A stretch of DNA of 61,315 nucleotides, filler included. It is 6 parts of 6 records of this genome, joined end to end, with 100 filler letters (N's around TTAATTAATTAA, not from the genome) between each part and the next. Parts side by side here need not be neighbours in the genome. Positions count along the whole stretch, not along the records: positions 1 to 13,043 come from SRR7504441_882; 5 more parts are not named here. One strand, given 5' to 3'. Numbering within the stretch: position 1 is the first letter of the stretch; every line of letters starts with the position of its first letter. Below the pieces are notes generated by a model. That model ran no database searches, was not told where the DNA came from, and saw only the letters and a program-made list of their open reading frames with translations. The translations under genes and the position numbers were made by a program. This document shows, in pieces, positions 1 through 61,315 of the stretch.

Positions 1-160
1 CAACCTACGCGCCCCAGAAACCTATGCTCGAGATACATAACCCCATACATCATTACCCACTCCCCTCCCATTGGTGAGGCAAATGCACTCCCGCTTGTGA
101 GACACTCCCGAGGCGACCCTGCAACCTGTGGGAAGTTGGTGTGGACTTAAGTATGAAAAT

Positions 161-660
161 TAAGGGTTCAAGCCGAGGACAGCCCCTCGACTACAAAACA
201 CAAAGAGTATATTTTACACAAACGAATCGATTATTGAATGGTGATCTAATGGTGATCAGAGTTCACGACTTAGCTACTCTGGATTAAAAGCAATTATGTA
301 GCTAGCGGTCAAATAGAATTACTAGAAGTCTAGAAAAGCGCACTGTTAGAGTCAAAATGGATATGTTATAGTCCGTTAGACGCCGTCGGTGCTAGCGTAC
401 ATTCAATGTTCATGGAGCCACCAAACACGAGCACGGAGCGCCCAAGCGCCGACCGTTGATTTCTTGCAATAATTATAATTGCACGCTGACTACAGCCAAC
501 TAACAGCCAACGCACTGGTGCCCAGGCACTATAATTTTTGGGCGGGGGGCTCCTTTTGGGCGCTTGTTCCGACACACCCCGCTGTTTATTGATACACTCA
601 TGCTCAAGATTTTGTCCAATCCGGTGCTAAGGTTCAAGCGGAGGACCGCGCCTCGACTGC
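161..660 (+). repeat. Imperfect direct repeat pair (161-194 and 628-660), each containing a GAGG...CCTC hairpin
   Basis: TAAGGGTTCAAGCCGAGGACAGCCCCTCGACTAC vs TAA-GGTTCAAGCGGAGGACCGCGCCTCGACTGC; 29 of 34 aligned columns identical. Confidence 0.7.
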
Positions 661-720
661 AGGTAAGCTTACAATGTCATGACTGTACTAGATACATGAT
701 TGTATACTCAATATTAATCT

Positions 721-1844
721 CTAGTCAGCCCGGGTGCCGTAAACGACAACGATCTCGGCCGAACTCCCGTCATGCGTCAGCGCAAACCGCCCCACGGCCT
801 CGTCCCCGCTCCATCCCTCGCCGTTGTCGCCGAGCATTGGCTCAACCTCCGCCCCGGTCGCCTTCAGATACTCACCCACCCAGACGTCTCCGTCCGACTC
901 CGTGCCACAAAACACCCAACCGCCGGCTACGCACGCACAGACCATCACCCGGGAGCCGGACACACAAACGGCCGTGTCAAACGTCGCTTGCTTCATCTCC
1001 GGCCCTCCACAGGCCACAAACCGAATCGGAACCTCTGATCGGAACGCTCTGTCTATCAATCCGTACAGCGCGCCATTGGCCTGGACCCGGGCGGCGTACG
1101 CGTAGAGGCTCTGCGGGTGTTCGACAGCGGCGATCACTTGCTTGGCTGTATCGTGCATCCACGGCGCCATCACCTGACACAGTCGGAGTCAGAACCAGCT
1201 GCACGAGAGAGCACCCGGAACACCATCCGCATCAGCCACTGGGGCGGCTGCAGCATATCGGGGTCCGCGTGCACCAGCACTGTCACCCGGACCCGGCCGT
1301 CGCCGCTCGGCGCTAGCCGCATGCACGAGCCCGGCCCGATCTTCATCGGCTTGCACGAGCTGTCAGCAGAGCCCGGCAGGCTGTCGGCCGGCTGATCCAC
1401 GAACGTGGCGAGCAGGCAGCCATCCGAGCGCATTAAGTCCATCCCGGTGGCCGATGCCGCGAGTGAGCGGTTGGAGTACGGCCAGGGCAGCCAGACCTCC
1501 CCGTAGCAGTGCACTCGGAGCAGCGACGGCACGTCCAGGATCTCGGTGCACGGCGTGTACTTGTTCCAAGTCTTGAGCAGATCAAACTCCCGCGCCAGGC
1601 TCATTACCGTGCTGCACTCGCAGGCGTAGCAGGCGCTGAAGCTGAGCGAGTGGTACCTGCCCCGCTGGGTGTACCGCAGCTCAAGCTCATCCTCCGTCCT
1701 CTCCAGCACAAGCCGCCAGCCCGCCGCCTCGGCCAGACCCGCCAGCGCCTGGTCCGCCGCCTCGCACTGCCGCTGGGCCTCCGGCAGCGCCGCGGCGGCC
1801 TCCCGGACCCGACCTGCCTCCAGCAGCCCCGCAGGATCGGCCAT
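721..1844 (-). CDS. START/SRPBCC-like lipid-binding domain protein, at least 2 exons
   Basis: Motifs REFDLLKTWNKY, WLPWPYSNR and DPDMLQPPQWLMRMVFR; GT-AG intron 1174-1214 (41 nt, CTGAC branch) joins ORF 1170..1850 to ORF 721..1173. Confidence 0.7.
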
Positions 1845-1912
1845 GTTCACAACAGCGCGGAAGTCGTTGCAAATGGAGCAGCTGGTGGTAGGAGAAGGGG
1901 GCGTGCTGTAGG

Positions 1913-2856
1913 ATGACGTTGCACGTGGGAGCGGTGGCCAACGTGCTGACCGAGCTGCAGCGGCAGACCGCGTCGCTCGAGAGCCAGATCTCGGGCTACT
2001 GCGACTCGATCCGCGCCATCTCGAACGAGATCAACTCGAGCACCGCCGCTGCCACCGACGGATCCCCCAAGGCGCCCCGCCCCCGGCAGGCTGGGCTCAT
2101 CCCGGACGGCAGCCAGCCGAGCTGAGCCGTCTGGAGGCGGAGATCCAACAAGAGCGGTCGCGGCTGGTTCAGCTCCAGGCAGACATGGACAGGCAGCGCA
2201 ACCAGCCACCGGATGAGTGACTGACCTCCCGCAGGCAGCAGAGCGCATCGGAGCGCCAGTACAGCACGCTGCTCCAGGGCAACCAAGGTACCCGCCGCGC
2301 ACCGCATCCGCCCCGCCGCTCGGCCCGGGTCGGGCCTGATTCGGGCCGGGCAGCGGCGCGGATGCAGTGCGTGGCACTAGACAGTGAAATCGCCCAGCTG
2401 CGGGGGGAGCTGTCGGCGCAAGGAGCGGCCAATGTGGAGGCCGGGGTGCGGAAGGAGGCGCTGCGGACTGAGCTGGGGCTGCTCACCCAGCAGAGAGAGT
2501 CGTGGCGCGCGCAGGCAATGGAAAAGGTGCGGGGTTCTTCGAGGGCGGCGTGAGCTTGAGGGCAGGCTCGGCAGCTCGAACAGCGACACACCGAGCTGAC
2601 GGGCTCGCGGTGCGGGGCGGGGGGAGGGTGTGTGCCGAGCTCGGGGGCAGGACGGAGCTGGAGTTGGTCACTAGGCAACTCCAAGAAGAACTAAACGACT
2701 TGAAGGACGCCAGGGCCACGGCCGACACGGGGCTGGATCAGGCAGCCTAGCGGCGATGGCCGGCCAGCTGAGCGCAGGCAGGCTCGCCGGCTGCTCGAGA
2801 AGGCGCTTGTGCTCAACCAGCAGCTGGTGTCTAAATTAAAGCGGCTCAAGGCCTGA
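1913..2856 (+). CDS. Small multi-exon coiled-coil protein, function unknown
   Basis: Heptad-rich exons (LTELQRQTASLESQI, LDSEIAQLRGEL, LQEELNDLKD) joined by short introns, including GC-AG introns 2072-2112 and 2193-2234. Confidence 0.6.
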
Positions 2857-3177
2857 ATAACTGGAGCTGGACAAGGCTCTTGACTCATTCACGGCTGTAT
2901 GATTGCTGTATTAATGATGCGAGTATGACGAGGGCAGCCGCGTCGGCCGATTCATGGGATGGTTACAGCTTGAGAGTAGACGCGATGGGTGTACTCTGAT
3001 AATACTCGGCTTGAGTGAACGCGACGGGCGTGTGCTTCAGATCTGATAATAGTGTACGAGACGTACTTAATTAAATGATTGTTACATGACATTATATAAC
3101 GCTATAACAAGGCTAGCGATCGTATTAAAATCCTTCTTATATTCTATTGATGATGCATAATTATGATTGTTCGTCAG

Positions 3178-5975
3178 CTACCAGAAGGGTGGGCTCCATG
3201 AGCTAGGGGTTCCTTGATGCTCCTTTGTTGTCGGTCGGTTGGGATAGTTGTCAAGGTCGTCGTCCCCATGTGATATTGGCCTAATTGGAGCTCGCAACTC
3301 TCGCCTTTGAAGAGCACCATAGTCCAGACCTTCAGAAACAAAGGCCGTATGCTCATACACGTCACGTGCCCCACGCCGGCCGAGCCCAAGCCTTAGCTCG
3401 GGGTTGGGCTCGAGAAGCGAGCGAATGAAGTGATGAACTTTGATTGGCACGTTCCAGGGGAATGCCACATTCCCGTTCCTAATACGGTGCTGGATGCCCA
3501 TGGCGGCGGGATTGATCTTATCGCGCAGCGCGTTGTACAGATCAGGCATCCCAGCATCCACTGCTTGTGCTGCAAAGGGCGGATGCCCCGAAAGGAGATA
3601 GTAACTCAAGCAACCAAGCTGCCAAAAGTCGACAGATTTGTCGTACCCTTGCTTTGTCACCATCTCAGGGGGCATGTAGTGAGGTGAGCCACAGACTGTG
3701 TACGTTTTCTCTGTCACCTTTTTTGCACGGCCCATGGCAACAAGTTTAGGGTAACCATCCAGAGCGGAGCCACTAAATTCTCAAGTGTGCTAGCACATCC
3801 CGACGGACCCACCTCGCCCAAAAGCAAGCTGTTCTCAAAACATTTCACCAAACCGGACAGGACGATGCAGAAATTTGGCCACTCCTCGCCTTCATGCACG
3901 ATTTCGCTCCCAGCAGCGATTTGCTTATGAATAAACCCTCGGGTCATTGCAGCCAGGTCGCCAGGTTGCCACTGAACATCAGGGTACTGCATGAGAATCA
4001 CCCGCCTCAAGACTTGCTCCCTAATCAACTGCAGGACCTGACCCTCTTCCCCCGTTACTTGGATCCGGTACTGTAGAAATCTGACATAGTCTTCCTCCCT
4101 GAGCTTATAAACAACCACCAGGGGACCCTCAGTTCTAGCACCAGTGCCTCCACACCGGTTGCAGAGATATTGCTTGCTAGAGATTGTGCCAAGCCCCATG
4201 CACTTCCTGCATTCTTTCCCGACACGAACTGAGCATTCTCTTGGTGTGTCAAAGAGCAATGAAGCCTCTCCGAAGCAGTCAGATTCAGCTAGACGCACCA
4301 CTTGTTTGTCAGGAATGTCCCCACCTGTCATGAAGCAGTTCCCATCGCGGATGAAATATAGTGCTTTATCTGTTGGATGCCCAACCTGGATGAGCTCGAT
4401 TCCAGGCTCGTATACCATGGGTATAAGTGTCTCGCCAAGCCAATGGATACACTCTTCATTGGTGTTTGAGCGCATCGGGAACAGTGATGAGTTGCGAAGG
4501 CAGTCATGCAGCTGGTCAAACATCCGAGCGGGCCAGGGCAGGCCACAGCACTGATTGAACTCAGCTCGGCTCAGGGCAAAGCAGATGCTCGGCTTTTGAG
4601 CACACACTGTTCGCTGGCACCGATCGTCCGAGAAGAGACCAGCATCGCCAAAAACTGCACCGATAGACTGATCACACTGTCCAAATGGCCGTGAATCCTG
4701 CAGCACACAGCGATGAGCCGTGCAGTTATTATGCCGCTGACCTTGAGAAACGCAAACTCGCCAGCTTTCACGATATACATGCTTTCATTCCGGCGGTTCT
4801 CCATCAGCAGTTTGTCCCCAGCCGCAATCTCTACAGTAGACATTGTGTGTGCAACTTCATTGAATCGATCCTCGGTCAGTCCAATGAACAATATGTGGTC
4901 CTGAAGAACCGACTTAATCAGGGCGAGATCGTCCTGTGTTTTGGCCATCCGCACAGACTCGTGGCGGACAGGGAGATTGTGCAGTATGTCTTGATCTTCC
5001 ACGTCTGCTATCAAACGGCTTGGGTTCATCTGTGCCAGGTATTCATCTGACGCGATTTCCGGCTCGTCTTGCTGCTCTTGCAGCCGCCTGTACACCATGT
5101 CAGGCACATTCGGGAGGAGGTCCTCTACCGTCCTCCCTCAATACCCCGCTCGAGCAGCCCATACAGCTCCTGCACAAAGGTCAGCGTTAAACAGTGATCA
5201 ACACAACCAACACACCTGCCGACGAATGACCGTCTTCCTGCAAAGCTCTCGGGTGACCAGCCTGAGGAATTCATCTTCATTGAGCATCTGACCGTCCCCA
5301 GCCGTGAGAGCGCTCCTCCCTCGGGGTGCTCACCCCGTCATGGTCGATGTCGAATTTAACAAAGTAAGCCATAGCCTCCTCCTGAGTGAAAGTGGCTGGG
5401 AATCGCAGCACGGTGAACAGAGTCTGCCAGACAGCAGCGCTGAGTTTGGCATACTATTCTGGCACTCACGCAAAACTCTGGGAAATCTACCCCGCCGGAG
5501 CCATCCACATCATACATCGAGAAGATGTTCTCACAACGCACCACCTCGTCCTTGCTGAACGCCTTGGTCCCGCCTGCGTAGATGCCCCCATTCTTCCGCT
5601 CGGACCACACGCCGTCTGCGCACACAGCGCTTAACCCTGCCAGGGGCCCCGCCGTACTGTGGTCGAAATGCCGGTTCACCCCGCCCAGATTTCGCCTCAC
5701 TGGCACCTGAATCCGGCCTGAGCCGACGCTTCGGTGTTCGGCTTGACCTGCTCCGAGCCCACGTCCTCGGCCAGCTCGTCCGGGGAGGTCGGCCGCTCCT
5801 GAAAGTAGGAGGCTGCAGCCCGATCAGTGCGCCCCAGGCAGGCCGCGCCGTTGGTGGCTGTGAAGGAGTAGGCCGGGCGGGGGCTGGCCGGCTGGTCGAG
5901 GTCAGGCTTGAACCAGCCCGGGCTGCCCGGCGGCGACTCGCCCAGAGCCTCGGCCAGCTCGTCGATCGAGTCCAT
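3178..5975 (-). CDS. EF-hand + three cyclic-nucleotide-binding domains + AGC kinase C-lobe only (PKG-like; truncated or pseudokinase)
   Basis: EF-hand DVDGSGGVDFPE; cNMP motifs FGDAGL and FGEASLLFDTPR; kinase C-lobe TYTVCGSPHYMPPE...DFWQLG...PPF plus AGC tail; no GxGxxG, VAIK or HRD; the DFG position reads AMG. Confidence 0.7.
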
Positions 5976-6569
5976 CTCCGCTCAACTCTTTGGCGCCACT
6001 GCTCCTGATTGGGCGATTCGGTCTTCCGTTGATGCCAGGCACCAAACTGTCATCGTGGGAATCATCAAGGTGTTGGAATCGTCGAAAACATTCCGCGCTC
6101 AATCGCACAAAGATGACGTAGATCTCGAGACAATTGCAGGACAATGCAATGTCCATGGCAACATCGGGATCGCTTCAACAATGCGAAACAATTCGTGCGC
6201 GTTCATTTACATTTCCACTACACTTTATAGATCCTAATTATGGGTGTTATTAATGTACAATGGCCACGCATCTGATAGGGAGCCGAGCACCAGTTATATG
6301 CGGAGTGGACGAGTAGACAGCGACATCACTGGTTGCAGATCACCTGAAAATCCCAACGGAAAGCAGAGCTGTTGCCTTATATGGCGCTGAGGAGCAGTCT
6401 TGACACCACCGTAGCTCCATCTGGCTGAGGGGCACAGGCATCACCCAGCACGGGCACCGTTTGTCGCGCAGGTCTCTCCACGGCCTATCTTGGCCTCTTA
6501 TCATAACTAAAACAGAAGCGCAGTGAGCACATCTCGCCATCATGGTTGTTAGGTCAACAAGCATGCACG

Positions 6570-7318
6570 TTATGCCGTGAGCGTCGCTCTCTCGTGCCCC
6601 GGGAGCTCCGGCTTGTGCGGGCTCGGGTCGCGATTCTCAGCTCGCCGCAGTTGGAAGTAGACGTGTACATGCTCGACATCGAACGAGCGACTCCCGCCGT
6701 TGTCGTCATACCCCCAGGCTACACAGTCCGGGAGGTTAGAAGCCAGCCAGTCCTCAACATACTCCTCGATGTCTTGTTCGGTCATCTCTTCCCGGCACCA
6801 TAGCGTCCAGTGCTCCACCCCGTCCGGGCAATCGTACGGGAACTTGTTGGGCTCCAGGCACCACTGCCTGCCGGCCAACACTGTGCTAAGTATGAAATCC
6901 TCCCTGTTATCGAAGCGCGGGTCGTCGTCCAGATCGTCCATGTGCTCCAGTTTGCGCTTCTTGCAATCGGGGGTTCGGTCCCAGTATTCGACCTGAACCA
7001 CCAAGACCTCAGACGACTAGGGTGGGGGAGGGGGGAGAGGGGATCACCTCTAGAGTGCGCTTGGACGCCTTCCGCTTGCGCGAGGGGCCGGTGCTGCAGC
7101 TCGTGGTGACCGAGCCTGCCGCGGCCGAGAGTCAAGAGCCGCCGGTCGAGGGGCGGGGGGGGGAGCGCACCGGCGGCCGAGGATGAGCACGAGTCACATG
7201 AGCCGAGGCTCCTCGGGGATTGGTCGCCGCACTCGCTCTGTCCTGAGGACACAAGGGGACTACTAGCCCGCCCGGGTGGGGCCGCCACGGGGGACGCCTT
7301 GGGATCTTCCAAGGCCAT
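6570..7318 (-). CDS. DUF3605 (GIG1-like) HIT-related protein, 3 exons
   Basis: NKFPY...VEHWTLW...SRSFDVEHVHVYF motifs; two GT-AG introns connect ATG 7318 to ORF 6570..7004. Confidence 0.7.
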
Positions 7319-7435
7319 GTCCAGAACCTTCGCTCGGAATTTGGAAGCTCGCGGCAACGGAATCATCATCTGGGGCTCACAGCAGCAGCGGCGGCGGCAA
7401 AGCACACTGCGGCAGCGGCGGCGGCCCCGGACCGA

Positions 7436-10400
7436 ATGTTCCCGCTGGTCCGGGTCAACTCGCGCTGCCCGGCGTTCATCCGGGAGCAGGAGGCCGCCGC
7501 GCTCGGCTCCATCCTGGGCGATCAGTTTGAGTTGCTCTCTGCCGGCAACTCGTCCGACGGCGGCTGGGTCGGCGCCGCGCTGGTCCGCTGGCACTGCCCA
7601 CTCGGGGGCGGCCAGCGGTTCGAGCTGGGGCTCGAGCTGCACGCTGGGTACCCGGACGCCCCGATCGGCCTCCAAGTCCGCGCTGTGCGCGGGGCCTGTG
7701 CCGACGCGCACGCGCTGGCCGCACATCTAGCAGAGTACGCGGCCGGGCAGTGCCCTCGCGAGCACGGGTTTGCGGTCTGGTCGGAGGCGGTCGACTGGAT
7801 GGGCGCGCACCAGCCGGCGGCGTCCGAGCCGCCCGCCGAGCCCGCTGCGCCCGAGTGCATGTGGATAGGGCCAACCGAGGTGGCTGCGGCCTGGGGCGAA
7901 TCGGGCCCCGGGAGCGGGCTGGTTCTGAGCACAGTCCGGCTGTTTGTGTCGTCGACCTTCGCCGATTTCAAGGCGGAGCGAGCGGCGTTTGAGCGCGAAG
8001 TCTACCCCGCGCTCAGGCGGCTCTGTGCCGAACAAGGGTGCAGGCTGGAGCTTGCGGACCTGAGGTGGTCGATTAGAGACGAGGACTGCCTGTCCCACCA
8101 GGTGCTCCCGATCTGTCTGCAGGAAGTCGACCGGTGTCGCCGGCTCTGCCCGGGAGTCTTCTTTGTCTGCCTGCTCGGGCAGCGGTACGGATGGCGGCCT
8201 CTCCCGCCTAGGCTGGCAGAGGCCGAGTGGAGTGCCCTCCAGCGCTCAATCAGCGCGCCCCAGAGAGCGCTGATGGCACGGTGGTACCAGCAGGATAGCA
8301 ACACACTCCCACGCAGCTGGCGGCTCCGCAGAGTGCAAGGCTGCTCCGCGAGTGAGTGGGCCAGGACCGAGCGACTGCTAGGCGACGCAGTCTTCTCCCA
8401 GCCACAGCACGGGCGCTCGGTGACCCAGCGGGAACTGATGGCCGCCGCCTCGCGGATTGGTGAAGCCCCGGGGTGCTTTGCGTTTGTGAGAACAATCGAA
8501 GGGATTCCGGAGGCGGCTGAAGGGTTCAGAGATTTAAAGCTCGGAAGTACAAGGCCTGACATACAGGCCGGCCACCTGCAGCGGGAGCTAGTTGACTGCC
8601 AGCTGCCGTCGCTGCTCCCCGCCGACCAGATATGTCGGGTGCGAACGCAGTGGGACCCGGGGTCCTGCCAGCCCAGCCCACAGCATCTCCAACCGCTCTG
8701 TCGAGCCATGTTCGCCACGCTAGCCTCGGCACTTCGTGCCCAGATTCGCAGCGCAGGGGTGGCTGGGATGGCCGCCGATGAACCGGCCAGTCACTCGTGC
8801 TTCCGAGACCAGATCTTGGAGCGCGGGTTCGTGGGTCGTGAGAGCGAGCTGCAGCGGCTGCTTCGATTCTTCCAGGGGGAGGGGGACGGGCCGAGGGTTG
8901 CAATCCTGCACGGGGAGCATGGGTCGGGCAAGACCGCCCTGCTGGCCAAGACCATCGCGCTGCTCACTAAAGGCTGGTCGCTCCGCCGTTGCCAGTCCGA
9001 CCCCAACTTGCAGGAGCAGGAGCAGCTTCGGATATCGCTGGTCGTCGAGAGATTCGTTGGCGCCACGCCATCCTCGTGCGACACAGTGTTGCTCGCGAGC
9101 TCCATCTGTCAGCAGCTCGGGCACGCCTCAGCTAGCAGCAAGGAGCTCTTGCCCGAGGAGCTCCGCAGCGCCATGGAGGACTGGCTTAGGGCTGCTGCAG
9201 CGGCTGCCTGGCCTGCGGGGGTGGCGCTGGCCATAGATTCGCTCGACCAGCTCACCTCGCTTGACTGGCTGCCGCACGCTTCGGCGCTCCCGCCCAACGT
9301 CAGAATCCTAGTATCTGTGGCAAGCCAGTCAGCTCAGTTTGGTGAGGCGCGAGAGCTGTGGCCGACTGCCGAGCTGATCGAGCAACAAGAGCTCAGTTGC
9401 ACTGACCGGCTCAAGGTTGTGCTCGGCCGGCTCCGGCGGCGCAAGCGGACCATTACAACCAGCCAGCAGCAGCTCGTGGACTCGCACCTGAGCCAGTGCG
9501 GGCTCCCGCTGTACCTTTCGATCATCGCTGAGCGAGCGTGCACTTGGGCCTCGAGTGATGTCATCACCTCAGCGGCGATTGGCGACTCAATAGGCTCGGC
9601 CATCAGTGGCTTCTTCGCGTGGCTGCAGGACGAGCGCAACCACCCGCCCCGACTGCTGCACAACGCGCTCAGCTTGCTTGCCTGCGCCAAGAACGGGCTC
9701 AGTGTCGACGAGCTGAGCAAGCTGCTCTCCGATGACGAGCAAGTGTGGAAGGAATTGCTCGAGACCAGCTTCTCGGAGCCGTCCGAACGAGTGATCCCGG
9801 CCATGTGCCTCCAGCGACTGCTAGCCGACCTCGGACCGTTTCTCGTGGAGCGATTCACTGATGGCTGCATCGTGCTCGCGTTCTACCACGCCTGCTTCTC
9901 TATCCAGATTCGCAGCCTGTTCCTGGCCAAGCACGACAAGCTCCGCAGGCGGCACCAGCAACTGGCATCCTTCTTTGAGCACGAGAGGCGGCAATCCGCC
10001 CGGCCCTCGCTCCGTGTGCTCACCGAGCTCCCGTCTCAGCTGCTATGGGCAAGCGAGCTGGGCGAGCTCGGAACGCTCCTCTGTGATCTCAGGTTCATTG
10101 CAGCTATGCTTGAGTCCTCCAAACACACTGTGCTCATTCAGAATTATGACCAGCTGTTGGCACACAACGCCACGCCCGACGGGCTACGCGAGAGCGGCGC
10201 CCAGCTGCGGGCCTTTGTGGTGTCGGAGCTGCATTTGCTGCTGCACAAGCCCTCGTTGCAGCTGCTGCTCGGTCTGGCACTTAACAGCCCGTTCCAGGCC
10301 GCGCGGACTGCAGCGCACGCCGTGTTTGGCTGCAGTGAGACGGGGTCGATGCTACTGCTCGAGGTGCTGAACAAGGCGGACCAGTGGGACAGGTCGGCGC

Positions 10401-12914
10401 GCATCACCATACCTGTTTGTAAAAAGAGCATCAAACCAACCGCCAGCGCTCTGACCTCTCAGGTAGAAGGCTCTGTCAGCGGCGTGTGCTGACTGGTGGT
10501 GGTGTGCAGGCGGCTGAAAATTTGCCTTTGGGCTGTCCACAGGAGCTCATGCTTGGCACAGAGATTGCTGCCTGCTGTCTGCTTCCTGGCCCTTCAAATC
10601 TGGTGACTTTGCTGACCAGTGGCAAGGTGCAGCGCTGGTGTGTCACAACTGGCAAAGAGCTCAACTCGCTGTACTATGCCAGCCTCGGACGCGGGCGCGA
10701 CATCCAGGCGGCGCGGCAGTGCGTGGCAGCTCTATTTGAGGGCGGCACGGTCCTGATCGCGTCAGCATTAACCCTCGAGCATCGGTGCACTCTCCGAATA
10801 CCCATATTGCCGCGGTGCATTGCTCTCACGAACGACGAGCAGCTGCTGTTGGGCACGGCAGAGGGCAGCGTGTGCAAGCTGGCATTGCGGCCTCTCGCCC
10901 GGCGGCGGATGTCTGCCCGCGTGCACCGGTCGCAGTCTCAACCGCTGCTCAGTGCGAGCGCGGGATCGCGAGGAGGTTCAAGACCTAGCGAGAAGGAACG
11001 GATTGACATCTCTCTACACGCACTCGAGCAGCAGACCGCCCACACAGGGCGAGTCAACTGGATCAGCTGCTCTAGTTCGGCAGCATTCGCAGCGAGTGCG
11101 TCCTCTGACAACACAGTAATCGTTCACTCGCTAGCTGAGCCTGGTAGGCATGTGCTGCTCCAGGGGCACACGGCCGCAGTGCTCTGCTGCTGCTGGCACC
11201 AGCACGATAAGCTGGTCTCTTCCTCCACCGATGGGACGGTCCGAATTTGGATGCGACAGAGCGCCTCCAGCTGGAAATTGGTGAGCATCTGGAATTCGGA
11301 GGGTAAAATGCAATGGGTGAGCAGCGCGGCTGGCCGGGTTACTCACAGGCTTTCAGGTGCGGTTCTGTCCAGACGGGAATAGAGTGATACACAGCGGGGC
11401 CGAGGGGGCGATTCTAGTCTCCCGGCAGGACGGCGACTTGCTGCAGTTTATCAAGGCGCATGGGCTGAGCAGCTCACGGCTGCCGAGCTTTGTGGTGGAC
11501 GACTCAGTGATTGTGGTCGGCCGACACTCCGTCAAGTGCTGGCAGGACGCAGTAGGCCGGCATGCCCATTCGGCGGGCGACGCACCCCACCAGGCGGTGA
11601 CCCGGCTAGTCCCGGCCGGGATAGCGGCACTGGCCAACTCGAGAGTCGTCTGCGCTTCCAAGCTTGGACTCGAAGCGTGGCACGTTTCATCGAGCGCCGG
11701 TGCTCAGACCCTCACACGCGATGCCGCGCTGATAGAAGCCACGGGCGGTAGCAAGCCGGTGACTGCGGTGGGCTCCTCTGAGGACGGCAGTCTGCTCGGG
11801 GTCGGGTATAGCGAGGAGCTGCGGCTGTGGCGGATGGACGGGCGGCAGATGGTAGAGTTTGGGTGCGTCAGGCGGCATAGAGATTCAATCGTGTGTGTGG
11901 CCTTCTCTCCCGACCGCTGCTTTGTGGCGACCAGCTCGAAGGACTCTAGCATCAAGCTGTATAGCCTCCCCGAGCTGTTAGAGACGGCCACTCTGGCCCA
12001 TGAAGCCCACCACTGTGTCGAGGTGCGGCAAGTAGCGTTCGATCAGGACTCAATCAGGTGTGCGCTCCCTAGATCGTTGCCAGCCCTGACTGGCTGGTGC
12101 TGTCAGATTAGCTTCGGTGACCACCGAGGGCCAGCTGACTGTATGGCTTGGGCGCCCGTTAGTCACCGAGCGGCTGGTCCGTTCAGACCACTCCGAGCAG
12201 CACCCAGCGAGCACCTGCACCGCCGCCAAGTTCGGGCCGAACAATCTGCTCGTCTCTTGCCACACCGACAGCACGTTGAGGGCTTGGCAAGCTGAGGACG
12301 GGGCCGACGGAGCTATTTGGGTCCAACTCCGCGAGTGGCGCGATGTGGGGATTGTCAAGTCGCTGGCTGTATTGCCGACCTGTGGCCCGCTACTTGTGGC
12401 GGCTCTGTCAGCCGAGACAGCCCTAGTGCTAGACCCGATGACGGGAAGAGAGGCGTGTCGGTTCAGTGCAACCGACACGTTGCGCGCCGTTTCCGCAGTC
12501 TGGCTGCCTGCAGGGATTCAGGAGGAGATGCATTTAATCCTGGGCGGCGTGCTTGTCTCGGACCTGGTCGTGCTTAGACTGATTGGCGCTAAGAGCGCCT
12601 CCGCCGTGTTTGCTCGAGCCCGTGGGCAGTACTCGGGTGCGGATGCAGAGCAAGCGCTTTCGAATGACCGGTGGCTCGGCGAGCGGCGGAGGCCTTGTCT
12701 GCGGGCATGGGAGCACTATGACGAGAGCAACGGCGGGGCGTGGCACGGGTACTCGAGCAGGGTGCAAGCGATCTTCCAAAGGAGCGAGCAGGCGGGGGTG
12801 GAGGTCTTGCAGTTCAGCTGCGCGAGCGGCGAGTACAAGGCTGATCTGCAACGGATGTTCCACGTTAACTTGCAGACTCGAATTAAGAGCAGGATGCGGC
12901 CGGTAATAAGTTGA
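7436..12914 (+). CDS. STAND/NLR-like protein with RWD-DUF4062-NACHT-WD40 repeats-WWE architecture (~1780 aa, 4 exons; NWD/TEP1-like core)
   Basis: RWD (EQEAAALGSILGDQF...GYPDAP); DUF4062 (LFVSSTFADFKAER...DLRW...CLQEVDRC...LLGQRYGW); Walker A GEHGSGKT; Walker B AIDSLDQL; WD repeats (GHTAAV...LVSSSTDGTVRIW; HRDSIVCVAFSPD...SSKDSSIKLY); WWE (WEHYDESNGGAWHGY...YKADLQRMFHVNLQT). Removing introns 10463-10509, 11317-11356 and 12058-12106 gives an open 5343-nt frame. Confidence 0.85.
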
Positions 12915-13043
12915 CCACACACATGTACTTACCTACGTAAAGATAAAACGCATAGGAGTCTGTTGCGCTACTTGACAATCTGACATGTTGAAAACTCTCA
13001 ATATCTGACTTATCTCCTCGGCCGGTCGGTTGAGGGCGGCGAT

Positions 13044-13143
13044 NNNNNNNNNNNNNNNNNNNNNNNNNNNNNNNNNNNNNNNNNNNNTTAATTAATTAAN
13101 NNNNNNNNNNNNNNNNNNNNNNNNNNNNNNNNNNNNNNNNNNN
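13044..13143. other. Artificial contig-joining linker
   Basis: N run + TTAATTAATTAA (stops in all six frames) + N run, 100 nt. Confidence 0.98.
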
Positions 13144-14505
13144 CAGCAGTGCAGAGAATGCCAGCAGCAGCAATGGTACTATCAACCAGACGGCGGCGCC
13201 GTCTTTAGCACCCACAGTCAATAGTACCAGTGCTCCATCACACCAGCCGACCCAGAGGCCTTGCGTGGTCCCAAGCTACGGAGAATGGAAGTCTGGCTAC
13301 GGCGACTGCACTACTTATGCTGATGGCGGCGCGAACAATGCATTCTGTGGGAAGGCAAGTGAAATGGATCGAGAAGAAGTACGTGTGGACGATGCATGTG
13401 CTCAGTGCGGCCACTGCAGTGCTGCGGCCACAGTCCAGACTCGACGGCCCACAGGCGAGCCCACGCACCAACCCACACCACAACCTACACCACAGCCCTC
13501 GATGCGCAGCAAGTGTCTGGCCCCAGACAGCAATACGACTTGCTCAGGCCACGGCAATTGCATAGGCGATTCTTGCTTCTGTGAAATTGACGGTGGCTAC
13601 CAAATGCCGTATTGCGGTACCAGCGCCTGCTCAGAGCTGTTTGATGTGTGCTTTGCTTGCAGCTGAATCCCCTTGCCGTGGAGGCTGCTCCGGGCATGGA
13701 ATCTGCGAGACTGCCACAGGCTTCTGCCAGTGTCAGTTCAGGTGCTCCTCCTGTTGACTTTAGTGCTCACCTGACTGGCAGATGGGCCGGCATTGCGTGC
13801 AGTGTTCCAGTGCCCCGCAATTGCCCCGGAAATTGCTCGTGGCCACAGGGCGGGACATGCGATCCCAAGTTCGGACAGTGCGATTGCAACCCCGGTTTTG
13901 AAGGTGTGGACTGTGGGATGACTATAGCCAAGAGCTGCCCTTCAGCGGTCGTAGGCCAAGTATGCTCGAACCGTGGAATCTGCGATGCGTCCACTGGAAC
14001 TTGTATCTGCAACAAGGGCTACAGTGGACCAGGCTGCTCGAAGGGTTGCCCAGCATTTTGCAATGGGCATGGCGATTGCAACGAGGCCACCGGCTGGTGC
14101 AACTGCTTTGATGGCTTCATCGGTGTGAGCTGTGATGCCAAGCCCGTGTGCGATAGCGTAGACTGCAGTGGGCATGGGTACTGTCTTGCAGAGAGCGGCC
14201 AGGCTGTGTGTCACTGCGACTCGCTGTACTATGGTGAGTACTGCGAGCTCAAGATGCAAACCGAGCAGCCGACCACCTCCTCACCCACCCGGGCTGAGGT
14301 GGACCTGTCAGAAAAGAATCTGGATAGCGAGGTCTCACAGATGCGCTGGCGATCAACCACGCTTGTGTACTGGCTCGTTGGGGCTGGGGCTACATTGATA
14401 GTAATAGGCATTGCGCTTTTCTGCTTCTGCCGTCGACAGCATACTGGGGGGTACCGACAGGCTAGCATGAAAGAAGTCTACGTCGAGCTCTCACAGTCAG
14501 GGTGA
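13144..14505 (+). CDS. EGF-repeat (tenascin-type) single-pass membrane protein, 5' partial
   Basis: Repeated CSGHGxC...CxCxxGxxGxxC units, a PT-rich linker and TM segment LVYWLVGAGATLIVIGIALFCFC followed by RR; intron 13617-13662 and one near 13742-13780 restore the EGF spacing. Confidence 0.8.
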
Positions 14506-14944
14506 GCAGCGCACCACAGTCCTGATGATATCTCACCGTGTGCTATGCAGCGATTCCTCATGGGGACTTTGATGCTTGCTCGACGCTCATACTTTTTATA
14601 TCTCACATTTTATATATCTAGGGCTCCATGCCAATCATTCAAACTATAGTCACTTGTGTGGACTGTGGAGCACGAGTATAGTCTAACGTTATCTTTATAG
14701 AGGACTTCTAGATCCTTTCTGTTACCTTTCTGTTCAAAATAATTTCATTACAGCTACATGTATCAGTACCAGGGTTTTCCATTGTTTATTGAGGGCACTC
14801 GATAAACACTTAATTCCGTCTACAGCTAGAGCAATCGTGTATCAATTTTTTCAGGTTTTCAGGCAAGTTCCACCCTTTTAAGCTTCCCGGCCCTGCAATA
14901 ATCTTGTCAGCTCGGTGAGGCTGGTGCGCGACGGCGTGAGAGCG

Positions 14945-16496
14945 ATGCTGCGCTGCTCCGCCGGGGTGCTGTGGATCGCTGTGGCCGCAGCACTCGAGCA
15001 CTGCACCGAGACGCTGACGCTCCGGCCCCTGCCGCCCCGTGCTGGCCTCATGGTAGCCCACTACTCCGCCCGGTGCACCCGGCCTTCCACTGGCCCGCGC
15101 AGCTTCACGGCCTTTCCCCGCGGACTGGCCCGGATCGCCGAGCAGGTCCAGGCCCGCCAGTTCACTGCGCGGCTAGCTCGTGGGCGCTGGAGGCCGAGCT
15201 GGGGCTCGCCCGAGCTGGCCGACCGGACCCAGATCCAGGCGCCGGTCGGAGCCGAGCTCGAAGCCGAGTTCGAGCCTCCGGCCGAGCAGGCGGCCGCCCG
15301 GTGGGGCCTGCTGGCGCAAGCAGTAGGCGGACTCACCTGCGGCTCGTTCAATCTGCTCCAGACTGGCTGGGCCCAGACCGGCGGGCGGCTGTATGGGGTG
15401 CTGCCCAGAGAGGCGGTCTGTACAGAGAATCTGACCCCCTGGCTCAAAATGCTCCCATGCACCGGTGGGCTCAGCGATGGGCCTGAGCTGATCGACGGGC
15501 CAGGGGTGGCAGGGCTGGCCCAGCTGCTCTCACCGCGCGTGCTGTTCAACTCGAGTTTCCACGCCATGTGCGGCCGTGCCCCCCCGGCTGCTGATCAGTT
15601 GCAGGGTCATCCAGCTCGCCAGCCAGCCAGGAGAGCTGCACGCCACGCTCAACTTCACAGCCGTGGTGGAGCCCAGCCGCCCACTCGTGCACCCATATGG
15701 CTTGTGGCTTCCGGCCAATCAGAAGGACCAGAAGTCGTTCCGACAGTGTGGCGGAATGACATCATCCCAAGTAAGGATCGAGCTTCCAACCGGCGAGGTG
15801 AAACAGGGCCCAGACCCCGGTCTAAGTCAGGCCGAGCTGGAGCAACTCGAGCTGCACTGGGCCTCTGAGCCGGCTGGCAACTCACACGCTTTGGTATCGC
15901 AGCACGTAGCAGAGCTGGATGGGCTTTACGCGACGCTCGTGCTCACCATAAGTGTCCCAGCAGAGCGCTCAGCAGGGCTCCGGCTGCTCCAAGTAATTCC
16001 ATGGTGGCTCCGACCACATTTTCATACTCTGCAAGAGGCTAGCAGCTGCCACGTGACAGACCGGCATATTGTTGCTGGGCTGGACCGGGGCCGGCCGAGT
16101 CAGCTCGAGCTTGAGCTGCAGCCCGAGCCCGACGGCTGTGTGGTGCAGCTGCGGGTCGAAAGGGGCTTCCTCCGATTAGACGAGTATCCTCCAGATCCAT
16201 CTCGTGGTATGGATCTACCTGCAGCAGTCTTGTCAGGCCCAGGCTTTCGGATATACTCGGGATCTTCGTTGGTTATGCTGCCCAAGCCAGACTTTAGTAT
16301 GCCTTTCAATGTGATCACCTATATTTTCACCTTGCTGGCGTTATTCAGTGGCAGTATTGTAAACATTATTCTTGAGAAGCCATCAGCGCCGGTGGGATCA
16401 GAACCTCAGAAGAGTCGAATACAGGTGGTGAGAGAGAAAATCATGAAATGGTGGAGAAAGCCAGCAGCCGGGGCAACTAGCACGCGGCTTGATTGA
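14945..16496 (+). CDS. PIGT: GPI transamidase subunit PIG-T/Gpi16
   Basis: Signal peptide; conserved EAVCTENLTPWLKMLPC, YPPDPSRGMDLP and PKPDFSMPFNVI followed by a TM helix; short introns near 15465 and 15568. Confidence 0.92.
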
Positions 16497-16833
16497 GTAC
16501 TTAAATCATTGTTCAACTAGGTTTCGAACAATCATTAAGGACGCTATTCATACGCTATTCATGAGTATGCAGGACTTCTGGACTAGATCTTTGCGTCTTT
16601 GAGGCATAGATTATGTATCCATTATCCAATCATGGCGAGTTGTGTTGTCAATTTGTCATGATGATTGTACTCTCTCGAAGCCCCTCAAAGCCGAGTCTAA
16701 ATATACAAATACTTGATAGTAAACAGTTAACTACACTACTACACGTAGCAGATGGTCAATTGGCTACTAATAAATGGATTTATTGTTGGATGTGTATTGG
16801 CCATACACGTAATAGAGTGACATCTCCTCATGA

Positions 16834-18261
16834 TTAGACTGGAATTTGAGCTAACGTGTCTTTCTCCATCTTCTCATATTTCTTTTCCTCGTCATCTTTT
16901 AGCTCCATTCCAGGAACTCCGACCATCTTCGCTGGATCCATTTCCTCATCCATATCAGGAGCACCTGATGCATATCGTAAATCGTACATTTCGTCATCAT
17001 TCCCATTGAAGTTGGCTTTCACATTTGGATCAAGCAGTATGCTATTGGGTGAATGTGGCAGACTAGAGTCATCATCGACACCCAGAGTGATTGTCACAGG
17101 AGGCCCAGCTTTAGCTTCAACGGTCCCACTTTTGCTTTGCGCCAGCAATTTCTCATACAGCTTCTGTGCCTCTGGACTAGTGACAACCTTAGAATGCTTT
17201 TCATCTTTGAAGTCAGTGCGCATCCCCTCACGATATTTGCCCTCATATTTTCTAAAATCTGTGTGGAATTGCTGATCAGCCGCTTCGTGCTGACGCACAG
17301 CTTTCACAAAGATCTCAGCAACCTTCCATGCTGGCTGCTTTTTTAGTGTCTTCACATTGAGCTCCAGTGGCTCCATCTTCCCGGTCTTCTTCAGGGCTTT
17401 GTATTGCTTCTCCTTCGCTGCGAGCTTCTGCTCCTGCTGAACATCGCCTTTGGCAGACCTTTCCATTGATTGAAATGAAGGACTATTCTGCGGGTTGAAA
17501 TCCGTCTCATGGTTATCGTACTTGAACTGCCGGTCCTTGATGAGCTTGTCGTCTTCTGCATCCTTTTCTTCCTTCTTCTTTCTCTTATAATTCTTTTCTG
17601 TCTCGACTGGGTCGTCTGTGGTGTCTTTCTCCTCTGCTTTGGGCGCTTCTGGTGGCTTCAACTTTGCTTCAATTGCAGCCATTTCTGCCTGGTGTGCGTC
17701 GTCCGCCTTAACTTCAGCTTGCTGATCGGCATACAACTTGGCCCACTCGCCTGGTCCATCATCCTTGAACTTGCTCAATTTCTGCTGAAAATCCTTCTCG
17801 TGCTCCGAGTTGGATAGATGTTTATTCGCCTTCTTAAGCTCTGCCTCGGACTTTGTCAGGGTCTCGCGGTCATCGGCCGACACGTCCGCCATCTTCTTAT
17901 TTCCTACCGTGTTGGCAGCATCGATGTACGCTGCCACCGCATTGTGCACCTGCTGGCTGTTGTCCGCCTGCCCTACAGTCTGCCTCTTGTCCTGCGTGCT
18001 CATCTCTTTGTCATGCGCGACCGGGATAAAGTTCCCGGCACGGGTGCGCGAGGCCGCTTTGTCGTGTTCGGAGTCTTCCACAAGACCGCCGAAGTGCCGA
18101 TCGTCTTTGGGGCTTGGATGCGGCAACACCACTTTCTCGCCGCTTTCATCCATGTCTAGCATCACGACGGTAGGCTCCATCGGCTGCGGCGAGGTGCTGA
18201 CAGACATCGCACACGCCCCGCATGCGAGAAGCACAACCAGTCCACATTCCCCGCGCCTCAT
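16834..18261 (-). CDS. Secreted, highly charged (K/D/E-rich) protein of unknown function, ~475 aa, intronless
   Basis: Signal-peptide-like MRRGECGLVVLLACGACA; long open frame with protein-like composition. Confidence 0.7.
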   Translation of the reverse strand: MRRGECGLVVLLACGACAMSVSTSPQPMEPTVVMLDMDESGEKVVLPHPSPKDDRHFGGLVEDSEHDKAASRTRAGNFIPVAHDKEMSTQDKRQTVGQADNSQQVHNAVAAYIDAANTVGNKKMADVSADDRETLTKSEAELKKANKHLSNSEHEKDFQQKLSKFKDDGPGEWAKLYADQQAEVKADDAHQAEMAAIEAKLKPPEAPKAEEKDTTDDPVETEKNYKRKKKEEKDAEDDKLIKDRQFKYDNHETDFNPQNSPSFQSMERSAKGDVQQEQKLAAKEKQYKALKKTGKMEPLELNVKTLKKQPAWKVAEIFVKAVRQHEAADQQFHTDFRKYEGKYREGMRTDFKDEKHSKVVTSPEAQKLYEKLLAQSKSGTVEAKAGPPVTITLGVDDDSSLPHSPNSILLDPNVKANFNGNDDEMYDLRYASGAPDMDEEMDPAKMVGVPGMELKDDEEKKYEKMEKDTLAQIPV

Positions 18262-18479
18262 GCTCAACCCCGCTTCAGGCCCACCCCCTCGCCATCCGGG
18301 ATCGCGCTGTGATCGGATGTAATAATGATATAATGATAAATAAAAATAAAGCCTTACCGTTGCTCGCCAGCACGCAGGGCGCTGCCTGGGCTCCACCAAG
18401 TTCAGCAGGGCCTCGTCCTTACGATCGGCGCCCAAGGCAATCCAGGGTCCGGGCGGCCGCTAACAACCCGGCCGGACTG

Positions 18480-19862
18480 ATGAGAAGCAACCATACGGCG
18501 CTACGGCGACAGGCGCTAGTGGACCCGGGGGACCCGATGGTGGGATCGATCGCGCACCTGCACCAGCTGCTTTCGCACAGCGCCCGCCCAGCCCGCCCAC
18601 ACCTAGAGCCACCCCCGCCCCAGCCCGACCAGACCGAGGAGGCCGCTGCCCAGGCCGCTGCCCAAGCCGCGGAGGCAGATCGGAGAAAGACAGCCGAGGA
18701 GGCCGCTTCGCGCGAGGCGGAGGCGGCGAGGGCAGTGGCAGAGGTGGCAGCTGTGAAGGAGAGCGACGCGATGCAGGCTGCCAAGGATGCCCAGCCCGAG
18801 GAGGAGGGTGCAAGCTCCAAACAGGAGACGCTGGTCGAGTCCTTGTGGCTGCTGATGGAGGCTCGACGGCTGCAGCGAATGGCCGACGATCCGCTCTCAG
18901 CCTTGGTGCAGCAATGGAGGACAGAACAGAAAGCCAGCCCTGTGACGATGCCGACTCCCGCACCGGCCAGACTAGAGCGTCAGGCCCGCCAACACCGAGA
19001 GCACAACAGAGCTGAGCAGCAGCCGGCACGACACTGCTGGAACACGGGCCATCCGGCGGCGGGCAGTTCCTCTGGTCCAGAGAATGCGACGAGCTATTGC
19101 TGGGGACGTGGCGGGCGGGCCGACACCGTGCGACGAGGCTACTGCTTTGCTGATGGGCACGATTCCCGTGTGGCAGCACAGCCAGCCAAGTCAATTCGGC
19201 CGGAGCTGACAGATGCCCTGATGGATATGATGACTTTGCAGGAAGAGAATCAGAATGAGCTTGACCGCTTGACTGCCATGGAGGTCTCAGCCCGACTGCG
19301 GGCGGAGCAAGCCGAGGCTCGACTTTCCATGCTGGAGCGCACTCAGGGACCACACGGGAACAGGTGGCGGCAGCAGGCCGCGCCCGAGACCCCCTCAGCA
19401 GTACGAGTGGTGCGCCAACCTAGTTTGAAGCTGCCTGCGGCAATCGCAAAGGAGATGGTCCACCAGAAGGCTCAGTTGAGCCAACTGCGAGTGCCAACAA
19501 GCAAGCCCCGACTCAAGCGCATGGCCGCAAGCAGGACAGTAGAGGTTCAGCCTGACTTGTTGGGCAGTGCATTTGCACGTGGGTTCGAGGAAAGGCTACA
19601 GGAGCTCACACTGCAAGAGCTCGGGCAAATCAAGCGCGGTATGCACGAGCCCTGGATTGAATCGTGGGACGCCGCCAGCCACGTGCTCGGATTTAGTCCA
19701 ATAATCCAGACGGACTCCGGTGCTGCACCACTGACTGTCCACTCGCACAATGGGAGCCTCGAAATAGGAGAAGGCGGTGTGACCGATGTACAGACCTCAA
19801 GAGAGAGGTCGATGGAGAGGTCTCCGGGCCACGATGTGGCAGAGACAATTCTCGTCGTTTAG
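18480..19862 (+). CDS. Hypothetical protein with Ala/Glu-rich coiled-coil segments (start uncertain)
   Basis: Long ORF 18222..19862; first plausible ATG after the AT-rich spacer is at 18480. Confidence 0.55.
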   Translation: MRSNHTALRRQALVDPGDPMVGSIAHLHQLLSHSARPARPHLEPPPPQPDQTEEAAAQAAAQAAEADRRKTAEEAASREAEAARAVAEVAAVKESDAMQAAKDAQPEEEGASSKQETLVESLWLLMEARRLQRMADDPLSALVQQWRTEQKASPVTMPTPAPARLERQARQHREHNRAEQQPARHCWNTGHPAAGSSSGPENATSYCWGRGGRADTVRRGYCFADGHDSRVAAQPAKSIRPELTDALMDMMTLQEENQNELDRLTAMEVSARLRAEQAEARLSMLERTQGPHGNRWRQQAAPETPSAVRVVRQPSLKLPAAIAKEMVHQKAQLSQLRVPTSKPRLKRMAASRTVEVQPDLLGSAFARGFEERLQELTLQELGQIKRGMHEPWIESWDAASHVLGFSPIIQTDSGAAPLTVHSHNGSLEIGEGGVTDVQTSRERSMERSPGHDVAETILVV

Positions 19863-20056
19863 TCACGAGCTTTGAGTTGAGTAAAAATCGTTACGTGAAC
19901 ATGAGCTAGATAGACGTCTGGTGCTCTGAAGCATCCATGAGCACTCGGACCTCTGGATCCGGGACTCCCCAGCTGCTCCAGCTGGAGGCCTGGAGCCGCA
20001 GCTCGCCAGCTGCCAAGGTTCAGCTGCATCGACGTCCGTTATTGGCGGTTATTCAG

Positions 20057-23000
20057 ATGGCAGGGAACTCACCAGGGGGTGGTGCAGACCCTCGGTTCCT
20101 GCAGGCCAAGCTGCGGCAGGCCGTCGCGTTGGCAGCCAAGCTCCGACGGGAGGGCCGGCTGTCTGAGGCGCGTGAAGTGGATGGGATGGTGGCCACATTG
20201 GAGCGCGGGGTCCAGCTCAGCAGCCAGGGCCCGTCGGCCAAACCCACCGCGCCCCCGCCCCCGCCTGGCCCCCCACCGAGCAAAGCCGAGCGCGTGCCAT
20301 GGGATCCGACCCAGGCCGAGCCAGAGCAGCTGCACCAGGTCTGTGCGGAGGTGATGGCCATCGCAGGTCGGAGCACCGGCTCTGTGACCAAGTTGGGGCT
20401 TGGGGCCTACCTGCCCGCCTCGCCATACGCTGAGCTGGGCCAGTGGCTGCTCCGCCGGTTCTTTGAGTACGACGCTGACCACGACGGGGCCCTCCAGCTT
20501 CCGGAGCTGCGCACCGCGGTCAGCGACTTCCGGCAGGCGGCGCTGGAGGCAGGGGAGCAGCACGAGCGGCCAGCCGCCAGGAGCAAGCCGCGCGCCCGGT
20601 CAGCCCGGGGTGCCCGGCCGAGCGGGTCGGCGGTCCAGCTCCGGAAGCAGCTGCAGGAAAGGGTCAGTCCGCAGATGCAGCGCCAGATCCGGCGACGGCT
20701 GGAGCACTACCCAGCAACGGCAGCGGAGCCCGAGCCAGCAGCTGCCGACAGCGGGGACACAGGCAGTGCCTCGCCGGAGCCGGAGTTCCGCACGCCGCAG
20801 GAGCGGCCGGGCAAGGGCATGGCTGTGTCCCGCGGGCTCGGGATGCTCGGGACGATATGCGGGCTGGCCGACCAAGCCGGGGACGGCTTCGATCAAATGC
20901 TAAATCAAGTCATGGCCGGTCAGCCGCCCGAGCCGCCCTCGGCGCACGAGGTGCAGCTGGCTGGACAGCTGTCGAGCTGGGGCACTCGGACGGGCTCGTC
21001 GCCGTCCGCTCTGGTGCCCAGTTGGGAGTCCAGCGACCGGCTCACGCCACGAGCCGAGTCACCTGAGCCGCCGTTCGTGACCCCGCGGGTGCCGGAGAGC
21101 CCGATCGTGGGCGAGCTGCTCGAGGCCGAGCAGAGCCCGGAGGCCGGGCCGAGCCCTGCGGAGAGTGAGACTGTGGAGTCCAAGCAGCTGGTGGCCAGTT
21201 CGGGGCTGTTCAGCCGAATCGAGGAGTTTGACTTCAACATACCGTGCAGCCAGCTGAGCGAGGCCGCGCTGGAAGGGCTGGTAGACCAGGTGAGGCAGTT
21301 TGTGGACAGCACCGGCGAGCAGCTGCACGTGCTGCCTTCGTCCAACCGGAGGGTGAGGAAGAAACTGCTGCACTGCCGGCAGCACGCGAGCAGGCAGCTG
21401 AGACTGCTCGAGGCAATCCGGGCGGGAGGCCAGATCCAGGTCGAGCTGCACGACGTGTTCGTGCAGCCTGAGCTCTGGCCCGGGGTGCTCGTGAACAAGG
21501 CGGCTACTGCGATCTCGGGCGGCTGGTTTGCCCAGGTGTCTGGCGGTCATGATTGGCTGGCTAACACTAGTGGTACAGGGGCAGGTATCCGGGGGTCTGA
21601 TATCCGACAAGACACGCCTCAAGAGCGTCAACTTGTTCCAAGTGGTGCAGCAGGCATCAGCTGGTGGCTGGCTGGCTGCTCACTGGCTGGCAACAGATCA
21701 TGCAGCAGCATCCTCAGTTTGCGATCGACCCAGTCCTGGCCAAGCACAAATACTCGCCGCCTCTGCTGCCTGGGCTACCTGAGGCCGACCAAGCCGCTCT
21801 GTTTGCCGACACTTCGGTCGGGTTTAGAGTCAAGTTGTTGCACAAGACACTCAACAAAATGAGGCGTGAAAGTGGTCTCGAATCCAAGCTGGGTTCGATG
21901 GAAAGCCTGCAGGCGATTGTGTTTGAGCTCATCAAAGACGGTGTCGATGTAGCCGCTCTGGGCGAGGATGGCAAGAGTCCCCTGCAACTTGCACTGGAGC
22001 TGCCTGTGCCGTACAGTGTTCATATTGGGCTGCAGCTGCTAAGGCACGGGGCGCTCAAGCCGAGTCAAAATATGCAGGTTGGCACGGAGCATCCCTTCAA
22101 CATGGCATTTTCCGCAATGGCACGTGCAGCAGAGCCCGACAAAGAGCTGCTCTCGCTGCTTGTGGTGGCGATGATTGCGAATGGAATGCCGCTGGAGGAT
22201 TCAGAGGGCCACGAGATCCCAATCCCTGCAGGAGCACCACTTGAGCTCGCATCCAAAGCTGGGCAACTTAAAGTGGTCGAAGCTGTGCTTGCTCACACTC
22301 AACGTGTTCCAGAGTTGGCGTTACACTCAGCAGTGTCAGAGCTGGCTCAGCTGTGCTCCGACAAGTATCTCGGGCTGTCTGGCGGAGGTCAAGCCGAAGC
22401 CATCAAGACGCGGATGGTGTTTCTGGATGAGCTGTGCTCAACACTGCTCGAAGCAGGCGCCAAGGTACCAGATGCATTTTGACCGTGCTAATGGTTTGTT
22501 GCAGGTGGACACTGTGGTTGGTGGTTGCACAGCTCTGGACCTGGCAGTGGATTGTGGCTACAAGGCTCTGGCAGTAGCGCTGCTGGCTCACGCAGCACAC
22601 CCCAATGGTGGCAATTTACACTCCCTCCCTCACTACATTGTACAAGAGATGGCCATCAACACTGATCAGAGCCGAGCAGTGTTTCTGGAGCAGATGCTGA
22701 TGCTGCTGGTTGCATACGGTGCTGAGGTCAACAAGCAGGATGAGGGTGGGCTCCTGATGGAGCAGCTGTTGCGCTGTGGCAACCGATCCGGAGTGGAGAT
22801 GGTTCTTGCAGCACCGCAGCTAGAGCTGGATATTCATCTCAGTGCTGCAGCTCAGTTTGTGGCTGAGAGTGATCCAATCACTGAGCTTGGCACTGACACA
22901 ATGTGCCTGTTGCTAAGGAAGGGTGCCGAGCTCAAGGACTGCGACGCCCTGCTTGCTTCTCTGATTACGCACCCTGCTTCCAGCGAGGAGCTTGTCATGT

Positions 23001-26000
23001 TGCTGGTGAAGCAGGCACGCGACCATAACCCAGAAACCATGGTGCGTCCGTGCTGCCCACCGCCTGCAGGGCTGACTTCATTGGCGCAGGTGGCAGCACT
23101 GGATCAGGTCATGGCTGAGCTGGCTCTCCCAGAGATTGCTGTCGCAGACAAGGCTCGGCTTGACCACATTGGGGCAATGATTGTAAATGCTGGAACACTT
23201 GTCAATCAGCGTGAGCTCCAGCTTCAAAGAGCTCTCGATGCAAGGGCGCACAAGCTGACGCACGCAATCATTAGCAAGCAGGGTGATCTTGATCTATGGG
23301 TTCCAACCATGACGCTCCTCACTGATGTCGTCCAGCGCGCTGAGGCTGCTCATGAGCAACATCACGAGGCAGTGGCGAGGCTAAATGAGATCGGCGCAGA
23401 CAGAGTCAAAGCTTCCAATCTCAAAGGTGGACGGGCAGACAGGGTTCTTGCTATTTTGAACCGCGAGGAGAAAGAGCTACAGAAGCAACTCCAGGAGATA
23501 CCTCAAGATGACGTGCTTCAGGAGGACACCGAGACAGCAATGGCTATGCTGAGAGGAATTCAAGAGAACAATATCCCTGTCCCTGCAGGCAGTGACTGCG
23601 ATGCAGAAGCTATCTCGTTGGCTCTTCGGCATGGTAGCCACGAGCTGTTGGAGCTTGTACTTGGGTCTGCGCGACCAGAGGCTAGGAACCAAGCCCTGGC
23701 ACACATTACGATGCAGATCTTGGACCAGAAGAACCCGCCTACTGTGGCAGCTCGTTCTTACCTGCTGGGAATTCTGCAGTCTTGCTTGCTGCACTGGGCT
23801 GATCCTACTGCACCTGCTGCCCAGCTTGGTAGTTCTGCACTGGCAGCTGCAGTTCAAGCTCGGGATGAGGACTGCCTTGGTGCTCTAGTAAGCAGCAGCG
23901 TGGGCGCCGCCCACCAGAACACTGTGATCGCACTATTTGAGCAGCTGGTTCAAGCGCGTGATGCGCATGGGGTGGCCAGTGGAGAATTTCAGATGCTGCA
24001 TAGAACCCTGCGCAAGGCGATCGATGGTACTTGGGTTAAGCAGACGATCCGCGATGAGAGTGGCTCTAAGAACATCAGCACAGCACTCGCAACCAAACTC
24101 TTGGCTCGCTCATGTGAAGACGGGCTCACTGAGCTTGCAGTGTTGCTTCTGGAACACGGTGCATCGCCATCTGGCGGCAGTAATTTATTGGACCAAATGC
24201 TGCTCAGCAGTCATCGTGATGACGATCCAAACGCACTAGAAGCAGCAGCAATAGTTGCAGAGCATCTTTTGAAGGCAGGTGCGGATCTAGACGCCGCAGA
24301 TGACCTTGGTCAGCGCCCTATCGAGGTGGCTCTTCAGATTGGGGCGTACAAGGTGGTGATGACTTTCCTGGAGTGGCCTTCCATTGATCTTTCGAAGGGT
24401 CACCTCATATACTCTCTAGTGCAAGATATGGACTCTGTCCCAACAGATACCGAAAAGTGGGAGCTGATGCAAGAAACTCTCGATAAATTGATAGAAGCAG
24501 GAGCTCCAGTGAACCAGCCTGGCCCTGAAGGGTATAACCCTGTCGATCTGGCCATCTGCCTGGGGGACGAGGACCTGGTTTGGCTGCTTGAGGTGGCTGG
24601 GGCCAACACACGGCTTGGCTTTCCTGTGCATGCTGCGCTGTCACAGCTCTCTTCACTCTCTTCAACACCAACTCCTGCAGCACCAGGTGGACTCCTATTC
24701 CCCCTCTGTTGAGTGCAACCTTAAGGCACATAACTGTAAATGCAAATGTTTAAAGCCATTGTCCGAATGTTGGGGCTTGTGACAGGTGAGAAGATTAAGA
24801 GCGCCTCGTTGGTTTTAGCCCTTGAGTTACTCGGCTGGGACCATGATGGATTTGTGGGCTCAGAAGAATTCCAAAGGTGTCTTGTGCAGGACTTGAGCCG
24901 AACACTTGATGTGCATCCTGCACGTGTTCATGTTGGTCAAGTGGATATACAGGAAGACTTTTTCGAAGTTCCATTCTCTGTAGCATCGGTAGAATCTTCT
25001 GGTGATGAGGTGGAGGAAGATGACAGACGAACACCCGAGGTGCTAAAGATGACCTTGATTGAGCTTCTGCTGAACCCCAAGGCAAAGGCCGCAAAAACTT
25101 TCTTCATGGGTGGAGTCACTAGTGGAGTACATATGGACCACACGATCAACTTGCTGCTTGGTCAACACCCTAGTTTCCTTGTGCGCAAAGTGCTCAAGCT
25201 GCTGCAGCACGGGGCTTCGGTTGGCAAGCCAGAGAGTGCAGAACACACGCCATTAATGCTGGCTGCAGTGTTAGGTCAAAGGGTGATTGCCAGAACAATT
25301 GTTACCAATGCGGGGAATCAACTTTCGATGGAGGATGCCACAGGAATGATGGAATTATGGCTGAAGAACCCTCTTGGCGATTCGCAGCTGGTGGACGAGC
25401 TGATTGGAGGGGTGATTGAGCAGGCAAAAGCCTCAATCGAGGAATTGCAGTCATTATTCACCCAGGCATGTAAAGCAGGCTTGCTCCACTCTTGCCAGCA
25501 GCTGCTTGCACGAGGAGTAGACCCGCAGGACGGGGATAATCTCAACACTGTCCTCATGATGCTGGGCAAATTTCCTCAGTTACCATACCCAGAGATTGCC
25601 AATGAGTTGCTGGAGCATGGTGTTGACCCGAATCGCGCTGGAGACAAAGGTCTCACTCCTCTGGAAGTGTGCCTGGGAGGTGGCAGCACCTGGCCTCACA
25701 GGAACACAAGTCAGATTGCGGCTGCAGGAACACTGGTCAAGCATGGCGCTGATTTCAACGATGAAACCTTTAGGCTAGCGCTTGCAAACTGGGATAATGC
25801 CACAGAAACTCATGTGGCTGCATCGCTCGAACATCTCATCACTGAAATGGTCGTACAAGGCGTCAACTATTTGATCTTCACAGAGGATGGACGCTCTGTA
25901 GCTGAGCTTGCTGTCGAGAAGCGAAGCTTGAACATCACGCGCGCTGTGTTGAAGGCTCAAATTAAGGTGTGGCAGAGTGCACAATCGGAGTCAGGCGCAT

Positions 26001-28822
26001 CGGGTGCCATGTTTGGATTCGGAAATCTCGATAGCGATCGCAGTGGGGCGGTGGAGCTTAGCGAACTGGTGGCACAGTTTGGTTCTACCCAAGCTCAGAC
26101 CTTACTCGCTACCCTGGACACAGACAAGAACAATCTAGTGTCCCAGAACGAATGGATGCGCATGATTACGAGACCATTCATGGAACTGTTGATTCAAGAG
26201 TGCCGTGGCAGTGTGCAATCTGGCTTCCAATTCGCCGGCCAGGGTGACAAATTAGATTTTGGAGCCGAACTTGCATCAGCACTGACAGAGTCGGGGGAGC
26301 CTGCGTTGCATCAATTGCTACGAGAGTGCGGATTGAGGGCGCATGAATACATCAAATCTCTACTCCAACACTCAATCACTCCTGGAGAGGAAGGTGCTCT
26401 CAACTGCACCATTGACATTCGAGTGTTGGATACACTTGCTCCTCGCCAGACGTTGCTGCAGACTGTCTCGAGCTTGGGACTGCGTGAGGTGGGCTAAAAG
26501 GATTGCGCCCTCGTTGAGCTGTTGCCTTGCAGGTGTGTGAGATGTTGCTCAATCTCGGCGCGTCTGCTGTCAAAGAAGACGATTTTGGCAATTCTGCTAT
26601 TAGTCTGGCTGTCGATGGAGGGCGCCATGATACATTCACACTACTTGCTGAAAAGCTGGAGGGGCATGCACTCCCAAGCGGCTTGATTCTCCGAGCTGCT
26701 ATGGCTGCAGATGCGAAAATGGTGCGGATGGTGCACTCTGCCAATGCATTGGTGGATGAGCGCGGAATTTTTGGCCGAACTGGGCTCCATGCATGTGCCC
26801 AGCCTGGTCGACTCGGTGGTGGACGCAATTTCTATCAAGTAATACCAGATTCCTTTAAAGTGAACTCACTGTGTGATCGACGCAGGTGTGTGACGAGGCA
26901 CAACTGGTGCAAGTTGCGCAGACTCTGCTCGATTTAGGGGCCACAGCAAACATGAAAGATGATGATAACGCGACTCCGTTGCTGCTTGCTCTACAATCTG
27001 GCTACATGCAGGTTTCAGCCTGTCGAATTTGTTGCATTACTTGTTATGTGCATGAGGCAAGATATGCTGAATTCATCTGTCGCAGGTTGCTCAATTGCTG
27101 ATCGAGTACGGAGCTGATCCCCTGATTGCCAATTCATCTGGTGTAAGCGCATTAACTCAAGCCATCACCTCGAACTGCCCGTCGGCCCTGATGGATCAAA
27201 TGCTCTTTCAATGTTCTAAGGCTGAGCTTGCAAGAGACGAACGAGCTATGGTGCTGGCAGTAGCTTGTGGAAACTCCTCTGTCCTTAAGCACCTGCTCAC
27301 AGTCAAGGGCTCTGGTGCTGGCCAGCAACTTTACTGTGGCTGGCCACTGGAATGGTGGGCTTGCTTCTACGGCCAAGTTGCTCTCGTCAGCGAGTTCATG
27401 GCGTCTCAAGGCGGCAACATCAGCTGGATTGATCCTACCAGTGGGCGAACTGTGCTACACTGGCTTGCATTGTGGCGTGCACCCAAACTGGCTTCGTCTC
27501 ATGCCAATTTGATTGCAAAGCTTGTTGCATCGAGTGCTGTGCCAGTTCATCAGGCAGATAGGTTTGGTAGGATTGCTTCGGAGCTAGCTTGTGATGCTGG
27601 AAACAGCGCAGCGTTGAGCGAGTTCCCAGCAGAGCAACAGCAAGCGCCATCTAAAAAACCCGGTGGCTGGTTCAGTGGTCCCCCAGTGGCTGCTTCGGCT
27701 GCTCCAGTGGCCACAGCATCGCCAACTCCAGACATGCTTCATATCGTGGCTTGTGAGGAGAGTGCAAGCTCTGAAGCAGCTGCTGAATATGCCGAGCAGA
27801 AGAGCTGCCTGATGTCAGACCCGGAGTTCCCGTCTGTGATTGACTCGCTTGCGCACTGCGATGTGCCTGCCGATCCACTTCTAGCCCGTGTGCAATGGTT
27901 AAGAGCTAGTCAGCTAGGAAACTGCTTGTTCAGTGGACAAGGCACAAATGGGGCGCTAGAGGTGGGTTTGACAGGGAAGTGCTGGTTCTGGTGTGCAGTG
28001 GCACAAATGGATCAAATGGTCATTCGTGGCATGTTTCAGAGCACAGCTGTCAATGCGCGAGGGTATTACAAGATTAAGTGCACGTGGGCTGGGGAAGAAC
28101 ATCTGGTAATAATTGACGATAGGATCCCATGCATTGATCAGCAACCAGCTTTTGGGCGGGTGGGTTCGCCTGATGAGATTTGGTCATTGCTTTTGTGCAA
28201 AGCTTATGCTAAGCTTGCTGGGTCTTACCAGCAGCTTTTCGAGCTGAGCACAGAGCTCATAAGTGAGTGGTCGCAGTCGCTTATACCAGCTCTGCTGAAA
28301 ACTGTTCACTTGGAAGATACTGTACAGGATGGTGGGGTGATGCAGCATAGGCTAATGGAGCAATCGCTGGCGCCTTTGCTTGGTCTGTCTCAGATGCTGG
28401 AAGCTAGATCACCCATGCTGGCTGACTCTAAGGGCAAGGTAGAGGCAGTGAAGTTAGCTAAGGAACTTGCGGGGGTGGTGATGGCAGCAGATGCGGGGAC
28501 ACGCCCATCCAGTCAGCCTCAGTTGTCGGCGCAGCTGCCACAGTTTGAGCTGAACTGCTCAGCCGCATGTGATTTAGCAGTTGTTGTGAACGGAAACGCT
28601 CCGCACGACCTCTACCTTACAGTCACAGGTGTGGATGGCAGCAGTGCAGGTAGGTTGGAGCTTGAAGACCTCCAGTCGGAGTCAGGGCAGAGTTTGGCGC
28701 TCACCACTTCTAAGAATCCATACACAGTTATTGCTCACACAGAGAGGCAATTGAGCGTGATGCCTGAGTTCTATCTTGACTTCCAAGGTTCCAAACAGAT
28801 CACGGTCGCCATGAAGCCATAG
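20057..28822 (+). CDS. Very large multi-exon EF-hand/ankyrin-repeat protein with C-terminal partial calpain (CysPc) domain
   Basis: EF-hands DADHDGALQLPE, DSDRSGAVELSE and DTDKNNLVSQNE; many ankyrin motifs (GRTGLHACA, ATPLLLALQSGY, GRTVLHWLA); calpain-like DPEFP...WLR...GKCWFW...IIDDRIPC...EIWSLLLCKAYAKLAGSY; ORF pieces join through about 7 introns. Confidence 0.75.
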
Positions 28823-29153
28823 TCAGCTTGAAATGGCGTGGAATGAACGCATTTAATATGTTATTGGCACCACTTGGCAGACCGCTTCAAAGTACTTGTT
28901 TGAATCAAAACCGACTAACATACCATGACAAAGACAACTGCCGTGTAGCTAATGTCTATATAGTAGCTAATGGACATCACTAGTCAATTAAAATTCATGA
29001 AACCATCGATATTACAGCTTCATGATCAAGTAAACAGTTAAAATTTTAAGTGAACGCGTCATCGATATGGACCATACACAATGTCATCACTACAGTACGT
29101 AGTCAATTAAAGATTCATCAACAGCTTCAAGTGGTACGCAAGCTTTATTTTGA

Positions 29154-30410
29154 TTATTGCAATTTTGTCCGCTTTTGTTGGTGCTGCATTGCTCCGTCTA
29201 CATTGAGCGCAGCTTTGACAAACACCTTGATCTTTGGAATGCCCTTTTCCCATGCCGGCGCCGAACACTCGAGCTTGGAGCACACCAGAGATTCATCTGG
29301 GTCGGCACACCGACAGAGCATGAACCTGCGCCCCAGCCGGCTGAGCGCTCAGTGTGGCCGGGTGGCAACCCCCAGTGCGTGTGACGAGCAGCAGCGTTGC
29401 CTGGGGGCATATTCCCGAGTGCGTCCAGTGTATTGCACAGCAGCACGCTCTCCTGCTCGTCTCGAAATAGCGTGGCCTCCCACTCCATCAGCAGCAGGTG
29501 CCGCGAGTCCAGTTGCACTGGCCCAGTCCCGACCAGCTCCTGCCTGCCCTTGGTGCGTGATCGGTGCCAGCAGGGCTTCTTGGTCGGCTGGGCCGGATCT
29601 GGTGGCTCCACCGTGTAATCCTCGTGGCAGAGCAATACCTGCTCCGAGACGCGCTCATACTCGGTCCATGGCAGGTTGGCGATCCCCATACCACCGTCGT
29701 TTGATGCCATCAGTTGGATATCGCCGCTGTCTGGCACAGGCATCACTACTCGGTAGCCAGTCTCGACAGCTTGACTGACGCTGCAGGCGTCGTATAGCCC
29801 CGTGAAGTTGATAAGTGAGATGAACTGCCTTGTCTCGGCCGGAACCACGTAAGTCTTACTCCCATTTTGGAACGTCCTGAGGTAGGGTATGGCTTGGCTG
29901 CACTCGGCATTATCAGAGCGAGGCTCGCACGCCCGGCCGCACCTGGTGTGCTCGAACATGCTCTCCGACGTGGCGAGCGTGCCCAGGATTTCACTAATTA
30001 GCACGTCAAATTCGTGCGGCTCGGGTGTGAAGCTGCCACGGGTACTGCCGGTGGACAGCTTGCCGCAGACCACCCGCCACTGCTTTTCGGGCTGGCCGGA
30101 GCGTCGAAGCGTCTGGCGGGCCACCGCAGCCATGTGTTTGTTCGTGTCCAGAGCGGTTACGTGTGCCGCCCCGTGCCGGAGCGCCATCACGCTGAGCATC
30201 CCCGTGCCGCAGCCCAGGTCCAGCACGCAGGGCGGCCTGCCCTCCTGCTGGACGAACTGGGCGATCACCAGCCGGATCGCCCGCTCGTACTGAGCCTGCC
30301 CCGCCCGCTCGGCCCGCACAGGCCCCAGCGGGCACATTCCGGTCAGCGTCATTGAGCATCGCGCTAAAGTACTTTGGGAAGCCCGCCTCCGCCGGCTCGT
30401 AGAGCACCAT
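29154..30410 (-). CDS. Protein arginine N-methyltransferase (PRMT7/9-like, single catalytic module)
   Basis: SAMLNDADRN|AQYERAI, VLDLGCGTGMLS, DVLISEILG...ES (double-E loop) and THW loop; introns 30296-30335, ~29895-29942 and ~29325-29368. Confidence 0.85.
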
Positions 30411-30868
30411 GCGTGTCCCAGCCGATGGGCTGGCCGAGCGCTGGTCGTTAGTTTTGCGGCGTTCTGGCGGCGTTGGAGGCGTTCTGTGAGAAACCGAGCT
30501 TCTCCGCCTTCCGGCTTGACCTGTAGCCGACAAGCGAGGACAGGTGATAGAGACTTTCATTTGACCAATTACTAATGTGCTAACAGCGCTACTATGCGCC
30601 CATGAGCTTAGAAAATAAATAAAACGGAGCTCGAGACAATTAACATTACTCCGAACCGATTACCACAAGCTTAACAATTACTATAAGTGATACATAACAA
30701 ATTATTTGTCACGCACCAGGACTCCGACCCTACTATGCACTCAGCTGCCGCTCGCCTGCCCACTCCGCCCTTCACCCTTCACAATCTCTCAAACAGAGCC
30801 GTCCACAGCTCCCCGCCCAGCGGCTCACCAGCCCGCATCGGCTCTCCCCGCCAATGCCTAGCTCCGGC

Positions 30869-31294
30869 TCAGCTAGTATCAAAGTAGTATCCGCCTTGCC
30901 CCGCCGCATGTCGCCCACCGGCGTCGTACATCGCCCTCCGCTGCTCGCCCGACTGCAGATCCACATTCTTCACCCGCGCCTCCGTCCTTTGGCACGACTG
31001 GGCATAACCGGACAGCCCCCCAGCAGCCCGGCGGCGGCTGACCACCGGCTCCTCCTTAGATGGTGCGGTCGCGGCGACGCTCGGTCGCACCATCGAAACG
31101 ATGGCGGCCGGCGCTTTTTGCGGCGGCTTGGTCGAATTGAGCGGCTCGGGCGCCCTGGCCGAGGAGGCCTGGACAGGCATGCGGGCCGGCGGCTCTGGCT
31201 CGTGATGGTGCAGGAAGTTCTCGCTGCTCTGGTAGGCAGACTGCGGGCCCATCCTCTTCGCGAAAACGCCCGGCTGCCAATCCGTGGTAGCCAT
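30869..31294 (-). CDS. Hypothetical protein, 141 aa
   Basis: ATG-initiated GC-rich ORF flanked by AT-rich spacers; no recognised domain. Confidence 0.5.
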   Translation of the reverse strand: MATTDWQPGVFAKRMGPQSAYQSSENFLHHHEPEPPARMPVQASSARAPEPLNSTKPPQKAPAAIVSMVRPSVAATAPSKEEPVVSRRRAAGGLSGYAQSCQRTEARVKNVDLQSGEQRRAMYDAGGRHAAGQGGYYFDTS

Positions 31295-31522
31295 TTCTTC
31301 TGCTGTTTCAAGATACTAATTTGGGATCCTTCTGGAACTCCGCTGACTCGTTGGATACTTATGCTTCAACGACCGGTGTAGACGATAACAAGCTTTCTTG
31401 TTGATCAAATCGCCTTGGTTGTACGTCGGATTCAACCAATTTATTTGATGATGAAAGTCTATATTTTCTTGTATGTAGAGGACATGTTAAAATCTAATAG
31501 CGGTAGGTGTCGGGCTTGTATG

Positions 31523-31622
31523 NNNNNNNNNNNNNNNNNNNNNNNNNNNNNNNNNNNNNNNNNNNNTTAATTAATTAANNNNNNNNNNNNNNNNNNNNNN
31601 NNNNNNNNNNNNNNNNNNNNNN
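31523..31622. other. Artificial contig-joining linker
   Basis: N-TTAATTAATTAA-N, 100 nt. Confidence 0.98.
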
Positions 31623-31865
31623 GGGGGGGGGGACAGGCTGAGCCGACCGAGGCCGAGATGGAAGCCGAGATCGAGGCCACCGACGGGATGCCCTCGACTA
31701 TCTAATGTACAGTGATACTTGATTTATAAAACGCCTTAAGAATAAAACCTCCATATGTGAGTGTGTGCGAGTTTCTCACATAGAAATTACCGAATCACGG
31801 GTCTCTCAAACATCAGAGCATATTGTGATCAATGCATATGCCCCAATCCATGAAACGCATTAAGC

Positions 31866-33110
31866 TCAGAACGGCGCGAGCTCGCCCTCCGCAGTGAACA
31901 AGTCCAGGCCCTCCTCGAGCACAGTCAGCCCAGGTTTATCACGGAGCAACTCCAGAGCAGCGGGGCTCACCCAGCACTCGGCCACCTGCAGAGTGTTCCG
32001 GATTCGCACCGCAACCACCGCATCCATCCCGCTCCCGGCCGCCCGGACCGCAGTGCGCCATGTGGCCGCGTCCGAGCCGCAAACCACTGGCAGCTTGCCG
32101 CGCTCGAGGTTGTTTGAGGTTATGATGTTGGTGGCCGTCGCCTCGAAATCAACCTGATCGAAGAATGCCTTGGGCACGCAGTCGGCCAGCCCCATCCCGC
32201 ACGCATTGCCGTGCGATTCGGGCGTGATGCTGTGGCAGGAAATGATGCGCACGTTAGGTTCCACAGGCTCCGGTGTCCCATGAGTGTACATCCTGCCGAT
32301 TACGTTAGTGTCCATCCCTGTCCCGGATATGTTTTTCCCAATCTCGTCCACAAGCAGCACGTCCATGTCCATCAACGGCAGCCGCGGCAGGCTGGCCCGG
32401 GCCATATCCAGCAGCTCCTTCTCGATGGTCGGAATCTCGCTCTCCCTCACCGCTCTGACCATTTGAGTCTCGTCGTACGCGTTCTCCACAACAGCCACAC
32501 CGGCCAGGATCTTGGCATGCTTGAGCTTCTGGAGCGCCACCCTGGGCATCCAGTCCCGCAGACCCTCCACCCCATCCCGCTTGTTCACCCGGTCGTGCAC
32601 CGCCTCGGCCCCGGCCCTGTTCCCCAGCCCGATCGTGATCATCTTCATCAGTCCAGATTCGTGCTCCCCGTGGAAATCCGTGTGCGGCTTGACTCGGTTG
32701 AGCACGATGATCCCGTCCGCCTGGCTCGCCTGCGCGTCCAGGTGCACCGCCATCGGAAGGTCACCTCGCGGCAGCTCCACCACCTCCATCGACGACTTGA
32801 TCTCACAGCCGACGGTCTCCTCGGTCACCCCGTACCCCGCGAGCAGCTCAAGCTGGCCCGCCGCGGTCCCCCCGCCGTGCGAACCCATCGCCGGCACCAG
32901 GAACGGCACACCACCCGCCTGCTGCACAAAGCGCACCGTCGCCGCCAGCAGGGCCGTCAGGTTGGCCAGCCCGCGAGACCCGGCGGTGATTGCAACGGTC
33001 TTGCCGGCGAGGTCGAGCTCCAACCGCCCGAGCTGCGCCGCCACCGCCCCCGGGACGTCCGGCTCCACCACCCGGTCGAACGTCTGCGCGACCCGCGCCC
33101 AGCCCGCCAT
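31866..33110 (-). CDS. Bacterial-type lactate racemase (LarA)-superfamily / DUF362-DUF2088 isomerase-like protein, 414 aa, intronless
   Basis: AITAGSRGLAN, PAMGSHGGGTAAGQ, NRVKPHTDF, ESGLMKMITIGLG, GKNISGTGMDTNVIGR and SHGNACGMGLAD, motifs I recognise from prokaryotic LarA-domain proteins. Confidence 0.8.
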   Translation of the reverse strand: MAGWARVAQTFDRVVEPDVPGAVAAQLGRLELDLAGKTVAITAGSRGLANLTALLAATVRFVQQAGGVPFLVPAMGSHGGGTAAGQLELLAGYGVTEETVGCEIKSSMEVVELPRGDLPMAVHLDAQASQADGIIVLNRVKPHTDFHGEHESGLMKMITIGLGNRAGAEAVHDRVNKRDGVEGLRDWMPRVALQKLKHAKILAGVAVVENAYDETQMVRAVRESEIPTIEKELLDMARASLPRLPLMDMDVLLVDEIGKNISGTGMDTNVIGRMYTHGTPEPVEPNVRIISCHSITPESHGNACGMGLADCVPKAFFDQVDFEATATNIITSNNLERGKLPVVCGSDAATWRTAVRAAGSGMDAVVAVRIRNTLQVAECWVSPAALELLRDKPGLTVLEEGLDLFTAEGELAPF

Positions 33111-33704
33111 GAGTAACGGAATAGCCCAGTGCCTCCACTGGGCTAGTGCATGGTGCCAGAGGCAGAGTCATAGGGCATGCCGTTCATGGCCTTGTTGCAT
33201 GTGGGCTGTACCAAAGATGCCAGCAATTGCCATGACGCCATCTGCATTTTGGGCTTATCTCAATTACCTCGGACGGCATGGAAACTCAACTCTTGAGACG
33301 TAAACGTAACCCTGCACCGCAAGAGCGAGCCGCCGCGAGCACCAAGCGGTGCGCATTGACCCGATGCAAGGGAAGAAGGTACTCACCAAGGCCAACCTAT
33401 GCAAGGAGATGTACGCCTTCCACTTCCTGTACTTGAAGTCAACAGAGTGCATGGTTGGGTTTCAGGGTATCAGGGTTTCAGAGAGCCTCGCGATCGACGG
33501 CAAACGACGAGATCGCCACAACAACACCGGGCTGGGTCTACGCTTGGTGTGGAGTAGTCACACCGAGGGCGAGGCATCTCCGCGCGCCGTCAAGCTTAGA
33601 GGAGGGCGCGAGGCATCCCAGGCCTGGCAAACCTACCGGCTGAGCTCCGGCGTCCCGTGCGCGTACCTGCAGAGTCCCGGCGCCCCAGGCCAGAGATCGG
33701 CGAA

Positions 33705-34199
33705 ATGCTGAGCCGTGTTAGGCAGTCTGCTGCCTCGCTCGGGCTGGCGCCGCGCGTGCTGGCGCGCTCGCTGGCCTTTGGGCTGGCGTTCGGCTGCTGC
33801 CCAGTGTACCTGCCCTGGCTGCCCACCGTGCTTCTGGCGGCCATGGCCCGGGGGCTCGGCCTGAGCGTGCCTGCGGCGCTGGTCGGGCTGCAGTTTGCCA
33901 CCCCGATCTTCCTGGTGCTGCTGGTGCCCTTCATCCGGGCCGGCGAGTACGTGAGCGGATCCCCAGCCATCGCGGTGGCTGAGCTGCTGTCGGCCATGCG
34001 GGAGGCTCCAGTCGACACCCTGCGACAGTTCAGCGGCCGACTGGGCTGCGCCGCGCTAGTGTGGGCGGCAGCGTTCCCAGTGATGGCGGCCGTGTTCTAT
34101 GCGTTGCTGCTTCCGGTTTGCCACCTGCTGCTTCCGACACAGGATGACAGTAGATCCGGCGCGGCCAGAGCCGAGCACAAGAAGCTGATCAACAAGTGA
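33705..34199 (+). CDS. DUF2062-family small membrane protein, 164 aa, intronless
   Basis: PRVLARSLAFGLAFGCCP...PTVLL...LSVPAALVGLQFATP...PFIRAGE pattern with hydrophobic helices. Confidence 0.75.
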   Translation: MLSRVRQSAASLGLAPRVLARSLAFGLAFGCCPVYLPWLPTVLLAAMARGLGLSVPAALVGLQFATPIFLVLLVPFIRAGEYVSGSPAIAVAELLSAMREAPVDTLRQFSGRLGCAALVWAAAFPVMAAVFYALLLPVCHLLLPTQDDSRSGAARAEHKKLINK

Positions 34200-34268
34200 C
34201 GGCTAGGCATGCTCAATAGTCAATAGTTCATATTTATTCAAACCCTACATTCTTTTACTACAAGTCGC

Positions 34269-36050
34269 CTAGGAACTTGTCGCACGCCGCACCAACTCGA
34301 CCGCGTCATCGGCACAACCCCACGCCAGAATCACGCCCACATCGCCGTGGCCATAGTTGTGAACAACTGGCGGCCCGCTCGCGAGCTCCTCGAGCTCCAC
34401 TCTCGCGCCCGCCACTCTGAAAGGCCGGAACCCTACCCTTTCACTGACTAGGCTGCACTCACGCAACGCTGGGCACCACGCAGCTACTTGCCGGAGGAGC
34501 CTTTTGCTGAGCTCAGGATCAGCTAGCTCCCGGCTGTCGTCCGGATACTTGCAGCCACCGACAATGCAGGTCCCGTTGCCCTGTGGGATGGCATGTATCG
34601 GGTGCTGCTTGTCCCCCGTCATCAGGCTAAAGAAGCAGGTCTGCTCCGGCGCGTGCACCAACACCGTCTGGCCGCGCACGGGAATCATAGTCTCGTCCCC
34701 GACTAGCTCGCGGCAGCCCAGCCCAGCACAGTTCACAATTGCCGCCACCGGCTGTCGCGATGGCACGAGCGCGGCTTCCGCGAGGGAGCTCACCGCTCGA
34801 GTGATGAGCGAAGCGCCCCCCTGCTGCAGCCGCTGTCGCAGGCAGGCCAGGTACGCGTGCATGTCAGTGCACAGTGTCCGGAACGCCACGCCACCCGCCA
34901 GATCGGCGCCAACATCGCGGACCCCTGCTGGAACATCGACCGCATCCCACGCGCCATCGCCTGCCCGCAACTCACGGAAGCTCGGCACGAACTGCGCGAG
35001 CGAGGTCTCGCCGCTTACAATCGGTTCCATCCCGTGGGGCGCCCCCTCGCTTGTGTAGAGTCTGACGCCCTCCCGCAGCTGGGTGAAGCCCGCCCCGCCC
35101 TCCGCGTCTTCCAGCATCACTGCGAAACTGCGGTGCGCCCAGCGCTTATAGAGCGGGCCCGTAAAGCCTGCCGCCTCCGAGCCGTACCCTCGGCCATAAG
35201 TCGGATCCGGGATAAACCAGCTCGCAGCGCTATGCGAACAAGTGTGATCAAAACTCTCAGCCAGGACTGTGACACTTGCCCCTGCCTCCTGCAGCCGTAA
35301 CGCCGTGCTGAGCCCGATGATCCCGCCGCCGACCACCACTATCTCGCCGGCACCGGCCAAAGAGGGAGGCGCCGGTGGCCTCGGCACAATGTGGTTTGCG
35401 AGCTCAACCAATGCATCAATCGGATCCAGCAGCACAGCACCGGACGGGCACCACCCCGGCGGCAGCAGCTGCGGAAAGTCTGTGCAGCCCAGCACCAGCG
35501 CCTCCGCGCCGCGAGCCACCAGACCCTCCAGGATCTCCACCAGTCGCGGCTGCGGCTGCGCCACGATAATGCCCTTGCAGTGCTCAATCATGCGCTGCAG
35601 CTCGTCCTGTTCCGACGGCACGGGCACAACCAGCTCCCAGCGGTCGCTAGCGTACAGCCCGGATCTGGTGCTCATGCTTGTCGCGACCAGCCCGACCTTG
35701 CTGAAGCTCTCCAGCTTGAGCCGCGTGGCGCCTACCATGTCTAGCATTGTCAGCCCGGTTTGCGCTTCGAAGCGCGGCCGCAGAAGGTGCATAGTGTTGC
35801 ACGCGATCATCGCCGTTGTGCAGCCGAGCTGCCGGGCCTGTCGCCCGAGCCGCACAAGCTCCGCCAGGTTTTGGTCCGCCGCCTCGGGTGAGGACGAGTA
35901 AACCGCCAGTCCTGGCGTCGAGAGCTGCACCAGCGGGCGGCGGGGATAGCGCACGCTGAAGCGTGTATAGACGTCAATTGCCACGCGCCCCCAGTTGCCG
36001 CTCAGGTGGCACAGAGCCGCCTCCTCGGCCGAGTCTACCCCCGCGGGCAT
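34269..36050 (-). CDS. Fusion of Asp/Glu amino-acid racemase and FAD-dependent D-amino-acid oxidase, 593 aa, intronless
   Basis: Racemase catalytic-Cys motifs IACNTMH and LGCTDFP; Pro-rich linker PRPPAPP; DAO motifs VVVGGGIIG, IVNCAGLG, PVRGQ, GFRP and HNYGHGDVGVILAWGCA, all in one open frame. Confidence 0.88.
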   Translation of the reverse strand: MPAGVDSAEEAALCHLSGNWGRVAIDVYTRFSVRYPRRPLVQLSTPGLAVYSSSPEAADQNLAELVRLGRQARQLGCTTAMIACNTMHLLRPRFEAQTGLTMLDMVGATRLKLESFSKVGLVATSMSTRSGLYASDRWELVVPVPSEQDELQRMIEHCKGIIVAQPQPRLVEILEGLVARGAEALVLGCTDFPQLLPPGWCPSGAVLLDPIDALVELANHIVPRPPAPPSLAGAGEIVVVGGGIIGLSTALRLQEAGASVTVLAESFDHTCSHSAASWFIPDPTYGRGYGSEAAGFTGPLYKRWAHRSFAVMLEDAEGGAGFTQLREGVRLYTSEGAPHGMEPIVSGETSLAQFVPSFRELRAGDGAWDAVDVPAGVRDVGADLAGGVAFRTLCTDMHAYLACLRQRLQQGGASLITRAVSSLAEAALVPSRQPVAAIVNCAGLGCRELVGDETMIPVRGQTVLVHAPEQTCFFSLMTGDKQHPIHAIPQGNGTCIVGGCKYPDDSRELADPELSKRLLRQVAAWCPALRECSLVSERVGFRPFRVAGARVELEELASGPPVVHNYGHGDVGVILAWGCADDAVELVRRATSS

Positions 36051-36186
36051 TGTCGATTTGGCAGATTTATCCGTTAGACTTCTCCATGTGCGGAGTCCAA
36101 GGCGCTTGGAGAGGTGCTCCTGGCTGGTGCAAAGGGCGCCCGATGGGCTGCTGGCCGCTTCTGGCCACCTACAGACCCATAATAAG

Positions 36187-39100
36187 ATGAGGCGGAGCGG
36201 TGGGCTCAGCGACGAGTCCGCCCCCAGCACCCCGGGCGGTGCGCTGGCGACCCCAGGCTCGCGCAGGTCTGGCGGCGGCCCGCGCCGACCCAGGCTTAAG
36301 AGCGGGCTGCGCGAGGGCAGCGGGTCCCCGGGTGAGTCGCCGTCGATCTCACCGTCGGTGTCACCAGCGGATGGACCGGCGGGCTGGGCGGGTCGGGTGC
36401 TGGAGGACGACACCACTCCGCGCTCTCGCAAGATAGCGGCCGCAGGGCAGGAGTGGGAGGTTAGCGACATGGCCGAGAGCGACATCTTGTCCTTTCTGGA
36501 TGAGGTGCACATGGAGCACGAGCTGGCCACCGCCGTGGGCGCTGGGCAGGCCATGGAGCAGATATCGGTGCGCCCCCACCCCTGGCAGTTGCCAGCCCGA
36601 GGCAGGAACTGGTGCCATCGCCCAGCCGAGTGGGCGGGCTGGGCAAGCCCGCATCCGATCAGCGCCGGCGCGTCCAGCAGCTGGAGTCAGAAGCTCGTCG
36701 GATGCGGGCATCCCACAACGAGGTGCGCCGCCCGAGCCCTGTTGGGGACCCTGGGCCAGGCCACATCGGAATTCCGGCACGGACAGCGAAAGAGCGGGCT
36801 GCGCGAGATGAAGGCGGTGCTGCAGCGCTGGTTGGCCTTCGCGCAAGTCCGGGTGCTGGCTCAGTGGCGGCTGAACATGGTTGTTTGATTGTGAGAAGTG
36901 CTAAGCAATGGGCTGCAGGTGCAAGTGAGGGTTACCACACTGCCCGACCCGGAATTGAGCCGGTCGCTGGCAATGCAGCGCGAGCTGCTCGCCCGGATAC
37001 GTGACTGCGGGCTGCAGATAATGCTGCTGGTGATGGCGCGTTGGCAGGGGCACCAGCTCCGCCAGGCTCTGCTCTCTTGGAGGTCCAAGCAGAGCTGGGC
37101 AAAGCTAACCGCAGAGGCGATCCGACTGCCCGGTCAGACCGCGGTTCAGCAGTTGCGCGCCGCCAAGCACGACTGGCTCGATTCGCCGGGGGTCTCTCCA
37201 AGCACTCCGCTTGCAATAAGCCAGTCAATTGCCTGGAGGCACCAGGCTTGCGCTGCGTTAGCAAAGGTACTCACTGCGGGTCGGGCTGTATCCCAGCTCG
37301 GCAGCGCTCTGGGTCGGGTCCAACCGGCAGCTACTCGCCGTTGGCTGGCCGCAGCGAGTCGGCACATGGCTGCAGACCGGCTGCGTGCCTCGGACCAGGC
37401 ACGGATGGCGGCCTCAGATCAGGCCAACACAAGCCAGACCACCATACAGGAGCTTCAAGAGGCCAACAAGAAGCTTCAAGCTCGGTTGTGCGAGCATCGG
37501 TCCGATGCTGGGCGGCGGGCGCTCGTCCAGCTGATGAGTGGCTGGGCCGCTGGGCGGCTTCATCGGGCTGTAGCAAGTTGGCTGGCAGGCAGCCGACAAC
37601 CAGAGCGGCTAGAGGCGGAGCTGTCAGAGCAAGCCAAGAGGCTGGCGGCTGTGGAGTCCGAGCTAGGCTGCGCGGCCGAGTTGCTTGAGGATGCGCACAG
37701 CCGACAACAGGCCGAGCAGGAGCTGCTAAGCGCACTGGCCCGCCAAGCACTCTGGCAGGACGGACTGCAGGCGCGGCATGAGCAGATGGATCAACTGGCG
37801 CTGTCGGAGAGAGTGGCGCTGGCGGCGCTGCTTCAGACGCAGGAGACAATGCACTGGCTTCAGACAGGGATTGAACTGCTGCCGGCGCCAGAAGATTGCG
37901 GTTCATTGTCCGACAGTCTGACCCAGCTCACTGCGGTAGCGGAGCGGCTCAGCCAGAGCGCAGCCGAGTGCGTTTCCGGGCCCAAAGCACAGGCTACACA
38001 GCGACTGATCGAGCTGGTGGAGGCGGCTTCAGAGGTGCTGCGAGTGGGGGGGCTAGACTGATTTTTGGGGGGGCAGACTGTGGACACAGAGCCTGTGAAA
38101 GGATTTGTAGCAGAGCTGCCGGGGCTAGAGAAGAGCCTAGCCAGGCTGCTCACCCGCCTGGCAGAGTGGTCTAGCCGGCTGGCGCATAGTGCGATCGATT
38201 CGGGTGACCAGACTCCTAAAGAGCTGGTGCTATGCCAACTGGTGCAAGCGGCCCGGAGAGTGCACAGCCAGCTGCCAGAACTCAAGCTAACCGAGCATGG
38301 AGCAGAGCTAAGCTCAAAAAAGCAGTTGGCCACTGAGCTGCCTGAACCAGCGGACGAAGCCGCAGCGGTGATAGCGCTGACAAACGAGCTTGGTTTGGCT
38401 GAACGCAATGCCGAGCTGTTGGCTGAGGCAGCAGGCCATCTGGCTACTCGAAATGCAGAGCTGAGGGATCAGCTATCAGTTGTCCAGGCTGCTGCTGAGG
38501 AGGAGGCAGCCAGGAAGGCTGCTGTGGAGGAGGAGGCAGCAAGGAAGGCTGCTGTGGACGAGGCTGCCAGGAAGGCTCATTTCAAAGATATGCTTGTGTT
38601 TGCGACTGATGAAGCAGCAGAGCTGGCTGCAGCAGACGCAGAGGCGTCAGCCGAGGCAGAAGTAGCCAAGCGCACAAGAGAAATAGCGGTGGCGACTGAT
38701 GAGGCCTCTGACACAAGCAGGTCTAGGGAGCAGTGCGAGTCAGGCAATCGATTGAAAGAGAGCGAGCGGTTATTGCAGCTTGAGGGCAGGCTAAGGGACA
38801 GTGAGGTCGAGCTAGAGCAGGCCAGCCAACAGCTAGAGGGGGCGAGGCAGCGTCTAGAGGAGGCTTCCGTGGCATGTGAGGCTGAGATGGCAGCGGTGCG
38901 ATCTCAGCATCAGGCTAAGGTGGCAACGCTGGAGGGAGCGCTACAGAAGGTTGAGGGTCAGCTGGCTAAGGGAGCAGCAAAACAGGAGCAAGTGGCTCAG
39001 GAGCATTGCAAGGCCATCTCTGACCTGAAGGCAACTTTGGAAGCTGCAAAGCGGGAGGCAGCGGATGCCAAAGCTGAGTTGAAGGATCTCGGGGCAGGGC

Positions 39101-39945
39101 ATGTGTCTGACATTGAAGCAGCCTCAACTAAGGTGGCAAAGCTGGAGGGAATGCTGGCAGACCTGCGCTTAAAGGATGCTGCCAAGGACGCTCAACTGGC
39201 AGCCTATAGAGAGGGTGCTTCAGGGAACTCAGCAGCTGTTGATGATCTGGAGAGGAAGGTATCAGGACTGGAGCGACAGTTGGCTGATAGCCAAGCAGAG
39301 GAAGCTCGGTGCAAGGCAGAGTTGGTACAGACAAGGCAGGAAGGGACTGAGACGGTGCAGGGAACTCAGAGGGATGCTGTGGATCGTCCAGCAGAGGGCG
39401 TGGTTGCTCTGGACCAGGAGGTGGTGGTGCTGCAGGCGAGGCTGGATAAGTGCCAACGTCATGGGACGAGCCTGGAGCAGGAGCACCGAGAGCAAATCGA
39501 CATCCTCAAGCGTCAACATTCCACCACCATTGGTGAGCTGCACGGCGAAGTTGCCCAGTTGCAAGCAGACAAGAAGCTGCTACAGGAAGAAATCAGTGCA
39601 CTGGGCCAGCAGTCGGCGTGCGAATTGGGGCAGTTGCGGGTCGAGCTGGCGGAGCGACTTGAGCAGAGCGAAAAGGAGATGGCTGATCACGCCACAGAGA
39701 TGGACGCTGTGCTCACTAGACTGGCAGAGCAGCAGTCTGCCAGCCAGCAAGAGGCTGGTCGATTTGCAGAGCAAGTTGCACAGCTCAGATCGGAGCTCGC
39801 GGCCCAGCTCGAGCCCGCAGCCCAAAGCCCAGAACCTAAACCACGTAGTGTCAAGCTGGTGCGGCTTGGGTCGCCGCAGCGGGCGCATCCACGACGGCAC
39901 TCACTTCCGAGTCTAGACTGGGCGGGCGAGCCGGATGGGCCGGTG
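36187..39945 (+). CDS. Large multi-exon coiled-coil protein with Trp-spaced helical repeats, 3' partial
   Basis: GT-AG introns (e.g. ~36568-36606); repeats like VLQRWLAFAQVRVLAQWR and VMARWQGHQLRQALLSWR; AAEEEAARK tandem; long heptads; runs into the linker. Confidence 0.65.
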
Positions 39946-40045
39946 NNNNNNNNNNNNNNNNNNNNNNNNNNNNNNNNNNNNNNNNNNNNTTAATTAATTA
40001 ANNNNNNNNNNNNNNNNNNNNNNNNNNNNNNNNNNNNNNNNNNNN
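39946..40045. other. Artificial contig-joining linker
   Basis: N-TTAATTAATTAA-N, 100 nt. Confidence 0.98.
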
Positions 40046-40194
40046 TAAAATGCTTCTTCACGTAGACGGCAATCCAGCACACCATTGATAATTATGAATG
40101 CCCTATGAAGACTTTGTACTCGTAGCTATAGGCATGCGTTCAAGTGCTCTACTAAGATGAATACTGATTATTTTTAGTTCTAAGTTAGTCTCTT

Positions 40195-42646
40195 TTAGGC
40201 CCCGGGATGCCGACTCCTGGGATGGCCGCACACACACTCGTCTTCACCATCGGCATACGGGAACTCCTCATAACACGTGCACTCGCACCCCACCACCCGG
40301 CACCGGCTACTGAAAAACATTTCCGCTGCCGGCGCGCTGACCACCCCGCACACGAGTTCCTCAGGTTCTTCTGGCGCCTGGGCCTTGTCTGCTCCTGTAT
40401 TTGTAGGCTGCACGTCGCCGCGGGGCTCCGGTTTGGGTACACCATCTGGACAGGGCTTGCGAGGCTTTGGGTCGGCCCTTTTAATCGAAGGGATCTGCTG
40501 CAAATAGCTCCCATCGACTCGCAACGCAGTTGATGCCCTAGCCGCCACCTATAGTCCTGTCAGCAATGCCAACCACGCTCATACCGATAGCGGCTGTTTG
40601 GTCATCTGAAAACTTTCGGCAGAGGCAAGCCGCTCGCACTGAAGCCACGGCATGTGCTTTGCTGTCAGCTCCAGAGCAGAACCGACACACACCACTACTG
40701 CACCGCTCCAATAGGCCTCAAGCACATCTGCCGGCCCACTAGCCAACACCAAAGATAGCGGGTTTGTCACCGGACATGAGCACATCAGCCCCACTGATCG
40801 TCCCCGATAACACAATCAAGTCTGCAGTCTGGACCAGCAACGCCTCCTCCTCCAGCCAGTGCCCCTCCCAGTCCGCCTGACCTCAGACTGAGCCCTCGCC
40901 ACCATGTCACGGCCACCGCACGCAGCCACCGCTTTGAGTGGGCAAGCCCGTGCAGCCCGTCGCTGACTGCATCAGCCACGCAGCGCGTCGCCTTCCCATC
41001 AGATATTGTCACCAGCCTCAGCTCCTCAGGCAGTCCCTCACCTGCCACACAGCTCAATGAACAGCCCAGCCGGTGGGCCACCCTGGAGCCCACGCCGACG
41101 CGCCATACTCGCAAGGCATATCGAGTCAAGCTGGGCCGACAGCGTGCCCGTCGCCACCTCGCAGCTGCCAACCCGTCAGACCAAGCCCGTCACACAAATC
41201 ACCCAACAAACACCACGGGCGCCACCGCCGCCAAGCACTGGACCGGGCAAGGCTCGCAGTTATGGAAGAGCCGGAGCACAAGAAAGCCCCGCTCGGGATC
41301 GGCGCAGTCCTCGCAGGGAAGCCCGAGCCCCGGGATGGGTTGCTCAAAGCTGTCGCGCTCGAGTGCTGGGCCGATCGCGAGTGCGTACACCACAGCGGGC
41401 GGTCTGTCGCCCGGCATGGGCAGCACCTGGAGCATGGTCAGAGCGAGCGTCGGGTGGCAGTTACCTCTATCAGAATCCGGTCCGATCCGCTCAGCCGTGG
41501 GTTGGAGGGCGACCCGACGTCCACGAGCAGGTTGTGATCCATCGCGAAGAAGGTGTGGTGAGGCGTGAGCTTGACCACGCAGACCAGGTCGCCCGGGATC
41601 ATATTCTCGCCCTCGTCCGCCTCCCCAGGAAACACCCGCCTGCCCGGGCTGGCCGGCAGCGGCAGCGGCCCGCACCTGGAGCCAGGGACGTCGCCTCTGT
41701 ACACCTCGACTTTAAACTTTCTCACGTGCCCTTTCAGCCCGCCGGGACCCCACACTTTACGCTCGTGGTCGAGTGATATGGAGGTACCAGTCTCCAGCTG
41801 GTCAATGGTCACCTGCACGCCGGTGGATCCAACTATCTGCCTCGATGCTTTGCACCTCCACGTCCAGCACCACATTCGCCCCCCGCCGAGGTCCGTCGGA
41901 CCTGCAGCTCGCTTTCAGCCCCAGCCAGCCCGGCCGCCACTTGTTGGTGTCTGGCACCCCAGCCGGCTGTGACTTCTTGCCCCACTCGGCCGAACTCTTC
42001 TTGGCGTTCATTCTGTCCCGATCATACTGCCGCCGGGTTGGATTGTCTGACAAAATCTCATGCGCGAGCGAGATTTCCTTAAACATCTTCTCATACACCT
42101 GCCAGCTCTGCTCGCCCGCGCTCGCCCACACACGCCGCGCCTGCTTCTCGCCCTCGCTCTTGTTGTGCAGCCTGTCCGGATGGTAGAGAAGCGCTCTCTT
42201 CTTGAACGCCCGGCGTATCTCGGTCTCCGACGCGTATTGATCCACGCTGAGCAGCTTGTAGTAGTCCACCTGCCCGGGCTCCGCACCCCGCCCGCTGAGC
42301 CGCCCGCCTTGCTGTCGTACTCGCGGACTGGTGGCCGGTCAAAGTCTTCCTCGCTCGGTTGGTAGGTCGGATCCCGCTCGCGGCGGCGGCGCTCATGCTC
42401 GTCCTGCCGGTCGGCCTTCTCGAGCTGGTGCTGCTGGATCCAATCCATCATCTTCTGCATGAACTCGTTCGACACTTGCGGCGCCTGCCCAGTCCGTCTG
42501 ATATGCTCCTCCCGCGCCCGTCGTCCGTCCTCCCGCGCCCGCTCGAGGGCTTTGTTCTGCGGGAGGGCCAGGCAGCCCGGATCGAACACCTGGCAGCAAC
42601 TGGTCAGCCGGTGTCAGCTGGGCCGTGCCTCCAGCATCCGCGACAT
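40195..42646 (-). CDS. J-domain protein with DnaJ C-terminal-like domain and C-terminal Cys/His cluster, multi-exon
   Basis: DYYKLL...RRAFKKRALLYHPDR...FKEISLAHEILSD...RRQYD; FPGEADE...PGDLVCVV...PHHTF; C-terminal CRVVGCECTCY...CVCGHPRSRH; GC-AG introns 42590-42628, 42270-42307 and 42099-42140. Confidence 0.75.
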
Positions 42647-42709
42647 GACGCTTTTGTGGTCAAGGTACCCTGGTGCGGTCACTGCGCATTGCCGTGCTGG
42701 CCGTTAACT

Positions 42710-42800
42710 CTCTAGAGTAGACTCTAGATCTACCAGGTACAGCTGTAGTCTACCCAAGTATTTAAAGTAGACTCTAAAGTAGACTCTACCCAAGTACAGG
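42710..42800. repeat. Degenerate tandem low-complexity repeat (AGTAGACTCTA / TCTACCCAAGTA units)
   Basis: AGTAGACTCTA occurs three times and TCTACCCAAGTA twice within ~90 nt. Confidence 0.7.
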
Positions 42801-42978
42801 TGCTAAATACCATAGATTGCCAATTTTGCTGCATGTTTTGGTGGCCTAGCCCACAAAGTAGATCTAAGGCTCACATAACCCATCTAACTAGGTCTATGTG
42901 CAATTTTAAAGATTCTAATCGGTACTGGGACTAACTAATAACTTATTATAAAGCGGATTGAATTGAAGCTATTGATTG

Positions 42979-45900
42979 TCAAAGAACGAGGACGTTGTCC
43001 TTCTTCCCGCGCTCGGTGCAATTACTCGCCGGTTTGCCTGCTCCGGGCTCTACAGGTGACGTGACTGTTGAAGGGTCAATCTTTCCTGGTTCAAATGGAT
43101 GATAAACAATAGCACTACCGTTGATGATTTCTTGTGCAACCGCTCCAAGCTCGCGTTGCAGTTTCTCTTGTTGAGCCGGTAGCAAAATTCTTGCAAACGG
43201 CTCGAAGGCAAGCTTGACCTCGCCGACAATTGTTTGACGCTCTGCCTCCACTTGCCCAAATACGTCTATACTTGGGCTCGAACGCAGTGTTGCCACCTGC
43301 TCGGGCCTCCAACAACTGCCTCTGCCGCATTAGCTCAAAGCTCGCAGTAAGAGCAAGCCTGTAGCGTGCCCGCTTCTTAGCTAGCAAAGCCTCTTTGTGT
43401 TCATGGTACGCCATCTCGAACAATGCGAGTAGCATTGACATCAGAAAAAATGTGCCAAGACAATACGCTTAACACTAGACATAGTGTGCCTTGTCATTCT
43501 AACCAGCTATTCCTTGGTGCTGGCTTTCCATGAATTTCAGTGTGTACTTGAGGCTTGGCTGCGCCGTGCAACCTGGATTGAGCTCAGTGCTACAACTTGC
43601 ATGTAAGGACGTGCTGGTTGACGAACACAACTGCTGTCAAGCCAAACAAAATTGCGGCAAACGACGTACCCATTTCAGAGTCATAATCTTTGAAGAAACT
43701 TTGCCTCTCAACAGCGCATAGCTGAGTCCAATTTTGTAGCTTCTGGGGGAGGCACTGGTATGCTTCTCCATACTTCCACGTGCTGTTCCAGTATGCAAAA
43801 TTGGCGCTCGTCTCCAGAACATACCCCACCAAGTCACTCACGTTCTGCCCATGAGTGTAGCCAGGGCCATATGTGTTCCACAGATCCCACCCAAACACCG
43901 GGATGTTACCAGACTCGTTTGCGAAGTAGAAGGTCTGTGATACGAAGATTCTAATTGAGTGGCCACCGCTTCCTGGCTGTGTGTTCATCTGATTACTTGC
44001 CATAAGCACCTCACCCTCATGTTCAACCACACTATACTCAGTGAGCTTCGGTATGGCATTGATGGCATATCTGTTGACTGCATATTGCGAGCTGTCATCA
44101 AAGTTCACATCGACAGCAATCACCCCTGCCACTTCCGAGCTGTCCTTTCTCCCGATAAAGGGCTGCGTAAATGAGATCATCAGCTGGTCTCGACTAGATG
44201 TGGATCCATTTGAAGCTGTGTGTGTCCATTCCAATTCGACTGGCAGATACACATTCGACAAGCAAGTTTTGTTGTAACGCCGCTGGCCATTTTTTGTTGT
44301 GAGCATCCCACACTGTGTGCCAGCAGAATACCAGACCTGCCAGACAAAAGGTTCAGCCTGAGGCGGCAAGCTTGGCGATTACCTGGGTAAAGCTCGAGTA
44401 ACTGTCTTCTGACACGGAAACCTGCTTGGAGTAGTCTGGCAGCAAGTTGCCAGCCGCATCCAGGGTGGTATTAAATTTATACAGATAACTGTTGCCTCGC
44501 CGGCGCCGACGGGTCGTAATTCCAGCTGGATCTGTCGCTCGGATGAAGAAGGTGATGTATTCCTGGTCAGTACAAGCGCCAGTTCGTCGGCATTCGTACT
44601 GAAAGCCCGACACATCACCATTGGAGTATCCAATCTTAACTGCAACCGCGGATGCTGAGATGGTCTGAAGTAAAGCCGACATGTGTGCCTGCAGGTGTCA
44701 GCTTAGGGGTGGCCAGAAAAGTTCTTTACGGCACCTGGATCTGTTGGTTGGCCGCTTGGTAGGTATTTCCAAGGATGCCGATAGTCCACTGACTGCCCGC
44801 CTGTCCCTGGCCGGTCAGAGGCAGGGCCAGGATGTAGCTGACCACGTCCAGATCGAGGGACCCAAATTGGTAGCACACTGAAGTCATGTAAGTGGCCCAG
44901 ATATTGTTATTCCACAGCACGGCGGCGTATTGCTGTATATCAGCCGCTTGATTGGATAGTGCATCGTCAATCACAGAATCAGTGTGGAACTTGATTGTGA
45001 CAATCCAGAGAAAGTAAAGCCCAACAATGATACAAGCAACCCCAATGAAGGCGCCAGGAGAAGGAACCTGCCGCTTATACGCCGCCCAGGCCATCCACAG
45101 CACTAGAGCCACCATAACCCCAGCCAGTCCAGCAGTCAGTCCAAAGAGCCACCATGCGTGATCATAGTACGGTGCGTTGTGATAAGTAACCACTATTTGC
45201 CACCCAATATCCTCATCTTCTAGCTGGAGTCGTTCGTCTGAGAACTTCTCGGTGCCAATAAGTGGTTCCCCAGTGAAGATATCCCCGGCTAGCAAGAGCC
45301 GCTCGTCAGTCAGGCTGCGCAAGGTCTTTCCGTCAGCATACTTATCTAGCAGCCAATGGTACGCAGCCCTGATGTCAGCGTTCTCAGACTGAGCAGGAGT
45401 TATTGGCCGTGGCGGGCTGCCGGTAGCAATTCCTCCAGAACTTGCGGCAATCATCAAATCGGGTGGCGTGCCACCCTTCACCATGATGAATGCCTCGCCC
45501 TCAGTGATCTCACGCAGGTCATTCCCAAGTCGATGGAGCCACTGGTCTGCAAAGAAGATGCCCAGAGACTGGTTGCTGTCTGGTGGTGCGGCTGTCAGCG
45601 GAGAAATGAAATCAATGATCAGCAGTCCGGCAATTACAGACGACTCGTACGGAGGTGTCCAGAAGCGTTCTTGCTTTCCGCGAGCATAAGAGGGGTAAGT
45701 AGTGACGTCGTACGGGGGCAGCTGGCGAACCAAGGTGGTGTTATCCACGCAGTCGGTTCTATTGATCAGATATTCGTTGGGCTCGGTGCCGAGTCCGAGG
45801 GTGTTCTGCTTATCCACAACAACCACCTCAAATTCTGACAGGGTAAAGTTCCAGTACACCCAATACATGCTCCCGTCCTCCAGCCCCACTCCAAACCCGA

Positions 45901-46252
45901 ATAAACGGCTCTGTCGCTGCACCTCCACCAGGTATCCTATCAGCGAACACGGGCTGTACACCACCGCGGAAGTGACCGTGGACCCGACAGTGACTGGCTT
46001 GCTCAGGCTGGGCACAATCTCGTTCTGGGCGGCAGCCTGAAGCATCTCGGTGACCAGCACGGCGTACTTTAGCGTGTCATAGCCCACCGTGTGTGCCCGG
46101 CCGAGCGTGGCGTTGAGCCCGTGAGTGGCCGGCTGGACGGCCGAGACCCGCAAAAGCTGCACCCAGGAGGCCCACAGGTAGGCCGCCAGACCGAGCATCG
46201 AGAGCAGCAGCAGTCCGGCTCGGCATAGCCGGCTGCACACCGTGGGTGCCAT
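42979..46252 (-). CDS. Multi-pass membrane protein with two dCache-like extracellular modules and a short cytoplasmic tail, multi-exon
   Basis: YDVTTYPSY...FWTPPY...IIDFISP...GIFFAD...GEAFIM...MIAAS, and a second copy LMISFTQP...VAGVIAVDV; TM helices at the N-terminus, near 45000-45150 and near 43430-43680. Confidence 0.65.
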
Positions 46253-46551
46253 CGGCCTAGGGCACTGGCCCGGGGAGGTCGGCCGCCCCCCGCCAGGCTC
46301 TGCAACAGGCCGGCAGTGACCCCCGGCAGGGCCCTTCCATGGCACGCGGGGCCCTCGCAGTTGCTCTTGAAAATGGAATGGCAAGGATTCACCGATTGCG
46401 AACTGGACGCAAGACCATCCGAATTTAATTTAAATTTAATTAATTATAAACCGAATTCTAGTGGTCTTTAGTGTGTCCAATGCGTGTTTGGATGGGGCGA
46501 GACGTTATAATTCCTAATCTAGAACTTTCTCTCATGATAATGGCTCGTTAG

Positions 46552-46710
46552 TTAAAGGTGAAGAGAGCTCGAGCCGCTCATCGGTGCCGGCAGCGGGATG
46601 GTCATGGAAGCCCAGGCCATGTTGTAGCCGCCGCCCTCCAGCTTGGGGTCGTACAGTGTCCGTTGGAAGGCCACGCCCAGCCGGTCTCCCTCGCCCTCAT
46701 GAGGCAGCAC
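46552..46710 (-). CDS. 3' end of a gene cut by the contig edge
   Basis: Open frame VLPHEGEGDRLGVAFQRTLYDPKLEGGGYNMAWASMTIPLP...HL* followed by an AT-rich spacer. Confidence 0.45.
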   Translation of the reverse strand: MLPHEGEGDRLGVAFQRTLYDPKLEGGGYNMAWASMTIPLPAPMSGSSSLHL

Positions 46711-46810
46711 NNNNNNNNNNNNNNNNNNNNNNNNNNNNNNNNNNNNNNNNNNNNTTAATTAATTAANNNNNNNNNNNNNNNNNNNNNNNNNNNNNNNNNN
46801 NNNNNNNNNN
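46711..46810. other. Artificial contig-joining linker
   Basis: N-TTAATTAATTAA-N, 100 nt. Confidence 0.98.
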
Positions 46811-46900
46811 ACGGGACCTCAAATTGTGATTCGAGAGGTTTATTGAATCACTTCAATCATGTCGTACATCTCACAAGTGTCGCAAAAGAAATCGAGCGCC

Positions 46901-48187
46901 TTACGCCGAAGCCTTGAGCGGGCCCATCATCTTCTTCTTCTCCTCGAGCGTCTGGTAACGGCCGTGTCCGAACTTGGAGGCAGTGTCGATGAACTTGAGC
47001 TCGATCTTCTCGAGAGCAGGACGCGAGGTCTGGGTCAGGAGCGACTTGCGCAGGGTGACCACACGCTTCTTCACGCCAGTGACGGCGCCCTTCAGCATGA
47101 TGTAGTCCTCGTTCACCTCACCGTAGTGCGGGAACCCGCCGACCGGGGTGATGCCCTTGACGGTCAGGTCGAAGGCAGTGCCAGCGTTGTCCGGAGTCAC
47201 CTTGCCGTCGGCGCCCTTGACGCCCTTGCGGATCCGGTAGACCTTCTTGTTGATCTCGGTACGCGAGTGGTAACCGTTCTGGCCAGCGCGCGGGACCGAG
47301 TAGGACACGCGCGACGGGTGCCAGGCTCCAATACAGGCGACCTTACGCAGACCCTTGTGGGTCTTACGCGGCAGACGAGTCACGCCCCACCGGGTAACGA
47401 CACCCTCAAAGCCCTTACCTGCAGGCCAGCCGAGTGAGCGGGCTGTCCGGGCGGCTGGGCCAGTCACCCTTGGTGATGCCGCAGGTGTCGATCATCTCGT
47501 TCTCCTCGAACACCGAGTCGATGGAGACCATCTTCTCAAACCGCTCCTTGATGAAGTCGACCTTGGCAGCCATGGAGCCGCCGTTGATCTGGATCTCCAT
47601 GATGTGCGCCTTCTTCTGCCGCAGCTTGAGCTTGCTCATCTGCGTGTGGCACAGAGCACGGACAACAGTGCAGTGCTTTTTGATCTTCTCCATCTCGGCC
47701 GCAGCGTGCGCGCCGTCGTTCTCGGCGGCCTTGGCCTTGTAGTTCTCGAAGGCGCGCTTGTTCTTGGACTTGTGCCAGTTCTTGTAGAACCGGCGACGGC
47801 ACTCCTCGGACAGGTGATCGGCCCACAGAGTGGCGATCGACCGCAGGCCGCGAGGGGTCTCGATGTAGCCGACCATGCCGACCACCACCATCGGGGGGCA
47901 TTCGAGGATGGTGACAGCCTCGCACACCTCCTTCTTGTGCGCCTTCGACCCGGGCTTGTCCACCTCGCGGGTGATGTGGGTCATGCCAGCCTTGTAGCCG
48001 GCGAACGCAGTGAAGTGGCAGTCCTTGGTGGCGTCATCCTTGGGGAAGGTCTTGACCTTGCCACGGGCGCGCTTGCAGCGCTTCCGCGGGAGAAAGCCAA
48101 GGGAGCCGTGGCGCGGGGCCTCGAATTTCCTGTGCGACCTGCGCCCACAGTCAGTCCCAGCAGCCGTCGAGCTTCGCGCGCGTACAT
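46901..48187 (-). CDS. RPL3: 60S ribosomal protein L3 (uL3), 3 exons
   Basis: [21 protein letters not shown]...GYKAGMTH...[14 protein letters not shown]...[17 protein letters not shown]...[12 protein letters not shown]; introns 48139-48185 and 47419-47467. Confidence 0.98.
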
Positions 48188-48245
48188 TGTGAGAGCGAGT
48201 CTGAGGCGTTCGTGAATTTCCGTTGCCGACCTCTTGTCGTACCAG
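48188..48245. promoter_or_regulatory. 58-nt spacer between divergent start codons (RPL3 and the HEAT-like gene), containing TTCCGTTGCCG
   Basis: ATG(-) at 48187 and ATG(+) at 48246; the same 11-mer (as CGGCAACGGAA) lies at 7352-7362 in another divergent spacer. Confidence 0.55.
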
Positions 48246-51200
48246 ATGGAGCCACCAGCGCGGCCCGGCGGGCTCCTCGGAGGGGTGCTCCGGCAGCTGT
48301 TTCAGGTGCGCCGCCCTTGCCGCTCGCCGCTCACAGCGGGCCCCAGGGCGAGCTGCGTCCGCTGCTCCGGGCAGCCGCGCTGCTGCCGCCCCAGCCGGCC
48401 GGGGCCGCCCCCGAGTGCCCGCTCTTCCTGTACACCGCCGACCCGCTTGCGCTCCGGATCCTCCGGCCGCTCGCCGCCCGGGCGGCCAGCCTGGACCAGC
48501 TCTGCGCCGAGCTCCGGCCCGAGCGTTCTCAGCGCTGGAGCGACGGCCAGGTGGCCAGGGCGGCGGTCTCGCTGCTCGCCATCAAGCTGGCCGACCCGGC
48601 CTGCGGGCTCACCGACCCAGACCCACTCACCAGCCGGATCGGCCGGGTGCTGCTGAGCGTGGCCCGTGGATCGCTCTGGACCGGCGCCGACGACCTGCCC
48701 GAGCTGGCGGCGGCGGGCCTGGAGCGCCGGCTGAGGTTCCAGGGGCACCACGGGCTGAACCAGTTCCTCGAGGCGGCTCGGCTGCGCTGGGCGGCCGAGG
48801 CGGCCCAGCTCAGTGGCTCGGGTCGGCTACAGGCGCTGGCGCGCTATCAGGGCTCGAGTCTGACTCCCGCGGTGCGCGGTTCGCAGGCGGCGGCTGAGCC
48901 GTGTGCGTCAGCAAGCCGAGGCGGCCGAGCGGGACGCCAGCTTCGCGATTCGGAGCGGTCTGGAGATCGCCGGATGGGGCGCCCGGTTCGGGGCGGGCAC
49001 GGCTGAGGGCGGCGAGCCGGAATTGAATTTGAATCATGTGGCCCAGTTCAAGGAGGTAGCGGCGAGTCGGGGGCGCCGGCCAGCCGAGGGGGCAGCTGCT
49101 GCCGGGGGAAGCCTTCGGGCTGGAGACGAGCGGGTTTCTGCTCCAGTGGTGGGCCAGCCTGCACCTGCACCGGCTGACTACCTGGCAGGCTTGCGAATCT
49201 AGTGCCTGCAGAGCCACTCGAGCCACCCGCGGCTGAGCACCAGGCCACGAGACTGGGCCCGGCGGCCGAGCTGGTTGTCCGTTGGCTCGGGCTCAAGCGG
49301 CGCGGGGAGGTGCCGGAGCACAGCTCGGCACAGCTGGAGCAGGCGGTATCGATAGCTCACGCCCTGGTGCAGCAGCCAGAGATCAGTCTCGCCAGTTGGG
49401 GCCTGAGGCTGGCTGCGGCCGTGCTCGGGTGCGGCGCCCCGATCGGACACGAGCGGGCGGCGCTCTCGGCGGTCGACAAGCTAGTGGCCGAGCGGCAGCT
49501 GATCAGAGCCAAGCCGGCCGTGCTGCTCCGGTGCTTTGGGGCCATCGAGCTCGCGCTCGGGTGCGGCACCGTGGCTCTCGAGTGGCGGACCCGGCTGCTG
49601 GCAAGCGCGCTCTCGCTGTGGTCGCCGCACGGGGGGACGGGCTACTCTAGCACTGCGGTGGAGATTCCGTTGTTTCACCTTTTGGCGCTGCTGCACACTG
49701 TGCATAACGCTGCGAGCCAGTTTGTGGCTGCTGGTGAGCTAGGCCGGCTGGCCGGGCTGACAACCGGGCAGAGCAAGGCTTGTTATGGGACGATCCACCT
49801 GCGCAGGTCAATGTGACCGCCTCGCCTAATCAGACAGGAACGGACATGGCGCGCGTGGCGGTGATTGCCTTCAACTCGGGCGATCCTATGCAGCGCCAAG
49901 CCGCGCCCTTCTGCGCGGCGGGTCTGCTCGCGGCGGCTGTGGCCGGGGCGGGAAGCCGCCCCCCGGGGGAGCTGCTCTTGCCTGGGCCGCCCTGCTCGAC
50001 GCTTGCTGCGATGCTTGCGCGAGAGATAGCGGCGACCGACCCTGCAGCAGCGCCCGCCCGAGCCGCCAACCTAGCTGTTGCCTGTGCCCGCTGCCACCAG
50101 ACGATCCCGACAGGTGTGCCGGCTGGGCGCGGGGCTCACGTGGGGCAGCGGAGGCGCTGCTGGCGCTGCTCAAGGCGGTGTTGCTCTCACACGTGGCCCA
50201 ACTAGATCAGGCACCGACCCCATTGCCGGCCGAGCGAGCCAGGCCAGGCCACGAGCGCCTTCCAGTCAAGCCATCACCGGCCCAGCCCGCAGCTTGCCGC
50301 CGGGATGACTCGACTGGTCCGCACGCGCGTGTTCATCGAAGCCGGCCGGATGGCGCGCGCGCTTGCCGAGCTGCTCCCTCGGGCGGCGCTCGCATCGCAG
50401 CTCGACACCCTCCGCTGGCTCCAACGGTTGGCCGAGCAGCTCTCTCACGTGTTTGCACCACTCGCAGCGGCCGGTTTCCCGAGCGGCGCGCCGCACTGGG
50501 CCGGCGACAGGGCGGGTGGCCGGGCTGAGGCGCTCCAGCTGGCCCAGATAGTGTTTTTAATCTGCACTCTGGTGCTCAGCCACGCAGCTGACATCCTGCT
50601 GGCGCACCCGGAGCTGCTCGCGCCTGCACTGGACGCGCTCGCCAGGGTTGAGTTTGTGCGAGCCATGCTCCCGCTCGGCGCCACGGCTGGCCTGCCAGAG
50701 GTCTGGCTGGCGCTTGGCGCGTGGCTGAGCTGTGCGGCAGTTTCCACTCAAGAGAGCCGGCGGAGCGTACCCAGCAGAGCTGACCGGGTTTCTGGCGGGA
50801 GTGCCTGGTGTGGCCTTGGTTAGGGAGACGGTGGCGGCGGCAGAGGCTGGCCGGCTGCAGCCCGAGAATGCGCTGCTGCTGGCCCGAGTCCGGTGCGTGC
50901 CGGGTTTGGTGGGCCGTAAGGAGAGGTAGGTGGTACTTGCGGGTGGCGGCGGTGAGCTTCAGCTGGCTGCGTGGTAACACAATGGTCAAGGTGCCCTACC
51001 AAAGCGCGAGCCGGCTCAGTGCTGTCGGTAGGTGTTGCTGGTGATGGAAGAGTCTCTCCTGCACCACCACGCGAGCACAGTCCTGTCAGTGCATGCAGCA
51101 TACGCCGCGCTGTTTAGCTCAAGCCACCCGTCTCGAGCTGTGGCCGCCCCACTGTACATCGAGCGCAGCATGCACATGCTCCTCACCTCCGCCGACCCAT

Positions 51201-51733
51201 CGCGCGACGTGCACCCGGTTGCTGGTGCCGTGCGCGCGATGCTCCACGGACTCCACACTCATCCCGACGGCGAGCAGACGCTCACCCGGTCTGCTAGCCG
51301 ATCGGCTTGATCGGCTGAGCCTGTGGCAGCTGCGTTGACTTGCTGTTCCAAGCAGTGCTGCCCAGCTGCGCAGACCCGACAGCCGGGCAGCTCCACCCAG
51401 CTGTGTCCGTACTAGTCTACAGCCTGGGCGAGGTGCCTGGGCCCGTTATTTTATTCGTTTCTGACTGTTGGGCAGGTGGACTTGGAGCAGCTGGGTGTGC
51501 TGCTTGAAGCGCTCAGGCGGCTGCACGCGGCAGCCAGCGCTCCGCTGCGGCCCGAGCTGCTCGAGCTGGTGCACAAGGCGGTGCTTGGCAGCCGGCAGGC
51601 GCACACGCGGGCTGCGGCAGTGGAGTGGTACTTTGGGCTGTCTAACGGAGCCAACCACGATCATGGCCGAATCCTTGAGCAAGAACCTGAGCATGAACCT
51701 GATGCAGTGGCAACCCTCAGCGCTGCACTATAG
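48246..51733 (+). CDS. Multi-exon Leu/Ala-rich HEAT/ARM-like helical protein, possibly Pex8-like
   Basis: Many short introns (first ~48306-48346); C-terminal segments [10 protein letters not shown]...LYIERS and [14 protein letters not shown]...TRAAAVEWY. Confidence 0.55.
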
Positions 51734-51936
51734 CTAAAGCAATTGTTTTTTATGACATAGATCAATTAAGTACTTTATGCGTGTCACGGGGAAAACAGAT
51801 CTTTTATTGCTGCAGCAGAACGCAGCTCACAACGCGGCCGGGGCGCGGGCCGCCTGGAAAACTTGGCGCTGCTCGAGCGGCTGCACCCCCGCACGGCCGC
51901 ACCCCGAGCTGCTCGACGCCACAGACGTGCACGAGA

Positions 51937-52036
51937 NNNNNNNNNNNNNNNNNNNNNNNNNNNNNNNNNNNNNNNNNNNNTTAATTAATTAANNNNNNNN
52001 NNNNNNNNNNNNNNNNNNNNNNNNNNNNNNNNNNNN
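51937..52036. other. Artificial contig-joining linker
   Basis: N-TTAATTAATTAA-N, 100 nt. Confidence 0.98.
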
Positions 52037-52781
52037 CCCCCCCCCCCCTGGAGGGGCGGCGCCTGCTCCAGCATCTGCAGCTGTCCCAGGAAGTTGGGGT
52101 TGGGCGCCGCGCATGGCCGCACCATCGTCACGTGCGACAAAGCCGCCTGCCGGCTCTCAGACCCGCGTCTTTCATCGGCTGATACCTCCAGGCTCTGACC
52201 GAGCCGGCTCATCAGGTAGCCCACCACCACGCTGGCCGAGCGCGACACCCCAGCCTGGCCGGCCGTGTCGGTTGGTGGCACGGGACGGGCTCACCTCGCA
52301 ATGGACCAGCACCGCTCCGTCCCGCCGGGCCCGATCGATGAACTCCCAGCACTCCGGGAGCACCTCTGCGCACGCTCAGCCCCCGGCCAACTGGGGCTCA
52401 CCCAGAAGCTCCGCCTCCAGGTCGTCTTCCAACGGCACCACCTGACGCCGTTTGTCGGCCGGCGCCCGGTGCACCCAGGGCTGCCTTGTATTCGAGGACC
52501 CCCGGGTGGGTCGGCGGGAGCTCCGCGGCCACAGTGAGCACATGGGTGATCTTGCATGCCGCCAGCACCTGCCCCGCGGGTGTGCCCTTTGGCCGGCCAA
52601 GCGCGCACCGTGGCCAGCTGCTCCGCGTCGCGCGAGCCGAGCCATAGCCCGTCTAGCACTTGCTGGACCGGCCGGTGAGCCGCCCAGCCGGCCGGCGCCG
52701 CACGCTCAGGTCCCGCAGCATCGCCACCTCCTCCGCCGGCGCCAGCGCCCCCGGCTCCCTCGTGCGCTTCGCCCCAGGCAT
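52037..52781 (-). CDS. Dual-specificity protein phosphatase, intron-rich, 3' end cut by the contig edge
   Basis: LDGLWLGS, ITHVLTVA, PLEDD, EFIDRAR...VLVHCE|AGVSRSASVVVGYLM and RPCAAPNPNFLGQL; a 40-nt intron splits the HCxxGxSR loop. Confidence 0.88.
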
Positions 52782-52875
52782 CGACGAAGCTCTGGCCAGC
52801 CCCGGCAGCTGCCCGGGCTTGCCGAGTTTTTTACAGCTCATGAGCTGGATTTCTCAGGCAGGCAGTTGCGACGAG

Positions 52876-54227
52876 ATGAGCGCAGAGGAGCTGGGCTACC
52901 CCGAAGCGATGGAGCGGTCGATCGCCTCGATGCCGCAAGCGAGCCTGCCATCCTTCAGCCGGACCCAGTGCGCCCGGCCCCGCCTGGCCCGGCCCGAGCC
53001 CGGGCGGCAGCTACGAGGGCTACGAGGGCAACACTCAGCAGCTGGCCACACGCAACTTCGAGTACACCCGGAGCGCCCCCCGGATGCAGACCCGGGTGCG
53101 GCCCGGGGGGCTGGCCGGGGCTGACTCCCGCGCAGACCGGCGGGTATGGGGTGGACGACGGCGAGCTGGCGGCCACGATCGAGGAGGAGATGACCGACCT
53201 GAAGATGTTTCTCAAAGCCGAGCGCGGGCCCAAGGGCGACGTGGACACCCAGATCAAGAACTTCTACAGAGACAAGTCGCTCCCCCCGGCTCCCCCGGGC
53301 TGAGCCCCGGCCCAGGTATCGCAAGCGGCACGTCGACCACATGACCCAGTCGGCCCAGCAGGGCGCGATCACCGCCGCCGCCCCGGAGCCCCAACCGGAA
53401 GTCAAGGCCACCAACGGGGTGCCACGCCGGTGCCGCCGCCGGTCCGAGCCCGCGGGCAGGTGCTGGCGCCTCGCCCGCGGCATGCGGTCGACTCTTCGCT
53501 CTCCAACGCGATTTCGAACCAGGTCGGCGCCAAGCCCGATGTCGGTTGGAAGCCTCAGATGCCGGACGGCTGGGGCAAGGGTTACGCCTACCAATACGCC
53601 CGGGATCCCGTCCCATCCGCCGCCCGCGGGGTTCCGCTGCCGGCCACGTTCGGCGGGCGCGGCGGTGGCGGCGCGCGCGCGCAGACCCTGCAGAGCCAGC
53701 AGGTGGTTGTTGGGTGTGGGCGGTGGGCTGAGCGGCGGGTGCAGGAGATGGCGCGGGGGCCGCATGAGCGAAGGACCGCCCGGCCTAGCGAGCAGAAGTG
53801 GGAGGAGTGGGTCACATGGCACACGCTGCCCAAGGTAACTGCTGCGGCCACAGACCAGCTGAGCAGCTCGCAGGGCCAAGATCCGCGGGATGCCGACGCA
53901 GGCAAGCCGGCGCACTGGAACACCGGTCGGTTGGGGATCGCGCCGTGGCAGTACGCGCACGGCTCCTCCTCGTCTGGCAAGAAGGGCCGCAACCAGAACA
54001 CGGACCACATGCAGTCGCTCCGTGGAGGCTCAGTCGACGTCTCGTCCTCCCGGATGGGTCTGTGCGAGGGCACGGTGGACGTCAAGGGCTGGTACTCGCC
54101 GAGCGCCCACTCGTCCAACTACCACGACCCGCATGTCGCACACCAGAACCCCGGACTGAACCTGAGGTCAGAGGCTGGACGCTCACACCTGGGAGGCGGT
54201 GGGTCCGTCAGGCCTAACCGGGGCTGA
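52876..54227 (+). CDS. Hypothetical multi-exon protein (3' end uncertain)
   Basis: GC-rich coding segments (EEEMTDLKMFLKAERG, GWKPQMPDGWGKGYAYQY) separated by ~40-nt GT-AG introns. Confidence 0.5.
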
Positions 54228-54943
54228 GCGGCTGGGCAGGCAAGCTCGGGCGGAACCATCTAAAGGAGCCGCAGGACAGCAGGGAGACGTGGCTGTCCGC
54301 CCAGGCACGGCCGCAGGTCCGTGACTATGGTACCGGGACTGGCGGTGGCTGCAAGGGCCGGAGTCCCGTCAAGGACATGCATCAGAGCAGCTCGAGCTAC
54401 CCACTGATCGGGTAGAGCACCAGAGAGTACCAGAGAGCACCCAGCTGTGCTGCCTGCCGACGAGTCGGCGGCAACTGGCACTTGGTTTGTCTTCAAGAGA
54501 AAACGAAAATCGATCCTAAATACTCGTAATCAATATTAAAGAACAATATATATATGTGAGTGAGTACATTCGAAACCAGAGATTACCAGGCAAGAAAACG
54601 TTCATTTTTTGTTTCAATCGCATCTTCAAGCTTTGCCCAAAAATGCGATTGAAACACAAAAAAACGGAGTGGACCATAATTCTATGATTTCTATGTATCA
54701 TGATATATATAATCTCTTATTTTTAACGTGCTTACTCATGTACATATAAGTATATGTTGTGCACGTGTATGTGTAGCTTACTTTAATCCCTGAGCAAAGG
54801 GTACTTAGATGTCATTTGAGCATATGCACAATTGATCAGAGTGTTACGGTTGGTCGTCCGTATTTAACTTCTGGCCCAACAGATGATACATGAGCTACAC
54901 TCAGCCCATTGATTAGCCCTCACGAGCTTGAGCAGGCCACGCA

Positions 54944-55942
54944 TTAGTAGAACTCGGTAATCTTGCCTCGCGGCAGCAGCTTTTCTATCTGCCGCTTGGC
55001 CGCCAGGTCCGCTTGCACCTGCCCGAGCCGTGTGCTTAGCCAGTACCCACCCACCATCGAGTTGACCATCGTTATCACCATCCCACTCCCGCCCGCCCGC
55101 GCAGAGTATGTAGATCTGCCGCCTCGTCACACAGCACGTGCACTATCGTCTTATTATTACATATATATGTATCTTATAAATATATATCATCGCACCGGAC
55201 ATCTGTGTGAGGAATGTCGTAGCTCACAACAATCGGCACCTGCAGCTGGCTCGGCCATCCCACGCGGCCGATGGGCACTTGATCGGTGTACAGCGCAGCC
55301 TTGTCCGTTGTGAGCAGCAAGTGCGGGCTCTTGCTCTGCCCCGCCTGGTCAGCCCGACCTGCCGACCGCCCAGCGCCTCTATGCTCTGTGCCAAGCCACG
55401 TTGCACTAGATATGAACTACTATGCTATACTATGATACTGTACTAGTACAGCTCGCCTCTATACTCTGCAAGAAGTCACGCTGCACTAGATCGAGCTCCT
55501 GTGTGCCGTTAGACCGAGGGGTGCGAGTACAACGGCCACCCGGGAGACTTTGGTGAGCAGCTGAGAGACCTTGACCAGCGGCTCAGCCATGCCGGCCAGT
55601 AGGCGCGCCTGGAAGCCTTGGAAACCACTCAGGACAGAAAGAACTCCGACCGCAGCGCTGCAGGCCTTTCGGTTACCAACCATAGTGCAGGCTGCTGAGG
55701 GACAAGAACAGGGTACGACTGGCTTAACAAGGCTGGGAACGGACCGGCGGTGGTTCACAAACACCACTGCTTGCTTGAGCCGGCCCTGGCTGACCAACTT
55801 GAGCAGCAGCCCCTTCAAGTGGTCCTCCTTCCCCCCAGCTCAGCTGCACACCCGCCTCATGTGTTGCCTTGGCCGTCTCATGTGTGTCAATCGTGACCCA
55901 AAAGTGCTTCTGGGCCGAGCTGTTGGCAGTCTGGTCGTGCAT
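54944..55942 (-). CDS. Stand-alone degenerate DEAD-box helicase C-terminal (RecA2) domain protein, about 9 exons
   Basis: Manual splice gives QKHFWVTID...LKQAVVFVNHRR...LYTDQVPIGR|VPIVVSYDIP...TYSARAGGSGMVITMV...KRQIEKLLPRGKITEFY*, colinear with eIF4A-type motifs IV, V and VI. Confidence 0.65.
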
Positions 55943-56019
55943 CGCGATCTTGTTAATCGACCTGTGTTCCTGAGTGACTGTAGTGCTATACTGCAGTAGT
56001 ACTGTGCTATACTACAGTC

Positions 56020-56643
56020 TTACTTGGTGGTCTTCCGTGTGAACTCGCCGGTGTGGCTCCCCCGGGCCCACCGCTCCTTGTAGCTGCGCAGGAACCTTAC
56101 TACCTGATCGGCCCCGCAGTACTCGGCAATCTCCAACGGCGACTGTCCATCCTGCCCGGCCTCGCCAAGAGATGGCCGGAGCATTACAGTGTTGTGCTTG
56201 GACGGGTCGGCCTTGTGCGAGATCATCAACCCGACCGTCCCCATCTGCCCCCCCTCCTCCCCCGCCTCCTCTCTCTACACCCACGTGATCAAACTTGGCT
56301 GCATAGTGCAGCGCCGTCATAGCGTTCTGCCCCAGCCTCTGGCCCCGAGCAGGGCCAGGACTTTCGCCTTGGCAGAGGCCAGGTTCGGATCGGCCCTGTC
56401 GCGCAGGAGCGCCTCCACCATCTCCCACTGCCCCCCAGCTCGCCCGCGCCGCCCCAGCCGGCCGCCTTTTGGTCGGCCGCCAATGCCACCAGCTGCGGGT
56501 CGTTACGAGCCACTGCCCCGGCAGTAACGGCCCGGCCACCCGGCCGACCGACCAGCGTCCCGGTACTCTGAGCCGCACCCGGCCAAGTCCAGCCCGCCCG
56601 CCTCGTCCGCCGCTTCGGCCGAACAACTCTCACACACACCCAT
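56020..56643 (-). CDS. Small ankyrin-repeat protein, intron-rich (start approximate)
   Basis: WEMVEALLRDRADPN, MTALHYAAKFDH and GQSPLEIA; introns 56428-56465 (GC-AG), 56327-56367 (GC-AG) and 56245-56284. Confidence 0.75.
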
Positions 56644-56757
56644 TCACGATTCACCGGTAGATCTCGACTCTACAGTACCGGTAGATCACTGTCGAGTGTA
56701 GACAGCTGTACCTGTACTGCTGTAACTCGAATACGCATAGCATTCGAGGAAATTGAG

Positions 56758-59700
56758 ATGCCCGCTGCCCGGTCCCTTCGCAGCGGCGCGGCTGACGGTG
56801 ACCGCTCGGGATGAGCAGCTCGATGCAGCCAGGGATGCACCAGCTCAGCTTCTCCCGGGTGCTGGACGGCCGCGAGGCCAAGGCCACACCCCGCCGACTG
56901 GCCGAGCCGAGCTCGGGCGCAGGTGGTGGACCCGCAGCTCCTCGAGGACCTGGCCGCCTTCATCACCGAGAAGGAGCTAGCCGGCCAGTCGCTCAGCCTC
57001 AAACTGGCCGAGGCTGGCAAGCGCGAGAAACAGCTCCAGCAGCTGCTCGCCACCGAGCGCTCCGCCCGGCAGGAGATTCAGGTGAAGGCTCAGGCCCGAG
57101 AGCGCGAGGTGCCACGCGCTCGGGGCCGCGCCGGCCAGCCCAGCGCAGATGGCGGAGCTCCGCGTCGAGGCGATGTCGTCCGCGACGGCGGTCGACAGCT
57201 CGATCGAGCTCGCGAAGCTCAGGGAGAAGCTGAAGGCGGCCGAGGACGAGCTGGCCTCGACGCGGCAGCGGCTCAGTGCGACAGAGCAGCTGCTCGGCGA
57301 GGCGCAGCGAGAGAGCGCCGGGCGACAGCGCACAGTGGACGAGCTGCGTGAGGCGATGGGCCGGGTACCGTTGGCGACAGGCGCGCGCTGACAGTGCGGC
57401 AGATGCAGGCGACCGAGTCTGGGCCTGAGCTGCTAGAGCGGGTGAAAGAGCTGGAACGGAGCAATCGGGAGCTTATGGCCGGGCTGATAAAGAAGAATGC
57501 TCAGATCGCCGAGGTTAAGAAGGGCGAGGCCAGTTCCGTACGCTCGGATAAGGCCGCCGCCGACAGGCTGGCGGAGAGCGTCGCACTGCTCGCGCAGCGA
57601 GACGAACAGGCGGGCGGGCGCGCGGCGGGGGGCGATGGCTGGTCAGGTGGTGCGGCTGGAGCGGGAGTTGGGCCAGGCCAGGCGAGGCGGTCAGGAGCAC
57701 TCGGGGCACGTGGCTGCGCTAGAGGCGGATAACAGCAGGCTGCGTGAGGCTTTGCTGGAGGCGAGCAGTCGGGCGAGCGGCCGGCGAACGGCCGGCAGGT
57801 GCGGGGGATGGTGGAAGCGTCGGCGGCCGAGTGGCGGCTCAGTGAAGCTGAGCTGGTCCAGACTCTGCAGGACAAAGCCAGCCAAGTCACGCAGGAGCGA
57901 GCCGTGGTGGCCGCGCTCGAGAGACAGCTGGCCGCCGCGCGCCAGATGACGTTGGAGAAGATCCAGCCGATGCCGGAGTCCCCGGCCAAGTCGGCCTTGA
58001 TCCAGAGCACGGCTGCTGAGGTCGGGCGGGCTGCTGCCAGCTGTGAGCATGTTGGCAGGTCGAGCGGCTGAGTGGGCAGCTGAATGCCGCCGAGGGCTCT
58101 CTCCGGGCGCTCGACGAGGCTCGGGCCCGGCTGGAGACCGAGCTGGCTAGCCGAGAGCTGGAGCTCGAGACCAGTGAGAAGGCCCGCAGGCGGATCTCGC
58201 AGGTGGCTGTCGGGCTGGGTGCGAGTCGACCGGCTGAGGGCAGGAGGGCGCCGAACAGCAGGCGGAGCTGCAGGAGCGAGTGCGGCAGAGTGCGCTGACG
58301 ATAAAGGCCAAACAGTCGAAAATCGACCAGCTGGAGCAGACGCTCAAGCTCGGCTCTCCCGGGCACGTCAGAGTGGAGCTTCAGGCTTGTGGCGGGGGTG
58401 GGTGAGCACGAGCTGTGGGCAGGGTCAGATAGCAGCGCTGGAAGCCCAACTCGGGCAGCTGAATAGGGAGCGGGGACGGGACATCGATGCGCTCCAGGCG
58501 CTGCTGGCTGAGGAGAAGTGCCAGGGCGTGCGGGTGCCAGCTGAACATGGGCAACAGGTCAGCGAGTGCGCAGCTGCAGACGGACAAGCAGCAGATGGAG
58601 CTTGAGCTTGAAGGGGCGATGCAGGAGGCGGCCAGGCAGTTTGCCAGGCACCAGCAGGAGGTCAAGGTGTGCGCACCCCGGGCCAGCCGCTCAGCCCAGG
58701 CCAGCTGCTGGAGGACATGGTGGCCAATAGCCAGTCAGCAGCCGAGGCGATCCAGCAAGCCAAGGCGAGCGAAGTCAGGCTGACCGCAGAGCTCGAGCAG
58801 GCAGCGATCGCCTCATCCCGAGCGTGAGTGGTGGGCAGGCCGAGGGCCTGGTGGTGGCCAAGGAGGCCCAGCTGGCCGAGCTTGAGAAGCTGCTGACCGA
58901 GTCGTCGTCCGACCGGGCACACGATCTTGCGGTGCAGAAGGAGCTCGTTGCGGGGATGGAAGCTAAGCTGGCCGAGGGCGGGCGGGAAGTGCAGCAGCGG
59001 CAGGCCAAGGCAGCTCTGCTGGTCGGGTGCAGGCCTGAGTGTGGGCAGGTTGGTGAACTGGAGAGGCAGCTCACACTGGCACTTGAGAGGGAGCAGCGGA
59101 GCAGCGAGCAGGCAAGCGGGGCGCTGGTGCAGGTCAAAGACCGCGAGGCCGAGCTCAAGACACTCGAGCAGCAGCTGGCCGACCAGCAGGCGCGGTTTGC
59201 CCGGGAGGTCAAGACGCAGCACGAGCTGGAGGCTGCGCTCAGGCTGCGGGTGAGAGGCTGCGGGGTCGAGCTGAGCCTGTGCAGGTGGAGCGGAGCGAGG
59301 AGAAGCTGGCAGGGCACGACCAGGAAAAGGAGCGGCTGGCCTGCGAGCTGCAGTCCGCCCAGCAAGCAATCAGCCAGTCGGTCAGCCTGAGGGACGAGCT
59401 TGAGAAGCAGCTGCAGGCGGCGGTGCGAGCCGAGGGCTGGCTCAGCCGGACAGCGGAGGCAGGTCGAATCGAAGCAGACAATCGAGCACCTGCAGTCTGA
59501 CAAGGTGCCCCGCGCGCAGCCTGGTGGCGAGGCAGACGCCAGGCCAAGAGCGAGCAGCAGCAGCTCGAGGACGCTAAGATCAAGGCGGCTGCGGCGATGG
59601 AGCAGCAGTGCCGGTTGCAGGCCCAGCTGGCCGAGGCAGGAGAGACGCATGCTGCCACCACCAGTTCGATGCAACGGGAGACAGCTTCGCTCAAGCTTGC

Positions 59701-60734
59701 GCTGAGCAAGGCACAGAGTGACGCGGTGCCGTGCAGGTCCTAGGCACGCTGACTGGTGGCAGGCGGCGGTGGCGGCAGAGAGGAAGAGCGAGCGTGCGGC
59801 AGCGGCCGAGGAGCTGAGTAGGTTGCGCAAGCAGGTGGCCCAGCCGGCTGCGAGCCGGGGTGAGTTGGATTGCTAGTTGGTGCAGGCGGAGGCAGCGCTC
59901 ACAGAAGCTGACGCGCGGTCGGCGGCACTGCGGGACGAGAGCATGCCGGGCAAGAGTCACAGTCTGGACTTCTCCTCTAGCAGCAATTCGCTTGCTGGGT
60001 CCGTTCTGGCAGCCAACCCTCAACAGCCGAGCATTGCGCAGCTGCAAGGCTGGCGCGTCGGTGCGGGCCGGGCTGACCATTGGGGGCAGAGTTGGTCGAG
60101 CAGCTTAAGGCGGAGCTGAGCGCGCAGCGAGCCGAGCAGTGGGCCTTGGTATGGCCTGTGAATAACTGCTCGGCGTCACTCGGGCCTCCAGGCTACACAG
60201 AAATTCGGAGCGGCGCACCAGGGCGCTTCGGCTGGGCAGGAGATCCAGGCAAGTTTATTAATTAAGGTCGCGTGTGAGCCGACCGGGCAGGTTAGCGTGG
60301 CAGAGCTCACATTGTTTGTGATCCTAGCCAAAGCGTACGCCGTACAGCAGCTCATCAGTGATGCCCAGATCGGGTCAATTCAACTTGCCCAGCAGCAACG
60401 GATGGGCGCACTGGCTGACCAGATGCTGGCGGCTGCCACCTTCTTGGTGCAGGTGAGCCGGTGACTGTGGTCCGGCTGGTGATCAGTGCGGGTACAGAGC
60501 CTGCTGGAACAACCGGTCACTGAGCTTGAACGAGTGACTGTGCGTCTGGACATGAACGGTCGCGGCTCGCATGAATCGGGTTGATTAGAATGGGGGGCAG
60601 AGCTGGCCGAGGCCGAACTATCGGTGGATGAAAGCGAGCGGGAGCCGCCGGTACCCGAGCCGTCCGAGGATCAGTACACATGCTCGCCAACTGCAATTGT
60701 GTCTCTATTGCTGCTTAATCTTGCGCCGAGCTGA
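56758..60734 (+). CDS. Large intron-rich coiled-coil protein
   Basis: Continuous heptad-rich exons (LREKLKAAEDELASTRQRL, LERVKELERSNREL, LEQQLADQQ) interrupted by many ~35-50 nt introns. Confidence 0.65.
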
Positions 60735-60889
60735 GAGAAGTTAAAAATTAAATAAATCATAGCATTTGTATGAATCTATACAAAGCATTTGGCTGACAGG
60801 TCCCTGTTAATTATAACCCTAAGCTCAGTAAGCTGACATGATTGTGGGCAGGCTAGGCAGACAAGGATTGGATTAGTACTTAATTATTT

Positions 60890-61315
60890 AAGACTCTTCA
60901 GTGAGGTACGCAATCTTGTCTGTCGAAGGCAAGGATGCGGCCATGCGCGAGATGCTGTCGCTCGACAAAGCCTGCATGCACCAGGCTCACCAACAAAGTG
61001 CTAGAGCCTACATCACCCGGGACATAATCTCGTCAGGAACAAGCTGGGGTGGCTTGTCGAAACTTTTCCCCTCATTGATCTCCTCAATGAGGCGCGTTGC
61101 CATTTGCAAATGGAACTGCAGCTGGGAGTTGACTTCAAGCACTGCAGAGATGTACCTGCCCCTCTTGTTTGGGACACTCGTGGCCCAAGCTACGCACGAT
61201 AAAGCCTTGAGTGGTACCTTTCCTTTTTCAACTGCTTGGTCGAAATGCTTCTTACACAACTTCTTACCTTGGGGTGAATCCTCGTGGCAGCCCTTGGCCA
61301 TACACCTCTTACTGC
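60890..61315 (-). CDS. 3' part of an unknown gene running off the window
   Basis: ORF 61008..61301 is open to the window edge; probable intron near 60980-61016 and a stop before the AT-rich spacer. Confidence 0.45.

Follow-up and report, generated by a model that had tools for sequence, protein, structure and literature searches.

The stretch of DNA analysed here (the window, 61,315 nt with its filler letters) is from a GC-rich eukaryote and carries, at 7436..12914, one gene with four exons on its plus strand (Table 1). The frame is restored by three GT-AG introns, and the joined exons (5343 nt) encode 1780 residues with one terminal stop, which reproduces the coordinates, length and intron number of the preliminary description. 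Exon 1 ends in CAG, followed by the donor GTAGAA at 10463. At two of the three junctions an alternative splice site also keeps the frame (acceptor 10542, donor 11281), so that the protein length is 1757–1780 residues depending on splice choice. The 33 nt between both candidate acceptors of intron 1 are intron-like, with a GC3 of 0.45. GC3 lies between 0.69 and 0.90 across every coding part (0.90 in the RWD-like part, 0.75 in the WWE tail), compared with 0.65 upstream, where periodicity is absent, and 0.47 downstream; the periodicity sets in at about position 7400. Very small introns are normal here, since an RPL3 gene elsewhere in the window has a 49-nt GT-AG intron whose position is fixed by homology.

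Table 1. Features of the gene and its surroundings (positions along the window).
Feature	Position	Strand	Basis or remark
Start codon ATG	7436	+	
Exon 1, 1009 codons: RWD-like, TIR-like DUF4062, NACHT, winged helix, helical domain	7436..10462	+	open frame from ATG
RWD-like domain (E2 fold, without catalytic Cys motif), residues 16–119	7481..7792	+	Pfam RWD
TIR-like DUF4062, residues ~165–345, catalytic motif included	7928..8470	+	Pfam; TEP1 TIR alignment
Predicted catalytic E333 in S328-V-T-Q-R-E333	codon 8432–8434	+	alignment to 11gz
NACHT/AAA_16 P-loop NTPase, residues 465–630	8828..9325	+	Pfam
Walker A, GEHGSGKT	8912–8935	+	intact
Asp601 codon of Walker B, ALAIDSLD	9236–9238	+	intact
NWD1-type winged helix-turn-helix, residues 741–836	9656..9943	+	Pfam HTH_NWD1, 31.6 bits (cut-off 27)
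APAF-1-like helical domain, residues 863–954, weak	10022..10297	+	APAF1_C, E 0.0045, 17.3 bits, under cut-off
Intron 1, GT-AG, 47 nt (80 nt with acceptor 10542)	10463..10509	+	
Exon 2, WD40 repeats (alternative bounds 10543, 11280)	10510..11316	+	Pfam WD40, 45 bits; GC3 0.69
Intron 2, GT-AG, 40 nt (76 nt with donor 11281)	11317..11356	+	
Exon 3, WD40 repeats	11357..12057	+	Pfam WD40, 41.8 bits; GC3 0.74
Intron 3, GT-AG, 49 nt, phase 2	12058..12106	+	
Exon 4: final WD40 blades, linker, WWE, stop codon	12107..12914	+	single open frame
WWE, last 68 residues but six	12708..12893	+	Pfam WWE
Stop codon	12912–12914	+	
Artificial contig spacer, N44-TTAATTAATTAA-N44	13044..13143	.	130 nt past stop codon

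Against the last exon being a separate gene speaks intron 3, which interrupts one WD40 blade (VAFDQDSI-R-LASVTTEGQLTVW); exon 4 therefore cannot be standalone. Its frame holds WD40-type strands (TTEGQLTVW, CHTDSTLRAW) together with the WWE domain, and no Met precedes these strands. Frames, introns and the single stop thus fit one gene, with the RWD-like and WWE domains in the uninterrupted frames of the core. As the gene is located at the end of its contig, the content downstream represents unproven synteny.

The core is of the NWD/TEP1 type, as proposed previously and as now seen from Pfam domains, homology search and tree. Pfam AAA_16 matches residues 465–611 with 43 bits (cut-off 32.6), while NACHT itself (residues 487–630, 21.9 bits) stays under its cut-off of 26.7. 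The Walker motifs had been described as intact, and the family alignment of 164 sequences bears this out, with G496 conserved in 162 of them and D601 in 163. The WD40 region spans about 740 residues. A search among length-matched proteins returned 157 matches with a top identity of 32%, and a search among longer proteins a further 49. In a FastTree phylogeny (164 sequences, 744 columns), the protein groups with two NWD2-like proteins from Haliotis and one protein from Diaphorina (SH-like support 0.945), on a long branch of 1.68. Judged by these comparisons, the core is that of a divergent STAND NTPase of the NWD1/NWD2 type, near the animal NWD2-like proteins. It shares with animal NWD1 and NWD2 the order DUF4062, NACHT, NWD1-type winged helix, helical domain and WD40, and identity to NWD relatives is about 28% over the core. 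However, several family-invariant residues are changed, and none of the NWD relatives checked has an RWD-like N-terminal domain; in a Haliotis NWD2-like protein, DUF4062 starts at residue 66.

The DUF4062 domain had been suggested as a possible enzymatic effector. This agrees with data in the preprint of Osinski et al. (2026, bioRxiv 10.64898/2026.05.01.722283), which presents DUF4062 as a TIR-like NADase yielding ADP-ribose. In vitro, TEP1 alone hydrolysed NAD+ in that work, whereas human NWD1 and NWD2, which among named proteins are the nearest to the window protein, were inactive on NAD+ and NADP+, as was NPHP3. Activity needed E1008 of TEP1 and E97 of KpSwz, and a TEP1 mutant with R908 replaced by Ala lost activity. 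In the window protein, Pfam DUF4062 matches residues 168–261 with 36.5 bits (cut-off 24.7), and the domain aligns with the TEP1 TIR structure 11gz_A with an E-value of 8.7e-13. Human numbering is obtained by adding 893 to the 11gz_A index, as checked by indices 15, 61 and 83, which are R908, R954 and R976. TEP1 E1008 is thus the second Glu of GRSVTEME, where the window protein reads GRSVTQRE with E333 as its last residue. This local match is short and not significant on its own (score −0.6), and the equivalence becomes convincing only through the family alignment, in which E333 is conserved in 163 of 164 sequences, T330 in 159 and S328 in 158. The Glu of CLQEV, to which attention had been drawn before, is E230. 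It is indeed retained (160/164), but the TEP1 alignment assigns the catalytic role to E333 instead. The putative NAD-cleaving head therefore keeps its catalytic Glu, and it also keeps E181, a YG motif and R250, the equivalent of TEP1 R976 (119/121). Other positions are altered. The equivalents of TEP1 R908 and R954 are Ala176 and Gln222, Gly212 of DLRWG (163/164) is replaced by Ser, and V241/F242 take the place of P/N at near-invariant positions.

The two ends of the protein lie outside this core. For the head, RWD is the sole Pfam family matched, covering profile positions 3–109 of 112, with YPDAP at residues 72–76. The domain alone yields 21.4 bits and an E-value of 2.9e-4, just below the cut-off of 22.8, and the entire exon 16.3 bits. 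The order of five domains given in the preliminary description is hence present, with the reservation that its RWD member is sub-threshold. Among language-model clusters, those closest to this part are RWD (0.80–0.82), which is a lead only. A single-sequence AF2 model of this part shows a helix, three strands and two helices (pLDDT 57); it matched nothing (best Z 3.8) and is of too low quality to bear out the RWD assignment.

The WWE assignment of the tail passes its Pfam cut-off of 21.1, scoring 23.2 bits within the exon-4 frame and 26.0 when the tail is taken by itself. The top PDB sequence matches are the WWE domains of TRIP12 (E 0.18) and DTX1 (E 0.73), with which the Trp, the GxW-xxY stretch, a Tyr and the distal Arg align. 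The AF2 model (pLDDT 50) is unusable. According to PMC11269756, a Gln contacts adenine through a double hydrogen bond in every solved WWE complex, and the binding strengths of human WWE domains lie at 22–709 uM for free ADP-ribose and at nM–uM for poly(ADP-ribose). In the window protein, however, the position of this Gln is occupied by His (RMFHVN).

An RWD or WWE end was found on none of the 169 retrieved relatives, and not one of 171 proteins compared has anything similar to the WWE tail. In 117 of 120 relatives, DUF4062 begins no later than residue 36. Scans of metagenomes and viruses, and one that exhaustively covered 1.84 billion proteins, revealed neither end domain on such a protein, and no close relative of either end domain was detected elsewhere in these searches. 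The five-domain combination, previously described as not seen before, thus occurs in no other protein searched. The window holds no second copy of the gene.

Several known systems resemble parts of the protein. TEP1 (vault/telomerase protein component 1) has the same DUF4062 fold family with S-V-T-x-x-E and the R976 position, and likewise has NACHT and WD40 after the TIR-like NADase domain (PDB 11gz). In contrast to TEP1, the window protein lacks TROVE and vWA domains and has about 70 rather than about 25 residues between RYG and the catalytic motif; TEP1 is also distant in the tree (patristic distance 5.4). The APAF-1 apoptosome shares an N-terminal effector, a STAND NTPase, a helical domain and C-terminal WD40 repeats that autoinhibit until ligand is bound, but its effector is a CARD adaptor, its NTPase is NB-ARC rather than NACHT, and it has neither WWE nor RWD. 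SARM1 and the bacterial DUF4062 systems Swarozyc and Evangelion are TIR-type NAD+ hydrolases that are switched by assembly and produce ADP-ribose, but are devoid of a STAND NTPase. SARM1 is activated by NMN/NAD+ at its ARM repeats. Osinski et al. (2026) report that the bacterial systems are triggered when an auxiliary domain binds a phage portal, and they draw the APAF-1 analogy for NWD proteins and TEP1. The WWE signature is shared with ubiquitin ligases and PARPs (RNF146, TRIP12, HUWE1, Deltex); unlike these, the window protein has no RING, HECT or PARP catalytic domain, and its WWE sits on the WD40 sensor of a STAND NTPase. PMC10450202 mentions a predicted E2-related RWD in the ADP-ribosyltransferases PARP6 and PARP8, and a paper that it cites describes WWE in its title as a module common to ubiquitination and ADP-ribosylation.

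Taking APAF-1, TEP1 and SARM1 as analogues, we propose that the protein may be a ligand-gated, oligomerising NADase switch with a tail reading ADP-ribose or a nucleotide and an E2-like adaptor head, a reading to which we give a probability of roughly 0.5. The WD40 region, with WWE at its tip, would keep the NACHT module closed until a ligand opens it. Given the WWE domain, this ligand may be an ADP-ribose-type adenine nucleotide, with free ADP-ribose, poly(ADP-ribose) and an ADP-ribosylated protein as candidates. Nucleotide exchange and NACHT oligomerisation would then bring the TIR-like domains together. The RWD-like head may join this cluster and serve there as an adaptor of E2 fold, itself non-catalytic, for a ubiquitin/SUMO E2 or another RWD partner. 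Such a switch might serve in defence or cell death. On the other side of the balance are the silence of NWD1/NWD2 in vitro, Ala176, Gln222, G212S and the long branch, as well as the His in WWE, the RWD score and the two ambiguous splice junctions.

A less probable, though possible, reading is that of an oligomerising platform resembling animal NWD1/NWD2, with a silent DUF4062 and with RWD and WWE as protein–protein adaptors (e.g. for E2/E3 or a PARylated partner); the pathway served would be a housekeeping or developmental one and not defence. It would accommodate the in vitro results on NWD1, NWD2 and NPHP3 given by Osinski et al. (2026) and the part in purinosome assembly reported for NWD1 (PMC7186558), together with the altered DUF4062 positions, the missing adenine-binding Gln and the single copy in the window. 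However, the catalytic Glu with S-x-T-x-x-E, E181, E230, R250 and the YG motif have all been retained, which one would not expect if the domain were dead, given so long a branch. Moreover, STAND proteins at full length are usually autoinhibited, so that the silence of NWD1/2 is weak evidence. The preliminary description saw in the protein an immune-type receptor like integrated-domain NLRs. Read as an integrated decoy, its RWD and WWE would be bait copies of parts of the host ubiquitin/ADP-ribose machinery, so that a pathogen or virus effector attacking such domains would be caught and trip the switch. The restriction of both ends to this protein among the 169 relatives and the usual start of DUF4062 near the N-terminus form a pattern of late domain capture, and neither end has a detectable close relative elsewhere. 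Yet a bait is as a rule almost identical to the host protein it copies, whereas RWD and WWE are very divergent here, and the window shows no family expansion; we regard this explanation as improbable.

Compared with these readings of an intact protein and with the NADase switch that we prefer, an annotation artefact seems the least probable. The true start would be Met141 (ECMWIG...), with the RWD-like stretch an untranslated leader or chance frame, and/or the gene would be a decaying pseudogene with frame changes instead of introns. Long chance frames are common in GC-rich DNA, relatives begin 1–36 residues ahead of DUF4062 as a start at Met141 would give, and RWD falls below its cut-off. Nevertheless, the stretch matches 107 of the 112 RWD profile positions with no competing family, and nowhere else in the gene is GC so biased towards third positions (0.90 versus a GC2 of 0.54), a bias that starts upstream of Met141. 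At every frame change lies a GT...AG pair spanning 40–80 nt, comparable to the RPL3 intron, and coding GC3 is maintained throughout exons 2–4.

We examined the domain composition of the NWD-like protein, which is encoded by four exons, with Pfam profiles, comparing each score with the curated cut-off. The domains are listed in the Table together with the gene structure and other features of the window. The preliminary description had given the order as RWD, DUF4062, NACHT, WD40 repeats and WWE. DUF4062, WD40 and WWE exceed their cut-offs and the Walker motifs are intact (Walker A GEHGSGKT, Walker B AIDSLD; G496 is kept in 162 and D601 in 163 of 164 aligned core sequences), whereas the RWD and NACHT models stay below theirs. 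The DUF4062 domain is located directly N-terminal to the NTPase. A pattern count in exons 2–4 gave only five clear WD40 hallmark strands, so an estimate of two propellers is one from length only.

Table. Gene structure, domain assignments and other features of the window. Nucleotide positions refer to the window, residues to the NWD-like protein.
Feature	Position	Strand	Remarks
Open frame	7247–10492	+	1081 codons; contains exon 1 of the NWD-like gene
Overlapping open frames	10423–11382, 11321–12295, 12090–12914	+	other phases
Intron 1 (predicted)	10463–10509 (47 nt) or to 10542 (80 nt)	+	GT...AG
Intron 2 (predicted)	11317–11356 (40 nt) or from 11281 (76 nt)	+	GT...AG
Intron 3 (predicted)	12058–12106 (49 nt)	+	GT...AG
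RWD (PF05773, E2-fold clan), whole exon	residues 16–118		16.3 bits, cut-off 22.8
RWD (PF05773), domain alone	residues 16–119		21.4 bits, E 2.9e-4, under cut-off 22.8
DUF4062 (PF13271)	residues 168–261		36.5 bits, cut-off 24.7
AAA_16	residues 465–611		43 bits, cut-off 32.6
NACHT	residues 487–630		21.9 bits, under cut-off 26.7
HTH_NWD1 (winged helix)	residues 741–836		31.6 bits, cut-off 27
APAF1_C	residues 863–954		17.3 bits, E 0.0045, cut-off 22.8
WD40, exon 2			45 bits, cut-off 27
WD40, exon 3			41.8 bits, cut-off 27
WWE (PF02825), in exon-4 frame			23.2 bits, cut-off 21.1
WWE (PF02825), tail alone			26.0 bits, E 1.2e-5, cut-off 21.1
RPL3 gene	46901–48581	-	two exons; 49-nt GT-AG intron at 47467–47419
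Spacers	13044–13143, 31523–31622, 39946–40045, 46711–46810, 51937–52036		five, identical, 100 bases each, N44-TTAATTAATTAA-N44

Every phase change between the open frames of the gene falls at a GT...AG pair. The model with the short introns yields exactly 1780 residues and one terminal stop, the length reconstructed in the preliminary description; alternative in-frame splice choices give 1757–1769 residues. Introns of this size are normal in the assembly, as indicated by the 49-nt GT-AG intron in the gene for ribosomal protein L3, which alignment with ribosomal proteins of solved structure places between ...GITKG and KGFEGV.... The first 147 codons of the upstream RPL3 frame do not match L3, which makes an internal start or additional exons probable. 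RPL3 was also considered as a lineage marker and gave no usable signal, its best PDB matches being spread over fungi, animals, plants and apicomplexans.

Do the two end domains belong to the same protein as the core? The RWD-like stretch (residues 16–119) shares an uninterrupted frame with DUF4062 and NACHT, and the WWE domain shares one with the last WD40 strands (TTEGQLTVW, CHTDSTLRAW). That the last exon might be a separate gene had been raised previously. However, intron 3 falls inside a WD40 blade (VAFDQDSI-R-LASVTTEGQLTVW) and the exon-4 frame has no Met upstream of its WD40 strands, which excludes exon 4 as a separate gene. At the other end, translation might begin at Met141, just before DUF4062, which would leave the RWD-like stretch untranslated. 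Against this, third-position G+C is already 0.90 in the RWD part, compared with 0.65 without periodicity upstream of the ATG; it is 0.69–0.78 in the core, 0.75 in the WWE tail and 0.47 past the stop codon. As far as sequence can show, both end domains belong to the gene. Its stop codon lies 130 nt upstream of the spacer at 13044, and the gene is at the end of the first contig. On its other side, a DUF3605-family open frame (6570–7016, minus strand; 24.1 bits, cut-off 23.6) is arranged head-to-head with it at a distance of about 420 nt from the ATG, and the two may share a promoter region.

The core is of a known kind, an NWD/TEP1-type STAND NTPase. A search among length-matched proteins returned 157 matches, and the best among the 120 listed is 32% identical. 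The best length-matched relative covers about 73% of exon 1, namely all but the N-terminal 165 residues. A search among longer proteins added 49 matches, at most 31–32% identical over most of the query, among them NWD2-like proteins of Haliotis, TROVE proteins of dictyostelids, and TEP1 from lampreys and from a lizard. A midpoint-rooted FastTree phylogeny of the core (164 sequences, 744 columns) places the protein on a long branch far from TEP1, with two NWD2-like proteins of Haliotis and one protein of Diaphorina as its sisters (SH-like support 0.945); organism names are attached to only 24 of the 163 other tips. No second copy or paralogue of the gene was found within the window.

The end domains were not recovered on these relatives. 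Among the 120 length-matched relatives listed, DUF4062 begins no later than residue 36 in 117. Three retrieved proteins with N-terminal extensions (P0004, P0076 and P0080) were considered as RWD carriers and rejected, as the extensions consist of helical-repeat or low-complexity sequence; for P0004 the best BLASTP match had an E-value of only 4.9. A phmmer search with the N-terminus and the WWE tail against 171 stored proteins gave only two low-complexity matches, and neither PF05773 nor PF02825 was found among the matches listed in the precomputed Pfam assignments of 169 relatives. An exhaustive phmmer search of 1.84 billion representatives with the N-terminal 165 residues had only two matches, each broken into many short stretches (9 and 4) and neither with an RWD domain; both were discarded as low-complexity noise. 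With the WWE tail, a word-indexed search of proteins of 470–2000 residues confirmed none of 84 candidates, and the ESM Atlas returned no usable match. Metagenome scans confirmed none of 122 pattern matches for exon 4 and none of 305 for the N-terminus; a scan of viral contigs with exon 4 confirmed none of five.

Other end domains do occur on related proteins. Among the stored proteins P0157–P0161, DUF4062-NACHT-TPR proteins of molluscs and echinoderms carry PF04300 at one end according to the precomputed lists, and a transcriptome protein, P0159, has PF18115, PF09038, PF21743 and PF18359. From these end domains, shuffling at the termini of DUF4062 STAND proteins seems frequent in invertebrates.

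Only in 2026 was DUF4062 shown to be a TIR-like NADase; it is reported to produce ADP-ribose and nicotinamide, and to act both in a defence system of bacteria and in human TEP1 (Osinski et al., 2026; bioRxiv 10.64898/2026.05.01.722283). KpSwz E97 and TEP1 E1008 are described there as required, whereas full-length NWD1, NWD2 and NPHP3, human NWD1 and NWD2 among them, are given as inactive in vitro (Osinski et al., 2026). A second preprint places the putative catalytic Glu of a plasmid-borne DUF4062 defence family in an ‘acidic-SYT’ region (10.64898/2026.06.25.731849).

[quoted passage not shown] Adding 893 to the structure index yields the human numbering, because indices 15, 61 and 83 are Arg, as are R908, R954 and R976. 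TEP1 E1008 is the second Glu of GRSVTEME, and the NWD-like protein has GRSVTQRE at this place, which leads to Glu333; the local match of these two motifs is not significant when taken alone. In the 164-sequence alignment, however, E333 is found in 163 sequences, S328 in 158 and T330 in 159, and this S-x-T-x-x-E motif aligns across TEP1, NWD2-like, dictyostelid and bacterial members. E333 is the predicted catalytic Glu, equivalent to TEP1 E1008 and KpSwz E97. The Glu of CLQEV (E230), previously named in connection with a possible enzymatic role, is indeed conserved (160 of 164) but does not occupy the catalytic position according to 11gz_A and the alignment: it belongs to the helix that follows the BB loop and precedes the place of TEP1 E1008 by 35 residues. 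With the catalytic Glu at 333, the TIR-like domain extends to about residue 345, past the 82-position Pfam model. For NWD-type proteins this identifies the Glu of S-x-T-x-x-E, not that of C-L-x-E, as the residue to mutate, which is useful for activity tests of NWD1 and NWD2.

The equivalent of TEP1 R976 is retained (R250), while R908 corresponds to Ala176, where most NWD-type relatives also lack Arg, and R954 to Gln222. In DLRWG, Ser212 takes the place of a Gly that is otherwise invariant. Ala176, Gln222 and Ser212 would count against full activity of the TIR-like domain.

The RWD match spans profile positions 3–109 of 112 and RWD is the sole family reported for this stretch, yet it stays under the curated cut-off. 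RWD families make up the three nearest protein-language-model clusters (0.80–0.82), which by the calibration of the tool is a lead only. The canonical RWD topology is an alpha+beta sandwich with a helix, four strands and two helices. A single-sequence AF2 model of the head (pLDDT 57) shows a helix, three strands and two further helices, an order compatible with the RWD fold. With this model, Foldseek gave no match in the PDB at E up to 0.001, and the best Z in a wide VIA-align search was 3.8, to unrelated folds; the model being poor, these fold searches say nothing either way. A phmmer search of the PDB with the N-terminus had no hits at E up to 10. The lines that point independently to RWD, though weak, are consistent with one another and suggest an RWD-like head. 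By inspection, the head lacks an E2-type HPN-Cys motif. RWD domains are described as adaptors for Ubc9 and in other complexes (PMC10450202).

In the PDB, the WWE tail is closest in sequence to the WWE domains of TRIP12 and DTX1, with E-values of 0.18 and 0.73, respectively. In these alignments the first Trp, GGAW-xx-Y, the Tyr of YKADL, the Asn of xN and the distal Arg residues are kept, whereas the Gln of the MxQxN motif is replaced by His (RMFHVN). The RNF146 WWE uses Tyr107, Tyr144, Gln153 and Arg163, and the spacing of the Tyr, the His at +9 and the Arg at +19 in our protein fits these positions. In all solved WWE–ligand complexes the Gln of MxQxN is reported to contact the adenine ring through a double hydrogen bond, and human WWE domains are reported to bind free ADP-ribose at 22–709 µM and an 11-mer of poly(ADP-ribose) at 9 nM–13 µM (PMC11269756). 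Since the hallmarks are kept but the adenine-binding Gln is His, ligand binding by this WWE domain is plausible but not assured. The AF2 model of the tail (pLDDT 50, all-helical) was unusable.

The preliminary description had not met the five-domain combination before, and it still stands alone: none is described in titles and abstracts of the literature on DUF4062, NACHT, NWD1, RWD, WWE and integrated domains, and none emerged from the protein, metagenome and viral-contig searches. The words WWE and RWD are absent from the main texts of 10.64898/2026.05.01.722283 and 10.64898/2026.06.25.731849, the auxiliary domains being annotated in their supplementary figures. As far as searched, an E2-fold RWD head together with a WWE tail on a DUF4062-NACHT-WD40 protein is new, and so would be the pairing, in one switch, of a predicted ADP-ribose-producing enzyme with a domain of the ADP-ribose-reader type. 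Within these searches the gene is a singleton without an orthologue; one of its end domains is under the curated threshold and the other is without the key ligand residue.

It has been proposed that the WD40 domains sense a signal, whereupon NACHT oligomerization activates the TIR-like domain (Osinski et al., 2026). The NWD-like protein may likewise be an autoinhibited STAND switch, with the WD40 region and the terminal WWE as the sensor. Judged from the architecture, the most specific candidate input would be an ADP-ribose-class nucleotide, or a PARylated or otherwise ADP-ribosylated partner. Oligomerization driven by NACHT would gather the TIR-like domains, which would hydrolyse NAD+ through Glu333, and the RWD-like head may act as an adaptor. 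Since the product of the enzyme is itself a ligand of the WWE type, feed-forward activation is possible. In its boldest form this would make the protein both writer and reader of ADP-ribose: on sensing poly(ADP-ribose) or free ADP-ribose, the WWE would release the WD40 lock, the clustered TIR-like domains would burn NAD+ to more ADP-ribose, and the RWD head would recruit an E2. We give this reading a probability of roughly 0.15. If true, it would constitute a direct pathway from PARP to NADase-mediated death, or a self-amplifying, all-or-none collapse of NAD+ in a protist, and with an E2 recruited by the RWD head the same assembly would also attach ubiquitin or SUMO to targets.

In protists, fungi and invertebrates, STAND proteins commonly have shuffled domains at their ends. 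If the end domains are inert, the gene is one more such case among protist STAND proteins. With a domain of the ADP-ribose-reader type on its sensor side and an E2-like one on its effector side, the protein offers two testable hypotheses for NWD1, NWD2 and TEP1 proteins: on the input side, that an ADP-ribose-class nucleotide gates the switch; on the output side, that ubiquitin-like conjugation is coupled to NAD+ depletion.

The DNA of the window is eukaryotic nuclear, with about 60% G+C. The spacers have stop codons in all six frames, and the window consists of separate contigs joined artificially, so that gene neighbourhood across spacers is not real synteny. Other genes include those for Gpi16, ribosomal protein L3, and calpain/ankyrin/EF-hand, EGF-repeat and cNMP-binding proteins. 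Three long consecutive frames at 22175–28822 (plus strand) encode ankyrin repeats, EF-hands and a calpain (Peptidase_C2) domain, and are possibly one very large gene. A frame of 805 codons (34269–36686, minus strand) carries an unusual fusion of an Asp/Glu racemase-type domain with an FAD-dependent oxidoreductase (DAO) domain. On the contig after the first spacer, and not on that of the NWD-like gene, the stretch 13145–14505 (plus strand) encodes PT repeats, then teneurin-like EGF repeats and, at the C-terminus, a probable membrane anchor.

Follow-up and report, generated by a model that had tools for sequence, protein, structure and literature searches.

Racemases and D-amino-acid oxidases are individually well understood, and they have been deliberately combined by chemists. 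In engineered cascades, a racemase and a D-amino-acid oxidase reportedly carry amino acids via the D-form to 2-oxo acids or deracemise them, as is said in a biocatalysis review. In bacteria, the dadAX genes encode the alanine racemase DadX and the D-amino-acid dehydrogenase DadA, which together convert an L-amino acid to the D-form and then to a 2-oxo acid and ammonium. In Bilophila wadsworthia, CuyB turns L-cysteate into the D-cysteate on which the D-specific lyase CuyA acts, according to an excerpt of the report on this pathway (PMC11193023). CuyB/CuyA and dadAX therefore provide precedent for a racemase that feeds a D-specific irreversible catabolic enzyme.

Here, we describe a gene in which a putative racemase and a putative D-amino-acid oxidase share one reading frame. 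The activity pair would be the same as that of the engineered cascades, but those are man-made mixtures or constructs, whereas this gene is natural. The likeness to CuyB/CuyA lies in an enzyme of the Asp/Glu racemase superfamily placed before a D-specific, irreversible deaminating enzyme, and the racemase half matched CuyB best in NCBIfam; as described in the same excerpt, however, CuyB and CuyA are not joined in one protein, and CuyA is a PLP lyase rather than a flavin oxidase. The likeness to dadAX is that racemisation precedes an FAD-dependent oxidation of the D-form, and DadA also belongs to the Pfam DAO family; in contrast, dadAX is an operon of separate genes, DadX is PLP-dependent and has an unrelated fold, and DadA passes its electrons to the respiratory chain and not to O2. 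With human D-aspartate oxidase (DDO; 6rkf) and D-amino-acid oxidases (DAAOs; 2du8, 1c0i, and 7ct4), the new protein shares the FAD motif, the carboxylate-binding Arg, and HNYGHG. These known enzymes are stand-alone, whereas the fusion has a racemase in front, clade-specific inserts, and a -TSS end, with Tyr228/223 replaced by His and Gly313/Ser308 by Asp. Both of its Cys motifs align with those of the aspartate racemase of Pyrococcus horikoshii (1jfl) and the putative aspartate racemase of Salmonella (3s7z), but the fusion has SGNWxR for GGMGP, a score below the cut-off of TIGR00035, and an attached oxidase. Full-text literature searches, judged by titles and the openings of abstracts, returned no description of a natural racemase-DAO fusion.

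The fusion gene and its context

The window, which is the whole stretch of DNA analysed (61,315 nucleotides), was made of contigs joined end to end, so that the true genomic context of the fusion gene is limited to positions 31623-39945. The ORF list and the translation indicated a minus-strand frame that runs from an ATG at 36050 to a TAG stop at 34271-34269 and encodes 593 residues without interruption; the coding sequence, including the stop, occupies 34269-36050, and all features of the gene given below lie on the same strand. The nearest contig joins are 2.6 kb and 3.9 kb away from this ORF. The codon GC1, GC2, and GC3 values of the coding sequence were 0.70, 0.51, and 0.76, respectively, and were similar in the racemase and oxidase halves. 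The 761-aa open frame was used as the input of the Pfam scan, with positions converted to the 593-aa numbering. The scan for Asp_Glu_race and DAO, which had been proposed together with the original prediction, placed both domains above their cut-offs in one frame, and the matches to PF01177 and PF01266 rule out that the frame is open by chance because of the high GC content. The intronless 593-aa frame of that prediction was recovered as a frame; its intronless nature has only indirect support, from homology that is continuous over both domains and from the lack of an internal stop.

Upstream of the ATG, the frame stays open for another 168 codons (36051-36554). GC2 of this extension was 0.67, as against 0.48-0.52 within the domains of the fusion. 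Scanning of the 761-aa frame gave no Pfam match in the extension, comparison with the relative P0003 revealed no similarity, and the homologues begin 5-16 residues ahead of the HLSGNW motif. The extension is probably untranslated, though an N-terminal extension of the protein is possible.

Rfam and tRNA scans of the window gave no matches. A functional cluster of the fusion with the adjacent nickel-pincer isomerase gene (31866-33110) was also considered and found to be unsupported by the bacterial neighbourhoods of the isomerase homologues. These homologues lie amid sugar-acid and cofactor-synthesis genes in all three of the neighbourhoods examined (117 plasmid records matched), with a LarC gene in one and two putative LarB/LarE homologues, as judged by product names, in another; no racemase or DAO gene was found near the isomerase homologues in the three.

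The N-terminal racemase domain

Pfam and PDB profile matches assigned residues 13-220 (35391-36014) to the Asp/Glu racemase superfamily, as a PLP-independent racemase domain. PF01177 (Asp_Glu_race) matched residues 44-218 with 62.3 bits (cut-off 31; E 7.2e-17), and a profile of the racemase subfamily matched 3s7z (4.4e-24) and 1jfl (1.2e-23), with alignments that extend from the N-terminal loop as far as the C-terminus. For the relative P0123, which is 67% identical, residues 1-217 of the Atlas model aligned with an aspartate-racemase cluster (TM 0.87). Both of the catalytic Cys motifs that had been claimed for this half were present. The first cysteine, Cys84 in ACNT (35799-35801), is invariant across all seven subfamily members and aligned with the CNT cysteine of 1jfl, which is Ala in entry 2dx7. 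The second, Cys189 in GCTD (35484-35486), aligned with GCTE of 1jfl and 3s7z and is present in five of the six subfamily rows that span the column; the column holds Ala in P0161, and P0124 is truncated before it.

Where canonical aspartate racemases have a GGMGP loop, the fusion has SGNWGR (residues 17-22; 35985-36002), which was aligned opposite GGMGPAAT of 3s7z. In this SGNWGR loop, S17, G18, N19, W20, and R22 are invariant in all seven members of the racemase subfamily. The score against the aspartate racemase model TIGR00035 was 61.5 bits, below the cut-off of 93.1, and a GGMGP-type loop is also absent. The best NCBIfam match was the cysteate racemase CuyB (NF052483), for which the 73.4 bits obtained fall below the cut-off of 190, so that the racemase half is not a CuyB; the relatives P0123, P0129, and P0130 scored 65-86 bits against this profile, ahead of asp_race. 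The racemase half was below the curated cut-offs of all named racemase families. The earlier assignment to an Asp/Glu racemase is consequently kept for the superfamily and dropped for the subfamily, which is divergent, carries the SGNWxR loop, and lies below the NCBIfam cut-offs for aspartate and cysteate racemases. The label "amino-acid racemase" for the N-terminal half is an extrapolation from the superfamily.

The C-terminal oxidase domain

Residues 235-593 (34272-35348) were assigned to an FAD-dependent D-amino-acid oxidase domain of the DAAO/DDO type on the basis of Pfam, PDB matches, and the tree. PF01266 (DAO) matched residues 237-585 with 131.5 bits (cut-off 27.9; E 6.8e-38), and profile positions 2-352 of 353 were covered in a single stretch, in agreement with the complete DAO-family flavoenzyme claimed previously. 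The best PDB match of residues 233-591 was human D-aspartate oxidase 6rkf (2.9e-30), and the D-amino-acid oxidases 2du8, 1c0i, and 7ct4 were also among the best, with E values up to 3.6e-21. The score against the glycine oxidase model ThiO (TIGR02352) was 84.1 bits, below the equivalog cut-off of 250.8. In the oxidase tree, this half grouped in a five-member clade with an SH-aLRT of 100; the nearest Atlas clusters of the clade member P0125 were D-aspartate oxidase and DAAO.

Column counts for the oxidase were taken from a 54-row MAFFT alignment, in which the fusion was compared with the 53 other rows. The FAD domain carries its dinucleotide-binding GxGxxG (G241-G246; 35313-35330) within VGGGIIG; at G241, G243, and G246, 52 of the other 53 rows have Gly and the remaining one has a gap. 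Arg542 (34425-34427) occupies the carboxylate-binding position of Arg283 in DAAO and Arg278 in DDO; it was aligned with the GLRPYR segment of 6rkf, and the column is Arg in 53/53 other rows. An excerpt of the literature on human D-aspartate oxidase (PMC8260693) describes this Arg as essential and states that it binds the substrate alpha-carboxylate together with Tyr228 (DAAO) or Tyr223 (DDO). At the position of this Tyr, the MAFFT column places His486 of IHAIP (34593-34595). Of the other 53 rows, 46 have Tyr in this column, all four remaining clade members among them, and two have His; the change from Tyr to His is private to the fusion gene among the five members of the oxidase clade. The equivalence of His486 and Tyr comes from the multiple and not from the pairwise alignment; in the pairwise phmmer alignment to 6rkf, Ala487 instead of His486 stood opposite Tyr223, and there is no Tyr either way.

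Beside the flavin, Asp570 of HNYGHGD (34341-34343) takes the position of Gly313 in DAAO and Ser308 in DDO, as indicated by motif counts and by its alignment with the Ser of HHYGHGS in 6rkf. The residues singled out by the original prediction, Asp for Gly313 and His for Tyr, were accordingly both found. Asp at the Gly313 position proved not to be tied to the fusion, since it is a trait of the five-member clade, which includes stand-alone enzymes: the column is Gly in 44/53 and Asp in 5/53 of the other rows, and four of those five Asp rows are clade members. HNYGHG is followed by Asp in 5/5 clade members, and elsewhere by Gly (42), Ser (1), or Thr (1) among the 44 other rows with the motif.

In human D-aspartate oxidase, acid specificity is attributed to His54, Arg216, and Arg237 in the excerpt cited above (PMC8260693). 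In the alignment to 6rkf, these residues stood opposite Asp282, Ser475, and Lys501, respectively, and the positive pocket is not kept: two of the three positive residues of DDO are lost, and Asp282 and Asp570 are gained. Because the residues for acid specificity are not conserved, acidic amino acids are probably not the preferred substrates. The candidate assignment of this half to a D-aspartate oxidase, in a pair of the "Asp racemase plus DDO" kind, was rejected on the same ground.

The consensus for PTS1 is an SKL-like C-terminal tripeptide. The fusion ends in -TSS without a PTS1, which had been noticed before and was seen in the translation, and it has no recognisable signal peptide; the protein is therefore probably cytosolic. 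PTS1-like ends do occur in relatives, namely -SKL in P0125 and P0138 and -AKL in P0034 and P0100.

The junction and the distribution of the architecture

The proline-rich linker that had been predicted between the domains was present as 14 residues, IVPRPPAPPSLAGA (residues 221-234; 35349-35390), of which five are Pro, as read from the translation. In-frame Met residues occur at 154 and 312 of the 593-aa numbering, with none between. Since there is no Met near the start of the oxidase, the FAD-binding GxGxxG (residues 241-246) would be made only in the fused product. P0003 was 64% identical over 313 aligned residues and has both domains in the same order and in one frame. Its linker is 17 residues longer, as judged by BLASTP gaps, and differs in sequence, yet it is still in frame and retains VPRP. 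An intron is suspected in P0003, following residue 334. A frame that stays open across a different linker is expected from selection for an open frame and supports a real junction. These comparisons indicate that the racemase-oxidase fusion is probably real.

The search for the architecture, which the original prediction had named as a test of whether it is common, indicated that it is rare, with P0003 as the sole other case found. It was shared by 1 of 120 relatives among the matches listed, namely P0003, and by none in the best 150 of 5157 matches among 1.84 billion representatives. When the racemase part alone was compared with proteins of 326-1038 aa, P0003 was again the only further fusion. 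A tblastn search of 72,556 plasmids gave 174 matching records, none of which covered at least 80% of the query (0/174). The subfamily profile gave no match among proteins of 479-2000 aa, in a weak search that missed the window's own protein as well. In bacterial and archaeal genomes, the racemase profile found only three loci, at 24-25% identity; no oxidase match lay beside these three, and no bacterial operon precursor was found. Judging from these comparisons, the racemase-DAO fusion occurs naturally and has been conserved in two organisms or more.

Stand-alone relatives were found for both halves: P0128, P0129, P0130, and P0161 (224-273 aa; the second Cys is lost in P0161) for the racemase, and P0004 and P0125 (362-370 aa) for the oxidase. 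P0123, the 67% identical relative mentioned above, has 220 aa and ends exactly at the would-be start of the linker. If it is complete, P0123 may be a stand-alone form within the same tight clade, and the fusion would then be dispensable.

Discussion

On balance, we consider it somewhat likely that the locus is a real gene with a single exon and encodes a bifunctional racemase-oxidase, which would interconvert the L- and D-forms of its substrate and then irreversibly oxidise the D-form. The two-domain architecture, the conservation of the junction, and the catalytic residues, that is Cys84, Cys189, GxGxxG, Arg542, and the HNYGHG motif, were all observed directly. In the proposed mechanism, the N-terminal domain would be a cofactor-independent two-cysteine racemase of the divergent SGNWxR subfamily, in which Cys84 and Cys189 would carry out a two-base proton exchange at C-alpha and thereby interconvert the L- and D-forms of one or a few amino acids. 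Through the linker of about 14 residues, this racemase would be joined to a complete FAD-dependent D-amino-acid oxidase, which would convert the D-form irreversibly to the imino acid and hence to the 2-oxo acid, ammonium, and H2O2. Given an irreversible second step that is adjacent to the first, both enantiomers should be consumed by the protein, which would then act as a net L-amino-acid oxidase/deaminase through a D-intermediate, with little free D-amino acid released. Both activities, their coupling, the class of substrate, and the location of the protein are inferred.

Several points count against a bifunctional cytosolic enzyme. Production of H2O2 outside peroxisomes is unusual for the DAAO/DDO class. 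Unless the substrate is special, fusion to a racemase would squander an L-amino acid for which aminotransferases could suffice. In addition, the change from Tyr to His or the Asp on the flavin side could lower or alter the oxidase activity.

A self-contained stereo-inverting oxidase would go further: the D-intermediate would be handed from the racemase to the flavin site, and the substrate would be a basic, neutral, or non-proteinogenic amino acid, as set by the SGNWxR loop, Asp282, and Asp570. We regard this proposal as rather unlikely.

The gene might instead encode a D-amino-acid utilisation module, for which the physiological substrates would be external D-amino acids, such as those in dissolved organic matter or in the debris of bacterial walls. 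The racemase would yield the usable L-form, the oxidase would free ammonium and the 2-oxo acid, and the fusion would merely co-regulate the salvage. Both activities suit D-amino-acid salvage from what is generally known of the two families, and the stand-alone versions of both halves in relatives suggest that each is useful alone. An irreversible oxidase tied to a reversible racemase would, however, draw back and destroy the L-product, so that the fusion would oppose salvage, and the contig piece held no sign of uptake or wall degradation. Nor was evidence found for a link to the cell walls of bacterial prey, which the original prediction had raised. Salvage of this kind appears unlikely.

That one half is a pseudoenzyme, with either the oxidase or the racemase non-catalytic and serving in binding, regulation, or oligomerisation, seems decidedly unlikely. 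Such a loss could be read from His486, where 46 of the 53 other rows have Tyr, and from the SGNWxR loop substituted for GGMGP in the racemase; P0161, without the second catalytic Cys, indicates that inactive or one-base forms arise in the family. The fusion itself nevertheless retains both Cys, GxGxxG, Arg542, and HNYGHG. Asp570 is common to 5/5 clade members including stand-alone enzymes and hence is no sign of decay, and the GC3 coding pattern is even across both halves.

Different chemistry would also be conceivable, although we hold it to be quite improbable: the N-terminal domain could be an epimerase, isomerase, or decarboxylase, or could act on a non-proteinogenic substrate such as a modified amino acid, a cysteate-like sulfonate, or a hydantoin, while the DAO domain would oxidise its product and the pair would serve osmolyte or secondary metabolism. 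In NCBIfam, both the racemase half and three relatives matched CuyB best, ahead of asp_race, which is consistent with such a role, and a distinct pocket is suggested by the Asn, Trp, and Arg that are invariant in the SGNWxR loop. On the other hand, the CuyB scores are far under the cut-off of 190, the loss of the DDO-type positive residues and the gain of Asp282 and Asp570 argue against a sulfonate or carboxylate side chain, and ordinary DAAO and DDO account for the nearest structures and clusters.

Finally, an artefact, in which two adjacent genes, a mis-assembly, or an unrecognised intron were read as one frame, is highly improbable: long open frames are common in DNA of 64% GC, the frame is open for 168 codons upstream that are not coding-like, and the window consists of short draft contigs with homopolymer ends, but neither a stop nor a Met lies between the domains, the in-frame junction recurs in the independent P0003 despite a 17-residue-longer linker, and the nearest contig joins are kilobases away (2.6 and 3.9 kb).

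If both halves of the bifunctional racemase-oxidase are active, the gene would provide a compact, genetically encoded oxidation of L-amino acids through their mirror image. The fusion would also serve as a "Rosetta stone" that links the SGNWxR racemases, an otherwise unannotated subfamily, to the clade of HNYGHGD oxidases, and the stand-alone members of both groups would be predicted to share a substrate. Furthermore, the protein would then be a candidate source of amino-acid-dependent ammonium and H2O2 in microbial eukaryotes. Should the stereo-inverting proposal be true, it would represent an unrecognised class of "L-amino-acid oxidase" in protists, used for nitrogen scavenging or metabolite turnover, and a new natural route for L-amino-acid oxidation in a microbial eukaryote.

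Results

The fusion protein is encoded on the minus strand at 34269-36050, with an ATG at 36050 and a TAG at 34271-34269, and the translation of this ORF has 593 residues; the frame stays open for 168 further codons upstream of the ATG, up to 36554. Pfam domain calls were judged against the curated cut-offs, and both domains exceeded theirs: Asp_Glu_race (PF01177) at residues 44-218 with an E-value of 7.2e-17 and 62.3 bits (cut-off 31; profile positions 35-211 of 211), and DAO (PF01266) at residues 237-585 with an E-value of 6.8e-38 and 131.5 bits (cut-off 27.9; profile positions 2-352 of 353, in one stretch). The original prediction of a racemase and a DAO-type oxidase in one frame was thus upheld, and all the motifs it had named were found in the translation: ACNT (Cys84) and GCTD (Cys189) in the racemase half, the linker IVPRPPAPPSLAGA, IHAIP (His486) and HNYGHGD (Asp570) in the oxidase half, and the C-terminal -TSS. 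VGGGIIG and GFRPFR (Arg542) were also present in the oxidase half. The top solved-structure matches were the aspartate racemases 3ojc (8.7e-10) and 1jfl (3.2e-9) for the racemase half, and human D-aspartate oxidase 6rkf (2.9e-30), followed by several D-amino-acid oxidases, for the oxidase half. This frame with its domain matches far exceeds chance.

Neither a stop codon nor a Met lies between the two domains. The in-frame Met residues nearest the junction are 154 and 312, and the FAD-binding motif (241-246) falls between them, so that this motif can be made only within the fused chain. GC content by codon position followed one pattern in the two halves, and the closest contig joins lie 2.6 kb and 3.9 kb away from the ORF. 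P0003, a homologue of 435 residues from an independent record, showed 64% identity to the fusion protein over 313 aligned residues, with racemase, linker, and oxidase in the same order and in one frame. The P0003 linker exceeds that of the fusion protein by 17 residues (BLASTP gaps), and the two linkers have only VPRP in common. Because the junction is uninterrupted, the codon GC is even, the contig joins are distant, and P0003 shares the junction, the sequences indicate that the fusion is a genuine natural gene kept in at least one other organism. Past residue 334 of P0003, the similarity was gone and low-complexity sequence followed, presumably because a prokaryote-style gene caller ran on through an intron or a frameshift.

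A word-indexed search with the whole protein gave 220 matches, and both families occurred in one (P0003) of the 120 listed; P0003 was also the sole match when the racemase part alone was searched against proteins of 326-1038 residues. An exhaustive HMMER scan of 1.84 billion representatives gave 5157 matches, among the best 150 of which six matched the racemase part only, 144 the oxidase part only, and none both. Three long proteins among these 150 combined the oxidase with a CorA-like domain (P0005), a methyltransferase (P0190), or a GNAT domain (P0207). The racemase profile found no match among proteins of 479-2000 residues, which is weak evidence by the search tool's own account, and none of the 174 plasmid records with a match covered at least 80% of the fusion query. 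Atlas rows for P0123 and P0125, relatives of the racemase and oxidase halves, summarise the 30 nearest clusters by features and 30 by structure, and none of the clusters shown had both families. Among the papers listed by literature searches on this architecture and on algal D-amino-acid enzymes, no title or abstract opening described such a fusion. The original prediction had considered that the architecture might prove common; it is rare among the best matches of the databases searched, P0003 being the sole second case among the matches listed. These searches, which for HMMER cover the best 150 matches, do not support uniqueness to two organisms. From P0125, the Atlas also led to a cyanobacterial cluster (89 members of about 800 residues) with a DAO domain and ATP-grasp_3, which is another DAAO-like (D-amino-acid oxidase-like) enzyme fused to an amino-acid-handling domain.

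The 168-codon upstream extension is probably untranslated, to judge from its composition and the starts of homologues. Its GC2 was 0.67 versus 0.48-0.52 in both domains, it had neither a Pfam match nor similarity to P0003, and homologues start 5-16 residues ahead of the HLSGNW motif, as does the ATG at 36050. Less probably, it may be an N-terminal targeting extension of the fusion protein. The Pfam match to Asp_Glu_race leaves out the first 34 profile positions. In a seven-member subfamily profile, positions 5-217 aligned with the Salmonella putative aspartate racemase 3s7z, with HLSGNWxRV opposite GILGGMGPAAT, and the Atlas model of P0123 (pTM 0.85; a 67%-identical relative) matched an aspartate-racemase cluster over residues 1-217 with a TM of 0.87. 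This alignment and model, together with the homologue starts and the upstream composition, ruled out a missing upstream exon for the racemase domain.

The racemase half belongs to a small subfamily in which a Ser-Gly-Asn-Trp-x-Arg loop, Asp26, Cys84, and other residues were invariant in all seven rows. Within it, the fusion protein, P0003, P0123, and P0124 formed a tight clade (support 97/97, identities 65-70%); the end of P0123 coincides with the would-be linker start, and P0124 is truncated. P0128, P0129, P0130, and P0161 are stand-alone proteins of 224-273 residues with 34-47% identity to the four proteins of that clade, and P0161 has lost the second catalytic Cys (Ala in GAAD). N-terminal extensions of 25-60 residues were seen in P0128, P0130, and P0161 and could be organelle-targeting peptides. 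The N-terminal half reached the cut-off of no curated racemase family (asp_race, 61.5 versus a cut-off of 93.1; CuyB, 73.4 versus 190). The oxidase half fell in a five-member clade (SH-aLRT 100) with P0004, P0127, P0125, and P0005. P0004 (362 residues) stands alone because its contig has only 1490 bases, P0127 is a fragment, P0125 has 370 residues and an -SKL end, and P0005 is a Symbiodinium natans 'DDO' (D-aspartate oxidase). Unnamed proteins grouped with this clade at weak support (80-87). A looser grouping (support 52) joined it to a set that includes a green-alga protein and DDO-like proteins of animals, rather than to actinobacterial enzymes; the deep branches of the tree were unsupported.

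Both catalytic cysteines are kept in the racemase half, and GxGxxG, HNYGHG, and Arg542 in the oxidase half. The Arg542 column was Arg in all 53 other alignment rows; its equivalent is reported to be essential, contacting the substrate carboxylate at two points, and Tyr228 of DAAO and Tyr223 of DDO also bind this carboxylate (PMC8260693). As predicted, His486 stands where Tyr is usual (46 of 53 other rows, the four clade relatives among them); the pairwise alignment with 6rkf is offset by one residue at Tyr223, and no Tyr stands there in either alignment. The residue after HNYGHG is given as Gly in DAAO and as Ser308, whose backbone touches the flavin, in DDO (PMC8260693). The Asp expected at the Gly313 position was present as Asp570; it proved common to all five clade members, stand-alone ones included, and none of the 44 other rows with an identified motif has it. 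The acid-specific pocket of human DDO is described as His54, Arg216, and Arg237 (PMC8260693), which align with Asp282, Ser475, and Lys501 of the fusion protein. Because these residues are replaced, we infer an enzyme other than a D-aspartate oxidase for the oxidase half, whose substrate would more probably be basic, neutral, or unusual than one of Asp, Glu, and cysteate.

The window consists of six pieces joined by five identical spacers (44 N, TTAATTAATTAA, 44 N; a six-frame stop linker) at 13044-13143, 31523-31622, 39946-40045, 46711-46810, and 51937-52036. Six contigs have thus been joined artificially, so that gene neighbourhood carries meaning inside single pieces only; the piece with the fusion gene is 31623-39945. 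Poly-G or poly-C runs, resembling contig-end sequencing artefacts, open the pieces that start at 31623 and 52037. Directly downstream of the fusion on the same strand (minus), a LarA-superfamily nickel-pincer-cofactor isomerase of 414 residues is encoded at 31866-33110 (NCBIfam NF052515, 'nickel pincer cofactor-dependent isomerase, group 22', 461.6 bits versus a cut-off of 400), with no PDB match. The eukaryotic LarA homologues known to the authors of PMC11770544 were all in the gluconate 2-epimerase branch. Bacterial homologues with 41-46% identity (Rubrobacter, Sulfitobacter, and Marinovum plasmids) sit among sugar-acid and cofactor-synthesis genes, with a LarC gene in one neighbourhood and, in another, two genes taken for LarB/LarE homologues by product names. 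Since none of these three bacterial neighbourhoods adjoins a racemase or DAO gene, the isomerase was not counted as part of the fusion system. Among those window ORFs to which Pfam or NCBIfam was applied, none was identified as LarB, LarC, or LarE.

A convergent DUF2062 gene (33657-34199, plus strand; 30.7 bits versus a cut-off of 27.4), of a family described as conserved in bacteria, has a coding-like GC3 of 0.81; its stop and that of the fusion gene are only 70 bp apart, the spacer between them being AT-rich and containing AATAAA. On the plus strand at 36898-39945, a coiled-coil frame running off the piece end comprises two long ORFs split by a single TGA (38059-38061) flanked by G-runs; this split probably reflects a sequencing error within one gene, a pseudogene, or a stop codon that is read through. 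Long, uninterrupted plus-strand ORFs with AAA_16/NACHT-like, ankyrin, EF-hand, and calpain domains (7436-10492 and 22175-28822; GC3 0.52 to 0.79) lie on other pieces, between which codon composition differs markedly, and so are no proof of linkage to the fusion. The AT-rich gene flanks with AATAAA in the piece of the fusion, the lack of a Shine-Dalgarno-like sequence before its ATG, the intron-like break in P0003, and the nearest named relative, from Symbiodinium natans, favour a eukaryotic origin of this piece.

Discussion

We infer both activities, their coupling, the substrate, and the location. The racemase half would equilibrate the L and D forms of an amino acid and the oxidase half would remove the D-form irreversibly, so that either enantiomer would be converted to a 2-oxo acid, ammonium, and H2O2. 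The -TSS end and the absence of a C-terminal peroxisomal signal (PTS1), both claimed previously, were confirmed in the translation, and the N-terminus is not hydrophobic; these features suggest a cytosolic protein. Some relatives of the oxidase half end in -SKL or -AKL.

In the dadAX system, a catabolic alanine racemase feeds a D-amino-acid dehydrogenase by the same logic, but the enzymes are separate. CuyB, of the same racemase superfamily, is likewise reported to feed the D-specific lyase CuyA, again as separate enzymes (PMC11193023). The new elements here are the covalent joining of the two enzymes and the specific subfamilies concerned, the racemase-then-D-enzyme logic being already established for separate enzymes. 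The protein is a real, rare, and uncharacterised natural fusion of two well-known enzyme families. It would provide a functional link between two unannotated subfamilies, one of racemases and one of oxidases, and is of interest to workers on D-amino-acid enzymes.
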